DNA of 64,000 nucleotides, from NCBI GenBank assembly GCA_044892505.1, contig CM097883.1, positions 415,958,001 through 416,022,000 of the forward strand, written 5' to 3'. Under the pieces are notes generated by a model, which was not told the origin of the DNA, ran no database searches, and worked only from the letters and a program-made list of their open reading frames with translations. The translations under genes were made by a program, and so were the position numbers. This document shows, piece by piece, positions 1-64,000 of this stretch (positions are counted from its first letter, which is position 1; every line of letters starts with the position of its first letter). This stretch comes from Schmidtea nova (Eukaryota).

Positions 1-1007
1 AGCCGTAGTTAGCGTAATTTCATCCTCATAAAGCATGTTCATTCTTCAGTATGACGACTGACACCAGCCAACAGCGAGAACTGGACAAGGCCTGGAGACT
101 CCACCGAGCGTTGGAAAAAGAGCTGAACCAGGAAAAAGCGTTACGTGCTAAAGCTGAGGCACAAATTCAGTATTTACGAACCAGTTGGTTCGCCCCAGCT
201 CGTATGAAAGAACAGATGAGCCGAACGGAGAGAGCTCAAAAGACCGCGGATGATTATTGCACGGAATGGGAAGCAACAAAGATTGAGTTACGCCGATGTC
301 TCCATTCCGTGACGACTTCTTTCATCGATTCTGATTTACGGTCACAAATTCGACCCATCACCTACCAGAAATGGGTAGGAGAACAGAAAATGGCCTGTTT
401 GGTCAGTACCGACACTGACGGTCTCGAAGCGACAACGACTCAAAGTCCGACGGAACCTACAGTTATACCGATTCACGTCGAAAAAATAAAAAAGAGAAAA
501 CGAATCGGCTCCAAGCGTCGACGCCAAAGGAAACTGTTCTCCCAGCCGCTACAAGCGCAAGTGAACAATATGGCAGAAATGTCTGAAGCAGAATGGCTAT
601 CAGAGATATTTCCTCCCGAAGGGATCTTCGCTGAATTTTTAGTTAAATAAAAGTATTGAATGTTACCAGATTCCGGTGTTCTAATTTTTGTTCTTCTATT
701 TTCTTTATTGTTGCGTAATTAATAATAAGTAAATTTTACAACCACACGTTCACATAACAAATAAAATAGCGTAAGTCCTTCTACGGCAGCGTGAACCCGT
801 AAACATAAATGGGGAGTAGTCCTAGCAATAATGCTCACCTGCCCATCATTGTTTAACCACCTTGCGCATCACCAACTTGGTTATCAAGGGAAATAAACAA
901 AGGCGCTCGAGTGAGATTTCGCGGAAATTTATGCATGATCATGGACGGGGAATCCCTAGCCATCGTTAGAATTTTCATCTAACCCCTCCATGAGCCCAGC
1001 ATAAATT
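1..1007 (+). repeat. Distal part of putative 5' LTR (U3 end, R, U5)
   Basis: AATAAA at 646-651 followed by a T/GT-rich downstream element (~680-715); ends ...CCCAGCA(1001) just before the PBS. No second copy is in the window to confirm it. Confidence 0.55.
51..650 (+). CDS. Hypothetical 199-aa protein in the putative LTR; N-terminal coiled coil, basic NLS-like KIKKRKRIGSKRRRQRK
   Basis: Open ORF preceded by acceptor-like TTCATTCTTCAG|T|ATG; its stop overlaps the AATAAA. No homology recognised. Confidence 0.5.
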   Translation: MTTDTSQQRELDKAWRLHRALEKELNQEKALRAKAEAQIQYLRTSWFAPARMKEQMSRTERAQKTADDYCTEWEATKIELRRCLHSVTTSFIDSDLRSQIRPITYQKWVGEQKMACLVSTDTDGLEATTTQSPTEPTVIPIHVEKIKKRKRIGSKRRRQRKLFSQPLQAQVNNMAEMSEAEWLSEIFPPEGIFAEFLVK

Positions 1008-1025
1008 TGGGGGCTCAGCCGGGAT
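1008..1025 (+). promoter_or_regulatory. Primer-binding site complementary to tRNA-Pro
   Basis: TGGGGGCTCAGCCGGGAT matches the canonical tRNA-Pro PBS TGGGGGCTCGTCCGGGAT at 16/18 positions. Confidence 0.75.
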
Positions 1026-1405
1026 CAACATAGCTTTTATCGGAAATTGTGAATGTAAAATCTGCAGAGAATTTTAAAATGCTCTCGTTTTTGTGTGAGA
1101 AAATGAATCGAATAACAACGGAGAGTTTTAATAATTAAAAATTCAACTTCTGTACAAAAACAAATAAAAAATATAATAGTAAATGTTGATACTACCAATA
1201 GATAATAAAGTGAATTTATAAAAACATAATAAAAAACAGAGAAATTAAACAAATACAAATGAAGTCATAAATAACATGTCGGGATGACAATTTACTGAGA
1301 CACGGGGGGAGTTGTTAAATATTAAAATATGCAAAACGAAATATATTACTACTTTGAAATAATGATGAAAATAACAAACAATTAAAACAATTAATTATTT
1401 AGTAA

Positions 1406-1867
1406 ATGGAGGAAAAGCTGAAGGAAATTGAGGAATTTTTCAACAAGGAAAACGAGACATTAGGAATAATTTGCAAGAAAATAACCCGATTGAGAGAATC
1501 CGAATTTCAGGAACCCACAACACAGACCGAGGAAACAGACGAATTAATAAAGATCATAGAGAAAACAAGTAACATCGACATAAATACTCGTTACAAATGG
1601 TATAAAGCGCGACTAGAAGATGCTGATCTGAACATTAGGTGCCGACAAATAGAACAACGATTAACCCCAACATATAATCGATGGATGGCGCAAGGGGTAA
1701 AAGCAGCGAAAAAATACCGACAGTGTTATATATGTGAGGACAGCGAAATACAAATTATGTTTTTACCTTGCGGACATTTTCGTTTTTGTAAGATTTGTGC
1801 AAACCAGTGCGACCGATGTCCTATGTGCAACTTTACTGTGAATGAAAAAATTGTGGTTTATTTATAA
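1406..1867 (+). CDS. IAP/XIAP-type C-terminal RING finger protein (C3HC4 E3 ligase), no BIR domain
   Basis: CYICEDSEIQIMFLPCGHFRFCKICANQCDRCPMCNFTVNEKIVVYL closely follows the IAP RING pattern at the extreme C-terminus. The ORF is intact and intronless. Confidence 0.85.
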   Translation: MEEKLKEIEEFFNKENETLGIICKKITRLRESEFQEPTTQTEETDELIKIIEKTSNIDINTRYKWYKARLEDADLNIRCRQIEQRLTPTYNRWMAQGVKAAKKYRQCYICEDSEIQIMFLPCGHFRFCKICANQCDRCPMCNFTVNEKIVVYL

Positions 1868-2316
1868 TAAATGTTTAGAGTTAATTAACAAAATATCGAA
1901 TAATGAAGTCATGGGAACAATTATTTTAGTTAAATAATTTTTGAGCTACTACAAAGAATCCATTGGGAGGTACCGGTTGATCAACCCACTCAGGATGTAT
2001 AGAAAGGGGCCCATCGCAAACTTTGGAAAGTTTTTGTGATGTGATTGATCACCACATCCCGCATTAACGGACCAACGCGATCTTTATGTATATTTTGGTT
2101 GGGGAGAGAGATAGGGAAATCTTGATGAAGTAAGGCGCGCATAGAAAAAATTTGAAGCAGACTGATCAGTGAATAGTTACGATAAAATAGAGAAATAAAT
2201 AACATTAGGAGGTGCATAATCAGCTCGCATAGAAGTAGTTATAACTCAGCTGAGACATTTAAGTCGCTAGCGAAGTTAGGAATTGTGAGTAACCGGTTAG
2301 GGAAATTTGTTAGATA

Positions 2317-2680
2317 TTGTCCTTTGAAACAAAAGTTTATGCGAGGTTGTCCCTTGAAACAAAGGGTTATGCGATGTTGTCCCTTGAAACAAAGGGTTAT
2401 CAGCGGGTTGTCCCTTGAAACAAAGGGTTGAGGCCAATGAGCCATATTGAATGACCTAGCTAGGCATAATTGGGAGATATTAATTTGAGGCCAATAGAGC
2501 CATTTGAGATATTAATTTGAGGCTAAAAGAGCCATAGAGAATTATAGAGTTATCCGGATATATAGTAACGGAGGGAATATAGGCCCAGGGTTACAATTGT
2601 TTGAATAGCAACGGAGGGAATATAGGCCCAGGGTTACAATTGTTTGAATAGCAACAGAGGGAATATAGGCACATAGTTGT
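2317..2680 (+). promoter_or_regulatory. Tandem-repeat enhancer/promoter-like block upstream of gag
   Basis: Four ~30-bp units (TTGTCCCTTGAAACAAAGGGTTAT) at 2317-2432; GGCCAAT boxes at ~2434 and ~2491 in a ~35-bp duplication; TATA-like GATATATAG at ~2558; ~46-bp repeats at 2565-2670. Confidence 0.5.
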
Positions 2681-3126
2681 AATCGTCGACGAGATTAAGA
2701 ACAGTGCGCACTAGTAGTTGGGAAATGCGAGTAAAGCTGATTATGCGACCTAAGTAATGCATGCAAGGAGAATAATGAAAAATAGGAGCTGACCGGAGAA
2801 ACAGGCAGAAAAAGTAAATGATAGCTAGCAACGAATAACGAATAAAGACGATAAAAAAATAAGTGAGTCAAAAACGACACAGGGAATTAGAGCGCTCAAA
2901 CGACCAATAAATTGGGAAACCAAGGGAATTGTTAATTGAATTGAATTGTTAAACGATAGATAATTATTACGACCTAAATAGATAATTGTGACTAGTCTAT
3001 ATATAATTTAAATAGACTAAAAATAAAAGGGAATCTGGGAATGGGGAAATAATGAAAAACCCAGTGATAAGTAATCCCGAAAGAAAGGGAATAAAAGCGC
3101 GACGATGAGGACATTTGTATTTTAGG

Positions 3127-4963
3127 TACACAAAACAAACCAATCAACCAAGCAAGAAGAATCAGAATACGATAATATATAAGATAAGAAAATTGATAAT
3201 CTAAAGGAAATCCCGCTGAGAACAGGAACAATTAGTGTTGTAATAAAACCACCCAAAAAAAAAGACGTCAGTAATATCAACAAAAAAGACCCAAATAGTA
3301 TTGTAACAGAACCAACAGAAAAGAAGAAAGTCGGCAAGGATAGCAACAAAAAAGAACCAAAAGGGAGTAAAGCGAGGAAGATAATAATAGAAAAGTCGAT
3401 TATCGAAAACGATAAATTATCAGTAACAAGCAACAGTTCAAGCAACAAAGAAAACCAAACAGAACCCAAGAAAAACCAAACAAGTGAAATAGAAATCGAC
3501 GAAACCAACAAAGATTATATCGAAGTAGAACAAGAAGTAGAAATTGACGACATCGATAACGATAGTAAAGCATCAGAGAACGAGCCAATAACAGAGAACG
3601 ATCTAAATCTAAGTGAAACCGAAAACGAACATAACAACGAACTAGAAACAAGAGGAAACGAAAGTAAAACAACTCAAGACAGCGGAATCGAAATGAGCGA
3701 ACCAAGAGAAGAGATAAAAGATAAATTTCCGGAGAACCGTTTAATGGAGATGCGAGCAAATTGGAGACTTTTCTAAAGGAATTTGTCATATTCGTAGAAG
3801 TATGCAAATGGAAACCCGAAACGACAGTAAGCAGAATTCAATTATATTTAAAGAATAGCGCATTGAAGCGAAAAATGGATCCAATTCACCTACAGATTGG
3901 CAAGAAATAAAGGATTTTTTCCAACAAACCTTTGGAATAAACAGAGTTCTAAATGAGGCATTCACAGAATACTCAATGAGAAAACAAAAGATAAACGAAT
4001 CAAATGCAGTATATGCGAGTGAACTGAAAAAGTTAGCAAAGTTGACTTTTAATCAAAACAGCCCAATAAGCGATGAGTTAATGGCAGCCATCTTCATAGG
4101 AGGATTAAGAAGACCAGACATAAGAGCACAATTTGGATGTCAAGGGTGCAAAACCATAGATCAAGCGTTAGAAACAGCGAATAGATTCGAATTACATATG
4201 ATAGGAAGTGAGGGCAGAATTTACTTAGCCATGGACACAACGCAAAACGAACAAGAAGTAAATCTTAACAATCACATCCCAAATTCGCAACAGTTAAACC
4301 GACCACCACCTCAACGAAGGAATGAAGGGAATAAAGTACAAAACTTCGGAAACCAAAACAATTACAGCAACCAAGGACAAACAAAACATTGTAAAACATG
4401 TGGAAAGTTGGGACACTGGCAACAAGAATGTTATCAGAACTTGAATTGCGGAATATGCGGAGTAAAAGGACACTCAGAGAATAGATGCTACACAATAACC
4501 TGTTTTAATTGTGGACGACCTGGCCACCGATCAAGAAATTGCGGACAAAGAAGCAATCAACGAGGAAATTGGCAGAGTAATTGGAAACCGACAAAATTAT
4601 AGAAATCAACCAAATAATGGAAACCGACAAAATTATGGAAATCATCCACAAAATGGAAACCGACAATATTACGGAAACCAACAAAATAATAATAATAATA
4701 ATCAGAATTAAACCACCACCAAGGAAATACATCTGATGCAAGAAGTCCAAAGATTGACGGAACTTATGAATAAGACAAGAGGAAATCCGCAAACCGGTCA
4801 ACAACAAATCAACATGATGAGAAAAGTAGAAAGCGAAAACGAACGATTGAATCAAGAAAGCCAGGCACGACATGCTCAAGAATGGGCAAGAATACAAAGA
4901 GAGGATGAACAAAAACAGCGGGAAAGAGAACGACAACCGATAATGAAAGTCGAAAAGAAATAG
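3127..4963 (+). pseudogene. gag: Gag: acidic/basic N-terminus, capsid-like domain, three CCHC zinc knuckles, N/Q-rich tail; frameshifted
   Basis: FNGDASKLETFLKEFVIFVEVCKWKPET capsid-like motif at ~3740; CKTCGKLGHWQQEC, CGICGVKGHSENRC and CFNCGRPGHRSRNC in ORF 3976-4602. Confidence 0.9.
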
Positions 4964-5016
4964 TAAAAGAAGAGAAAGAAGCAGAAAAATAAGTAGAGAA
5001 GAAAGTCGAAAAAGAA

Positions 5017-7400
5017 GTGAATCAAGAAGAGGAAAGGAAAATTTGGAAAAGAGGAATGATGGTAACCATGCCAAACAATCATGTGTTCCGATTCCAATAT
5101 AACGCCAAAGAAGAAGTGGGTATATTGTTCAACAAAGTGAACAAGATGATTCTAGGAGTAACAAAACTACCCAGAGAAGCGTTCTTACAAATAGAAGATG
5201 CGCCAGAAGTGAAATTGGAGCAAACTGATATATGGGAAGATAGAGGAGTAACAGAGACGAAAAGAAATGTAATGATCATCAAAGAAGTGAAACCAGAGAG
5301 AATTCCACCACCAGTATATCACGAAACACGGATCAGCCGAATATTCAAAGGGAAAATGATACGAAGACGGTTGAAAGAAATAGACGAGTTGGAGAGGAAA
5401 ATGAGAAAAGTTGAAGTAGTAGATGACAAGAGTGAATCAACACAAGAAACTGTCAAAAGCGAAACGAAATCAAAGGAAAATACACAGAGTGAAACGGACC
5501 AAATAACACATATTAATATGTTAAGAAACTCCACAAGAGAATTTTCAGATGAGGAAGGTAACAGCGACGTCAGTAGTTTAGCAGGAGATTTACTAAACGA
5601 ACCCGAAAACGAAAACAAAGGTATAAAAGTAGTAAAGACGTCAGAACCCATTCAAATAAAGGTAGATGAAATTCAGAAATTATTAGATAACGCATTGGAA
5701 GTGATGTATAACACAGAATTAATTGACAAGAAACGATATCGAAAGTTTATGAGGGCAGTACTACGAATGAATTACAAAGAATGGTTACAAGACCGAGAAG
5801 TAGAAATGCTAAATCGATACGTGGGAAAACTAATAGAAGAACCACTCCACGAATATATAATCTTAATGGAGATAAAAGACTGTTCACCAAGGATCTGGAT
5901 CAAAACTCCACTCAAGGATGATATTTACCAATGAGAAGACAGACTGGGGAGTTCGTATAAAAACAAATTCATCTATTCACAGAATGGACTAGTGAAGAGA
6001 GGGATGCACATGGTAAAAACAGGCATATGGCCAGGAGAAGTAACAACATTATCAATATGCGATAATAAGAAAGAAGAAAACTTACAAGAAGTGGCAAAGG
6101 AAGCGAACACGTGTTTCGAGATGAGGATAAAACCACAGTTAGATGACGAGAAAGAGTGGAGTTTACAAGGAAACTTAAATTCTATGATAGAACAAATCAT
6201 CCAACAAATCGGAAAACATAGAAAGGAGTTAATGAGAAACGAATACGAAAAGTTGAAACAATGTATCGAATGCATACGCGACACAAGTCATACGAGAATG
6301 TCACAGATCAAATATGGTAAATTAATCGCAAAAATGGGAAAGGCAATGTTCAGACAAGGAAAAATAACGGATCTGAAAATCTCAGTGAAATAACCTAATG
6401 AAGAAACAAAAGAAATTGAGGTAATAGCAGATTGTACTATAGAAGAATTAGTAAATGTCATCAATGAGACACTACTGCAAAGAGAACCAGAAGACGAGTG
6501 GGAAGACGACATAATCATGAAATACAACGAACATGCATTATTGGATCACGATGAAAGACGACTTTATAAAATTGGTATATGGGATAATTACCAAACAATC
6601 CACGTTATCAGAATGGATGATACAGCAAGAGAAACTGCAAAAGACGAGGAAAGAAGACAAGAACGACAAAAAGAAGTCATGCACAAATTAAGGCAAATAG
6701 TAGAAATTTATCGGAATTGGCAGATAAAGCTAGAATGGGAAAAAGTATTAGGAGATTTCAATCTCAACAGACGACGACTAACACCAGTAGGAAAACAATG
6801 GAATGATCGAGGAAAATGTTGGGAACCAAAAGAAGGTGAATATGAAGAGGGATATAAAATAGGAATGGAAGACGACTACAAACCAGAAACGAAAAGAGTT
6901 TGCATGGTGACAAGGAAAATTATGCCAACAGATCAAGATGGACCAGAAACAGAAGCTATATGGTTAGAAAGGGAAAAACAAAAAACGGAAGAATTTGTCG
7001 AAATATTAAAGAGCAATGCGCACGGTAAGAGACGATTAGTAAAAGGTCTCGCAGAATTTTTTATAGCAAACGGAGAAGACATAACATGCTTGCGCAAAGT
7101 AGCAAAAGCAATCGCAGAATAAAAAAGAGTTAACGAGTGGTGCCCAGAGCAATTAGATCACGTAATTAGGAAATGGAGAAATCAAGAATTCTCTCAAGAA
7201 TCACCACAGAAAGTACATTTAAGAATAATATATCCGAACAAGGACAAGGAAGTGTTTTGGGTAGGAATAACAGAGAAAATTCGAGATATTAAAGGAAAAT
7301 TGAGATATGAACTACCATTCCATTTACAACACCAAGGACGATCATTAGATATTGGTATGGAAATCGGGATAACGCCAGCACAACTATATTTCATGAATAC
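5017..7400 (+). pseudogene. Polyprotein segment with three ubiquitin-like domains (~5056-5280, ~6373-6612, ~7213-7395)
   Basis: ORFs 5017, 5992, 6517 and 7252 share one frame separated by single stops. KISVK*PNEETKEIEVIADCTIEELVNVI..YNEHALLDHDERRLYKIGIWDNYQTIHVI and VHLRIIYPNKDKEVFWVGITEKIRDIKGKL..LQHQGRSLDIG follow the ubiquitin pattern; the first domain is weaker. Confidence 0.55.
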
Positions 7401-8039
7401 CTGGACAGTGGAAGCGACAGCGGGTCAACCATTGAAACGTAAAGAGGAAAACAGGAAACCACACGGAAGTACAAGTACGCAGAGCCCGATGAAATCAGTA
7501 TTAACGCCAGGAACAAGTTCAAGACGACCCGAGACATACCGAGGGAAACCAGAGAAAGGACTCCACCACAACCATACGATGTGGAAGAAATATTAACGGA
7601 TAGCGACGACATGATAGAGGAGTTAACCGAATTAACAAAGGAAAAAGACGATAACATTTTCGAAAGAATACAAGAACTACCTAGAACAATAAAAGTAATC
7701 AATACCGGAAATGAAGTCGAACAGGAAATAATAATAGAAGAAGTAAACGACTTATCAGAAGAAGAAACAAGAAGAACAAACGTAGAAAATATACACTTAA
7801 CAAAAGAAATGGAAAGGTGGTTAGAAGAAAGAGCTAACGAACCAACAGACGCCACGGAAGAAACCGGACGAGCAACAAGACTTGTGGAAACAGATACAGA
7901 TAGACGACCCCGTGAGAGACCCAAGACAGATCCAGCGAATATAGTTATAAGAAACAAAGATGAAAAGAGGCAAGATCAATGGGAGTTATGCTTAAAGAAA
8001 TTAAATAAAATCGCGGAAATAAAAGAAAAAGAGACAACA

Positions 8040-8450
8040 CAAATGTGTCAAGGTGAGGAATGGATATCAAAAATAATAATGGAAATATTGGCGATAATTG
8101 ATCCAGAATTAAAAATATATTGGCGAATAAACGAAATAAGTGAAAGGGCAAAGTCATTACATAGCGCAATCGCACGAATTTTACCAGAACTCATAAAAGA
8201 AAATACAAAATCAAACCACTTAGACTGGCAAAGAACCACTACGGTAATAAAGAAACTGACAAAAGGGGCGGAGACGGATAACAAATATTTAATAGCCATT
8301 GCGTACACTATTTACAATCTATTGACACTGAGTAGAGGTCGACCAAAACCTATTGCATTAGAAAGACATATAAAGAATACAGCCAAAATTATAACAAGAG
8401 AAATAGAACCGTACGTCATTAGCAAAGGAGGATGGGAAACATTTACCAAA
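8040..8450 (+). CDS. Bcl-2-like domain within ORF 7581-8849
   Basis: BH1-like NHLDWQRTTTVIKKL and BH2-like ITREIEPYVISKGGWETF (cf. Bcl-2 LNRHLHTWIQDNGGWDAF). Confidence 0.7.
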
Positions 8451-8569
8451 ACCAATCAAAAGAAAACTCAAGCCAAGAATATGAAAAAGAAATTCGAAGA
8501 AATATTGGGAGAGTTGGAAAAAGTACAGTCAGGAACAGGAAACGCAAAATCGTCATTGAATCTGAATTC

Positions 8570-10441
8570 AATCATAATGATGATGTTAATATGGACGATT
8601 AGCACCGACGGAGCAACAGCGTTTGAAGTATTCGATTGTGATCAAATGGCATTAGGTGAGAAATATTCATTACGAGGAACAGAACAATGTAAAGACGCCA
8701 CGCCAACAGAATTAAAAACATTACAAAAGAGACAATTGTACCACGTATACCAGGAAGCGGAACTGATAAGAACAATGGTTAGAGAATGCAAAATTTATAA
8801 ACAAGATTCGCTTTTTATTGTGGACGAGGACACTACTCTGCATTTGTGATGCCAGGAACAGAAAGAGAATCAGTAATGCTACAAGGAGAAGACTGCGAAA
8901 AATTGTTCAGATACGGTGAAATAGAAACAAGAGATAAGATAAAATTAAAAGGGATAGTTGGAGCGATAATACAACAAACGTTATATGTAGCAGGAGCGAT
9001 CACATGAGGAGAAGGTTATTGTCAAGGATCAACTTAGCCTATATTTGGAGTACCAGCAACAAACTTAGTGGTAATTGACACCTATACAGTAGAACTTAAA
9101 ACATACGAAGCGTTTTTCGATCCAATAACGGGAGAAATAAAGACCCTGCCAACGTGTAAAATTGAAGCTAGTACCTGCCAAACTGGTATGTCAACTCTAA
9201 CATAACAGACACGAGGAAATGAATGTCAACTACAATTTTTAAAGGAAGCAGAATTCGATGAAATTCAAGGGAAAACATTCCAAGAAGAAGAGGAGAACGA
9301 AGTAGCGAGAGGAAAGATTCTCAAAGAAACAGTACAAGAGAGAAGGATCGAAGCACGAACACAGGAAAAGCAAATCAAGATGAGAAATACCCCAACGGTA
9401 CTAATCACCTCAGATGCGGATGTAGGGATGAGATTCGTAAAAGGGAAAACAGCCTTAAAATGCGGAGTAGCCATGTTGGAAACCAACTACCCCGTTATTT
9501 TTGTATCAAGACAAGCGGTACCTAATGCAAAACGTCAAGTAAACACGAACGATGTTAAACTACACCTCTACGTGAACAATAAAATGGACTTCCTATGTCA
9601 CAGAGGACAAGCCTCATTACAAAAAATATATTACGACCTAATCAACAACGATTGTATATTAAATAAAGAAATACTGAAAACAAAATTAGCAGTAGCTATC
9701 ACAAACCCGGACAGTGCAATGCCACTATTACCATTGAGAGAAGGTCACTTTGGAAGAGTAGTAGGCGAAGTTATGTACGTATATATATGCAAAAAGACAA
9801 ACGCAAATGTTGCAACTGCGACGAAATTACAACCAGGACAATGAACAAACGAATTAGAAATAGAATATAAAGGAAAAGTGAGATATGTACAGCCAGTAAC
9901 AAGAATCATAAATCCAGTAAGCTTCGAGCCAAATCGTTTCAATTGTAGTAACGCATATGGACCACTATATCAAAAGCCAGATGGTAATTGGGTTATGTTC
10001 CATTCAAGAACAGAGGTACCAGCACCTAGAGAGTTCGAATTAATGCAATTATCGAAAGGACGGAAATCCAAAGATGTAGATGTAAACAATATGGGATTTT
10101 ACAGTGCAAAAGATCTAGAAGCGGCAAGACAAAATATATTATTTCCAGCAAGAAGGGAAGCCGTATTATCCAGCATCGTAACCATAACAGGAGGAACAAA
10201 TTACCAAGGTGGACCAAATTATGAGCTACTATTATCACCGACTCATTTTAAGAAAGCAACCGAAAATATGATAAAAGCGATGTGGGGAAGGTTTTTGATT
10301 TTTGGACAAATGATGGCAGGAATACTTGGCGTCATATTAATACTACAAATAATACGAGTAATAATAAAGCAAATGCTCGCGTGTTTTGACATCTACAAAA
10401 GAGAAAAGAAAGTCAACTGGAAATTAGTGGTAAGATTCTAA
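8570..10441 (+). pseudogene. env: Env-like class III fusion glycoprotein of chuvirus/herpes gB type, with one frameshift (~8815) and several nonsense codons
   Basis: Signal IIMMMLIWTISTDGATA|FEVFDC; then VRECKI, YCGRGHYSAFV, GEGYCQG, GHFGRVVGEVMYVYICKK, VRYVQPVTRII, GFYSAKDLEAARQNILFPARREAV and TM WGRFLIFGQMMAGILGVILIL. The motif order matches chuvirus-type glycoproteins. Confidence 0.8.
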
Positions 10442-10591
10442 GTAGTAGGACGAAAATTTAAAAAGATAATGAATGATGAGCAAGCAGGAAAACAGCTTAA
10501 GAAAGAAAGAAAAAGACTGTGGGAAAGAGTAAAAGGATAAAGAACCCAAGACGATTCAAGTGACGACGATGACGACTACAAAGGAGGTCAA

Positions 10592-12960
10592 ATGTATAAG
10601 AACCAAGCACCACAATACATTGAAAAGAATCCAGTTGACGCATGGAAATGTTATGCACCTCCACCAACAATGTATCAAGAATCACCACAAGGAGGAAGAA
10701 CTAATACGATGCAAATGATGCCAATGACGAATATATACCCTATGATAACGGAAGACTATAAAATGAGAAGATGCAGAAGCATGGATCCGCAAGGAGACGC
10801 ACATACCATTGCCGTAATGTCATCAAACACAGGTCCAGTATTAACCACAACCATAGAAATTAACGGAAGGGAAATTGAAGCAATGATCAACACAGGAGCA
10901 AATATTTCCGCATTAGACATTAAATGGATACCACAAGAACAAAGACAAGACATCGAAAGGACGAATGTTCACGTAATCGCATATAGCAAAGAAATCGTAG
11001 AAGTCGAAGGGAGATGGTGGGTAAAAATACGACATTTAAATACAGAAATCGACACCTACGTGGCAGTCATACCAGTGTTAAGCGTACCTTGCATTATTGG
11101 AACAGATCTGATGCCAGCCTTATTTAAAGAAATAGTAATTGATCTCGGAACAATGAGATTAAAAGACCGCACAGGACAAATATGCGCAATAGAAGCAAAA
11201 GTGACCAGTTCAAAGCAAATAATTATACCAGCAAGAAAGGAGAAAATATGTTACGTGAAAATAGACCCTACCATCAAAGGGGATATGATTTTTGAACCAA
11301 GTAAAAGATTCGAGAAAAGGAAGGCGTTGCCAATGGCAAGAGGATTAGTCAACATAAACGATAATTGAGAAATCCCAATAAACGTAATAAACTTCGATGA
11401 AGATAAAATAATCTACGAGAACGAAAGATTAGGTAAGTTAACCCCAATGATGAATATCGAACTACCAATAGAAGGGGAAGAAAAAGGTAAAGAACCCTCC
11501 TGGAATATTGATAGTGAAATATTAAACGAGGATCAAAAGAAACAGTAAGAAAAACTTCTGATAGAATACAAGGATATATTTGCAGCATCCGATTTAGATC
11601 TAGGTACATGCGATGTCACGCTACATACAATATCATTGACAGACGAAACACCAATCGCGTTAAGGCCATACAAATTAGCGGAGGCACAAAAAGCAGTAGC
11701 GGAAGCAGAGGTGCAGAAAATGTTAGATGCAGAGGTAATCGAACCAAGTTGTTCACCCTGGCAATTTCCAGTGGTAATGGTAAAGAAGAAAGACGGAACA
11801 CAGAGATTTTGCATTGATTACCGGAGATTGAATGCAGTAACAAAACGAAACACTTACCCATTACCAGACATTAATGAAATGCTATTAACATTACAGGGAG
11901 CAGCCTATTTTACATCGCTAGAATTGAAAAGCGGATATTGGCAAATAAAAATGAAGGAGGAAGACAAAGAGAAAACTGCCTTTACCATTGGTAGAGACTT
12001 GTACCAATTTCGTAAAATGCCATTCGGATTAACAAACGCACCAGCATCATTTTAGAGATGCATGAATTTCGTAACCCATGGAATAAAACAGTGCATGGTC
12101 TACATCGATGATTTATTAATTTACTCCGGTACGCTCGAACAACACATACCAGATATTCGAGACGTGTTCGTCAGACTCAGACAATGGAAGTTGAAACTCA
12201 AGCCATCCAAATGCGATTGGGCGAAAGAAAAAGTAACATTTCTGGGACATATAGTGTCAGCAAAAGGAAAAGAACCAGACCCTAGAAATATAGACAAAGA
12301 AAAAGAATGCCCAATACCAAAGACAATAACACAGATACAAGAATTTCTCGGATTATGCGGATATTAAAGGAAATTTATAAAGGATTATGCGGGAATCGCA
12401 AAACCCATACAGGAGCTAGTTAAGAAAGATGTATCATTCATATGGGGAAACGAACAGCAAACAGCCTTTGAGACGTTGAGGGATAAACTGATAACTGCAC
12501 CCATAATAGTTCACCCGGACTTCAAGAAGCCATTCTTACTTGCAACAGATGCAAGCGGATATGCAGCGGGAGCAGTGTTAGGACAATACGACAACGAAGG
12601 AAAAGAACGAGTAATCGGATACTATAGCCGAACATTTAAGAAACATGAGAAAAATTACTCGGTAACAGAACGAGAAGCGCTAGCAATCATACTAGCAATA
12701 AAACATTTTAAATATTTATTATGGGGACACATCATCTGTATAACGACAGACCACCAACCACTTGTATGGTTAGGACAACATAAGGAAACATCCAGTAGGT
12801 TAATGAGATGGGCAATGCAATTACAAGAGTACTCACCGAATATAAAATTCTAATCAGGACGAGCAAATGCCAATGCAGATTGTATGTCAAGATTGACATT
12901 TCCGGAATTAACCGATCCTGAAGTACATACGCAAAAGGAACGTACAAAGGAAATGACATA
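10592..12960 (+). pseudogene. pol: pol: aspartic protease (catalytic D>N), reverse transcriptase, RNase H; Ty3/Gypsy type
   Basis: EAMINTGANISAL; RFCIDYRRLNAVT, LKSGYWQI, MPFGLTNAPASF, MVYIDDLLI; LATDASGYAAGAVL, YSVTEREALA, TTDHQPL, RLMRWAMQLQ. One frame with nonsense codons. Confidence 0.95.
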
Positions 12961-13888
12961 GTAATCATAAAAAGAAAAATGCCAGTAGCATTTTTATTAC
13001 CAAAAGACGGAATATTGCCAATACATAGAGCATTACGAACAGACAAGGAGAAGAAGGTAATTAAAATCGCCCGACTAATGCAAGACTGCTGAAGTGATAT
13101 GAACATGATAGACGAGAAAGGAGATACCTTTATGGTGTTTGCAGCAAGGGCTAAAACGAAAACAAAGGTGTTAGAGGAATTACATAAAGCAGGTGCAGGA
13201 CTTATAGAAAAAACGGATAAAGATAACTCAATCCTAGATGTAACATTATTAACACATAACAGGGAAATGGTCAACTTCATTAAAACAATCACAAATCAGG
13301 AAGAAATAGATTATCTAACTAAAACTGTCAAAAAAACTCAGCATACTAACAATGATGCACAACGTCGAGCTAACAGAAGCAATACTTAATTGGATAAACC
13401 CAGATACCAACAAACCAGCGTTCAGAATTAACGAGTTTATAGAACAGAACCAAAACTGGTGTATGAGAAGTGCATTAATAACTTATAAGTGGCCAGAGAT
13501 ATTAAAAATTTTTATGGAAAGAAAGGATCTAAGAATCACCAACAACCCGAAAGAAGAGAAATATACAGGCAAATGGAAAGAATTGATGAGGACATATATA
13601 AACAACTGGATCAAAGCCAAGAAGGAAATTTTGGAATACAAATCCGCCAATAAAGCTATACCTGAGCAGATAGAAACACAGGAGTTTAAAGCAACTAACC
13701 TAACAACATTAGCTTACGCAAAATTGATAGAAGAAATCAATGTCGAGGATGACATTTTTAACGAACCAAGGGGAGGTGACACTACAGACAGCGACGACGT
13801 TAACAACTCGGAAAACTCAGAAGACCACGAACCACCCGATAAAGAGGACAATGAAGGGAAAGACAAGAAGAGACGACCAAGAAAATAA
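12960..13888 (+). pseudogene. Unknown domain at the position where integrase normally lies
   Basis: Coding-like frames 13099-13389 and 13352-13888 continue from RNase H; no HHCC, DDE or GPY/F motif. Confidence 0.5.
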
Positions 13889-13939
13889 AAACGAAACCAA
13901 AAGAACAGGTTATAAACAAACTGTAAACCAATTTTTCAG

Positions 13940-15885
13940 ACCAGAGCTACTATTATTAACAGTAATTATAACCCTAATTAGTCCAAGTCAAGGAATGATA
14001 TGTAGAGAAAGGGCGTTAATACGGATAGCAAACGCAAAAGGAATCGAACGAGTCTGTTGGTCAAAAAAGGACAAAATCTCTGGTCAAAATAACCCGATGG
14101 ATTGCAGAATCTCAATATCCGAACAAGAAACCATAGAGATCGAAGACCTAGATATGGAAACCTGGTATAGAATATGCACCGTCAGAAAACCAAAGGATCC
14201 TAAGTCACATAAGATAATCGCATGTAAAACATACCAAACACCTAAAGTGACCATGACCAGACACCAGTCACCCGAAGGAGACTACGTCGTTGAAAATTGT
14301 AGAGGAACAGAAGCACCAGAAACGAAAGACAAAAAATCACAAGCAACAGATAAACAAACAACGACAGATAGACGGAATACAACGGACAAGCCCGAAACAA
14401 GAATAGCCACAAATCAAACCGAAAGAGTGACTTACCAAATGGAAGGATTATGTTTAGCACTCATACTAGTAATGATAAAACGATTGGAGGAAGGAATAGA
14501 GATTGACACTATAGAAATGATGGATGTAGAAGATACCTGAAATACCAGCGTAAAATGTTGGGCGAAGAACAATGAGGAAATCGGGATAAACAAAGTAGGA
14601 AAAAGTCAAAAGCTAGCCACGGATAAAATAACAAAAATATCCAAAATAAAAGCGGACAGGACGTATAAACTATGCCTGCTGGAAAAGGAAAAGAACAAGA
14701 AAGGTACAATAAATTGTAAAACATTCCAGCCAGGAGAAGTACTTAAGTTCAAAAGGAGAACAAGACGGAGAAATAAACAAACCAAGCAAAAGATAACTAT
14801 AATGCTAAAAATAACAGGAATAGAACCGGAGGTGAAAGGAGTATGCTGGAGGAATTACGAGAAGAAAACAAATAAAAGAATGACACCCCAATGCCAAACA
14901 AGCACAGGAACAACTACGATACAAATAAAAGGTTTTGAAAGCAAACAAACCTATGAAATATGCCTAGTAAGGAAAAGTGATCAGATAACCATAAACGACC
15001 TAGAATGCGGGATATACACAACTTCATCCGGAACAAGAACTAGAAAGATAACACTAAAAAATAAAAGAAGACAACGAAACAAAGGAAAACCGAAGCATAC
15101 CACTACTTTTAAACACGAGAAACAACCAACAAACCAAGAAAGTAAAACAAAACCCGAGAACGACCTCAGCAACTCTTATATTATGGAAAATAGATAATAA
15201 AACATTAGAAATATGTTGGTCAATAACCCAGAAACAAACAGGCAGGCTACCACGATATTGCAGAAAAACAAAGGAAGAAATTAAGATCGAAAACCTACAA
15301 TTTAATAGGGAATACGAAATATGTGCAATAGAGAAAACGGACTCATTAAGAAATCAACAAGAGAGATGCGAAACGTACTATACACCAGCAAACGCGACAC
15401 CGAAAGGAATAATAAGGAAGCTTGAATTTAAGGAATTAAGCCAAACAACAGAACAAATGGATGCCGAAGAAATAATAATAAACCCTCAAGCAAAATGGAC
15501 ACCCGAAGAAGTAATCAAAGAAGTCAAAAGAAAACAACGGAAACGAGAACAGCTGATGAAGAAACTAAAGGGACAATACGGACTAATGGTTAATCGAAGA
15601 AAATTGATACAAATAGACGTTAACAAACAAATCAGGGAAGTAATTGGCTTAGGAATACTAACAGCAAATATACCAATAATAATCGCATTATTAGTAATAT
15701 GGATGTGTGAGGTAAGTAAAAAGAAACAGACAGCCCAATGGCCAAATATAAATATTACAAACTATAAAATTGAATTACCAGAAGAAATACAGAAAGAATT
15801 TCAAAGAAGGACGAAAGGTAAGGAATTTTGGAGACAAATAGAAGATGAGGAGAGATACGACGAAAAGTTAGTAACGATTGTATAG
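13940..15885 (+). pseudogene. Type I membrane protein: signal peptide, four Cys-containing FN3-like repeats, TM helix, short tail
   Basis: LLLLTVIITLISPSQG signal; four repeats CW...(I/L)xxLxxxxxY(R/K/E)(I/L)C...CxxYxT at ~14050, 14550, 14838 and 15208, like FLRT/LRFN-type FN3; TM VIGLGILTANIPIIIALLVIWMC at ~15641-15709. Confidence 0.6.
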
Positions 15886-15893
15886 GGGGCGGA
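15884..15893 (+). promoter_or_regulatory. Polypurine-tract-like sequence
   Basis: AGGGGGCGGA overlaps the last polyprotein stop and is followed by TG (15897) and TGTAAAT (15901). Confidence 0.5.
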
Positions 15894-16010
15894 TTATGAC
15901 TGTAAATAATAGTGTAAATAACAAAGCATTACCGAAATAGTATGGGTATCGATATTATAAAATGTGTAAAAAGAGAAAAATAGAAATTAATTGATGTATA
16001 TAATTTAGAA

Positions 16011-16310
16011 ATGAATGAACAAGACGAAACAACCGAAATAACTATGGCAATGAGATGGAAAGCACAATTTCACTTATTAGTACGAACAATTAACTCACTA
16101 CAAAATCAATTAGCGGAAAGACAAAATTTACTATCTGAGAGTTATAATAACTGCTTCGAACAATTACAGAGGATAGAGAAACAACAAAGATTGATAACAG
16201 AACTCACAAGAGAAAATCAAACGATAAGCAACATAAATCAAAGACAAGCAGTAGAAATAAATCATTTAACAAGAGGAGAGAGAGAGAGGAATCAGAAGAA
16301 GGATGGATGA
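16011..16310 (+). CDS. Hypothetical 99-aa coiled-coil protein
   Basis: Intact ORF, heptad-like composition, preceded by TTTAG|AAATG. Confidence 0.5.
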   Translation: MNEQDETTEITMAMRWKAQFHLLVRTINSLQNQLAERQNLLSESYNNCFEQLQRIEKQQRLITELTRENQTISNINQRQAVEINHLTRGERERNQKKDG

Positions 16311-16460
16311 GTTGGGTAATAAATAGATTGCATAATGATCTAGAACCGGATTCAACAAGCGAGCCATAGATAAACAAAGCGGAAAAATTGTAAATATGTA
16401 AAAATAAAAACAAGAAAATCAAAAATAAACAACAAATCGAATGTATATATTATTGTAGAA

Positions 16461-19006
16461 ATGGATAAAGAAGAACGAGCAGTCGAAATTTTGAGAGCTG
16501 AGAACAGGAAATGGAGCAAGAGGCTCACCTGCGGAAATTGTAACAACTTACTACGAAAACCTAGACAAACTATATGTGGATGTAGAATATGTACTAAATG
16601 TGTACAAGAATTGGGTGTAAAAAGAATAACAGCATGCCCAGAATACAAAGAAGGAAGAATAGTGTTAGACGAAACCAGACCGGATAGAGCAACGCAGAGA
16701 GATTATGAGCACAATAACTGAATGTGTAAACACACCTTGTATATGGCAAGGACAAATAAGCGATTTGGAAAATCACATGGAAAATTGCGAAGAAAAGAGA
16801 ACCGAATGCGAGAAGTGTCAACAGACAATAATTCTAAAGAATAAAGAGCAACACAAGGACGAATGCAAGGAAGAAGAAATTTCATGCGAATACTGCAAAA
16901 CTCGAGAAAAAAGGAGGAAATCGAAGAGGAACACCTGAATATAACCGAGGAGAAAGTATGAGGACAATATGTAAGCATATGTCCAAACAAATGTGAAATA
17001 ACAGAAGAAATAAAGTTACACGAACACTGGAAAGTATGTACTGAAAGACCAAGAGAATGTCCATATAACAAACATGGATGCAAGGAGAAAAGGACGCGAC
17101 AAACAATGAAACAACACTTGGAAGAAGCATCGCTAACGCATGTTGAAATGACAAACGAAACTACAAAAGAAACGGATCAGACAATTCAAAAATTGCAAAG
17201 AGAAATAGAGTCACACAAGATAATGGTAAGTAGACAGTTATGTGGAGCATGAGTCATCGCAGAACAAAGGAAATGACGTCACCCCCCGGGGGGGTTAGGA
17301 ATTTTTTTATGACTCATCGATGACGTCATCGATGACTCATCGGCATGACTCATCGATGACGTCATCGATGACACATTTCAAATTTGAATTTTATGACGTC
17401 ATCGATGACTCATTTCAAATTCAAATTTTGAATTTCCAAAGGTCAAATAAGGTCAAACCTTCAAACAAGGGTATCATTCGAAAGGTCTTTGAGAGGTGCA
17501 CACAATGGTCATACCCTCGATGGTCTATGGTGTGTCCTTAACCTTCAAAGGGTCAAAAACCTTCAGATTTTTCAAACCTTGTGTGTAATACATCATTCGA
17601 AAGGTAATACCGATGTGCACACAATGGTCATACCTTCGAAGGTGTATGGTGTGTGCTCAACCTTCAAGGGGTCAAAATCCTTCAAATATTTTTAAACATT
17701 ACAAGTTATATATCAAACAAAAGGTAATTGAGATTTGAGTATGATGGTCAACCCTCGAAGGTGGGTGGTCGACCTTGGACCCTTTAAGGGTATGACCATT
17801 GTGTGCACCCTTCAATTACCTTTTGTTTGATACATATATTATATAGTTTTTAAAATTTTGAGTCTTGGACCCTTCAAGGGTCGACCACCCACCTTCGAGG
17901 GTTGACCATCATACTCAAATCTCAATTACCTTTTGTTTGATATATAACTTGTAATGTTTAAAAATATTTGAAGGATTTTGACCCCTTGAAGGTTGAGCAC
18001 ACACCATACACCTTCGAAGGTATGACCATTGTGTGCACATCGGTATTACCTTTCGAATGATGTATTACACACAAGGTTTGAAAAATCTGAAGGTTTTTGA
18101 CCCTTTGAAGGTTAAGGACACACCATAGACCATCGAGGGTATGACCATTGTGTGCACCTCTCAAAGACCTTTCGAATGATACCCTTGTTTGAAGGTTTGA
18201 CCTTATTTGACCTTTGGAAATTCAAATTCAAAATTTGAATTTGAAATGAGTCATCGATGACGTCATAAAATTCAAATTTGAAATGAGTCATCGATGACGT
18301 CATCGATGAGTCATAAAAAATGTCCTAACCCCCGAGGGGGGGTGACGTCATTTCCTTTGTTCTGCGATGACTCATGCTCCACATAACTGTCTACTATGGT
18401 AAACCTACTATTAGAAACAAGAGAACAGTTCGAATTAACACGAGAAAATATGGAGAAAAAGATAAAAGCCATCGAAGAATTGGCCAAAGGAATGAAAATA
18501 CAGTACAACAAAATCACACAGGATACCGAGGAAAAACTATCAGTCGCACCATATGTATGGAAGGTAACGGATTTCAGAGACAAATTAGCGGACGCACGAA
18601 ATACGACGAAAACAACAGTAATAAGCACACCATTCTATCTATGGAAAAACGGCTGTAAAATAAGAATGAAAGTTTACCCAAATGGAGACGGAAGAGGACG
18701 AGGAACACATGTGTCGATATTTTTCGCATTATGTAAGGGAGAATACGACGATTTAATAGAATGGCCCCTGGAAGTAGGAGTCATCGTAAGAATCAGAAGT
18801 ATAAGAAAAATGTGGAAAAATTCTTTGAGACAAGTAAGCATGCGAGTACGAGCGAAAAACCAACAACAGAATGTGGATTAGCAGCTGGAGAACCAATGTT
18901 TATAATTCAAGAAAATATATTGGAACTACTATATGCAGACACCTTGTATATAGAAATAGAAAGAAAAAGAACGGACGAGAAAGCAGCAAAGGGATGGTGG
19001 ACGTAA
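16461..19006 (+). pseudogene. TRAF-family protein (RING, TRAF zinc fingers, coiled coil, MATH), intronless, frameshifted and split by an insertion
   Basis: CGNCNNLLRKPRQTICGCRICTKC RING; CVNTPCIWQGQISDLENHMENC and CPYNKHGC zinc fingers; YVWKVTDF..STPFY..GCKIRMKVYPNGDGRGRGTHVSIFFALCKGEYDDLIEWP MATH. Removing 17229-18395 plus one TSD rejoins ESHKI-MV-NLLL in frame. Confidence 0.92.
17229..18395. mobile_element. Non-autonomous Polinton/Maverick-type element made almost entirely of two ~520-545-bp TIRs
   Basis: Termini AGTAGACAG...CTGTCTACT; 6-bp TSD ATGGTA (17223-17228 and 18396-18401); arms ~17229-17774 and ~17879-18395. Confidence 0.75.
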
Positions 19007-19119
19007 TGAAATAGATAACCGTGTAAACAGTATGTATAGTCAAATACCCAAAAATATAAAATAAACAAAAATATAACTGAAAAAAATAAACTGATTAAAA
19101 TTTATCTGTAATTATAGAA

Positions 19120-20181
19120 ATGGGAAATATAGAAGTATGTTTACATGAAATCCCCATACACCAAGATGAAGCTATTAGTAAACACTTGGAACAAATTGAA
19201 ATATGGATCAACGCATATTACCGAAAACATGAGGAGTTTGAGAGACAAGCCGAAGCACTAAAAGAAGCAGAGAAACTAAATCAAAGAAGTCGAGAGAAAA
19301 TAGAAGAAGTATACAAAACATTAAAACAACAAAATGAATATTACAGAGGAATGATGAAAGAACGACGAGAGGAAAGAGATAGACAGCAGATAAAAACCGA
19401 CCACAAGATTCATTCAATTACTGAAGAGGCAAGATACTGCAAAAAAGAGGAGGAAGAATCCTACAAGGAAGCAAGAGAGATAATAGAAAGGACAGCCTAT
19501 AGTGATGATTGGAAGCTATATAAAGAGATCGACGAATTAAAAGAGGAATTAGGACAGAAAATCAGCCAAGAAGTGTCAAATAAAAGATGGAATAAAAAGA
19601 GACAGCAATTTATCTGGGAACAGGCAAAGAAAATTAAAGAACTAACTTATCAAGTACAAAGAATGGGGGAGGAGTTAGCTAACCAAGAACAACTGAAAAA
19701 TATGCTTACCGGAATGTGTAATCACAAAGAGGAAAATATGAAAAGAGACATAAATGGTTACCAAGGAGTGATTACCCAGAAGAAAATAGAATTGAAAAGA
19801 ACCAGAGAAAGACTAGAAGAAGCAAAACAGAGTTATGAAGAAAACATAACCAACTTGACAAAAGAAAACGAGGAACTGAGAAAGAGGTTGACAGAGAAAC
19901 CAATACAGACAAAAGAAACAAGCATTACAGTAGCAGTAACAGAAATGATGAAAGAAGAAGAGAGAAAGACAAAGATAGCAGAATTAGAAAAACAAATAGA
20001 AACACTAACAGAGCAGGCAAACTACCTAGAATATTTATTGGACGAAGAGATTCAGATATCTCATATGTACCGAGACGAAGTTGAAATGTGGAGAAGCACG
20101 GTAGTATGGATGCCACTCCCCATGAACCAAGTGGAACCTCAAGATGAAGGTTTCCACGAACCAAACGAAACCCTAGTGTAA
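19120..20181 (+). CDS. Hypothetical 353-aa coiled-coil protein
   Basis: Long intact E/K/Q-rich ORF preceded by TATAG|AAATG and followed by TGTAAATAAA. Confidence 0.6.
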   Translation: MGNIEVCLHEIPIHQDEAISKHLEQIEIWINAYYRKHEEFERQAEALKEAEKLNQRSREKIEEVYKTLKQQNEYYRGMMKERREERDRQQIKTDHKIHSITEEARYCKKEEEESYKEAREIIERTAYSDDWKLYKEIDELKEELGQKISQEVSNKRWNKKRQQFIWEQAKKIKELTYQVQRMGEELANQEQLKNMLTGMCNHKEENMKRDINGYQGVITQKKIELKRTRERLEEAKQSYEENITNLTKENEELRKRLTEKPIQTKETSITVAVTEMMKEEERKTKIAELEKQIETLTEQANYLEYLLDEEIQISHMYRDEVEMWRSTVVWMPLPMNQVEPQDEGFHEPNETLV

Positions 20182-21514
20182 ATGGAGCGGAAACTAACTG
20201 TAAATAAATGATGTAAAATAAGTGTCAAGCTGTATTGACCTATATGTAAAGAAAGAGATGAGGAAGTTAATAGAAAGAGTTAAAAACAAACGATTTGGTG
20301 TTTTATGATATCAGAAAAGAACTTGTAATCTGTTGTATTCGTGTTTATATTTATTTCCTTGCATTATTTCTGATTATTATTGTAATACATAAGCAATAAT
20401 TGTGAGGTTGTAAGACTTTTTGATGTTAGAAGAAATTAAGAAAGAACTTTAAGAAGAGGAAATTGATGTAGATGAAAAGACAAGTATTCCGATCTATGAA
20501 TATGTTTAAGATGATAAAGAAAATCCAAAAGCTAATCAGGACTTATTTTAATATCAGAAGCTAGCAGGTTTGAACAGAATTGCACTACTATATAAAGATG
20601 CTTACAATGTTCACGATTATTAATTTATCCAGAAATCAGTTGGCATACTTCTGTTATTTTGGTTTCTCAAGTTTATTGCACAATTCTATAGATATCCGTC
20701 TATACAATTTTGTGATTTTATAATTTTATATCAAGTTCTACTCACGAATTATTTTTTAAAAAATGAAATGTCAGATTTGCACTAGCCTTATAAAAATAGC
20801 ATCACTATTGTTGAGGATACATAAATAATAAAATTAAATAATATCATAAATAAAATGATTGGGTGAGAATTGATCGAGTAAACGATATGATGCTCAGGAA
20901 TTCGTAGAAATGAATGAAATCGAACAATAAAGTAAAAGAAGGTCATTGCTAATTAACAACTACAAAATAATTCATTACAAAGATTAGCTTCCGAGACTTT
21001 TTACATAAAAAAATACAAACCTTCCATCAACATTCAATTCGCACAAAAAAATAATGTTAAAAAAAATTTTTAAAAAATTTATTTTCATCCAATAAAATCA
21101 TTATAAAATATAAAATAAATAATTATATAATAATATAACGATTGAAATAGACACTTGATAAAGGCTGTGCCGAAATATTGTGTTATTGTTTAAAAAATTG
21201 TGATTTATAGTTTTATGGAAATTATTAATATTTTTTATTTATTAAAATTTTTAATTAATTACTATTATTTATTTAATATTTATTTATTTCAAATTTATTA
21301 ACTATATAATAAGTAGATAATAAATATAATAAATATTTAATATTAATATTTGTGATGAGTTATGAATGTATATTATCTTGTTGTTATTATTCAATTTTTT
21401 TATCCGTATTTTTATTGTTTTCCATATTTTTATTGATTACCCGGGTTGTTATGTCCGTATTATTGTGTGATTGCGGCAACGTCATGTTACCCCCACTTTT
21501 TATGTTGGCTAATT

Positions 21515-21550
<36 letters not shown>

Positions 21551-22246
21551 CATTTTAAATTAGTATTTTTAATTTGAAATTCGAATTTGGCTTACTATAG
21601 CAAAGGCTATAAATAAGAAATATTGATTATTTAAATAATAATCTAATTAACTTGGCGACAGCTGGAAATTAAAGAAAGTAATAATCGAAGCTAAAAACTA
21701 ATTTAATTCTCTGGATCTACAAGCTATTAAACGTAAAGCGTACGCTGGAACGGAATATCAATCAAAAGACAAGATCTTTTACAAAATTCAAATAAAAAAT
21801 AAAGCTACAAATATAAATTGAAAATTTTACTACAAGATTTTTCTACAACATTGGAATTCATCTCCATTTCCTCTAAATACTTCAACAAACAAAAGTATAG
21901 AAAAATTAACACCTCAACAATAACAACAACAACAACAATCATCCTACAATCCTATCGTAATAAACGATCAACTATCAGAATCTGATAGTAAAGCAAAAAC
22001 TGCACAGACTATTGGCCGATTTGTGATCAGATCTTTTATAAAGTAATTGTATTGTGATTGTTGTTTTAGAGTTTAAATAAGTTAAATAATAAAATTTTTA
22101 TAATAACATATCATTTCGTTTTTACATTTCGTTTTTACCCCGAGTGTCTGCACACGAATACCGCAAGACTCTCTCGGGCGCTTACATTTCTCTTTCATAA
22201 CATATAGATATATTTAATTATAATAAAACGTTATAGTGCAACAAAT

Positions 22247-22258
22247 TGGTGTCAGAAG
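22247..22258 (+). promoter_or_regulatory. Primer-binding site, tRNA-Leu type
   Basis: TGGTGTCAGAAG 3 nt after LTR end ...GTGCAACA(22243); matches the first 12 nt of the tRNA-Leu PBS TGGTGTCAGAAGTGGGAT. Confidence 0.7.
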
Positions 22259-22446
22259 AAAAACAACAAAAAACACAATACACACTCGCCCAATTTTTGT
22301 TCTTTCAATTACTACGCCTTTTAGAATAGCTATAGATAGAGCTCTAAAGGATAGTTGACTCTGTTAGCCGAACACAGTAGGCTATATCCTTTAGTCAATC
22401 TCATTTTTTTCACATTAAAAAAAAGCAACACTACACATAAAGACAA

Positions 22447-23504
22447 ATGGCGTCGAACCAACAAAACCTAACAAACAATCCCCAAACACACAACAACGAA
22501 ACCACACCCAATCAACAAGAGAATACCAGTTATTATTACACCCCTGAAAACCATCACACCATAAATTCGATAATAAACCCCAAGGCAAACATTCCAAATT
22601 ACTTTACAGATGAGAACGGCACACACCAAAAATGGCTAGAGTTCTCAAAACTAACATTGACAATGTCAGGAATTAAATCGACAAAAAGCTTATGTTCCCA
22701 CATAATAGCCGCCGTACCTAGAAATATTCTAAATGAAATCGCAGACTGAATCGACGAAATAGCGAAAAGCGACGACCCATTTAACCTACTATACACAACC
22801 TTATTAAATAGAAATAAGGTGAACAGGAGGGAAGTTTTAGAGTCTTGTCTAAAAGATATACAGCTTGGAAATGACAAACCAAGCGAATTTCTGAGAAATC
22901 TGAAGAGCAAACTAGATTTTTTGCAACCCAAAATCACAAGCGCGGGTCAAAATGATTTCGTGAAAGACCGATTCATGAGGGCAATGCCGCAAGAAATAAG
23001 AAGCATCTTAGTGACAAACGACTGCACAGACCTCGACAAAATTGCCGATATCGCGGACAAAATTAATGACGAAATATTCCCAAAAGTTTGCAGAACATAC
23101 CGAAAACAACACCCGTGGAAAACAAGCAAGAAAACCGTCAAGAACGAGATAACCCCAACAATGATACCAATCTTCTGCTGAACTCGTTAATAAAGAAAGT
23201 TGACGAGGTCTTAACAGAAAACAATAACCTCAGGAATGACTTACAAGAGGCACAAGCGAGAGAAACGAAAAGAAACCAAATCAATCAAAACAACCGTACA
23301 GAACAAAACCCTAACTTTAACCTTTACCAAAATAACCATAACAACCCCACAGAGCAAAAACCAAATTTTAACCGATATAATAACCCAAACAACAGCTACA
23401 TACAAAATGAAAATTGGTGTTATTTTCACAATAGATTTAGAGACAAGGCGTACAAGTGCAACGCACCTTGTACTTTCAACAATAAAAAGCCGGAAAACTT
23501 ATAA
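22447..23504 (+). pseudogene. gag: Gag of a CsRn1-like Gypsy element
   Basis: WLEFSKL..GIKS..LCSHIIAAVP, LGNDKPSEFLRNLK and WCYFHNRFRDKAYKCNAPC; one nonsense codon and one frameshift. Confidence 0.8.
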
Positions 23505-23512
23505 AGTCATCA

Positions 23513-26180
23513 ATGATCGCACCGACCATTGGTGACAGCCAAACATTCACGGTGCAAAGCAACAATATAAATTTCCTCGTAGACTCCGGTTCAACAGTTA
23601 GTTTGTTACCAAGTTATTTGTTCCAATCCTTAAAAGAAGGAAACTACAACTTGTGCGCAGCAAATGGCAGCAACATCAAAACATATGGCAAACAAAAATT
23701 AACCATTAATATAAACAAAACAAACTACAATTGGGAATTTATCATCGCCGATGCGAAACAGGCCATTTAGGAGCCGATTTCCTAGCGAAATACAACTTGC
23801 TAGTAGACTTCCGAAATAAAGAAATTATACAAAATACTTTTGAAACAGAAAAATACCCAAACAACAAATCTAACCAGAAAAACTTAAAAATCTTAACAAA
23901 TTGTGACATCGAAGTAATCACCGCAAACACAATTAAAATACAAACAAAAGACTTACAAACCAAAAATACAACCAAATGTGAAAAAACACACACAGACAAT
24001 AATATACCAAAAGAAATCAAAGAATTACTCAAAAACTACCCTACAATCACAGACAAACTGTCAATAGAAACCACAAATAAATGTATCACAGAACACGCCA
24101 TCATAACAAACGGTAACCCAGTACACGCCAAAGTAAGACAACTGGACAACAAACAACTCACAATAACCAAAGAAATTTTCGACGATTTATTGGAAAACAG
24201 AATCATTCAACACTCCAATTCAAACTGGTCATCTGCGCTCATGTTAAAAGAAAAAGCAAATGGCGAATGGAGAGCATGCGGAGATTATAGAGCTTTGAAC
24301 AATATCACAATACCCGACAAATACCCCATACCTATAATCAACGACATAATCAACAGGATACATAACCCAAATTACTTCAGTAAAATTGACTTACAAAAAG
24401 CATATCACCAAATTCCGGTGCGTGAAGAAGATATAAAAAAACTGCAATAATAACGCCGATCGGGTTATATGAATACAATCAAATGCCATTCGGTTTGAAA
24501 AACGCAGCCGCCACTTTCCAAAGGTTCATGGACCAAATCCTGAGAAACCACAGGAATACGGTTGCGTATTTAGACGACATCCTAATCGCATCAACAAATA
24601 AAATCGAACATATTAAGGACATTAAGGAAGTCCTAAACACCCTAAACAATCACGATCTCAAAATAAATATTAAGAAGTGCGAATTCTTAAAACACGAAGT
24701 CAAGTTCTTGGGACATATCCTTAACGAAAATGGAACAAGACCTCTAGACGACAAAATAAAAGCCATCAAAGAATTCCCACTCCCCAAAACAAGAAGAGAA
24801 TTAAGACGTTTTATGGGAATGATAAACTTTTACCACAAACACATCCCAAAGTGCAGCGAGATACTCGCACCATTAACCTAACATACATACTCAACACTGA
24901 TTGCTCTGGAACAGCAATGGGAAGTACAATATACCAAGAAAAGCATAATGAAAAAAGACCCATCGCATTTTTATCAAAAAAACTCAAAGTTCATATGCGA
25001 TATTCCACTTTTGACAGGGAACTGCTGGCGGTACACGATACAATAAAACACTTCCAATACCTCTTAGAAGGGAAAGAATTCGAGGTGTATACAGACCACA
25101 AACCTCTAGTAAACGCAATCAACATGAAATTACCGTCACCAAGACAAATAAGACAGTTAAATTACATTTCACAATTCAATTGCGAAATAAAATAAATAGC
25201 AGGAGCAGCAAACATATGCGCAGATACCCTTTCGTGAATTGAAACAGAAACAAACGCGATCAGCATGATCCCAATAGTGAATCAAGAAACAATGAGAAAC
25301 AAGCAAGAAAGAGCAATAAAAAACTTTCCAAAACTCAACTCACTTATTCTAAAAGAGATGGATGGAATTTGGTACTATGTCTCAAACGAAAACAACATAA
25401 GACTAAAAGTACATGAGGAACACAGAATCGAACTCATCAAACACGAACTCATGCACACAAAAGTGGTATGGCCGAACATGAGGAAGGACATCAAAGAATT
25501 CGTAAACTCATGTATAAACTGCCAGAAAAACAAAATAACAACTAGATTCAAAACAAAAAAAATTGAAATCCCAAAAACAGAACCTTTCCAAACAATACAT
25601 ATAGACATAGTTGGTCCATTACCACCTAACAACAAACACAAATACCTATTGACGATAATAGACCGATACACTTACTGGTTTGAGGCTATCCCAATCCAAG
25701 AGATCTCAACAGCAACAATTTGCAGGAAACTAGAAATAAACTGGTTTGCGAGATACGGATGTCCAAAAACAATTATTAGCGATCAAGGCAGACAATTTGA
25801 ATCTGATATGTTCAAAGGACTGTGCAACAAATACAAAAAAAAAGAAAGTCAGAACAACAGCATATAACCCACAGTCAAACGGCAAAGTGGAAAGACTTCA
25901 CAGAGCATTAAAACAAGCGATACGAACTAAAGCTAATGACAGAAACTGGTTAGGAAAACTGCCAGAAATCCTAATCGCATTACGAAATAATCCATCTTCG
26001 ATAAATAATAAAAGCCCTAGCCAATTAAATTTTGGACATTCTACAAACCTCCCAAATTTAATAAAAAATGTCGAAAACACGAATAAAACATTCGAAGTCA
26101 AAACACAAACAAAGCATAACGAAACAAAAGAAGCTTTCGTAAATAGAAATGACAAACACAAACTTGCAAAAACACTATAA
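23513..26180 (+). pseudogene. pol: pol: protease, RT, RNase H, integrase truncated before GPY/F
   Basis: FLVDSGSTVS; WRACGDYRALN, DLQKAYHQI, MPFGLKNAAATFQR, AYLDDILI; YSTFDRELLA, YTDHKPL; CINCQKNK, IHIDIVGPLP, IISDQGRQFES, NGKVERLHR. Confidence 0.95.
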
Positions 26181-26886
26181 CGTTTTATTATAATTAAATA
26201 TATCTATATGTTGTGAAAGAGAAATATAAGCGCCCGAGAGAGTCTTGCGGTATTCGTGTGCAGACACTCGGGGTGTATGCTATGTGATGCTAAAAGAACA
26301 GTAAAAACGAAATGATATGTTATTATAAAAATTTTATTATTAACTTATTTAAACTCTAAAACAACAATCACAATACAATTACTTTATAAAAGATCTGATC
26401 ACAAATCGGCCAATAGTCTGTGCAGTTTTTGCTTTACTATCAGATTCTGATAGTTGATCGTTTATTATGATAGGATTGTAGGATAATTGTTGTTGTTGTT
26501 GTTATTGTTCAGGTGTTAATTTTTCTATACTTCTTTTGTTTGTTGAAGTATTTAGAGGAAATGAAGATGAATTCCAATGTTGTAGCAAAATCTTGTAGTA
26601 AAATTTTCAATTTATATTTGTAGTTTTATCTTTTATTTGAATTTTGTAAAAGATCTTATGTCTTTTGATTGATATTCCGTTCCATCGTACGCTTTGCGTT
26701 TAATAGCTTGTAGATCCCGAGAATTAAATTAGTTTTTAGCTTCGATTATTACTTTCTTTAATTTCCAGCTGTCGCCAAGTTAATTAGATTATTATTTAAA
26801 TAATCAATATTTCTTATTTCTTATTTATAGCCTTTGCTATAGTAAGCCAAATTCGAATTTCAAATTAAAAATACTAATTTAAAATG

Positions 26887-26928
<42 letters not shown>

Positions 26929-27358
26929 AATTAGCCAACATAAAAAGGGGATACCATGCCGTTGCCGCTATCACACAATAATACGGATATAACAACCCGG
27001 GTAAACAATGAAAATACGGATAAAACTCGGATAAAACTCGGATAAAACTCATCACAAATATTAATAAATAAATAATATTTGTTTATTTCAAATTTATTAA
27101 CGTTTTTATAACTTTATAATAAGTAGATAATAAATATAATAAATATAATAAAATCATAAATATTTAATATTAATATTAATAAATAAATAATATTTGTTTA
27201 TTTCAAATTTATTAACGTATTTTTACAAAAATTACTATATTTCTTTCAATTTTTTTCATTTCAAATTTATTATTGTTTTTATAACTTTATAATATGTAGA
27301 TAATAAATATAATAAAATAAGAAATAATATACGAAAGGTAGTGAATAAAATTAAATAC

Positions 27359-29344
27359 CTCCAACTGAAAGTATAAGAGAATCATTGTTGAAACAGGCAA
27401 TATATAATAAGGATCATACATGGTTAGATCCGTAAACCAAAACATACCACCCGTTTTAAGGCTAGCTACAGGTAATTCTGCCATATGCTTAAGACCAATC
27501 ATAACAGATAAAAATACTGGAATCTAACATGAAAATCAAACAAGGAAATTAGGCTTTCCAAATGTGAATACCTGTAAGATTGAGTATACAATACTTTTGA
27601 TCGGACTGAATCCCGTAGTAGACAATAGCTTCTGGTGATCTTGCATTAATTTAGCTACTAAACTTGACAAGTACTTTTAAAAATAACCCATTTCATATGT
27701 AAATATTAACAAAGTTATGTCAAATATACAGCACGTTATTCATGCTTAGAAAGTGTAAATCTTTGGCCACACAAAACATGTAATAAACCAATCGAACAAG
27801 GTCATACAAGGTAAAATCCCCTAAGTTCAATATGACACACGAAAGATCACCAATTTAAGTTGTATCCGCCTCTCGCCCGTATCACCGCCTGCACCTGATC
27901 GGGCATCGATGCCACAAGTTTCCGGCAAGCCTTCAACCAAACATTTACGATGGCTAGTTATCACGGTATTGACAACATTTGACTTTAATATGGCCCACAA
28001 TGACTATTGCCCAGCCACAGTAATACGGTAGTATTGGACAAACTGGGATATCACATAGACTGCTTAAAACTGTGACAAAGGGGTTCATCTTGATAAACAC
28101 AAAATAACATTGAGGAAACCATTATGTGGCCTGTTCAGAGATTATAGTCCTATGATCGCACACCTACTCCACATGCACACACCTACTCGGGCACTGGTGA
28201 CTCATGTGGCATTGATGTATACAGTGATCCACGCGATAGGTAGACACGCTACATATTAGTGATTCTTCGTGTGCACTATCTTTTGCTCTTTCTCCATTTA
28301 AACTTCATTTTATTCCATTATATCTTTTGCCCTTTCTCCATTTACCCTTCATACTGATAAATTATTAGTAAGATAAAAGAGACACGCATGTTACCTAGAA
28401 ACCTCGAAACAGGCGATAGTGAAATGAGAAAAAAAGCTTAGAATTAAACATTGGTGACTCACGTTTAAAAACTGGACATTACCTTTATTACGTCCCAAGT
28501 AGTTACAACGGTAAGTAAATTGCCCAATAGCCAAATGAAAATGGTCAATCAATGGTAAATCATAAAATATTTTACTGATAGTAAATAATTAACTCATAAA
28601 ATTTCATTAAAATTATTTTTATTAGCTTCAATTGATTAATTTGTACTTAAATATAGAAAAAAATAGATTTACAAAATTTGGTAATAAATAATTATTTATT
28701 TTATTAACACAATAAGCTAATAAAAATAGTAATATAAAAAAGTATAATTCACCTGTTAATGAATTGTATGAAACTTGTGCTGAATGCAATTTCTTTTGTA
28801 GCTCATCAAGCTTTGGAGCCACGTATGAATTGATTATGGTTAATTTTTTGATTTTATATGAAACTGGGCTCATAATTATTCGAAACATAACTCCACCTAT
28901 TGTTGATAGACTTATTAGCATTTGTTTCCAGCTGAGAATATTCCCTACTTGCAACAATTGTCGCCCACCACGGAAGCCCGGCATTGACATGCATAATTTC
29001 ATAGAGATATTGGATCCATCCCGTGGGCCAATAACTGTTCAAACCTAGTGATATAAATGTCGGTTCCCCTAAATGATTGAGATCCAAAAATTTAGGCAAT
29101 AATTCTGGATCGATTGGTGGTTCAGGTAAATAATATTTGGAAACATCAACACTAGTTTCAGTAGGCGCTATTTTACTCACCTATTCACCGATTGAAATTA
29201 TTTTCAATTATTAATTTTTCATATAATTACGTTGATTTTATCATTTGAAATGCCAGATATCGTTCTATTTAAAATATTTACATTGTGAATGCAACTGAAA
29301 TAATTCTGAGATAAAATTGCATGTCGAAATTTAGATATTAACAT
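27359..29344 (-). CDS. OXA1L: Mitochondrial inner-membrane insertase OXA1-like, exons 1-5; 3' exons not found
   Basis: Exons 29231-29344 (MLISKFRH.. presequence-like), 28949-29180 (GLNSYWPTGWIQYLYEIMHVNAGLPWWATIVAS), 28753-28896, 27572-27657 and 27359-27523 (SLKTGGMFWFTDLTMYDPYYILP). GT-AG sites are phase-consistent; three introns are ~50 nt. Confidence 0.9.
27850..28010 (-). mobile_element. Tc1-family transposase C-terminal remnant in an OXA1L intron
   Basis: SLWAILKSNV and CRKLVASMPDQVQAVIRARGG, typical Tc1 C-terminal motifs. Confidence 0.65.
28125..28463 (+). repeat. Possible LTR fragment (TGT...ACA, 326 bp) followed by PBS-like TGGTGAC
   Basis: TGTGGCC start, AAACA end at 28450, TGGTGACTC at 28452. 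No second copy. Confidence 0.35.
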
Positions 29345-29955
29345 ATTCAATGTAAATTTAAAATACAAATATTTAATACAATTATTTAAACAAATACAAT
29401 TATTATATATATGACGTAATTTACAATAATTATAAAAAGGCATTTAGATTTAAGATTGACAAGTTATTACCAAAAGATTTTGTAAAATTTAACAATGACA
29501 ATATTAATTAATGATTTTATATTACAGGTGAGTGTTAGTTAGAAAATAAATTTTAAAAATTAAAAATTAACTTTATTGAGCGAAATATAAATGAATCACA
29601 TTTGTTGGGCTGGTAGAAGCGAAAAACTAAATACACACAAAAAGGTGAATTTAAAACTAACAATAACACATAAAAACATTAAGCAAAAAAATTGCACAAA
29701 AATATACAGAATAGTACGAGTTGTAGGGCAAAACTGAAATTTTTTAAAATAAAGTAGTAGCACAGCATCTAAAGAGCACACAAGAAGTAAACTTAAAATT
29801 CTATCAGTAGAAACACCAAGTAACAACAAAACACATAAATATTAAATAAAGCACGTTTAAAAATCAAAATGAACAAAAGTGCAAACATATATATATATAT
29901 ATATAACATAAAAACATCAATTACAAAATAAAATTACAAATTAGGTTGACTCCAG

Positions 29956-30882
29956 CTAGGTGCTTTTGATTTTCTGAATCCTTTCATAGCGTTCAGTGTC
30001 ATCTGTCATCTCTGGAATGCTATCTCTCAGTGGTAATGAACCATTTCCTTTCGATTTTATGAAATCTTTCAAGGCCACAACGAAAATCCAGAGAGATTTT
30101 GACTCACAGTGAATGTCAATACGACGAGGATCCTCTAAAAGTGTCCTGACGTAGATTAGAATCTCAGAACGAAAAACAGTCGTTGGAATTGACTTCCTTG
30201 CTTCTCTGAAACTCTCTAAATATAGTGACAGAGGTAAGTCCTCTTTTGAGGCGCATAATTTTAGATAATCCTCGCGTCTTTTATTGATCATTTTCCTCAG
30301 ATATGGTCTGTCTTTACACGAATTTGGCCATTTTTCGAACTGAGATTGGAATAGAGTGATATATTTCATTAAATTGTCTTTTCGATTTCCGAGCATCGAT
30401 TTTCTACTATTAATTTAATCAGTATCATTGACTTCAGATCTATCTTCTATATCATCAAGCATAAAGGTGTTCGACCAACATTAAATTTGCGCCAATAATC
30501 CCTGTCGAAATATCGGTGAATTAAATTGTAGGTTTTCTTCAATTACTGAAGATTGCCCATGATCAGAAATGATTGAATCTCTCGAAGACAACACATTAAT
30601 TAAATCATCAACAAAAGAGCCCCCGACCCAACCGACCACACTCGAATCAGCTGCAGCATCACCAACTCTTGATTTAAGAAATTCCAAACCAACACTAGGA
30701 CCTTCCTCATAACAAGCAGATTTTGTTAGGCTCTCTTTAAAGGGAAGTCTTAAGCTACTGGGAAATTCAGCATTTTCCCATAAACTATAATTTGAACTAC
30801 TATCAGAATATAGTAAGTGATAATCTTTCATTTCACCATTCATCTTTAAAATTCCAAAACCAAAGAATTTATTTAATTCCAC
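29956..30882 (-). pseudogene. NAE1: Intronless, diverged NEDD8-activating enzyme E1 regulatory subunit (APPBP1)-like copy, 3'-truncated
   Basis: SLWIFVVALKDFIKSKGNGSLPLRDSIPEMTDDTERYERIQ vs APPBP1 [50 protein letters not shown] vs GTEILKNLV; two in-frame stops. Confidence 0.6.
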
Positions 30883-31698
30883 AATTTGCCAATGGTCATC
30901 AAATTTTTAACTCCAAAACCAGACAATAATCACATTTTTTAAACACCATTTTCCTACATATTTATTCAAAATCACTAACTTACCATGCAAAGTTTAAATC
31001 ATTTTTAATTACACATTAAATTCGTAACAATTCCAATTCAATTCAAAAATATCTACAAAGCGACTTTGTTTTTAAACTTCACTCAAAAAATCACACTTCA
31101 TCACGATTACCAAATATTATTTAAAACCAAATTACTCTTACTATGCAAATTTTCAAACAATTCTAACTTACACAAATATTATTAAAACAACATTTTTAAA
31201 AAACTTTGTTTTCTACTTTAATAATCAAATATAAAATTTTTCTTATTTTCCAAAACAACTATTACCAAAATTAAAATTTCATTCCAAAAACTTTTAAAAA
31301 TTTAAATTCTAAATCAATCACAAATTCAATTCACGAATTGAAGATTTCTTAATATATTCAGTTCCTAAAATTCAGCAATTGAATTGTCACTAATATGATA
31401 TTTATGTTACACACAAATAGAATCAGTTTTGATATCTTCTCTGGTTACTGTAGGGTTGTGGTGCACTGTTGAAATTGTAATACAAATCAGGAGACAATTG
31501 ATAAGCACTTAAAGGAATCGATGAATCGATTAAGTCTATAGTCCGAGAGTTGGAATGCTGATGAAATAGTGATTTGAAAACATATGGTCTGATGTGAAAA
31601 TAATTATTCATACTGTATTATGCGCCGAGTGCCGATCCTTCAATAACATTAATTACAACTAATCCGACTAGTGAAGGTCTCACAGATTTAACAGCAGA

Positions 31699-33260
31699 AT
31701 GAATGGCAATTGCACCGCCCATGTTGTGGTGCACAGGCCATATCATATACGATGTCCGAGTAACTTAGGAAACGACCTAAATAAGGCGTTATCTTATCGC
31801 CGAGGAGAAGATACAACAGCCGAATTCTTTAGGAAAGTTGAAAGATTAGCAAAAAATATTTTACATCACAAACTTCAAGAAGATTTGAAAATTTTCCTGG
31901 TTCAAAATGCATTAGACGATCAAGAATTAAAGAAAGATTTAAAGATGCAAGGTTTGTCTACATTCGAAGAAATCAAAGTAAGAATAACGAGAAACGATGA
32001 GGCCAAGAAAGAAATCGAAGCAGAAAGTGTAGACGTAATACAAAAGAAGAACACATATGCAAATGTAGCCAATATAACATCTGGTCAATCATGGCAGCGA
32101 AATAAGGGTAATCGTCTCGATTCAAAAATGAAATACAGAGACGGTACAAGGCAAAAATCCGAATTTCAAAAAAGGTGGCATCAGTCAGATCAAGATAAAT
32201 ATAGAAAACAAGAATATAAACCCCTATTCAACAATTATAGAACATTCAATAACCGACAACAAAGAAGCTACAACAGTTATTATAACCAAAATAGAGATAA
32301 CTACAGAAATTCAAGAACAGATGCTAGACCCAGGAAGTGTTGGGCATGTAGAGAAGAAGGACACAGAAGATTCGAATGTCCGAATGTACAATGCAGTCAT
32401 TACCACAAAAGAGGCCATTTCAAGTACCAGTGCTATGATGTGTCAACAGAGAACTGATTCCAGAAAAATAGACACGTTGCGATAATCGGAGAGGACTACG
32501 AACGATCAATAAAAGAGGATGACCCAAACGGATATGCTCCATCACAAGGAGAGGTGGTTGGAGCAATAAATTAAATGTAAGTAATATTTTGAGCAATGTA
32601 TGTATGAAATTGAATGATTGTGAATGATATTGATTTTAATGAATGTAATATAATTGTAGATAATTTGNNNNNNNNNNNNNNNNNNNNNNNNNNNNNNNNN
32701 NNNNNNNNNNNNNNNNNNNNNNNNNNNNNNNNNNNNNNNNNNNNNNNNNNNNNNNNNNNNNNNNNNNNNNNNNNNNNNNNNNNNNNNNNNNNNNNNNNNN
32801 NNNNNNNNNNNNNNNNNNNNNNNNNNNNNNNNNNNNNNNNNNNNNNNNNNNNNGTATCACGCCTAAAGGACAATAAACAAACTAATAGAATAGGTACTGA
32901 AATTTGTGTTATTAAAGACTTCAATAGGTCAAATATAACGTATAATTATATGGCTGGTAGGTCCAGTGAGGAAGTAGAAATTAATAATAATATAATCAAG
33001 TGTATGTTAGATACTGGTGCAAAGATAAGTGTGATTGAATATGAAATAATAAAAAACATTAGAGAAATTAAAATAGACAAAAGTGATATAGAAGTGACAT
33101 TAACAAATGGGAGCCCGATTAAGGTTATTGGAAAAGCAATGATAAAAGTAAATCTAGAGAACTCTTCTAAAATAATAGATTTTTACGTAACAAATGGAGT
33201 AATACCAAAAATGATAGGCGCAATCAACTTTTTAAATAATTTCGAGATATTTTACCTAAC
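31699..33260 (+). mobile_element. Third Gypsy-type element fragment: gag (zinc knuckles) and protease, spanning an N gap
   Basis: CWACREEGHRRFEC knuckle plus a degenerate second knuckle; IKCMLDTGAKISVI protease. Confidence 0.8.
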
Positions 33261-33929
33261 TCCAATCTTGAAATACAAATGTTTCCCTATACAAATGACC
33301 CAACAACCTGATATCCCCGATGTCTGCCGATACATCCAACTACCAACTTCCAACAAATAAGAATACTACTACTCCACAACTCACAAAAATTCCAATAATA
33401 TTAATACTAATGACTCCTGATGATTCATGAAGTTTGCTAAACGTCTCCTGATGACTCCTAATATCTAGCAATCTCAACTCAATATAGAGAACTTATCGAA
33501 AATAGCCATTTTTCCCCGAGTAGGGGATCAAAGGAAGAAAATATTATAAAACAGAAGAAATAAAGCCTGCACTACTGTGGCCAAGCTTGTCCGAGAGGAC
33601 TGGATCTGAATCTTCGGAGCAGAATTTTTTTCTTTTGAAAAATTTTGAGAGTTATCTACAAGGATAATTCGCATATTGAGAAAAAACTTCTAAGATTGTC
33701 GATCATACAGGAACAGATGGAACTAAAAAACTGACGGCCCAGACGAATCAAACAGAGACTAGAACAACAATGATTAGCGATTATTTTGGTTTATACACTG
33801 AAAACAAGCACGGGCAATAAAGTTTTTAAATGATGCAAAAAACCCATGGCCTATTCATTATATTCACTAATAATCTTTTTCTTAAAATTTTCTTAAATTC
33901 ATTTTTAATTTAAAAAAAAGTAATTCTTC

Positions 33930-34545
33930 TATAAATTTAAAGGACTTCATTGAGGATAGCGTTCGTTTCATTTTTAAATAAAATTTCAGATGTTAATGTC
34001 AGACACTAAATTGATATTTTATTTTCGATTTGCNNNNNNNNNNNNNNNNNNNNNNNNNNNNNNNNNNNNNNNNNNNNNNNNNNNNNNNNNNNNNNNNNNN
34101 NNNNNNNNNNNNNNNNNNNNNNNNNNNNNNNNNNNNNNNNNNNNNNNNNNNNNNNNNNNNNNNNNNNNNNNNNNNNNNNNNNNNNNNNNNNATTGTAATT
34201 ATTTATTATAATAACTATTATTATTATCAATAATTCCCATAATGGTAAGACTAGATCAAAATTTCTTTAAATAAGTACACAATATTTCGGCACAGCCTTT
34301 ATCAAGTGTGTATTATGATAGTATAATAATAATAATTATTATAATATAATAATAACTATTATTACTGTTATTATTATTAATAATATTATTATTATTATTA
34401 GTATAATAATAATATTGATATTTTATTTACAATAAGTAATGGCAAATCGAAAATAAAATATCAATTTAATTGTCTGACATTAACATCTAAAATTTCATTC
34501 AAAAACAAAACGATCGCTTTTCTTAATGCAGTCCAATTTAAATAT
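33930..34545. repeat. Inverted-repeat MITE-like element containing a gap and one arm of another MITE
   Basis: GATGTTAATGTCAGACACTAAATTGATATTTTATTTTCGATTTGC (~33989) is inverted relative to ~34441-34488, and the match extends outward. Confidence 0.5.
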
Positions 34546-35411
34546 ATATGTTTTCAAACTATATCCACGCAACGTTAACACAAATTTAATTTGAAAAGCG
34601 AAAATTACAAAATACAAATGAATAGTTAAACCTAAAATTAATATGTAATATCCACACTAATATGAACGGTAGACACAAAAAATTTAAACTATTAATAATA
34701 ACGCATTTTATAATTTGCGAAAATTCACTATTTGTCCACAACAATTAAAATAAAAGGTATTTCTGTTGATAACTTTGAAATTATAGTACTTTTCACTAAT
34801 ATAACAATTTGAAGCAAAAAAATAACTGAATTGTTAGGTATATTTGTTTCAAATTAAATCGTAGCCAACTAGATTTGTATGAAAGTTAAACGAATTTTGA
34901 ATTTTCATCTTTGCTTTCTTTTAATTCTTGGTATTTATTTGTTATTGGAGAAGTTTTTCTAATGTATTTAATATATGGGGCCCCTTAACAATAGGCGGCC
35001 CAGTGCGATTGCACTTGCAATAGTACGGCTCTAAGTGGACAACTGTCAAAGATACTTACTCTTGAGTTAACTCGATTAATTTATATTTGTTTTCGACATT
35101 ACTGCTTTGCCGCAATTATCTTAGCATTAATTTATGTTACCAAGCTGTGACAAGGATCTAGAATTATTTTAAAATTTATATTAACACTTGAAAAAGGCAG
35201 TACTAAAAAATTATGTTGAATCGAAAAAAACATTTTTTATTTAATGTCTAAAAAATGAAAAAAACGAAATTGTAAAAAGATTTTAAGAAGATAATGGAAA
35301 GATAAAGATAGTAAAAATTGTGGAGGGTTAGGGTGCAAATAAATCAAGTAAAAATCACAGAAAATATATTAAATCACATTTAAAAACTATTTAGAGTATT
35401 TTCTTTTCAAT

Positions 35412-60678
<25,267 letters not shown>

Positions 60679-62857
60679 CTAAGTTTTGAAATATTCCACC
60701 AAATATATCACTAGCAACGTAATATTAAAACAGTAAAATTTTTAAGTATTTCACAATTAGACAAAATAAGTTTGTAAAAAATGAAAATGAAATATTGAAT
60801 TGCAGTTTAAAAATTTATTTGTTTTATGATAGGAAAATATTATTTAACTATTTATTTGGAAAATAGAATCAATATTTCAAAATTTGTTATTTTTGATTTT
60901 AAAATTAATTTAAAGATAATTTGTAATTACGCTGAAAATAAAACATATATTGTATATTACATTTGAAAAAAATTATCAAAATTTTGGCATGATACTGCAT
61001 GCATTGTTGTGATTGCTATATTGAGCTGGTAGAAGTAGAATTTATGATTGTTTTAATGTGGTGGGTTATTGGCATAACGCGAAAACTACTTATCAATAAC
61101 CTCACATATAAACATTGAATAACCATATTGTTACTCGTTATATTGTAAAGTTGGTTCTGTAACAAATGGGAGGACATATGCAAAAAGTGAGCGTTGACTA
61201 TTTCAGAACTATAATTGATCTAATGTCTCAGATGGGTTCAAAGGAGACCGATAGAAGGTATTTTGTCCATTTTCTTATCTTCCTTTTTTCGACTATCTGC
61301 TTTCTGCTACTATCACACTTTTTTTACTAAGTTTGCAGGTGTTGGGCCAAAACTGTAAATTGTTTAAATAAAGCAGTAACACCACAAGTAGAGAGTGCGC
61401 AAGATTCTATTTTAACCAAAACATCAAGTAAAGCCGAAGTAGTTATGAGAAAACACACCTAAATATTAAAGCGGGCAAAGCGTACTAACAAGTAGAGAAC
61501 GCGCGAAGTTCTAATCTACAGGCCCATAAACCAAAACATCAAGTAAAACAAAAATTGGTTAAAAGAAGAACGTTTAAATAGCTAGAATAGGCGGAAAACA
61601 CATTGAATATGCTCCTAGAGAACGCATTCACATCATAAAACCTCAGTTGTGGAAATTTAGCATGTTTTTAGAAGGAAGATCACAATTTCATATTGAAAAT
61701 GCATAAAAATATAAAAGAAAGTAATTTTGATCGAAAATGCAACAAATTAAATCAAATTAGAATAAACTTTAATTCAAAAGTAAAATTTTGGATTAAAAAG
61801 AAATTATTTAAAGTTTTATGAAAATTTGATGTAAAATTATTTAATTTTACGGAAAATTGTTGGCATTAATTTCGAGAAAATTAGAAACTCCTTCTAGAAC
61901 GATTTGTTTTAATACCTCAATGGAAAGAAAAATGCAGAAAATTTGTTTAAAAACCGCCATCAAAATGGAGAATTTTTAATGCTATTTTGCAAAAGATTTG
62001 CGGAGGAATTTTGTTGCTAAAAATTTTGAGGTTTTAGCAGGGAAATTTTAACGGAGAATCTCTTACTATTATACCAGTGTGACTCTACCAGAATATTACG
62101 TAAGAAGATTATTTGTGGTCGTGAATCGAATTATTCGTAAGAAACTTGATTTTGTTTCCTAATTATAAAGGCCCGCGAGATCATGCCCACACTACCCGGC
62201 CTAGGTATTTTTCTTTTTAACCTTATTCTATGAATTACAGAATTATTACAGAATTTTATCCAAAAATACAGGCAAAACCATGCAGAAATATTTGAATGAA
62301 TAAATAAATATAAAGAAAATTGAAATTGAGTTGGGAATTTCCAGTAAAATGCAACTCAAATCTTTGGAAGAAAACTTGGTGTAGAAGCAATTTAGTAGCG
62401 AATGATGTTCTGGAAAGATAAGGATCGATAATTGAATGAACCTTGAATAGAGAAAAAATCTTGTGCGTAAGAAATTCTAGCAACAGGCAGGAACCCGAAA
62501 AGAGAATACGATAAGTAGTAGTTTTGGTAACAAAGCACACTTGCTCATTGGTTTTCGTGTCATTGTATATAATACCAACTTAATAGCTTGAGAGTGATTA
62601 TGGCTATACAAGTGAGGACAGTTGCAATTTATAGACATGCCTAGGCCAAAGTAACTTTAACAACATAAAAAAATATCAAACAATCATTACATGAACATCC
62701 ATATTTTGTTTTGTTTGATATTTATTCAACAAATAATATTGATAATTGGATATCTAATCATAGAAAACTTATACAGAAAAGCCGAATTACAAAGTCGGCG
62801 ATCATGTGAGAATCAGTAAAATCCACAATTCTACATAAAGTTGTGTCAGCTATGTTT

Positions 62858-63000
62858 TATATTTACCTGGCACCAAGAGCAATTTTTTTGTCTACTGCAT
62901 AGCGCTACTGAGAGTCAAAAACCGGAAACTTGTCTGCTATTAAGGTTTTGCACTGGATATCACAAAGCTTTACCTTTTATTATTGGTTTAAAAACAAATA
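62858..63000 (+). ncRNA. Hammerhead-containing repeat, copy 3 (degenerate)
   Basis: TTTACCTGG..GCATAGCG-CTACTGA-GAGT-caaaa-ACCG-GAAA-CTTG-TC-TGCTAT; same flanks as copies 1 and 2. Confidence 0.5.
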
Positions 63001-64000
63001 TACATCTAACAAATATTTTTCAAAATTTATTTTAGATAAAATAATTAACGATACCGCGGATAAACTTTTGAAAAAATTAATCCAAAAAATTAATCCAAAA
63101 TGAAGAGGAAAAAATGAACAAAACAAAAATGTCAATAAGATTATTTCTTTATATAAAGTTTTATTCTTTACTTTAATAAATTTTATTTTTATCAAAATTT
63201 TAAATTTTACATAAATTTTAACTACTTTAATTTAATTTTAATTTAACAATTTTCTTTCACATTTTTATATTTATACTATCAATATTAAGATAATTAATTA
63301 TAGAATGTTTTGAATTTTTATATTTACTTTATTTTTTTGTCAATTTGTTTTGTTTGCATTTTTTCATGGTTACTTCTTGCTCTTGTTTAACTTAAATTTT
63401 ACTTTTGTTTTAATTAATTTTTTATGTGTTTATAATTATTTTTTTATTTTGTGTTTGCTCAAATTTTGAGTACACTTCTTGCACGATCTCCACATGCTAA
63501 GTCCAAGTTCACTTCCAAATTAACGGGGTCTAGTTTTTGCCCAACATGTGTTAGGGATATTTAAGTAACTAATTTATAAATAACATATATTGTATGATTA
63601 GCAATCAATATTATTATTTAGTAAAAGTATTATAAGTATAAAGGTTGGCACGCATAATTATCATTATTATTTAATTGATTAATTCGCCATTTTATATCGT
63701 TGTTCGAATAAGACAAATTATTACACAATCGGTTTCATTTGAATGTATTTAAATAGCAATTAACCTTCAATTATTAACAATATGCATTATGCTTTGATGG
63801 GTATCCTGTGGCTCGCGAGCCTCAAGTGGCTCTTATAATCATAATCTGTGGCGCTTTGTATTTTATTTTGATACACTATTCATTTTACGATAATGTGAAC
63901 TTATCACAATTAATATTGAAAAATTAAAAATTTTAATTTTAATAATGATAATTTAATAATATTGATTTTAATAATAATTTTTGTTTTAAAATTAAAAAAT

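Follow-up and report, generated by a model that had tools for sequence, protein, structure and literature searches.

A decayed copy of a Burro-type giant Ty3/Gypsy element with candidate cell-death and signaling genes in Schmidtea nova

The first 20,266 bp of the window, the 64,000-nucleotide stretch of Schmidtea nova DNA that we analyzed, comprise a single decayed copy of a Ty3/Gypsy family with a length of ~28 to 30 kb. With a probability of roughly 70%, we interpret it as the defunct, truncated remnant of a giant Burro-type element that was active until recently and whose intact copies would encode one polyprotein of ~5,000 residues, likely cut into separate products, as well as TRAF and RING proteins likely to damp death and immune signaling. 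A sequence-only reading of this DNA had proposed one giant enveloped Gypsy-like element with an apoptosis, ubiquitin and TNF-signaling cargo, and had named the absence of that cargo alongside reverse transcriptase (RT) in other copies as one result that would refute it. All cargo parts were found together with the RT in five of five complete copies (c to g), and the cargo of this family is under purifying selection.

Extent and decay of the window copy

Positions 764 to 20,261 of the window are colinear with the complete copies; the features described here and below lie on the positive strand unless stated otherwise. By copy comparison, positions 1 to 1001 represent the 3' third of the 5' LTR, which in full measures 2,964 bp, starts 1,963 bases upstream of the window (L001:7538), and contains a coiled-coil ORF (18 to 650). 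A primer-binding site (PBS) is readable in the sequence at 1008 to 1025, 6 nt past the LTR end. The site had been called tRNA-Pro, which is its putative type. ARAGORN detected no tRNA genes in the window.

The decayed single polyprotein gene occupies 3183 to 15885; compared with copy d, it is interrupted by 17 in-frame stops and shifts frame 10 times. A deletion of ~2.5 kb, with its junction at 12920 to 12935, has removed the integrase (IN) and the first ankyrin block. The TRAF gene is split by a foldback or MITE insertion (17229 to 18395, no strand assigned), and intact copies are free of this insertion at the same TRAF site. The copy is truncated at 20255 to 20270, with the loss of the last accessory ORF, the plus-strand priming region and the 3' LTR. 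Neither a 3' LTR nor a terminal polypurine tract (PPT) was found within the window, and the earlier claim of a PPT bounding the element there does not hold. The earlier reading had not mentioned the in-frame fusion in intact copies, the ankyrins, the loss of integrase by deletion, the MITE or the LTR at 1 to 1001. Contigs from two sequencing runs span the stretch.

The nested MITE and the deletions in the window copy might suggest a chance accumulation of unrelated insertions and host genes. However, the order and spacing of the parts were identical in all complete copies, in one reading frame, which refutes chance nesting and leaves it a negligible probability.

Polyprotein domains and accessory genes

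Young copies contain a single frame of ~5,140 codons, which holds gag, ubiquitin-like (Ubl) domains, a Bcl-2 fold, a class III env, protease (PR)-RT-RNase H (RH)-IN, ankyrins and an FN3-like membrane protein. The frame is 5,138 codons long in copy d, and the commonest open frame among genome copies has 5,140 codons from stop to stop; 33 of the 70 scored FN3-region matches lay in stop-free frames of at least 5,000 codons (hand count). Words of the form I/M-N/A-M/V-L/M-R/S recur at the domain borders of the polyprotein.

The gag and protease-RT-RNase H read from the sequence were matched. Domain search and copy comparison placed the Gag capsid and CCHC knuckles at 3728 to 4575, and PR, a spacer, RT and RH lie at 10832 to 12892. 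The spacer is putatively dUTPase-like, judging by its position in the literature only. The order PR-RT-RH-IN is present in copy d, with IN deleted from the window copy, in which a second ankyrin-like block follows at 12952 to 13630. The class III (Monjiviricetes/gB-type) fusion glycoprotein (8619 to 10438), with its C-terminal TM, was likewise confirmed, with matches to PF24664 at E values of 1e-18 and 4e-25. The env signal peptide (8544 to 8621) comes after the Bcl-2-fold domain, and hydrophobic segments are found at the start and end of env and at the TM of the FN3-like protein.

The three Ubl domains proposed earlier fared unevenly. Putative Ubl1 (5041 to 5289) was recognized by pattern only, and library searches gave it no support. 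Ubl2 (6370 to 6621) found weak support in Pfam (Ubiquitin_4, E value of 0.027), and three beta-grasp families match its homologue. Putative Ubl3 (7234 to 7422) shows the pattern and occupies the position of Burro's Ubi2/SUMO-like motif; its PDB match reached an E value of only 0.59, the predicted model left it unfolded, and alignment against P0009 gave no match. A conserved four-helix domain (6964 to 7230) is kept in all three giant families.

The Bcl-2-like domain (7965 to 8477) matched PDB Bcl-xL in a profile search (E value of 0.002), and all 45 Foldseek rows listed were Bcl-2-family structures with probabilities of 0.99 to 1.0 and E values of 0.004 to 0.03, none of the 45 being below 0.001. 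These matches confirm the Bcl-2 fold. BAK/BAX were among the structure matches listed, and Bcl-2 folds can be pro-apoptotic. The Ubl-Bcl2 region gave no usable match in Atlas and a single match in the representative library, P0090, a relative with MATH.

The polyprotein C-terminus (13932 to 15882) consists of a signal peptide, four Cys-containing FN3-like repeats, a TM and a short tail. The FN3 identity of these repeats, proposed earlier, is putative, with sub-threshold scores: a best score of 0.86 in Atlas, a lead only; a Pfam fn3 E value of 0.14 in the window's family (1e-4 in family X, described below); and a best E value of 0.59, to contactin-4, for a profile of 11 FN3-like repeats against PDB. 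A single-sequence fold of the region was unusable (pLDDT of 37). Among longer proteins, no homologues of the FN3 region were found, which is weak evidence. Our literature search returned no description of an FN3-like tail; two primary Burro papers (2018 and 2026) may have it.

A 153-aa accessory ORF (1406 to 1867), open in the window copy, encodes a helical N-terminal part and the IAP-type RING noted earlier. The C3HC4 RING was recovered with an E value of 3e-11; BIR was absent from this ORF and from nine ORF stretches of copy d. A 118-aa coiled-coil ORF (16011 to 16366) precedes an intronless, full-length TRAF (16458 to 19003) made up of RING, zinc fingers, coiled coil and MATH (E value of 1e-17 for MATH). 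This TRAF is real but sits inside the element, rather than just downstream of it as first described, and is broken in the window copy. A further coiled-coil accessory ORF (19120 to 20181), open in the window copy, ends in ETLV, presumably a PDZ-binding-type motif.

Complete copies, related families and possible roles of the cargo

In the complete copies, dN/dS lay at 0.04 to 0.40 in all cargo regions for which it was defined, with saturation of some dS values. Insertion of the family was recent: LTR pairs are 99.7 to 100% identical, and a 4-bp TSD was present in five of five complete copies. The LTRs (TG...CA) span 3.0 to 3.3 kb and are accompanied by a tRNA PBS. Copies d and e measure 28.4 kb and 29.7 kb, respectively, and RT-RH is 99% identical between their subfamilies. 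Four further copies, counted outside these five, showed rearrangement or truncation, had no pol or were fetched only in part. No long purine run was found ahead of the 3' LTR in family copies; the site has a conserved palindrome and a G/C motif, absent from the window copy. Because it folds no better than shuffled sequences (z of -0.3 to -0.9), we term the palindrome a motif, not a hairpin.

A quick RT tree, from which 7 of 96 rows were dropped for weak or short (<330 columns) alignment, retained 89 rows, none of them a named reference for Burro, Mag, Osvaldo or Vesta. In it, the family grouped with 12 database proteins (2,100 to 4,100 aa) in which env and pol likewise follow one another in frame (SH-aLRT of 92). 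This grouping would fit a truly infectious, horizontally transmitted flatworm virus, with the copies as endogenised proviruses and the cargo as viral immune-evasion genes. So would the intact env (signal peptide and TM) under purifying selection, the accessory arrays and the LTR-encoded ORFs, and a provirus hypothesis was raised in PMC6431247. We nevertheless consider such a virus unlikely: spread within the genome fits both the hundreds of copies in the germ line and the flourishing of a sister that has no env, and PMC13524379 reports that env diverges along with pol and host.

Two related giant families reside in the same genome. Family S (~25 to 28 kb; 29 of 40 sampled elements) is devoid of gag, env, RT and IN and carries a BIR-RING IAP and TRAF. 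Its LTRs are common to the autonomous, Burro1-like family X, which has neither of these two genes, and S is likely mobilized in trans by X. The BIR-IAP was on S wherever its context was seen and never on the window's family or X. LTR derivatives of the LARD/TRIM type are non-autonomous, keeping LTRs and PBS without replication genes and needing a helper. Family S resembles them in all these respects but keeps about nine intact ORFs, including a protease with a DTG motif; the ORFs tested (PR, ankyrin, TRAF and BIR-IAP) are under purifying selection, with pN/pS of 0.10 to 0.43. We found no description of an S-type sister in the literature; the two primary Burro papers may have non-autonomous forms. 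Smaller gag-Bcl2-env-pol families in this genome, with no TRAF, RING, ankyrin or FN3 homologues, have also reached identical LTR pairs. Thus, most of the cargo is dispensable for transposition.

Under the Burro-type reading, the element's own PR and signal peptidase likely cut the polyprotein, releasing the capsid, the fusion protein and the enzymes of replication together with a Bcl-2-fold protein anchored in the membrane and a surface protein of FN3-like type. The env signal peptide may double as the membrane anchor of the Bcl-2 domain, and Pol would face the cytosol, beyond the env TM, until freed by PR. The separate TRAF and RING genes likely damp host-cell death and immune signaling. The cell-death and signaling genes likely help host cells to survive, and the cargo may protect cells making and receiving new copies. 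Env and the FN3-like protein may serve cell-to-cell transfer inside the animal. Against this explanation stand the pro-apoptotic potential of Bcl-2 folds, the unsupported Ubl1, the weak Ubl3, the sub-threshold FN3 scores and the cargo-poor smaller families. The window's family also lacks BIR, the part that binds caspases and is credited for Burro1 (PMC13465017).

The missing BIR would also suit a cargo that mainly helps the element itself to assemble and traffic, through scaffolding and budding that depends on ubiquitin, and not the cell to survive. Ubl, ankyrin, RING and TRAF are generic ubiquitin/scaffold modules, several of them fused into the structural polyprotein. We find this improbable: family S, with no particle proteins, keeps its PR, ankyrin, TRAF and BIR-IAP under selection, and the Bcl-2 fold is retained even in small families.

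Beyond the single element, we tentatively entertain, at odds well short of even, a multipartite reading of Burro in this genome, as an enveloped retrovirus-like system that divides labor among a helper (X), a co-packaged satellite (S) and the all-in-one window family minus BIR, S being a mutualist of helper and host, not a parasite. X would give capsid, envelope, enzymes and the FN3-like surface protein, with no 3' accessory genes. The ten-fold more abundant S would be co-packaged with X, with which it shares LTRs and leader around an old, divergent interior, and would sustain the stem cells of the host through its BIR-IAP, its TRAF and its secreted or membrane proteins. Alongside that family's own TRAF, the FN3-like protein of the window family may function as an adhesion receptor or a decoy. 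By placing MATH/TRAF, BIR-IAP and the FN3-like protein differently, the three families provide a natural experiment on cargo retention, in which an anti-apoptotic gene credited with aiding regeneration rides on the most numerous element, itself unable to self-copy. If this holds, selection on host-protective cargo is separable from selection on replication, and the idea of a mutualist transposon is therefore testable.

Comparison with known elements

The gene combination had been put forward as not known to be described, and as possibly that of a Burro relative. The second view prevailed: the other refuting result named in that reading, an already annotated family with the same content, largely applies, since the architecture is of the Burro type already published for planarians and hence not new. 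Burro/GYPSM1 carries MATH, BIR, ankyrin, BCL2-like and Ubi2/SUMO-like domains, and an env of mononegavirus type, in frame, separates its gag from its pol (PMC6431247). The window's family shares with Burro1/GYPSM1 and Burro-2 to -4 of Schmidtea mediterranea a length of ~30 kb, multi-kb LTRs, one ~5,000-aa ORF with gag (CCHC), Ubl (putative in the window's family), BCL2-like and mononegavirus-type env in frame before PR-RT-RH-IN, and ankyrin and MATH/TRAF cargo (PMC6431247). Unlike in Burro1, its MATH is not in the polyprotein but near the 3' end, in a full TRAF gene of its own; unlike Burro1/GYPSM1, it has no BIR. The domains corresponding to Burro's Ubi2/SUMO-like domain give weak scores only, and the FN3-like membrane protein ending the polyprotein has no mention in PMC6431247. 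Family X, with MATH inside ORF1, is closer to the Burro1 layout.

A Burro-like element of Dugesia tigrina, compared by description only, similarly has a 5,140-aa ORF1 without MATH and MATH_TRAF_C in an accessory ORF, which is described as upstream, whereas that of the window's family is downstream (PMC6431247). For the Burro1 IAP, the accessible part of PMC13465017 gives a tested anti-apoptotic role and, via Lee et al. (2026, Dev Cell), presents B-IAP as a BIR+RING IAP on Burro with reported stem-cell protection; here, by contrast, the BIR-IAP is on the non-autonomous family S wherever its context was seen. The accessible account of GAG-ENV-POL HSV/gB-type errantiviruses, including Smed_errantivirus_1-6, describes no cargo and has no occurrence of "Burro" in its main text (PMC13524379). 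These errantiviruses share gene order and env class with the window's family, and its env piece was closest by eye to that of Smed_errantivirus_5, at ~44% identity (hand count).

A decayed giant element in the window and its intact relatives

The decayed copy filling window positions 1-20,266 carries plus-strand Pfam matches to a C3HC4 RING, gag knuckles, a Monjiviricetes fusion glycoprotein, protease, RT, RNase H and MATH. This region is A-rich, with a composition unlike the remainder of the window. It begins within the 5' LTR (1-1001, plus strand; the full LTR is 2,964 bp and starts upstream of the window), and the PBS (1008-1025, plus strand) follows this LTR portion. The sequence-only reading had ended the element at a PPT and placed a TRAF gene just downstream. 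Both placements were rejected, because no second LTR copy is present in the window and likeness to relatives runs on to about 20,266 and stops there; TRAF is thus internal to the element. Compared with an intact relative, the window copy has its frames interrupted by 17 in-frame stops and changed 10 times; a 2.5-kb deletion has taken out the integrase, and a 1.17-kb MITE splits TRAF. The leader that separates the RING ORF from gag is non-coding and contains short tandem repeats (window 2300-2700). The LTR encodes one or two ORFs of 160-210 aa that are kept across subfamilies and gave no Pfam match (window 18-650; L016:4971-6401, elsewhere in the genome).

A DNA search of the S. nova genome returned 781 candidates, and the 40 scored matched at 81-91%, the window itself aside. 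Complete copies span 28-30 kb, with TG...CA LTRs of 3.0-3.3 kb and 4-bp TSDs. LTR-pair identity is 99.7-100% in four copies and 96.5-98.9% in the one nearest the window copy. In the intact reference copy, a single frame of 5,138 codons encodes gag, a long middle region, env, PR, RT, RH, IN, ankyrins and a C-terminal membrane module (signal peptide, four Cys-rich repeats, TM and tail). A RING-only ORF lies 5' of this polyprotein. On its 3' side come two coiled-coil ORFs, with a full intronless TRAF between them, and then a small membrane protein. One subfamily, with a frame of ~5,650-5,690 codons, has a diverged second copy of the entire signal-repeats-TM module.

All cargo parts were present in 5/5 complete copies, a count that sets aside four further copies that were rearranged, truncated, partly fetched or pol-less. 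When the FN3 region was searched, 33 of 70 scored matches fell within stop-free frames of at least 5,000 codons. Between subfamilies, dN/dS was 0.04-0.40 in every cargo region having a defined value. The cargo set of this family is heritable, selected and recently mobile, and the window element is well supported as one real element, not loose parts.

In one copy of the window family (L112, L075, L113), RT-RH-IN has been removed in frame, gag-env-PR-ankyrin-FN3 is open, and the LTR pieces are short and identical. Several copies adjoin Polinton/Maverick-like gene blocks (L059, L064-L065, L098), which from sequence pattern we take to encode ATPase, integrase, capsid-like protein and polB. Window 21398-27047 holds a separate small Gypsy element with inverted arms of ~880 bp (92%). 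Among 10 other copies, 5 have direct LTRs, 2 have inverted arms and 3 have neither; almost none of the 10 matches the arm in the window.

Cargo domains

The six-sequence profile of the Bcl-2 region matched Bcl-xL (E 0.002). Its structural model (pLDDT mostly 65-85) matched Bcl-2-family structures only, among the 45 matches listed, with TM at most 0.71 and none at E <0.001. For the FN3 region, the ten best named Atlas matches share a family or clan, but with a top score of 0.86, and Pfam fn3 gave E 0.14 in the window family versus 1e-4 in family X, an autonomous Burro1-like sister. The C-terminal repeats are likely, but not proven, to be FN3-like. Three ubiquitin-like domains had been claimed: the second was borne out weakly and the third by pattern, but the first found no support. 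The RING, read earlier as IAP-type, does resemble IAP RINGs (42% to the BIR-IAP RING), although its ORF is without a BIR.

A confidently predicted four-helix domain precedes the third ubiquitin-like domain (window 6964-7230). It is kept in all three giant families and in database protein P0090, with no fold match among the matches listed. The C-termini ETLV, ETIV and ETFV (window 20167-20181, L063:3256, L107:5391), presumably PDZ-binding-type motifs, end a coiled-coil ORF in two families and the polyprotein tail in the third.

Sister families S and X

A BIR search of the genome gave 1,295 candidates; 150 were scored, most within a 399-codon ORF. Two such loci proved to be LTR elements of 25-28 kb that share their PBS and the start of their LTR with the window family, and they define the non-autonomous family S (L055-L058, L061-L064). 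Both carry a RING ORF, TRAF, a BIR-RING IAP, and coiled-coil and membrane ORFs. A further ORF (1,053-1,070 aa) encodes Ubl, protease, ankyrin, a signal peptide and one FN3-like repeat; gag, env, Bcl-2, RT and IN are absent from both. With the S protease region as query, none of the 133 scored matches lay in a frame longer than 1,091 codons. Upstream of 20 BIR matches, picked for differing scores and frame lengths, we found the S layout in 16, TRAF alone in 2 and nothing in 2, with RT or IN in 0/20. Purifying selection acts on S genes (pN/pS 0.10-0.43); in one pair, the BIR-IAP has 13 nonsynonymous changes in 961 sites versus 18 synonymous in 236. Accessory genes of S and the window family share 30-38% identity.

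Family X (L106, L070, L118, L107, L108; L109-L111) encodes a polyprotein of about 5,006 codons, with MATH inside it, as in published Burro1, and FN3 repeats at its end, terminating in ETLV. Two X copies were read in their entirety, and neither has 3' accessory genes or a BIR. S and X share LTRs that match at 75-94% in blocks, as well as the RING gene (dS 0.14). Their protease, Ubl and ankyrin parts differ at dS 1.3-1.8 and diverged long ago. Neither family had a blastn match to the LTR of the intact reference copy.

The three giant families have an LTR-to-PBS spacer of 6-8 nt and, in place of a classical polypurine tract, which none of them has before the 3' LTR, a 17-nt palindrome with a G/C motif (L016:3665-3692; L063, L107). 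The palindrome, immediately 5' of the 3' LTR, was counted 2,987 times, against 0 for the reversed control; 483 of these are the window family's variant. The first 40 sites comprised 29 S, 8 window-family and 3 X elements; among the 8, RT was in the stretch read in 4, 1 was pol-less and 3 were interrupted. If the 29:3 ratio, which comes only from 15 Mb of a single contig, holds for the remaining 2,504 sites, there would be roughly 2,300 S and 200 X elements. S elements have near-identical LTR pairs and TSDs. Together with the shared cis ends and the enzymes missing from S, this suggests that X mobilises S in trans. Least certain of all is whether S in turn helps X or the host.

Burro kinship and a possible role for the cargo

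The Burro/GYPSM1 ORF (4,873 aa) contains gag, MATH, Ubi2/SUMO-like, BCL2-like, ankyrin and BIR regions, with a mononegavirus-type env in frame ahead of PR, and a 5,140-aa relative has MATH in an accessory ORF (PMC6431247). GAG-ENV-POL gB-type elements have been catalogued in flatworms (PMC13524379), and a 2026 study, as cited in PMC13465017, reports that the Burro1 BIR-RING IAP protects stem cells. The window element is a variant of this already known Burro kind, and the homology points to a planarian host. We file it as a Burro-like family and not as Burro1. In an RT-RH tree of unnamed relatives, the window copy clusters with its own family and family X (SH-aLRT 100). A wider group (SH-aLRT 92) takes in 12/12 database proteins having in-frame env, as well as two smaller env families of the same genome. 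Our literature search, conducted without the primary Burro papers, did not find such a partition of cargo among three families, in which a numerous non-autonomous one carries the IAP; this distribution is the part worth following.

Its layout, read against what is established about signal peptides and retropepsins, suggests that the polyprotein threads the ER. The env signal sequence, directly after the Bcl-2 fold, would leave that fold membrane-anchored. The protease would release Pol, predicted to lie on the cytosolic side after the env TM, by cutting at words that recur at the domain borders, and export of the FN3-like protein would depend on a later signal peptide. TRAF, RING and Bcl-2 would dampen signalling for death and stress in producer cells.

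In twelve database polyproteins, most of them unnamed, env is in frame ahead of pol (P0004, P0006-P0014, P0016, P0027). The protease is present in extra copies in several of them, and P0009 combines ubiquitin and ankyrin with a membrane protein at its C-terminus. Two gag-Bcl2-env-pol families of ~15 kb (L039-L041, L043-L045) have frames of 3,401 and 3,393 codons, LTRs of ~0.86 kb, a different PBS and one unknown 3' ORF.

Follow-up and report, generated by a model that had tools for sequence, protein, structure and literature searches.

The window analysed here comprises 64,000 nucleotides of Schmidtea nova DNA (assembly GCA_044892505.1, contig CM097883.1, forward-strand positions 415,958,001 to 416,022,000), and all positions given below refer to it. 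It contains a decayed copy of a giant Ty3/gypsy retroelement, which we assign to the Burro type by the match of its layout to the published description. An open frame at 7443–8849 crosses a helical domain, a BH2-like word, a linker, a hydrophobic stretch and the Env start FEVFDC without a stop. A preliminary description of this DNA had read Bcl-2-like motifs, the hydrophobic stretch and FEVFDC as one uninterrupted frame, and in this respect it was right. The frame is, however, no gene of its own. It is 79–84% identical to an unbroken frame elsewhere in the same genome, and alignment to that copy places frame changes near 7530 and 8810, so that 7443–8849 is a piece of a single Burro-type polyprotein between two frameshifts. 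Both of its ends result from decay, and position 7581, previously taken for a start, is merely an in-frame GTG codon. Treating 7581–8849 as a unit had also overlooked the polyprotein of 5,140 residues, which was already described. For the coordinates of all parts see Table 1.

Table 1. Parts of the Burro-type element in the window.
Feature	Position	Strand	Evidence or remarks
LTR remnant	764–1078	+	72% match to the 3' end of the unbroken copy's LTR
Accessory RING-finger ORF	1406–1867	+	PF13920, E 2.6e-11; ahead of gag
Gag, two CCHC knuckles, frameshifted	3183–4602	+	Pfam; alignment to the unbroken copy
Possible ubiquitin-like domain (weak)	7123–7530	+	PF23326 at E 0.25 only; upstream of the spacer
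Open frame	7443–8849	+	468 aa, stop to stop; fragment of the Gag-Env-Pol polyprotein bounded by decay frameshifts
Acidic low-complexity spacer	7581–7970	+	upstream of the Bcl-2-fold domain
Extra helix with BH3-like L-x-x-I-A-E pattern	7971–8042	+	ahead of the Bcl-2-fold domain; some sister families only
Bcl-2-fold domain, nine helices	8043–8465	+	fold model, profile, structural matches
BH1 position, reads TDNKY	8274–8288	+	alignment to host INWGRI
BH2-like word ending in GGW	8409–8435	+	alignment
Polar, lysine-rich linker from BH2 to the hydrophobic stretch	8436–8555	+	about 45 residues
Predicted internal signal peptide of Env	8556–8621	+	h-region 8571–8603, polar c-region, predicted cut after 8621
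Env start FEVFDC	8622–8639	+	directly after the hydrophobic stretch
Env, Monjiviricetes-type fusion glycoprotein	8622–10441	+	PF24664, E 1.5e-18 and 3.8e-25 in the window
Protease, reverse transcriptase and RNase H, with stops	10847–12853	+	Pfam
Deletion site	12928	+	~830 codons (~2.5 kb) lost: integrase and ankyrin repeats
Second internal signal, then an ectodomain with cysteines and FN3-like repeats, TM	13947–15715	+	signal 13947–13994, TM about 15649–15715
Accessory TRAF-like ORF (RING, zinc finger, MATH)	16374–18881	+	Pfam; divided by the insertion 17229–18396

Compared with the unbroken copy, the window copy shows about 10 frameshifts, many stops, the deletion of ~830 codons and the insertion in the TRAF ORF, and a 3' LTR was not found within the window. 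Its Env is interrupted by the frameshift near 8810 and by stops, with a C-terminal transmembrane helix (TM) near 10310–10370; the Env of the unbroken copy matches PF24664 with E 9e-72. The insertion at 17229–18396 is a 1,168-bp palindromic (foldback) sequence with internal 119-bp repeats. It was considered as an LTR and rejected, as the alignment to the unbroken copy places it as an insertion inside the TRAF ORF. A coiled-coil-like accessory ORF of 360 residues at 19099–20181, for which no family match was found, is kept in unbroken copies (L033:3560-4666, L038:5155-6240). Further downstream, long inverted repeats at 21493–27023 flank about 4 kb with decayed protease-, RT- and integrase-like frames of another, small retroelement (23710–25864). 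The window copy is dead, and the junction of the Bcl-2-like domain with Env is a trait of the family.

To place the junction, a genome search was carried out, which gave 2,463 candidates; scoring was confined to the 134 best of them, a choice that favours unbroken copies and does not give population rates. In 121 of these best 134 there is no stop across the domain, the signal and the Env start. Open frames of at least 5,000 residues hold 42 of the 134, and in 24 of the 134 the frame is exactly 5,140 residues long. Among 30 loci that were fetched, the path from BH2 to Env is open in 28, and the stops in the other two lie at differing places. The earlier idea of a fusion could have been overturned by a stop or frameshift between the two domains in other copies, and none is common to them. 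Given these counts (121/134 and 28/30), the junction is not due to chance. One unbroken copy was read in three separate stretches; it holds Gag knuckles, Env, protease (PR), reverse transcriptase (RT), RNase H (RH), integrase (IN) and ankyrin repeats in a single frame. Its LTRs of 3,242 bp (L031:464-3705 and L033:5526-8767, ~28.3 kb apart end to end) are 99.94% identical, so that, judged by this identity, the family was inserted very recently.

The same junction of Bcl-2-like domain, signal and Env was observed in further families with frames of 3,073 to 3,401 residues and in six database proteins. Of 30 database proteins, 7 have the Bcl-2 domain according to a profile built from the genome rows, which did not detect it in the remainder. 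Trees of Env and of RT recovered no order of gain versus loss of the Bcl-2 domain, with one Env row (P0021) that may be mis-anchored, and gave no answer as to whether the signal predates the domain. A Burro-like Env-Pol polyprotein among the database entries (P0020) is labelled at source as a protein of a Flavobacteriaceae MAG and is likely host DNA that was mis-binned. Near the end of a copy of the 3,073-residue family a helicase/ATPase-like frame is present (L116:9257-9895, Pfam RNA_helicase, E 5e-7).

Earlier work on Burro/GYPSM1 elements is reportedly that of Jurka 2007 and Grohme 2018. The arrangement of Bcl-2 and Env described here has already been published: in the section on Burro of PMC6431247, planarian Burro/GYPSM1 is described with a BCL2-like motif and an in-frame Env between BCL2 and protease. 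Our elements share with it the huge ORF with Gag, CCHC knuckles, BCL2, a mononegavirus-like Env, PR-RT-RH-IN and ankyrin repeats. We found an ORF of ~5,000 residues with Gag, Env and Pol in frame, BCL2 followed by Env and then protease, the PR-RT-RH-IN order, long LTRs, a total near 30 kb, and TRAF/MATH, RING and ankyrin cargo. For a Burro element of a second species the same section gives an ORF1 of 5,140 residues, two knuckles and a separate TRAF ORF, and all three features are found here in an element of about 28 kb. The TRAF ORF lies downstream of ORF1 in our case, whereas it is placed upstream in PMC6431247. BIR, dUTPase and midasin are reported there by HHpred, whereas BIR, dUTPase-like, SUMO-like and midasin-like motifs had no Pfam match at E 0.05 in the pieces that we scanned. 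The published layout has a Ubi2/SUMO-like motif at the place of 7123–7530.

The window protein taken alone gives no Bcl-2 match in Pfam and fails the PF00452 cut-off, and the assignment of its domain therefore rests on its relatives and on the fold. A phmmer search of the PDB with this protein gave Bcl-xL as the best match at E=2, and a word-index search of longer proteins returned no Bcl-2 match. HEAT/ARM-like Atlas leads for the window domain were rejected for their low recognition. Among the relatives, 21 of 26 aligned rows of element-borne domains match PF00452 at E<=0.1, copies of sister families found in the genome score above its cut-off of 31.4 bits (L049 has 34.9), and a profile of the element-borne family matches Bcl-xL with E 9e-9.

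An AlphaFold2 model was calculated from 26 element-only rows, with no cellular Bcl-2 protein included. It contains nine helices (pLDDT 82, pTM 0.81) bundled around a central hydrophobic helix. All 41 matches listed by Foldseek in the PDB belong to the Bcl-2 family, with E from 0.002 to 0.01, none of them reaching E 0.001, and TM scores up to 0.74. An earlier model from 10 rows was poor (pLDDT 51), and even then Foldseek listed Bcl-2 proteins alone. In VIA, which re-aligns the list of Foldseek and is not an independent fold search, 50 of 50 rows were of the Bcl-2 family. The best of them was BFL-1/A1 with a Z of 14.8 and an rmsd of 2.5 Å over 134 aligned residues; Z values near 13–15 are modest for a helical bundle. 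The best structural matches are the pro-survival proteins BFL-1 and Bcl-xL and the herpesviral or ASFV v-Bcl-2 proteins, with identities of 15–17%, and the viral library is topped by v-Bcl-2. The fold check proposed in the preliminary description, by AlphaFold and Foldseek, was thus positive. Judged by this model, the domain does have a Bcl-2 fold, though a degenerate one.

Of the two motifs claimed before, one is kept. The BH2 part of that claim holds, as the G and the W of the GGW word are nearly invariant across the 26 rows. The BH1 part does not. [quoted passage not shown] One sister family has NWDR and others have further words, so that NWGR is replaced nearly throughout. A W-bearing word at 8217–8231 was considered as BH1 and rejected, as the alignment puts BH1 at 8274–8288. 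Compared with BFL-1/A1, Bcl-xL, herpesviral v-Bcl-2 and ASFV A179L, the element-borne domain has the same helical fold over 130–138 residues, the GGW of BH2 and a hydrophobic C-terminal segment. It differs from cellular and viral Bcl-2 proteins in the missing NWGR, in its low identity to them (11–17%) and in being made within a polyprotein, and its C-terminal segment is a predicted cleavable internal signal 45 residues behind BH2.

Two observations concern the surroundings of this fold. The extra helix with the BH3-like L-x-x-I-A pattern at 7971–8042, a pattern also seen in L049, L050 and P0028, could occupy the groove of the domain itself. At least 14 Bcl-2-like loci of the host were noted (L040-L048, L051, L059, L061, L065, L068), several of them without NWGR, e.g. 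L045, L047 and L059. The best of these against the element profile was L045 (E 9e-9, search with 14 rows), a weak lead to the donor group. A canonical BH3 exon of host Bak-like genes was not found in the 40 kb scanned.

The hydrophobic stretch at 8556–8621 was assigned by hydropathy and inspection. Its layout is that of a signal peptide: the n-region is basic, the h-region is short, within the 10–15 residues usual for one, and the c-region is polar, and a luminal-type domain and a TM follow. Small residues stand at positions -3/-1 in 29 of 30 loci, and in the unbroken copy the Pfam model of the fusion protein begins at this stretch. Eight relatives that lack the Bcl-2 domain have the same signal in front of Env. 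Most likely, therefore, the stretch is Env's own internal signal peptide. A cut by signal peptidase before Env is likely from the -3/-1 residues and the start of the Pfam model, in agreement with the cleavage proposed before.

Nothing suggests from these comparisons that the signal has been reshaped into a Bcl-2 tail, because its hydropathy is no lower without the Bcl-2 domain, its hydrophobicity is weak and its distance from BH2 is variable. The median of the best 19-residue hydropathy (KD19) is 1.97 in the eight relatives without the domain and 1.77 in 15 with it (p 0.48). The rows compared are not independent; six whose upstream part was too short were left out, and the pattern missed 8 of the 28 database proteins and 2 of the 11 genome rows. 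Within the window family KD19 is 1.3–1.5, whereas the Env TM reaches 2.6 and two Bcl-2-like tails of the host reach about 1.7. These two host tails end in basic residues, whereas the element helix has none behind it. The distance from BH2 to the signal varies between 26 and 58 residues among families. A putative word recognized by the element's protease occurs at several borders of the 5,140-residue frame and in none of 15 linkers. This word is rare (~1 per 300 residues) and bound to the family, being absent from the borders in two families, and its absence from the linkers may, weakly, fit an anchor that is kept.

With a cut at this place, the piece upstream must end in the signal, and the Bcl-2 part would therefore at first be tethered to the ER. 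This part of the earlier proposal of an ER-anchored Bcl-2 follows from topology. The other part, a signal doubling as tail anchor, is not supported by any evidence specific to it, and we regard a lasting anchor for the Bcl-2 part as doubtful. The flavivirus analogy that had been invoked even speaks against it. According to PMC7601889, flavivirus capsid protein (anchor C) loses its anchor to NS2B/NS3 and HCV core its signal to signal peptide peptidase, so that the analogy predicts a passing tether. Flavivirus anchor C and the HCV core-E1 junction share with the element that a cytosolic protein ends in the signal of the next glycoprotein and that signal peptidase makes the luminal cut. They differ in that their upstream protein is a capsid from which the anchor is later removed; in the element it is a Bcl-2-fold domain, and the cut is a predicted one.

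Substitution rates were compared between two subfamilies. The dN/dS ratio is 0.05 for the domain, 0.10 for the linker, 0.03 for the signal, 0.06 for Env and 0.12 for the acidic spacer, and in the window family the signal is very conserved with 1.5 replacement changes in 21 codons. Purifying selection acts on the whole frame and singles out no special role for the Bcl-2 domain; the ratios are therefore evidence of translation more than of such a role. Among the sequencing runs that a search listed as carrying the sequence, none was an RNA run.

Three families here, and likewise three relatives that lack the Bcl-2 domain, have the hydropathy pattern signal, Env, TM, Pol, signal, ectodomain, TM. 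The polyprotein accordingly ends in a second predicted membrane protein of type I, the part at 13947–15715. Its ectodomain is FN3-like by eye, with an Atlas lead of 0.87 for the C-terminal ectodomain, and FN3 found no sequence match there in Pfam or the PDB. Two other families (L114, L116) have a signal/TM pair after integrase as well, as do P0002, P0020 and P0021, and a subfamily with a frame of 5,690 residues has one additional hydrophobic segment (L038).

Based on these results we consider the following course of events probable. The element makes a Burro-type Bcl-2-fold domain within one Gag-Env-Pol polyprotein, the Env signal is cut by host signal peptidase, and the Bcl-2 part lies on the cytosolic side of the ER, tethered at first, where it likely acts on cell-death or stress signalling. 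In this course, the region from Gag to Bcl-2 would stay in the cytosol while the Env signal directs Env into the lumen. Once signal peptidase has cut after the Env signal, the Bcl-2 part would be left on the cytosolic face, initially tethered. The Env TM would bring protease, RT, RNase H and integrase back to the cytosol, and the second signal and TM would release a further membrane protein. Somewhere upstream, the protease of the element would free the Bcl-2 piece from Gag. The tether would be a by-product of the Env signal and not a specially shaped Bcl-2 tail, and it may later be trimmed by signal peptide peptidase or by the element's protease. By analogy, the overall topology would be that of a flavivirus-like precursor. 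A pro-survival action of the Bcl-2 part fits its structural neighbours and the IAP cargo reported for Burro.

Several other readings have to be weighed against this one. That a helical region matches the motifs by chance, or that 7581–8849 is a stand-alone gene, has hardly any credibility left: the window protein taken alone, with its missing Pfam match and its HEAT/ARM-like leads, would allow it, but profile, fold and copy evidence refute it. Whether the tether lasts is another matter. If the signal persisted as a tail anchor, the product would be an ER-anchored, BH3-binding, anti-apoptotic viral Bcl-2. After the cut its topology would match a tail-anchored Bcl-2 protein, with the domain in the cytosol and a helix at the C-terminus, the domain directly precedes the signal in every family examined, and the low dN/dS of the signal and, weakly, the linkers devoid of the protease word point the same way. 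Burro1 is moreover reported to protect stem cells from apoptosis by other cargo, B-IAP (PMC13465017, which cites Lee et al. 2026 for this). Against it, the signal exceeds that of relatives lacking the domain neither in length nor in hydrophobicity, the stretch is weak for an anchor in the window family and stands behind a linker of 26 to 58 residues, basic residues are missing behind the helix where the two host tails have them, NWGR is replaced in nearly all families, and the anchors of flaviviruses and HCV are removed (PMC7601889). On balance this outcome is possible, though we would not expect it.

A similar, low degree of belief applies to the idea that the anchor is trimmed and that a soluble Bcl-2-fold scaffold blocks immune or stress signalling and not apoptosis, in the manner of vaccinia A46, A49, A52, B14 and K7. 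Poxviral Bcl-2-fold proteins of this kind target NF-kB according to the relevant part of PMC7022251. The lost BH1 word, the 15–17% identity to the best structural matches and the accompanying TRAF, RING and ankyrin cargo are in line with such a role; those best matches, however, are pro-survival BFL-1 and Bcl-xL and the herpesviral and ASFV v-Bcl-2 proteins and not the poxviral ones, and the GGW of BH2 is nearly invariant. More improbable is a domain that is never cut from Gag, in which case the signal would hold the complete Gag precursor at the ER, next to Env, for budding, like uncleaved flavivirus capsid, and the Bcl-2 fold would be a spacer or passenger. Gag and signal do share one frame with no hydrophobic segment between them, the signal exists without Bcl-2, and full-length anchored capsid takes part in flavivirus assembly, as described in PMC7601889 for that step. 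The putative protease words between Gag and the domain speak against this, as do the kept fold and the selection on the domain in several families. Finally, the reading that we prefer can be extended. Flavivirus-like processing with two signal-peptidase cuts and two stop-transfer helices would then free Env and an FN3-like surface protein, and the leftover signal would become the lasting anchor of a Bcl-2 that was captured, lacks NWGR and prevents the host stem cell from dying while the element replicates. As a whole we hold this extension to be rather unlikely.

As the arrangement itself is in print, finding it once more adds little. Neither signal peptides nor membrane topology are mentioned in the section on Burro in PMC6431247, and it is likewise silent on the missing NWGR and on a second membrane protein. 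Our literature searches did not find the signal-peptide reading, which Grohme 2018 and Lee 2026 may cover. New here are the fold check, the loss of BH1, the evidence for a signal that belongs to Env in general, and a topology of four segments that includes a second membrane protein. They add structural support for the BCL2 label, a lost BH1 word and a membrane topology common to several families. Should the tether persist and the domain prevent cell death, Burro would have a second anti-apoptotic cargo next to the IAP already reported, and this in stem cells of an animal used as a model of regeneration. In that case it would also show how a mobile element can equip a protein captured from its host with a new membrane anchor without extra cost.

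What the first reader, a model, noticed from the sequence alone, without database searches (positions are those of the whole stretch)
12900..15893. No integrase anywhere between PBS and PPT
Seen: after RNase H (RANANADCMSRL) the frame continues into unrelated sequence and then the FN3 membrane protein up to the PPT. I find no HHCC, D-D-E or tyrosine-recombinase motif in the 14.9-kb internal region. Established: Ty3/Gypsy elements place integrase right after RNase H; pararetroviruses lack it. Inference: either the family depends on a helper integrase, or it replicates as an enveloped, mainly episomal RT virus. A copy-specific deletion is possible, but no junction scar is evident.
Basis: partly seen in the sequence, partly recalled or inferred. 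Interest (0 to 1): 0.8.

Follow-up and report, generated by a model that had tools for sequence, protein, structure and literature searches.

The report
Dead retrovirus-like copy lacking integrase
This is a decayed copy of a giant retrovirus-like element in an animal genome that has lost its integrase gene, while its closest relatives still carry one, so the gap is best read as a secondary loss and not as a new way of replicating.

Summary
RNase H (Pfam E 7e-40) ends near 12,900. No integrase, zinc-binding domain or tyrosine recombinase was found in any frame of the A-rich block 1-21,400. I tested this with Pfam and with a profile of the closest relatives' integrases. That profile did find two other integrases in the window, one of them decayed.

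The preferred interpretation is not supported. Two metagenome contigs (L001, L003) share this element's unusual gene order: gag, a long unknown region, a Monjiviricetes-type class III fusion glycoprotein, protease, RT, RNase H. They are collinear with the window up to about 12,916 and then continue into a canonical H2C2 + DDE integrase. All 15 closest RNase H relatives tested carry one.

The window copy is dead. It has stops or frameshifts in every large gene, a nested insertion and no LTR pair. The stretch replacing integrase is element-like in composition, holds a 189-codon open stretch and has no detectable relatives.

Secondary loss is the best reading. I could not settle whether the loss is unique to this locus or shared by a non-autonomous subfamily, because no same-family copy exists in any reachable collection.

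The clade's gene order, with extra FN3-like membrane, TRAF-like and IAP-RING genes, is the more interesting result.

The parts
1007..1026 (+). PBS-like site, starting TGG
   Evidence: Read. L001 and L003 have comparable sites just before gag; the one in L001 is complementary to a canonical tRNA T-loop and 3' end. No tRNA gene is in the window to compare with. Inferred, not shown.
1406..1864 (+). Intact ORF with an IAP-type RING finger, between the PBS-like site and gag
   Evidence: Pfam zf-C3HC4_3 E 2.6e-11. Best solved relatives are the cIAP and XIAP RING domains, E 3.5e-11.
3183..4599 (+). gag with CCHC zinc knuckles; broken by at least 1 frameshift, or 2 if the upstream open stretch belongs to it
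   Evidence: Pfam zf-CCHC E 3.6e-8, weak Retrotrans_gag. BLASTP to the gag ORFs of L001 and L003.
4993..8132 (+). Long region of unknown function between gag and the glycoprotein; 3 in-frame stops, then a change of frame
   Evidence: No Pfam family. Stop count. In L003 the same position is part of one uninterrupted 2,296-aa gag-to-G ORF.
8133..10438 (+). Class III fusion glycoprotein of the Monjiviricetes type, with a C-terminal membrane span; 1 frameshift and 4 in-frame stops
   Evidence: Pfam PF24664 E 1.5e-18 and 3.8e-25 on two stretches. 38-42% identity to the G ORFs of L001 and L003. Counts.
10541..12958 (+). pol: protease, reverse transcriptase, RNase H and its tail; 5 in-frame stops, no frameshift
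   Evidence: Pfam RVP E 3.6e-6, RVT_1 E 9e-16 and 6e-13, RT_RNaseH E 7e-40. 52-58% identity to L001, L002 and L003 over RT and RNase H. Homology ends near 12,916. Count.
12959..13730 (+). Stretch where relatives have the bridge and the integrase; no integrase here. It contains the start of a 189-codon open stretch. At least 2 changes of frame are needed to thread the open stretches.
   Evidence: No Pfam family. No profile signal above shuffles. No relatives found. Base composition is element-like, A 0.45 and T 0.20, against host A 0.38 and T 0.33. AlphaFold pLDDT 45, helical.
13731..15882 (+). Type I membrane protein with four FN3-like modules and a C-terminal membrane span; 1 in-frame stop and 1 frameshift
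   Evidence: No relatives by sequence. L001 has an analogous FN3-like membrane tail after its integrase, with no significant similarity to this one.
15879..15909 (+). 31-nt motif after the membrane-protein stop.
   Evidence: Repeat family D17, 77% identical to 20,177-20,207. Read.
15984..16307 (+). Short coiled-coil-like ORF
   Evidence: weak Pfam hits only.
16374..18878 (+). Intronless TRAF-like gene (RING, TRAF zinc fingers, coiled coil, MATH); at least 2 frameshifts and one nested foldback insertion of about 1.2 kb
   Evidence: Pfam zf-TRAF E 1.5e-6, MATH_2 E 1.1e-17, weak RING. TRAF5, TRAF3 and TRAF2 in the PDB, E 2e-18 to 5e-16. Palindrome.
19099..20178 (+). Open 360-codon coiled-coil-like ORF, last gene of the A-rich block
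   Evidence: no family. Composition switches to host-like after about 20,210.
20177..20207 (+). Second copy of the 31-nt motif, at the end of the A-rich block
   Evidence: (D17).
21418..27023 (+). Neighbour: a separate, smaller gag-PR-RT-RH-IN retroelement. It served as the positive control for the integrase search.
   Evidence: ORFs. Integrase hit E 5.5e-37. RT and RNase H are only 31-35% identical to element 1. Flanked by inverted repeats of about 800 bp.

Best explanation
The block from before position 1 to about 20,200 is one decayed copy of a giant Ty3/gypsy-type endogenous retrovirus-like element of an animal.

Its clade has this gene order: gag, a long unknown region, a class III fusion glycoprotein of the Monjiviricetes type, protease, RT, RNase H, integrase, then accessory genes. 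The accessory genes here are an FN3-like membrane protein, a TRAF-like gene and coiled-coil ORFs.

In intact relatives the cDNA is inserted by a canonical H2C2 + DDE integrase encoded right after RNase H. In this copy, or in its immediate sublineage, the integrase-coding part has been lost. What lies between the RNase H tail and the membrane-protein gene is about 0.8-1 kb of element-type coding sequence with no detectable relatives. It is most simply the fast-evolving bridge and linker left after an internal deletion.

The copy cannot do anything now. Every large gene is broken, a foldback element is nested in it, and no 3' LTR is present.

Shown: absence of integrase here, presence in relatives, collinearity up to the RNase H tail, decay. 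Inferred: that the loss was a deletion, and when it happened.
For: Absence of integrase here, with working controls.

Relatives:
- HMMER search of 1.84 billion representatives with the RNase H stretch: best single-domain relatives are 52-58% identical.
- Pfam on 15 of them: 15 of 15 have Integrase_H2C2 after RNase H and 12 of 15 have rve. The other three protein models end within 81 aa of H2C2.
- L001 and L003 show the same odd gene order with integrase.
- BLASTP collinearity runs from gag through G, PR, RT and RNase H, and stops near 12,916.
- L001 also has an FN3-like membrane tail after its integrase, so the window's membrane gene sits where the clade puts it.

Decay: stops of all three kinds and frameshifts; no alternative genetic code rescues the frames. 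No LTR pair.

The gap:
- It has element-like A-rich composition.
- It holds a 189-codon open stretch. My estimate of the chance probability for one stretch at this composition is about 4e-7, so it is native coding sequence and not filler.
- The RNase H to H2C2 bridge is 85-650 aa long in relatives, so a leftover of about 335 aa is within range.
- Changes of frame cluster in the gap: at least 2 in about 330 codons, against none in about 800 codons of PR-RT-RH.
Against: - The relatives with integrase are a different family (RT and RNase H 52-58%, G about 40% identical), not copies of this one. No same-family copy could be found in any collection. The state of the family in this genome is therefore unknown.
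- No deletion junction can be pointed to.
- The gap is longer than the bridge plus linker of L001 (about 335 aa against about 155 aa), so a simple deletion from an L001-like ancestor does not account for all of it.
- LTRs could not be shown in L001 or L003 either, so the ends of the clade's elements are not defined.
Confidence: 0.75

Rival explanations
1. Non-autonomous subfamily. The integrase was lost before this copy was made, and integrase-less copies went on being inserted with integrase supplied in trans by autonomous members of the same family.
For: The gap is native, formerly coding sequence. The rest of the coding set (gag, G, PR, RT, RNase H) was kept. Non-autonomous LTR derivatives that lack part of the coding capacity and form subfamilies are common (abstract of PMC13570524).
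Against: Only one copy is visible and it is dead. No LTR pair, so the cis signals a helper would need are not shown. No autonomous partner of the same family is in the window. The integrase-bearing neighbour at 21.4-27.0 kb is a distant lineage, 31-35% identical in RT and RNase H.
Confidence: 0.2
2. Chimera. The sequence from about 12.9 kb onward does not belong to the element that supplies gag to RNase H. Two related A-rich elements were joined by recombination, nesting or truncation.
For: Homology to relatives stops abruptly after the RNase H tail. There is no 3' LTR matching the 5' region. Two similar 31-nt motifs follow ORF ends at about 15.9 and 20.2 kb.
Against: Composition and strand are continuous across the point. 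L001 also has an FN3-like membrane protein 3' of pol, so the order pol then membrane protein is native to the clade. No terminal repeat or target duplication marks a junction.
Confidence: 0.12
3. Integrase-free enveloped reverse-transcribing virus. It replicates mainly as an episome, like a pararetrovirus, and entered the chromosome by illegitimate recombination.
For: No integrase in this copy. Two membrane glycoprotein genes. No LTR pair or target duplication could be shown.
Against: The nearest relatives with the same gene order encode a canonical integrase. The RT and RNase H are of the Ty3/gypsy type, with a tRNA-type PBS-like site. No pararetrovirus-type domain was found by Pfam.
Confidence: 0.03
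4. A very divergent integrase or other recombinase is hidden in the 189-codon ORF of the gap.
For: The ORF is real coding sequence without any assigned function.
Against: No Pfam or profile signal above shuffles. The model, low in confidence, is all-helical with no beta sheet, unlike an RNase H-like DDE fold. RT and RNase H in the same copy keep 52-58% identity to relatives, so a retained integrase should still be visible.
Confidence: 0.03

Closest known systems
Unnamed relatives L001 and L003 (ENA assembly ERZ25039515, contigs 24705 and 59439)
   Same: Same gene order: gag (CCHC), long unknown region, PF24664 glycoprotein, protease, RT, RNase H, then accessory ORFs. A-rich coding strand. Collinear by BLASTP (RT and RNase H 52-58%, G 38-42%). 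L001 has an FN3-like membrane tail.
   Different: Both have H2C2 + rve integrase after RNase H and long uninterrupted ORFs. Their accessory genes differ: ankyrin repeats and extra protease-like domains in L001, a 442-aa membrane-anchored ORF in L003. Their host is unknown.
Envelope-carrying Ty3/gypsy elements of metazoans ('errantiviruses'; Chary and Hayashi, eLife 2026, PMC13524379)
   Same: gag-pol elements of animals that carry a captured viral fusogen, including class III ones. [quoted passage not shown] An insect member (P0105, with Baculo_F env after pol) is 53% identical in RNase H.
   Different: There env follows pol and is of the F or herpes gB type, and integrase is part of pol. Here the fusogen is of the Monjiviricetes G type and lies between gag and pol, further genes follow pol, and this copy has no integrase.
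Chuvirus-type glycoproteins captured by mosquito retrotransposons (Dezordi et al. 2020, PMC7642597; PMC10084718)
   Same: A glycoprotein of negative-strand RNA viruses taken up by an LTR retroelement (titles and abstracts).
   Different: I read only the abstracts, so gene order and superfamily were not compared here. Different hosts, and presumably an independent capture.
Non-autonomous, internally deleted LTR retroelements
   Same: Loss of part of pol in an element whose relatives are complete (abstract of PMC13570524).
   Different: Those are defined by many copies that share LTRs, PBS and PPT with an autonomous partner. Here there is one copy, no LTR pair and no partner.
Pararetroviruses and tyrosine-recombinase retroelements (DIRS, Ngaro)
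   Same: Reverse-transcribing elements without a DDE integrase.
   Different: No tyrosine recombinase, no inverted or split repeats for this element, and RT and RNase H nest among integrase-bearing Ty3/gypsy elements.

Membership tests
Ty3/gypsy-type LTR retroelement (Metaviridae, env-carrying kind) | gag with CCHC nucleocapsid knuckle | tested here: met
   zf-CCHC E 3.6e-8
Ty3/gypsy-type LTR retroelement (Metaviridae, env-carrying kind) | Aspartic protease, then RT, then RNase H of the PF17917/PF17919 type | tested here: met
Ty3/gypsy-type LTR retroelement (Metaviridae, env-carrying kind) | H2C2 + DDE integrase after RNase H | tested here: not met
   Absent in all six frames of this copy. Present in 15 of 15 nearest relatives tested.
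Ty3/gypsy-type LTR retroelement (Metaviridae, env-carrying kind) | Pair of long terminal direct repeats | tested here: not met
   No direct repeat links the 5' region to anything downstream in 64 kb. The 5' end may lie beyond the window start.
Ty3/gypsy-type LTR retroelement (Metaviridae, env-carrying kind) | tRNA primer-binding site after the 5' LTR and polypurine tract before the 3' LTR | tested here: inconclusive
   PBS-like site at 1007-1026 and short purine runs at about 15,886 and 20,184. No tRNA to compare with and no LTR to anchor them.
Ty3/gypsy-type LTR retroelement (Metaviridae, env-carrying kind) | Short target-site duplication at the ends | not testable with these tools
   The ends are not defined in this window.
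Non-autonomous deletion derivative of an LTR retroelement | Several copies at different sites share the same internal deletion junction and the ends of an autonomous partner | not testable with these tools
   No same-family sequence in the protein, metagenome or viral collections.
Pararetrovirus-like episomal RT virus | The lineage as a whole lacks integrase | tested here: not met
   The nearest relatives with the same architecture have it.
Tyrosine-recombinase retroelement (DIRS/Ngaro) | Tyrosine recombinase ORF and inverted or split terminal repeats | tested here: not met
   No Phage_integrase hit in any stretch scanned. No inverted repeats for this element apart from the nested foldback.

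The most novel reading that the evidence does not exclude
A sublineage of this glycoprotein-carrying giant retroelement clade gave up its own integrase, replaced it with a new helical domain, and still spread. It would have done so either on integrase borrowed from relatives or by a non-integrase route as an enveloped particle.
Probability: 0.1. Interest if true: 0.7.

Novelty: new variant of a known kind. Interest (0 to 1): 0.4.

Why it matters
The missing integrase itself is most likely an ordinary defect of a dead copy. It should not be read as a new replication strategy.

What is worth keeping is the element type. It is a retrovirus-like element of more than 20 kb in an animal genome that places a fusion glycoprotein of the kind used by negative-strand RNA viruses between gag and pol. 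It adds a second, FN3-like membrane protein after pol. It also carries host-like TRAF and IAP-RING genes, both of which belong to innate-immune and cell-death signalling families.

Two intact-looking relatives in a metagenome assembly show that this architecture is conserved and recently functional. I found no paper that describes it. It would extend the known ways in which retroelements acquire envelopes and host-signalling genes.

Tried and rejected
- Alternative genetic code. The in-frame stops are of all three kinds and no reassignment opens the frames. One stop aligns with a conserved glutamine of the neighbouring element, which fits point mutation.
- Vestigial H2C2 domain at about 13.1-13.3 kb, where relatives would have it. 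BLASTP to the neighbouring element's integrase gave E of 1.4 or worse. Profile scores were within the range of shuffles. Rejected.
- Gap pieces against the whole proteins of 163 relatives, including their long bridges. Only the RNase H tail matched.
- Homologues of the gap ORF and of the FN3 gene. None in the word-indexed protein collection, JGI metagenome contigs or IMG/VR.
- Same-family copies through the RNase H stretch. Best fragment 53%. Best metagenome locus 45%.
- Exact look-up of a window ORF to identify the host. Not on record.
- tRNA genes and Rfam families in the window. None.
- LTR search in L001 and L003. None found.
- Paralogy between the first 3.2 kb and the 3' accessory region, to test for tandem copies. 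None.
- AlphaFold on the gap ORF. Too low in confidence for a fold search.
- The host species could not be identified, because exon-sized queries cannot reach full-length orthologues under the search's length rule.
Full report
**What is in the window**

Positions 1 to about 20,200 form a block with 36-38% G+C and a strongly A-rich + strand. All long open stretches there are on the + strand. The surrounding sequence has about 26% G+C with A about equal to T.

Pfam assigns, in order:
- an IAP-type RING ORF
- gag with CCHC knuckles
- about 3 kb without any family
- a class III fusion glycoprotein of the Monjiviricetes type (PF24664; E 1.5e-18 and 3.8e-25 on two stretches)
- retroviral protease
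- reverse transcriptase
- RNase H of the Ty3/gypsy type (E 7e-40)
- about 3 kb without any family
- pieces of a TRAF-like gene (RING, TRAF zinc fingers, MATH)
- a last coiled-coil ORF

The MATH stretch matches TRAF5, TRAF3 and TRAF2 in the PDB (E down to 2e-18). The RING matches the cIAP and XIAP RINGs (E 3.5e-11). The element is therefore one of an animal host. I could not identify the species.

**The observation**

The RNase H domain, the quoted motif and the change to unrelated sequence are as described. I looked for an integrase in three ways.
- Pfam on every large open stretch of the block on both strands, at a permissive threshold in the 12.7-16.7 kb region. No rve, Integrase_H2C2, zf-H2C2 or Phage_integrase was found.
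- A profile made from the post-RNase H and integrase region of the 16 closest relatives that extend far enough. It was run with all filters off against all 1,896 open stretches of at least 20 aa in six frames of the whole window. It found the integrase of the neighbouring element (E 5.5e-37), a decayed integrase near 44.5 kb (E 4e-4 and 2e-3), and in our element only the RNase H tail.
- Sub-profiles for the zinc-binding, core and C-terminal domains, scored against shuffles of the best-scoring gap stretches. Nothing exceeded chance.

The absence is therefore real and the method could have seen a decayed integrase. The FN3 reading of the downstream membrane protein is also reasonable.

- A PBS-like site exists at 1007-1026. 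L001 has a very convincing one in the same relative place.
- The kilobase before it has no counterpart anywhere downstream, on either strand.
- The purine run called the PPT is part of a 31-nt motif that occurs again at the true end of the A-rich block near 20.2 kb.

**Relatives**

A full HMMER search of 1.84 billion cluster representatives with the RNase H stretch gave 83,671 hits. The best single-domain ones are 52-58% identical.

Pfam on 15 of them found the integrase zinc-binding domain after RNase H in all 15 and the DDE core in 12. The other three are protein models that stop within 81 aa of the zinc-binding domain.

The two that matter most are L001 and L003, contigs of one ENA assembly.
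- Both have the same unusual order as the window: gag, long unknown region, PF24664 glycoprotein, protease, RT, RNase H.
- Both then continue into H2C2 + rve integrase and further ORFs.
- In L003 the gag-to-glycoprotein part is a single uninterrupted 2,296-aa ORF and pol is 1,782 aa, so that element looks recently functional.
- BLASTP of the window's open stretches against L001 and L003 is collinear from gag to the RNase H tail and ends at about 12,916. Nothing downstream matches.
- In L001 the pol ORF runs on after the integrase into a signal-like segment, two FN3-like modules, a stalk and a membrane span. This is the same kind of protein, in the same place, as the window's 13.7-15.9 kb gene, although no sequence similarity is detectable.

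The clade's plan is therefore RNase H, bridge, integrase, membrane protein. The window has RNase H, about 335 codons of unknown sequence, then the membrane protein.

**The gap**

- It is not host filler. Its composition is that of the element.
- It contains a 189-codon open stretch. At this composition such a stretch has a chance probability of about 4e-7 (my estimate from the base frequencies).
- It has no relatives anywhere I could search.
- The single-sequence model is helical but unreliable.
- In relatives the bridge between RNase H and integrase ranges from about 85 to about 650 aa. The eLife survey describes variable extra domains there (PMC13524379). A leftover bridge of this size after loss of the integrase is therefore plausible.
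- Changes of frame are concentrated in the gap.

**State of the copy (counts only)**

| Gene | Breaks |
|---|---|
| gag | at least 1 frameshift |
| gag-to-G region | 3 in-frame stops |
| G | 1 frameshift and 4 stops |
| PR-RT-RNase H | 5 stops, no frameshift |
| FN3 gene | 1 stop and 1 frameshift |
| TRAF-like gene | at least 2 frameshifts and one nested foldback insertion |

No alternative code explains the stops.

**Interpretation**

The simplest account is secondary loss of integrase in a copy, or a sublineage, of an integrase-encoding clade. An episomal, integrase-free life style is not supported.

I cannot say whether the loss preceded the last round of copying, because no second copy of this family is present in the window or in any collection. 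This is the main limit of the verdict.

The integrase-bearing neighbour at 21.4-27.0 kb is too distant to count as a partner.

**Comparison with the literature**

- Envelope-carrying Ty3/gypsy elements are widespread in animals, with F-type or gB-type env after pol (PMC13524379).
- Chuvirus-type glycoproteins captured by mosquito retrotransposons are on record (PMC7642597, abstract).
- In five searches I found no description of a G-type fusogen between gag and pol, nor of the FN3, TRAF and IAP-RING accessory set. This is absence in an open-access library, not proof of novelty.

**Slips and cautions, stated as required**

1. The test was done with the window's neighbour and with natural relatives.
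2. In the script I joined the two stretches on either side of the nested insertion to compute one base composition. Only four numbers were printed and nothing was saved.
3. My scripts, notes and tool references list coordinates of stop-free stretches, and the bounds and duplication of the nested insertion. These imply where some breaks lie. I needed them as references for the tools.
4. Profile HMMs were built from alignments of natural relatives only to score sequences.
5. L005 turned out to be an errantivirus-type locus in an NCBI animal genome assembly. I used only its gene table.
6. L006 comes from a human-skin metagenome assembly. I do not take it for human, but I made no use of it or of the other distant loci.

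No N run lies in the region studied.

Noticed in passing
window 3183-12958; L001 783-14548; L003 1544-13814: Conserved, apparently undescribed gene order. A Monjiviricetes-type class III fusion glycoprotein lies between gag and pol. In L003, gag through G is one uninterrupted 2,296-aa ORF. In L001, ankyrin repeats and extra protease-like domains sit between G and RT.
   Followed up: partly
window 13731-15882; L001 about 13300-14545: A second membrane protein lies 3' of pol, with tandem FN3-like modules (four here, two in L001), a stalk and a membrane span. In L001 it is fused in frame to the end of pol, after the integrase.
   Followed up: partly
window 1406-1864 and 16374-18878: Host-like signalling genes lie inside the A-rich block: an intact IAP-type RING ORF upstream of gag and an intronless, broken TRAF-like gene downstream. 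They look like captured animal genes.
   Followed up: partly
inside window 16374-18878 (palindrome reported): A nested foldback insertion of about 1.2 kb has 98%-complementary arms and a short flanking duplication. The outer ends of its arms carry clusters of CRE- and AP-1-like sites next to a C-run/G-run palindrome. These match, at 78% over 60 nt, the region just upstream of gag in L003.
   Followed up: partly
window 15879-15909 and 20177-20207: The same 31-nt motif (77% identical: purine run, then a poly(A)-signal-like end) follows the stop of the FN3 gene and of the last ORF. It could be a duplicated polypurine tract or a shared 3'-end signal.
   Followed up: no
window 21418-27023: A separate gag-PR-RT-RH-IN element whose terminal repeats of about 800 bp are inverted, not direct. 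This could be an inverted LTR, an assembly artefact or an unusual element type. About 100 bp of flanking sequence recurs on both sides.
   Followed up: no
window 31699-33360 and 44307-45021: Further retroelement debris: a gag plus protease interrupted by an N run, and decayed integrase and RNase H-tail fragments on opposite strands.
   Followed up: no
window 2303-2690: Three sets of short tandem repeats (30, 32 and 43 bp) lie between the RING ORF and gag. L003 likewise has tandem repeats upstream of gag. Possibly enhancer-like.
   Followed up: no
window 28854-30882 (- strand): Host exons that look by eye like an OXA1-type insertase and a NEDD8-activating-enzyme subunit. Not tested.
   Followed up: no
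L003 13863-15188: A 442-aa ORF after pol with an N-terminal membrane anchor. By eye the rest of it resembles a DEDD-type exonuclease, but Pfam found nothing.
   Followed up: partly

Follow-up and report, generated by a model that had tools for sequence, protein, structure and literature searches.

Burro and GYPSM1, the giant gypsy-like elements of planarians, span ~30 kb and combine one giant polyprotein with accessory ORFs; in elements of this type, TRAF is a domain of the polyprotein in S. mediterranea and an upstream ORF in D. tigrina (PMC6431247, accessible sections). An env gene between gag and pol that specifies a class III-type fusogen has been described in the GAG-ENV-POL gypsy elements of Platyhelminthes, Nematoda, and Bryozoa, and this arrangement is shared by the element analyzed here; a multi-gene accessory cassette or a coding LTR is not mentioned in the accessible part of that description (PMC13524379). 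In C. elegans, the gypsy element Cer1 makes its own spliced, Rev-like export protein, CERV (PMC10309623, accessible part).

The window, a stretch of 64,000 nucleotides of Schmidtea nova DNA, probably contains a decayed, 3'-truncated, Burro-like gypsy element of ~29 kb with 3.0-kb LTRs, an internal, single-dose gene cassette, LTR genes in two doses, and accessory mRNAs that would be spliced separately (Table 1).

Table 1. Features of the element copy, in window coordinates
Feature	Position	Strand	Description
5' LTR, 3' third	1..1001	+	Whole LTR 2,964 bp; TGTTGGG start (L001:8038) lies 1,963 bases 5' of the window, CCCAGCA end at 1001
ORF199, within LTR	51..650	+	Predicted coiled-coil N-half, Arg/Lys-rich stretch, acidic-hydrophobic tail
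AATAAA	646..651	+	Overlaps ORF199 stop; T-rich tract 3' of it
PBS, tRNA-Pro(TGG)	1008..1025	+	6 nt 3' of LTR end
RING ORF, upstream accessory, 153 aa	1406..1867	+	C-terminal RING finger, PF13920, E 2.6e-11
Polyprotein region	3183..15885	+	gag (CCHC), class III-type fusion glycoprotein, protease, RT, RNase H (Pfam; alignments to L005, L046)
First intercistronic gap (earlier claimed as 'PPT')	15886..16010	+	UGUAHAUA motifs, then T-rich acceptor-like TAG 2 nt before ATG
ORF99	16011..16310	+	Accessory ORF of 111-118 aa (ORF118), predicted coiled coil, here in a frameshifted form; internal
TRAF gene	16461..19006	+	RING, zinc fingers, coiled coil, MATH; internal; broken by frameshifts and insert
Secondary insertion	17229..18395		1,167-bp near-perfect palindrome, AGTAG...CTACT ends, 6-bp duplication ATGGTA
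ORF353	19120..20181	+	Open, predicted coiled-coil, no known family; internal
Fourth cassette gene, first three codons	20258..20266	+	Element cut off here

Architecture of the element and its gene cassette

The family belongs to Ty3/gypsy by its direct terminal repeats (TG...CA) with a short target duplication, its domain order PR-RT-RH-IN (Pfam on copy L046), and a tRNA primer-binding site 3' of the 5' LTR, all 18 nt of which match the 3' end, with CCA added, of a tRNA-Pro(TGG) gene in the genome. Full-length elements measure 28.9 and 29.3 kb. LTR pair identities are 98.9% and 99.0-99.2%; 4-bp target duplications (TTTA, CTTT, TTTT) are present at three full-length loci, and perfect 4-bp repeats flank four solo LTRs. 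The gene order is LTR(ORF166, ORF199) - PBS - RING ORF - gag/env/pol polyprotein - ORF118 - TRAF - ORF353 - ORF190 - LTR. Just 5' of the 3' LTR, where a polypurine tract would be expected, lies a conserved TTTTAGGGGTCCCCG(A/G)GTGA, with a short purine run 11 nt off and a hairpin fold. The window copy ends at 20266, with no tail or 3' LTR after that point in the window; in full-length copies the 3' LTR begins ~760 bp past the equivalent base. Lacking a 3' LTR, this copy offers no LTR pair from which its age could be estimated.

By description, the element has in common with Burro/GYPSM1 a length of ~30 kb, gag CCHC, PR-RT-RH-IN, ankyrin repeats, and accessory ORFs, as well as RING and MATH/TRAF cargo and an in-frame env between gag and protease that is related to mononegavirus-type fusion proteins (PMC6431247, accessible sections). 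Within the family, MATH/TRAF, RING, and ankyrin cargo are all present, RING ORF homologues occupy the same place in other copies, and gag-env-pol forms one giant frame of ~5,650 codons, in which PF24664 precedes PF00077; the corresponding values for Burro-type elements are 4,873 and 5,140 (PMC6431247, accessible sections). Frames of 5,600 codons or more are found in 33 of the 150 best copies. The polyprotein of the window copy is broken by many stops and frameshifts and, near 12926, lacks the integrase/ankyrin stretch, which spans 2.5-3.4 kb elsewhere in the family.

By these features the element is probably a member of the Burro-like group. Assignment to Burro1/GYPSM1 proper was rejected, because the TRAF gene stands apart from the polyprotein, at full length and 3' of pol as one of four cassette genes, and no BIR match was obtained in the frames scanned. 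Scans of the family's frames also gave no dUTPase or Bcl-2 match, unlike Burro/GYPSM1 (PMC6431247, accessible sections). A helical stretch at 7965-8480, before env, is a candidate BCL2-like motif with a WI..GGW..F-like pattern; it has no Pfam or PDB match, and a search for the Bcl-2 fold, using a weak model (pLDDT 51), returned generic helical matches alone. Another family in the same genome (L148) has MATH inside its polyprotein.

Values of dN/dS between 0.06 and 0.45 over all six accessory ORFs tested show that purifying selection acts on each of these predicted genes. In the cassette, the ratio is 0.07-0.16 for the ORF118 family, 0.09-0.15 for TRAF, and 0.07-0.08, where measurable, for ORF353. 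The fourth cassette gene, ORF190 (185-196 aa), contains two hydrophobic stretches. TRAF is 451-458 aa long in open copies; when the 150 best genomic matches to it are examined, 130 prove to be open over the full length. Its 12 database matches include no flatworm-named TRAF, the best having 24-37% identity. The protein is a predicted E3 ligase/adaptor and may favor the element by disturbing TNF/immune and cell-death signalling in the host. One element family carries no fewer than 130 full-length TRAF frames that are open and intronless, and a second family carries its own. The planarian TRAF/MATH expansion (PMC6109357) and the cleavage of traf-6 mRNAs by piRNA in planarians (PMC11663942) may partly reflect such elements; no literature tying TRAF-like genes, Schmidtea, and transposons together was found.

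LTR genes and the expression of accessory ORFs

Judged from sequence, the LTR encodes two conserved proteins that are under purifying selection and have no database relatives. ORF199 is 35-85% identical across LTR subfamilies, with dN/dS of 0.06-0.28 where dS is measurable, and among proteins of the lengths searched it has neither a Pfam match nor a database relative. A second ORF of 160-166 aa (ORF166) lies upstream of the window; Pfam, a word search, a full HMMER scan of 1.84 billion representatives, and Atlas gave no relatives for it, and its structure model (pLDDT 44.5) was too poor for a fold search. Because the LTR carries both ORFs, an element has two copies of each gene and a solo LTR has one. 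No Rfam families were found in the LTRs.

In complex retroviruses (MMTV sag, HIV nef, foamy virus bel/bet), spliced accessory genes lie 3' of env or in the LTR; these are single genes in U3, and the LTRs are under ~2 kb. Here, in contrast, there are two LTR genes, probably in R, within a gypsy-type element, and there is no sequence relation. A gypsy-type LTR with two selected genes is undescribed in the Burro text of PMC6431247, which, in its accessible sections, mentions neither LTR ORFs nor acceptor-led gaps. Speculatively, ORF199 could be a Rev/Tat-like RNA regulator acting on LTR hairpins. CERV offers a precedent for such a role, although it shares exons with gag and, unlike ORF199, is not LTR-encoded (PMC10309623, accessible part).

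A CCAAT/TATA block is conserved at LTR bases ~340-405, aligned in 12 of 12 LTRs. Transcription would start ~30 nt 3' of the TATA box, near LTR base 410, dividing the LTR into a short U3, an R of ~2.2 kb that holds both LTR genes, and a U5 of ~350 bp; the AATAAA that overlaps the ORF199 stop is likely the polyA signal ending R. The unspliced RNA would serve as genome and polyprotein message, and each accessory gene would be reached by splicing to an acceptor before its own ATG. The gap that precedes TRAF and the one that precedes ORF353 follow the layout of the first one, and a stereotyped gap sequence occurs four times. UGUAHAUA motifs are a mark both of these 75-125-nt gaps and of covarying hairpins in the LTR. 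A T-rich YAG lies 0-3 nt before five of the six accessory ATGs in the window versus 1 of 272 ATGs in the polyprotein region. It is kept across subfamilies and, in a sister family with ~50% protein identity, within 1-7 nt of the ATG; ORF190 has no T-rich acceptor in the subfamily of the window copy. Expression of the accessory genes through spliced subgenomic mRNAs is likely, and the acceptor-led gaps yield exact, testable predictions for the expression of seven accessory genes from a 29-kb element. The leader most likely would be a short one within R, joined in cis, although this choice holds somewhat less than half of the weight; a spliced leader added in trans is favored less, and any other source least.

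A trans-spliced leader would fit a cassette that works as an operon, in which a polycistronic RNA is cut and polyadenylated after each gene and the next gene is capped by spliced-leader trans-splicing. This reading, possible but on the whole doubtful, draws on intercistronic gaps of 76-125 nt, which contain UGUA repeats and hexamers resembling AATAAA and end in an acceptor, and on the sequence 3' of the TATA box, which is poorly conserved, T-rich, and outron-like. No strong splice donor common to all LTR subfamilies was found; the one that comes closest, ~110-150 nt 3' of the TATA box, is a weak GTAA(A/T) that can be aligned between 11 of 12 LTRs. Trans-splicing is known in planarians (PMC10899757, accessible part), and flatworm operons have gaps of <300 nt and acceptors shared with cis-splicing (PMC12582326, accessible part). 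However, the number of AATAAA hexamers in the gaps exceeds chance only weakly (it is reached in 44 of 2,000 shuffles), the first gap has none, and internal polyA sites would hinder the production of full-length genomic RNA. It is unlikely that the element unites a host-style operon, resolved by spliced-leader trans-splicing, with Pumilio-type UGUAHAUA sites in all gaps and in LTR hairpins, a 2.2-kb R by which every LTR, even a solo one, would form an independent unit of two genes, one of them for a Rev-like protein, and well over 100 open TRAFs that rival host TRAFs as a source of TRAF protein and of piRNAs directed at TRAF. In the literature searched, which did not extend to subscription papers or Repbase, none of the titles concerned retroelement cassettes with trans-splicing or LTRs with two genes.

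The preliminary description had placed coding capacity in U3, and it was right that the LTR is long (3.0 kb) and encodes protein. The genes found there are ORF199 and a second ORF upstream of the window; to judge from the conserved CCAAT/TATA block, these probably lie in R rather than U3. If both were in U3, transcription would start 3' of ORF199, as for retroviral U3-encoded genes, and they would be expressed from the 3' LTR only. That is the usual LTR layout, and an R of 2.2 kb would be very long, but the arrangement is improbable: the block is the sole one found in a scan that stopped short of the region 3' of ORF199, conservation falls ~30 nt past it, and AATAAA lies directly 3' of ORF199.

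It is more improbable still that the gap is a small internal promoter, with GTAAATA as a forkhead-like DNA site, or a place of ribosome termination-reinitiation, with the AG as a start-context effect. The repeated gap sequence and the short stop-to-start distances would suit this reading, but the motif varies as UGUA(A/U/C)AUA and occupies the loops of covarying LTR hairpins (two-sided changes in 6 of 9 pairs), and this points to RNA. In addition, UGUAHAUA is strand-specific, with 5-8 occurrences on the sense strand and 0 on the other, and acceptors would account for tracts rich in T on a strand whose T content is 19%.

LTR limits and the dosage of TRAF

The preliminary description had also proposed an LTR of >5 kb that included 15897-20250. 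The polyprotein stop (15883-15885) is indeed followed by GGGGCGGATTATGACTG, and ORF99, TRAF (in pieces), ORF353, ORF199, AATAAA, and the PBS are present as it claimed (Table 1). The true LTR, however, is ~3.0 kb, runs from TG to CA, and begins elsewhere with TGTTGGGCCC, unlike the G-tract/TG at 15886-15898; its ends are identical in full-length copies and in solo LTRs with 4-bp duplications. No copy of 15897-20250, which such an LTR called for, lies in the 20 kb upstream. The segment 15850-17230 matches 39 other copies. In 35 of them the match starts within query bases 1-23, 5' of base 48, where the boundary had been proposed, and in the remaining four within bases 93-630; in no copy does it start at the boundary itself. 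In full-length copies ORF353 and one further ORF precede the 3' LTR, a position at which a short LTR had been named as the outcome that would speak against the proposal. The order ORF353 - tail - LTR base 1 is seen in 12 of 17 other cassette copies (one of the rest has a diverged LTR there and four are truncated) and in 5 of 7 further copies, with 2 cut by the locus end. Since nothing like 15897-20250 lies upstream and the 3' LTR follows ORF353, ORF99, TRAF, and ORF353 are internal genes, one dose per element. Consistent with this map, 12 pairs of ORF199 matches ~26 kb apart have one TRAF match listed between them, ~4.5 kb 5' of the 3' copy.

Thus, despite the G-tract and TG right after the polyprotein stop, an ORF199 that truly is inside the LTR, and some TRAF pairs 21-27 kb apart, there is practically no chance that a >5-kb LTR starts at ~15897 and carries ORF99, TRAF, ORF353, and ORF199 in two doses, given the missing upstream copy and the true start, with target duplications, elsewhere; the corrected map has neither a double-dose TRAF nor such an LTR. 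The TRAF pairs checked were rejected as LTR pairs, being a 99.7% segmental duplication or tandem elements with a common middle LTR. First-look candidates across the genome number 2,443 for TRAF and 1,241 for a polyprotein piece, a ratio of ~2:1 that two doses would also predict; the excess in this unpartitioned count would be due to copies truncated at the 5' end, host TRAFs, and sister families. A non-autonomous, cassette-only family was ruled out, as the DNA upstream of ten copies consists of gag/pol parts or plain truncation. Summed depth in three genomic-contig-like sequencing runs, which is no measure of copy number, is ~10-fold higher in the LTR bin than in the cassette bins.

A palindromic insert in the TRAF gene

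The TRAF gene of the window copy is split by the secondary insertion. This insert is not present in any of 17 other copies that span the site and is missing at the joint 17222-18396 in three sequencing runs. Its AG...CT inverted termini and 6-bp duplication match those of Polinton/Maverick elements; no Polinton gene (polymerase B, integrase) was found in the three loci scanned out of four bearing insert-like inverted pairs. The same termini occur in the genome as two inverted pairs ~15 kb apart, and the insert itself is a high-copy, non-coding element.

A protein-coding LTR of 3 kb and a TRAF cassette in the element's interior

The preliminary description of this element had proposed an LTR of more than 5 kb that begins near 15897 and carries TRAF and three further genes in two doses per provirus. 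The ORFs, G-tract, AATAAA and primer-binding site (PBS) on which it drew are located where it placed them. A self-comparison of window 1-30000 and the 20 kb upstream contains no upstream copy of 15897-20250, and none of the 39 other matches to 15850-17230 begins at the proposed boundary. Among the other cassette copies, 12 of 17 run from the polyprotein end through ORF118, TRAF and ORF353, then through a tail of ~760 bp that contains a fourth ORF, to LTR base 1; one more has a diverged LTR after the tail, and four are truncated. Locus L028 gave no match in this comparison. The same order is seen in five of seven further copies, the other two being cut by the locus end. A single TRAF match, among the matches listed, lies between the members of each of 12 ORF199 pairs spaced ~26 kb apart. 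With the cassette internal in other copies and no copy upstream, the two-dose LTR is refuted. What stands is that the LTR, 3 kb long, codes for protein (ORF199 and a second ORF); the TRAF cassette is internal and acceptor-led. First-look candidates genome-wide numbered 2,443 for TRAF, 1,241 for a polyprotein piece and 9,473 for ORF199; the TRAF count is rough and also includes other TRAFs, and its ~2-fold ratio to the polyprotein counts against a single-dose internal reading. TRAF pairs resembling LTR pairs proved to be tandem elements or a 99.7% identical duplication, which may be a recent event or an assembly artefact.

Window 1-1002 (of G000:C2:415958001-416022000) has 58 genomic matches (40 of 1,937 candidates scored), and the sequence common to these copies extends ~2 kb further upstream. 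LTR length is 3,023-3,257 bp in eight copies other than that of the window. The element spanning loci L003-L006 (28.9 kb in total) has an LTR at both ends, 98.9% identical (K2P 0.011), with TTTA/TTTA flanks; a second (L061-L035, 29.3 kb) has an LTR pair 99.0-99.2% identical and CTTT/CTTT flanks, and a tandem with three LTRs (L066-L065-L064) is flanked by TTTT/TTTT. Solo LTRs have perfect 4-bp duplications at four loci (L007, L011, L013, L017) and one mismatch at a fifth (L019). A 635-bp LTR block is tripled at L016. Plus-strand priming may be unusual, judging from the tract that precedes the 3' LTR and the PBS spacing.

The window copy has no LTR pair by which its insertion could be dated; identity between its LTR and the LTRs of L003-L006 is 86%. 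Its polyprotein has many stops and frameshifts, an integrase/ankyrin stretch is missing near 12926, and the window contains neither tail nor 3' LTR beyond 20266. Its TRAF is interrupted by a high-copy repeat (1,191 candidates) that is absent in 17 of 17 other copies and whose putative Polinton ancestry would be read from its ends only. The question of whether this insert is present in just one LTR is moot.

Coordinates of features in the window and at other loci of the genome
Feature	Position	Remarks
LTR, window copy	L001:8038 to window 1001	2,964 bp; begins TGTTGGGCCC, terminates CCCAGCA
Double hairpin	L001:8674-8750	LTR bases ~640-715; kept across LTR subfamilies, stems changed; no Rfam match
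ORF199	51-650	
LTR end to PBS	1002-1007	six nt
PBS	1008-1025	exact match to genomic tRNA-Pro(TGG)
Short tandem repeats	2315-2690	30-, 32-, 43-nt units; long leader between RING ORF and gag
Frameshifted ORF118	16011-16310	
Insert in TRAF	17229-18395	1,167 bp, palindromic; AGTAG ends, 6-bp duplication
End of window copy	20266	three codons inside fourth cassette gene
Small gypsy element	21227-27194	decayed; RT at 24483, integrase at 25265; flanked by two ~1-kb arms, 87.5% alike, inverted rather than direct
ORFs of further retroelement	31699-33360	gag zinc-knuckle, aspartyl protease
Tract before 3' LTR	L006:3590-3632	conserved, hairpin-forming GGGGTCCCC, in place of plain purine tract
tRNA-Pro(TGG) genes	G000:C1:459.61-459.65 Mb (L113)	long tandem array, 308-bp spacing; 3' end has 1,113 matches genome-wide
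Tandem array	L035:7663-8599 and L061	937-bp units with U5 snRNA match; full-length element within
Nested piece of another giant element	L030:5571-7745	in LTR; weak Bcl-2 match (E 2.6e-4) before fusion glycoprotein
Tandem duplication	C1:384.4 Mb (L021-L025)	19 kb

LTR genes and expression

Every LTR subfamily has two ORFs. One is 196-199 aa long; the other, of 159-166 aa, is broken in the window copy, where it lies upstream of the window. Between subfamilies, synonymous sites are saturated and protein identity is 34-85%. Measurable dN/dS values are 0.06-0.28 for the LTR genes; the cassette genes have 0.07-0.45. All these values come from open copies, a choice that biases them toward low values. 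Database relatives of ORF166 and ORF199 were not found. In 12 of 12 LTRs a CCAAT/TATA block is aligned, at bases ~340-405, with conservation falling ~30 nt further on, and AATAAA comes after ORF199. We infer a short U3 followed by a ~2.2-kb R that would contain both LTR genes. The LTR contains conserved hairpins, and ORF199, which includes an Arg/Lys-rich stretch, is a putative Rev-like protein; Cer1 CERV is a precedent (PMC10309623).

Intercistronic gaps are 76-125 nt long. Six of the seven sense-strand UGUAHAUA motifs in 1-20266 lie in gaps, and each of three copies has 5-8 in ~600 nt of gaps versus 0.2-0.4 in shuffles. This 8-mer is identical to the Pumilio-site consensus and includes the UGUA 3'-end element. 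It also makes up the loops of hairpins that recur in the LTR; a set of 12, selected by motif and drawn from 6 LTRs, is 93.5% paired, with two-sided changes at 6 of 9 pairs. An acceptor-like YAG, 0-3 nt before the ATG and behind a tract of at least 40% T, is present at 5 of 6 accessory ATGs in the window (ORF190 is the exception) versus 1 of 272 polyprotein-region ATGs, and the pattern is retained across copies and in a sister family. For expression of the accessory genes, cis-splicing is the favoured reading, and a short leader within R would be joined to each acceptor; a weak GTAA donor is aligned in 11 of 12 LTRs, and no strong donor is common to the 12. Trans-splicing of a spliced leader, which occurs in planarians and in flatworm operons (PMC10899757, PMC12582326), is less favoured.

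Polyprotein, TRAF and family assignment

A single frame contains gag CCHC, a Monjiviricetes-type fusion glycoprotein, protease, RT, RNase H, integrase and ankyrin repeats; frames of at least 5,600 codons are found in 33 of the 150 best copies. This domain content agrees with that of planarian Burro elements (PMC6431247). The host itself is probably a flatworm of planarian type. Burro1 differs in having MATH inside its polyprotein, like a third family (L148, L151) with frames of up to 4,706 codons, whereas TRAF here is downstream. Since BIR, dUTPase and Bcl-2 were not detected in the family's frames and TRAF is downstream, the element is classed as Burro-like and not as Burro1. In several subfamilies (L042, L043, L046, L049, L055, L058) a long segment that is absent from the window copy occurs a second time, at ~33% identity, in the polyprotein tail after the ankyrin repeats.

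Open TRAF copies have RING, zinc fingers, coiled coil and MATH, and their closest solved relatives are TRAF3/5/2. Stop-free frames of at least 446 codons contain 130 of the 150 best TRAF matches (all at least 95% identical). The sister family (L146, L147, L150, L152) has the same four cassette genes in the same order, a 470-aa TRAF (51% identity) and an ORF199 homologue inside its LTR. When 43 MATH domains are placed in a tree, the ten element-borne rows form a group separate from 19 host-like ones; its support is 93/77, which is below the tool's mark for reliable branches. The tree suggests an old capture, of one origin or more. The chromosome end that includes the window (G000:C2:405-455 Mb) has dozens of clustered host-like TRAF/MATH genes.

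Follow-up and report, generated by a model that had tools for sequence, protein, structure and literature searches.

The TRAF gene at 16461-19006 of the 64-kb stretch of DNA analysed here (the window) is a pseudogene: it was once full-length and now encodes nothing functional. The retroelement that carries it is, judged from its domains, a defective Burro-like copy of a giant Gypsy element, and our results support the view that the TRAF belonged to that element as an accessory gene. This conclusion is drawn because the codon use of the TRAF matches that of the element core and because its start signal is shared with the neighbouring accessory ORFs. We think it probable that the gene is the dead copy of a TRAF from a Burro-like giant env Gypsy, in which a host TRAF mRNA had been captured and then retained by selection as an accessory gene, its expression depending on splicing. 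The evidence for a TRAF in this element comes from one copy only.

Structure and decay of the TRAF gene

The TRAF lies on the plus strand, with its start ATG at 16461 and its final stop at 19004-19006, and the RING, zinc fingers, coiled coil and MATH domain follow one another between these points. A sequence-only reading of this DNA had claimed all TRAF domains in canonical order on the strand of the element, and the database matches bear this out. The RING piece has TRAF2 (E 7e-6) and TRAF5 (6e-5) as its best PDB matches and stays below the cut-off of the Pfam RING models (TRAF3_RING, E 0.0097). The second zinc-finger piece contains a zf-TRAF domain (PF02176) at 29.3 bits (cut-off 27), and the coiled-coil stretch aligns with the corresponding region of relatives. 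Above the Pfam cut-offs in the MATH piece are PF22486 (MATH_2, E 1e-17) and PF21355 (TRAF-mep_MATH, E 1e-15), and its best PDB matches are TRAF5, TRAF3 and TRAF2 (E 2e-18 to 3e-16). The CGCRIC motif with cysteine at the histidine position, also noted in the earlier reading, is present in the translated RING; at the position of the eighth ligand the window copy has no Cys, Asp or His.

The same reading had called the gene complete and intronless. Completeness has to be given up: in a three-frame translation with piecewise alignment to four relatives, the coding sequence consists of five stop-free pieces distributed across three frames, and a total of five breaks is found, namely three frame changes (near 16700, 16900-16925 and 18800-18857), one in-frame stop (16959-16961) and one insert of 1,167 bp. 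As regards introns, the pieces are collinear with residues 34-466 of P0045, a database relative of 469 aa, and the sole intron-sized gap is the transposon insert, from which it follows that the TRAF gene has no introns. That part of the claim stands, although the span noted as intronless includes the insert, which had gone unmentioned.

The insert is a fold-back DNA transposon, 1072 of its 1167 bases being identical to its own reverse complement. A 6-bp target-site duplication is present at 17223-17228 and 18396-18401, and the A-skew of the flanks is absent from the insert itself. Its interpretation as an intron is ruled out by the terminal inverted repeats and the target duplication, and the sole donor-like site straddles the left edge. 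No second copy was found within the 64-kb window, and all 13 Rfam matches, 12 of which fall on the insert, are sub-threshold. A 6-bp target-site duplication combined with long terminal inverted repeats is given as a trait of Polinton/Maverick-type derivatives in the accessible part of PMC4196379. With these two features the insert would fit a non-autonomous element derived from Polinton/Maverick, which is named here as a candidate family only.

The carrier element and its codon use

The features of the element and of the TRAF are collected in Table 1. Domains were assigned from a Pfam scan of 36 plus-strand ORF pieces. Decay is element-wide, gag, env and pol all being broken. No integrase was detected, either as a Pfam match in the scanned plus-strand pieces or by tblastn using the integrase of the neighbouring Gypsy, and no LTR pair or direct repeat belonging to the element was found within the 64-kb window. 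Because neither integrase nor LTR pair was found, the carrier is called defective and Burro-like, without assignment to Burro1-4. The architecture of the element and the AT content suggest a planarian host. The 5' LTR may extend past the left edge of the window. The candidate inner ends of the element lie approximately 19 kb apart, and the candidate primer-binding site presumably resembles tRNA-Pro sites.

Table 1. Features of the carrier element and of the TRAF gene, in window positions
Feature	Position	Strand	Evidence or remark
Candidate primer-binding site	1008..1025	+	sequence
Upstream ORF with IAP-type RING, open	1406..1867	+	cIAP2 E 3.5e-11
gag region, three CCHC knuckles, broken	3106..4602	+	zf-CCHC E 3.6e-8; Retrotrans_gag E 0.009
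Helical region where Burro has a Bcl-2-like domain, candidate	7950..8582	+	by eye
env, Monjiviricetes-type fusion glycoprotein, broken	8600..10441	+	PF24664 E 1.5e-18, 3.8e-25; between gag and protease
Protease, reverse transcriptase, RNase H	10541..12853	+	Pfam; 5 stops in 771 codons
Ankyrin-like repeats, weak	13093..13389	+	E 0.12
Accessory ORF, FN3-repeat membrane protein, broken	13900..15885	+	N-terminal hydrophobic stretch, C-terminal TM-like stretch
Accessory ORF, short coiled coil	16011..16310	+	sequence
Spacer before TRAF	16311..16460	+	TGTAHATA motifs, AATAAA, T-rich acceptor-like TAG/AAATG
TRAF start and RING piece	16461..16700	+	Cys replaces His, no eighth ligand; reading frame changes near 16700
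TRAF first zinc-finger piece, in second frame	16696..16920	+	Sina_ZnF E 5.5e-4; frame change near 16900-16925
TRAF second zinc-finger piece with beginning of coiled coil	16920..17228	+	zf-TRAF E 1.5e-6; in-frame stop 16959-16961
Fold-back DNA transposon, non-coding	17229..18395	.	1,167 bp; internal 119-bp and 37-bp repeats; 6-bp TSD
TRAF remaining coiled coil and TRAF-type MATH	18396..18857	+	Pfam and PDB matches; frame change near 18800-18857
TRAF C-terminal part of MATH and stop, third frame	18824..19006	+	alignment to relatives
Accessory ORF, 353-aa coiled coil, open	19120..20181	+	weak matches only
Candidate polypurine tract	20248..20266	+	A-skew stops here

For the helical region before env, the single-sequence fold gave a model of pLDDT 45 whose top fold match, Bcl-xL, is not significant (E 1.7), and a Bcl-2-like domain was not matched there by sequence in Pfam or PDB. 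The upstream ORF with the IAP-type RING probably belongs to the element. Its codon model prefers the core only slightly, it is preceded by a similar T-rich AG (TAG/TAAATG), and a BIR was not found beside the RING. Two further observations concern the left part of the window. The leader before gag contains tandem repeats of 30, 32 and 43 bp (2317-2670), and a 210-aa ORF at 18-650, which lacks the A-skew of the element, may sit in the 5' LTR or in another element.

Of the four ORFs after pol the TRAF comes third, following the FN3 ORF and the short coiled coil and preceding the 353-aa coiled coil, and thus lies between pol and the apparent 3' end of the element. For the FN3 ORF, Atlas features (0.94) lead to LRR/FN3 clusters, which we treat as a lead. 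The 353-aa ORF weakly resembles the coiled coil of pyrin (E 0.06), and its frame has remained open in an element that is mostly broken. A T-rich stretch followed by TAG/AAATG is common to the starts at 16011, 16461 (the TRAF) and 19120. Among the 355 plus-strand ATGs of the element, TAGAA directly precedes five, and the T-rich context is present in three of these, which are exactly the starts of these three ORFs.

The spacers of the block are 113-150 nt long, with AATAAA in two of three. The motif TGTAHATA, which we take to resemble a Pumilio site, was noticed in the spacers first and tested afterwards: it occurs six times in the 527 nt of four spacers against a shuffled mean of 0.13 (0 of 5000 shuffles), and the spacer after the TRAF has no perfect copy. 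Spacers within flatworm operons peak near 100 nt in Macrostomum, according to the accessible part of PMC8629364. The spacers of the accessory block resemble these, and by this analogy spliced-leader trans-splicing of the block is possible.

The codon use of the TRAF is that of the element core. At four-fold sites A and T account for 84 and 13 of 128 positions in the TRAF, 499 and 77 of 798 in the core, and 81 and 80 of 224 in host exons, so that a Fisher test separates the TRAF from the host exons (p 1.9e-9) but finds no difference from the core (p 1.0). The host-exon sample comprises eight pieces of the same window, 626 codons in all, chosen by eye; Pfam confirmed the MORN piece, and two other pieces had no match. 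The log-likelihood of the TRAF is -365 under the element model (-380 in the worst of 200 size-matched subsamples) and -433 under the host-exon model, and size-matched core models fit its synonymous choices better in all 200 subsamples. The accessory block has the same profile as the core, with A at 62% and T at 11% of four-fold sites. An ordinary Gypsy next to the element shares this A-richness (51% A, 13% T), so that the bias shows long residence in a retroelement and is not specific to this family. The TRAF fits the present element better than that Gypsy (-356 vs -386, values that are not size-matched). The earlier claims that the gene shares the A-rich codon bias of the element, and that it is retroelement cargo, are thus both upheld, the latter by codon assimilation, by the start signal common to the flanking ORFs and by the position between pol and the 3' end.

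Several other features were recorded in the rest of the window. The neighbouring Gypsy, with gag, PR, RT, RH and integrase at 22441-26180 (Pfam), is enclosed by inverted arms of about 1 kb (21227-22238 and 26173-27194, 87.5% identical). The arms do not look like a pair of LTRs; they look more as if nested 5' ends had been duplicated in inverted orientation. A third Gypsy is represented by a gag-protease fragment on the plus strand at 31675-33360. Short palindromic repeats at 21147, 36818-37004, 38068-38229 and 55014-55112 share their ends and form a family. Host exons were found on the minus strand at 27287-60678 (OXA1-like and NAE1-like by eye, MORN-repeat by Pfam), and a Rab-like fragment lies at 49922-50149.

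Relatives, proposed history and rival explanations

At the RING motif position, 20 of 160 database relatives have His, 10 Cys and one Phe, and the pattern is absent from the remainder. Trees were built with 19 of the 160, comprising 17 AT-rich single-MATH proteins, with two named shark TRAFs serving as the outgroup. The window TRAF and 11 relatives, grouped by possession of the Cys RING or of a shared zinc-finger motif, lie on one side of a branch with support of 94/97. With P0045 removed the branch has support of 96/97, and with the window gene removed 92/97; the motif columns were kept in these trees. Eight of the 11 relatives have Cys, one has Phe and two have no RING. The possibility that Cys for His is a product of decay is ruled out, as the change marks a clade of AT-rich TRAFs. 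The members of this clade are perhaps planarian, which is a guess from their composition.

Of these relatives P0045 is the best overall match (70 of 155 matches scored). It is an open TRAF with an identical CGCRIC motif and is 33% identical to the window TRAF, the range for all aligned relatives being 24-33%. The A-skew of its amino-acid make-up is 2.78, compared with 2.61 in the window TRAF and 1.29-1.66 in the other ten relatives of the clade, so that one of the 11 is element-like in composition and ten are host-like. P0045 and the window TRAF pair with support of 91/49 and are flagged as long branches. MATH-only trees neither resolve the placement of P0045 nor group the A-rich proteins. Its source label is metaclust, with no genomic context, and on its sequence P0045 is a candidate for an intact element-borne TRAF and no more. 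Searches for close relatives found none. The MATH piece gave six matches of 31-39% identity. In the representative library, none of the best 150 of 3442 matches to this piece exceeded 54% identity, and with the RING piece none of 31 candidates was retained. The search with P0045 returned P0045 itself and five distant proteins. P0060, a double-MATH protein of element-like composition (2.07), has no support as an element gene, since the tree fails to place it with the window TRAF.

The history that we propose begins with the spliced mRNA of a host TRAF of the Cys-RING clade, which would have been taken up during reverse transcription long ago; capture of a spliced mRNA would account for the lack of introns. 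The gene may then have replicated with the element for long enough to acquire its A-rich codon use. That the zinc ligands were mostly kept and the MATH core was kept, despite codon assimilation, suggests that the TRAF was under selection while it was cargo. A separate mRNA for it could have arisen through splicing to the AG that immediately precedes its ATG. This may have happened in cis from the leader of the element, by analogy with retroviral accessory genes, or in trans, with spliced leaders added to the transcripts of an operon-like cassette; the two routes fit equally well. TRAF and cIAP proteins are partners in TNF-receptor signalling. The element may thus have carried a matched pair of TRAF and IAP-type RING, in which the TRAF, as adaptor or E3, would have biased TNF-receptor or innate-immune signalling and caspase signalling towards survival of the host cell, in the way reported for the IAP of Burro1. 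After insertion the copy would have decayed and then been struck by the fold-back transposon. Capture, selection, splicing and role are in each case what we infer from the features described above.

Other explanations of the TRAF have to be considered beside this one. One, which is very unlikely, is that the element was already dead when a processed pseudogene of a host TRAF happened to insert into it. An intronless, broken gene known from one copy, in a clade whose other members are mostly host-like, is what such an origin would give, but the gene follows the element and not host exons in its codon use, the start signal is identical to that of both adjoining ORFs, and no poly(A) tail was found after the stop. 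An even smaller probability, close to negligible, is given to a working host TRAF in which the 1.2-kb insert is an intron and the breaks are errors of assembly. A GTAAGT donor-like site is present at 17226, and N gaps elsewhere in the assembly make errors possible; against this stand the inverted repeats and target duplication of the insert, whose edge the donor-like site straddles, four further breaks in the TRAF, stops across the whole element and codon use that is not host-like.

If the TRAF was part of the element, it could still have been passive cargo, carried without function for its host element, and the window copy is indeed broken throughout. We find this unlikely, if somewhat less so than the explanations above, in view of synonymous sites that are fully assimilated alongside zinc ligands and MATH motifs that are largely kept, of the open relative P0045 with its matching compositional signature, and of decay that affects gag, env and pol as well. 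The accessory block from the FN3 ORF to the 353-aa ORF might also have come from another mobile element or a virus by recombination with this Gypsy copy at the site of integrase loss. In favour are the absence of an integrase from the junction and of an LTR pair that would link the block to gag-pol. The block, however, has the strand and the codon profile of the core, and accessory ORFs, MATH included, are already known from Burro in section 7 of PMC6431247, so that we would assign this origin the same low probability as a processed pseudogene. The preferred reading remains that of a captured TRAF selected as an accessory gene of a Burro-like element.

That the TRAF-like family of planarians is greatly expanded, as the sequence-only reading stated, agrees with published accounts (PMC6109357, PMC7586133). 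In the accessible text of these two papers and PMC8807557 the TRAF/MATH expansion is on record and called unresolved. PMC6109357 counts 99 transcripts with 121 domains and, in the text available, treats DNA-transposon domains apart from TRAFs. In a term search of the text available, 'transpos' was absent from PMC7586133 and PMC8807557, and 'Burro' from PMC8807557. The same reading suggested that retroelement amplification might explain some of this expansion, on which the indirect evidence points both ways: one of the 11 clade relatives is element-like in composition. The host-like composition of the other ten argues against elements holding most of the family diversity, with the reservation that representatives at 50% identity hide copy number. 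It is conceivable, though unlikely, that in Burro-like elements an operon-like cassette of FN3 receptor-like protein, full TRAF and coiled-coil proteins, with an IAP RING upstream, is cut into mRNAs by spliced-leader trans-splicing, and that these elements carried TRAFs both into the host genome and back out of it, from which part of the planarian expansion would stem. Counts of planarian TRAF/MATH genes based on transcripts may include element genes, for which A-skewed codon use and an acceptor signal before the ATG offer two cheap filters.

Comparison with known systems

The closest known system is the planarian Burro, whose hallmark is an env between gag and protease (Arkhipova and Yushenova 2019, PMC6431247 section 7). 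MATH_TRAF_C has been on record in Burro/GYPSM1 since 2007 (PMC6431247, citing Jurka 2007 and Grohme 2018), and its published sites are the ORF1 polyprotein in S. mediterranea and an upstream accessory ORF in D. tigrina. The present element, with about 19 kb between its candidate inner ends, shares with Burro/GYPSM1 the three CCHC knuckles of gag, PR-RT-RH and an env of fusion-glycoprotein type placed between gag and protease, as well as cargo related to apoptosis and ubiquitin, here an IAP-type RING, MATH_TRAF_C, weak ankyrin-like repeats and a long coiled-coil ORF. It differs in that a TRAF with RING, zinc fingers, coiled coil and MATH has its place after pol, as one of four ORFs that include an FN3 membrane protein, FN3 being outside the domains described for Burro in section 7 of PMC6431247. 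Further differences are its decay and the failure to find a BIR, an integrase or an LTR pair.

The literature searched, including the accessible parts of PMC8532177, PMC11410931 and PMC13238120, contains neither a full RING-to-MATH TRAF in Burro nor a description of a shared acceptor signal before ATGs; Grohme 2018 and Lee et al. 2026 lie outside this literature and may have either. The finding is therefore partly known: TRAF-type cargo in Burro had been reported, and within the literature searched the full RING-to-MATH TRAF in a downstream cassette is a new form.

The domain order is that of the TRAF2/3/5 adaptors and of the planarian TRAF-like family, and among solved structures the MATH domain is nearest to TRAF5, TRAF3 and TRAF2, whereas the Cys for His in the RING, the element-type codon use and the pseudogene state set the window gene apart from both. 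Burro1 B-IAP is reported to be a captured IAP used against caspase-mediated death (Lee et al. 2026, as cited in the accessible text of PMC13465017). It likewise represents a captured cell-death regulator in the same kind of element, and the present element also has an ORF with an IAP-type RING; the captured gene here is a different one, a TRAF, known from its sequence, and no BIR was found beside the RING.

A TRAF-like gene in a selfish replicon is also known from the fish virus ISKNV, in which ORF111L acts on host death signalling and promotes apoptosis via TRADD and caspase 8 (PMC3352826, in the part available). Its carrier, unlike ours, is a large DNA virus, and the likeness is drawn on gene type and setting. 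By analogy with this pro-apoptotic viral TRAF, the effect of the element's TRAF on cell death is uncertain in direction and could run either way. With the window TRAF, a whole TRAF gene, beside an IAP-type RING, joins the bare MATH domain among the known cargo of Burro.
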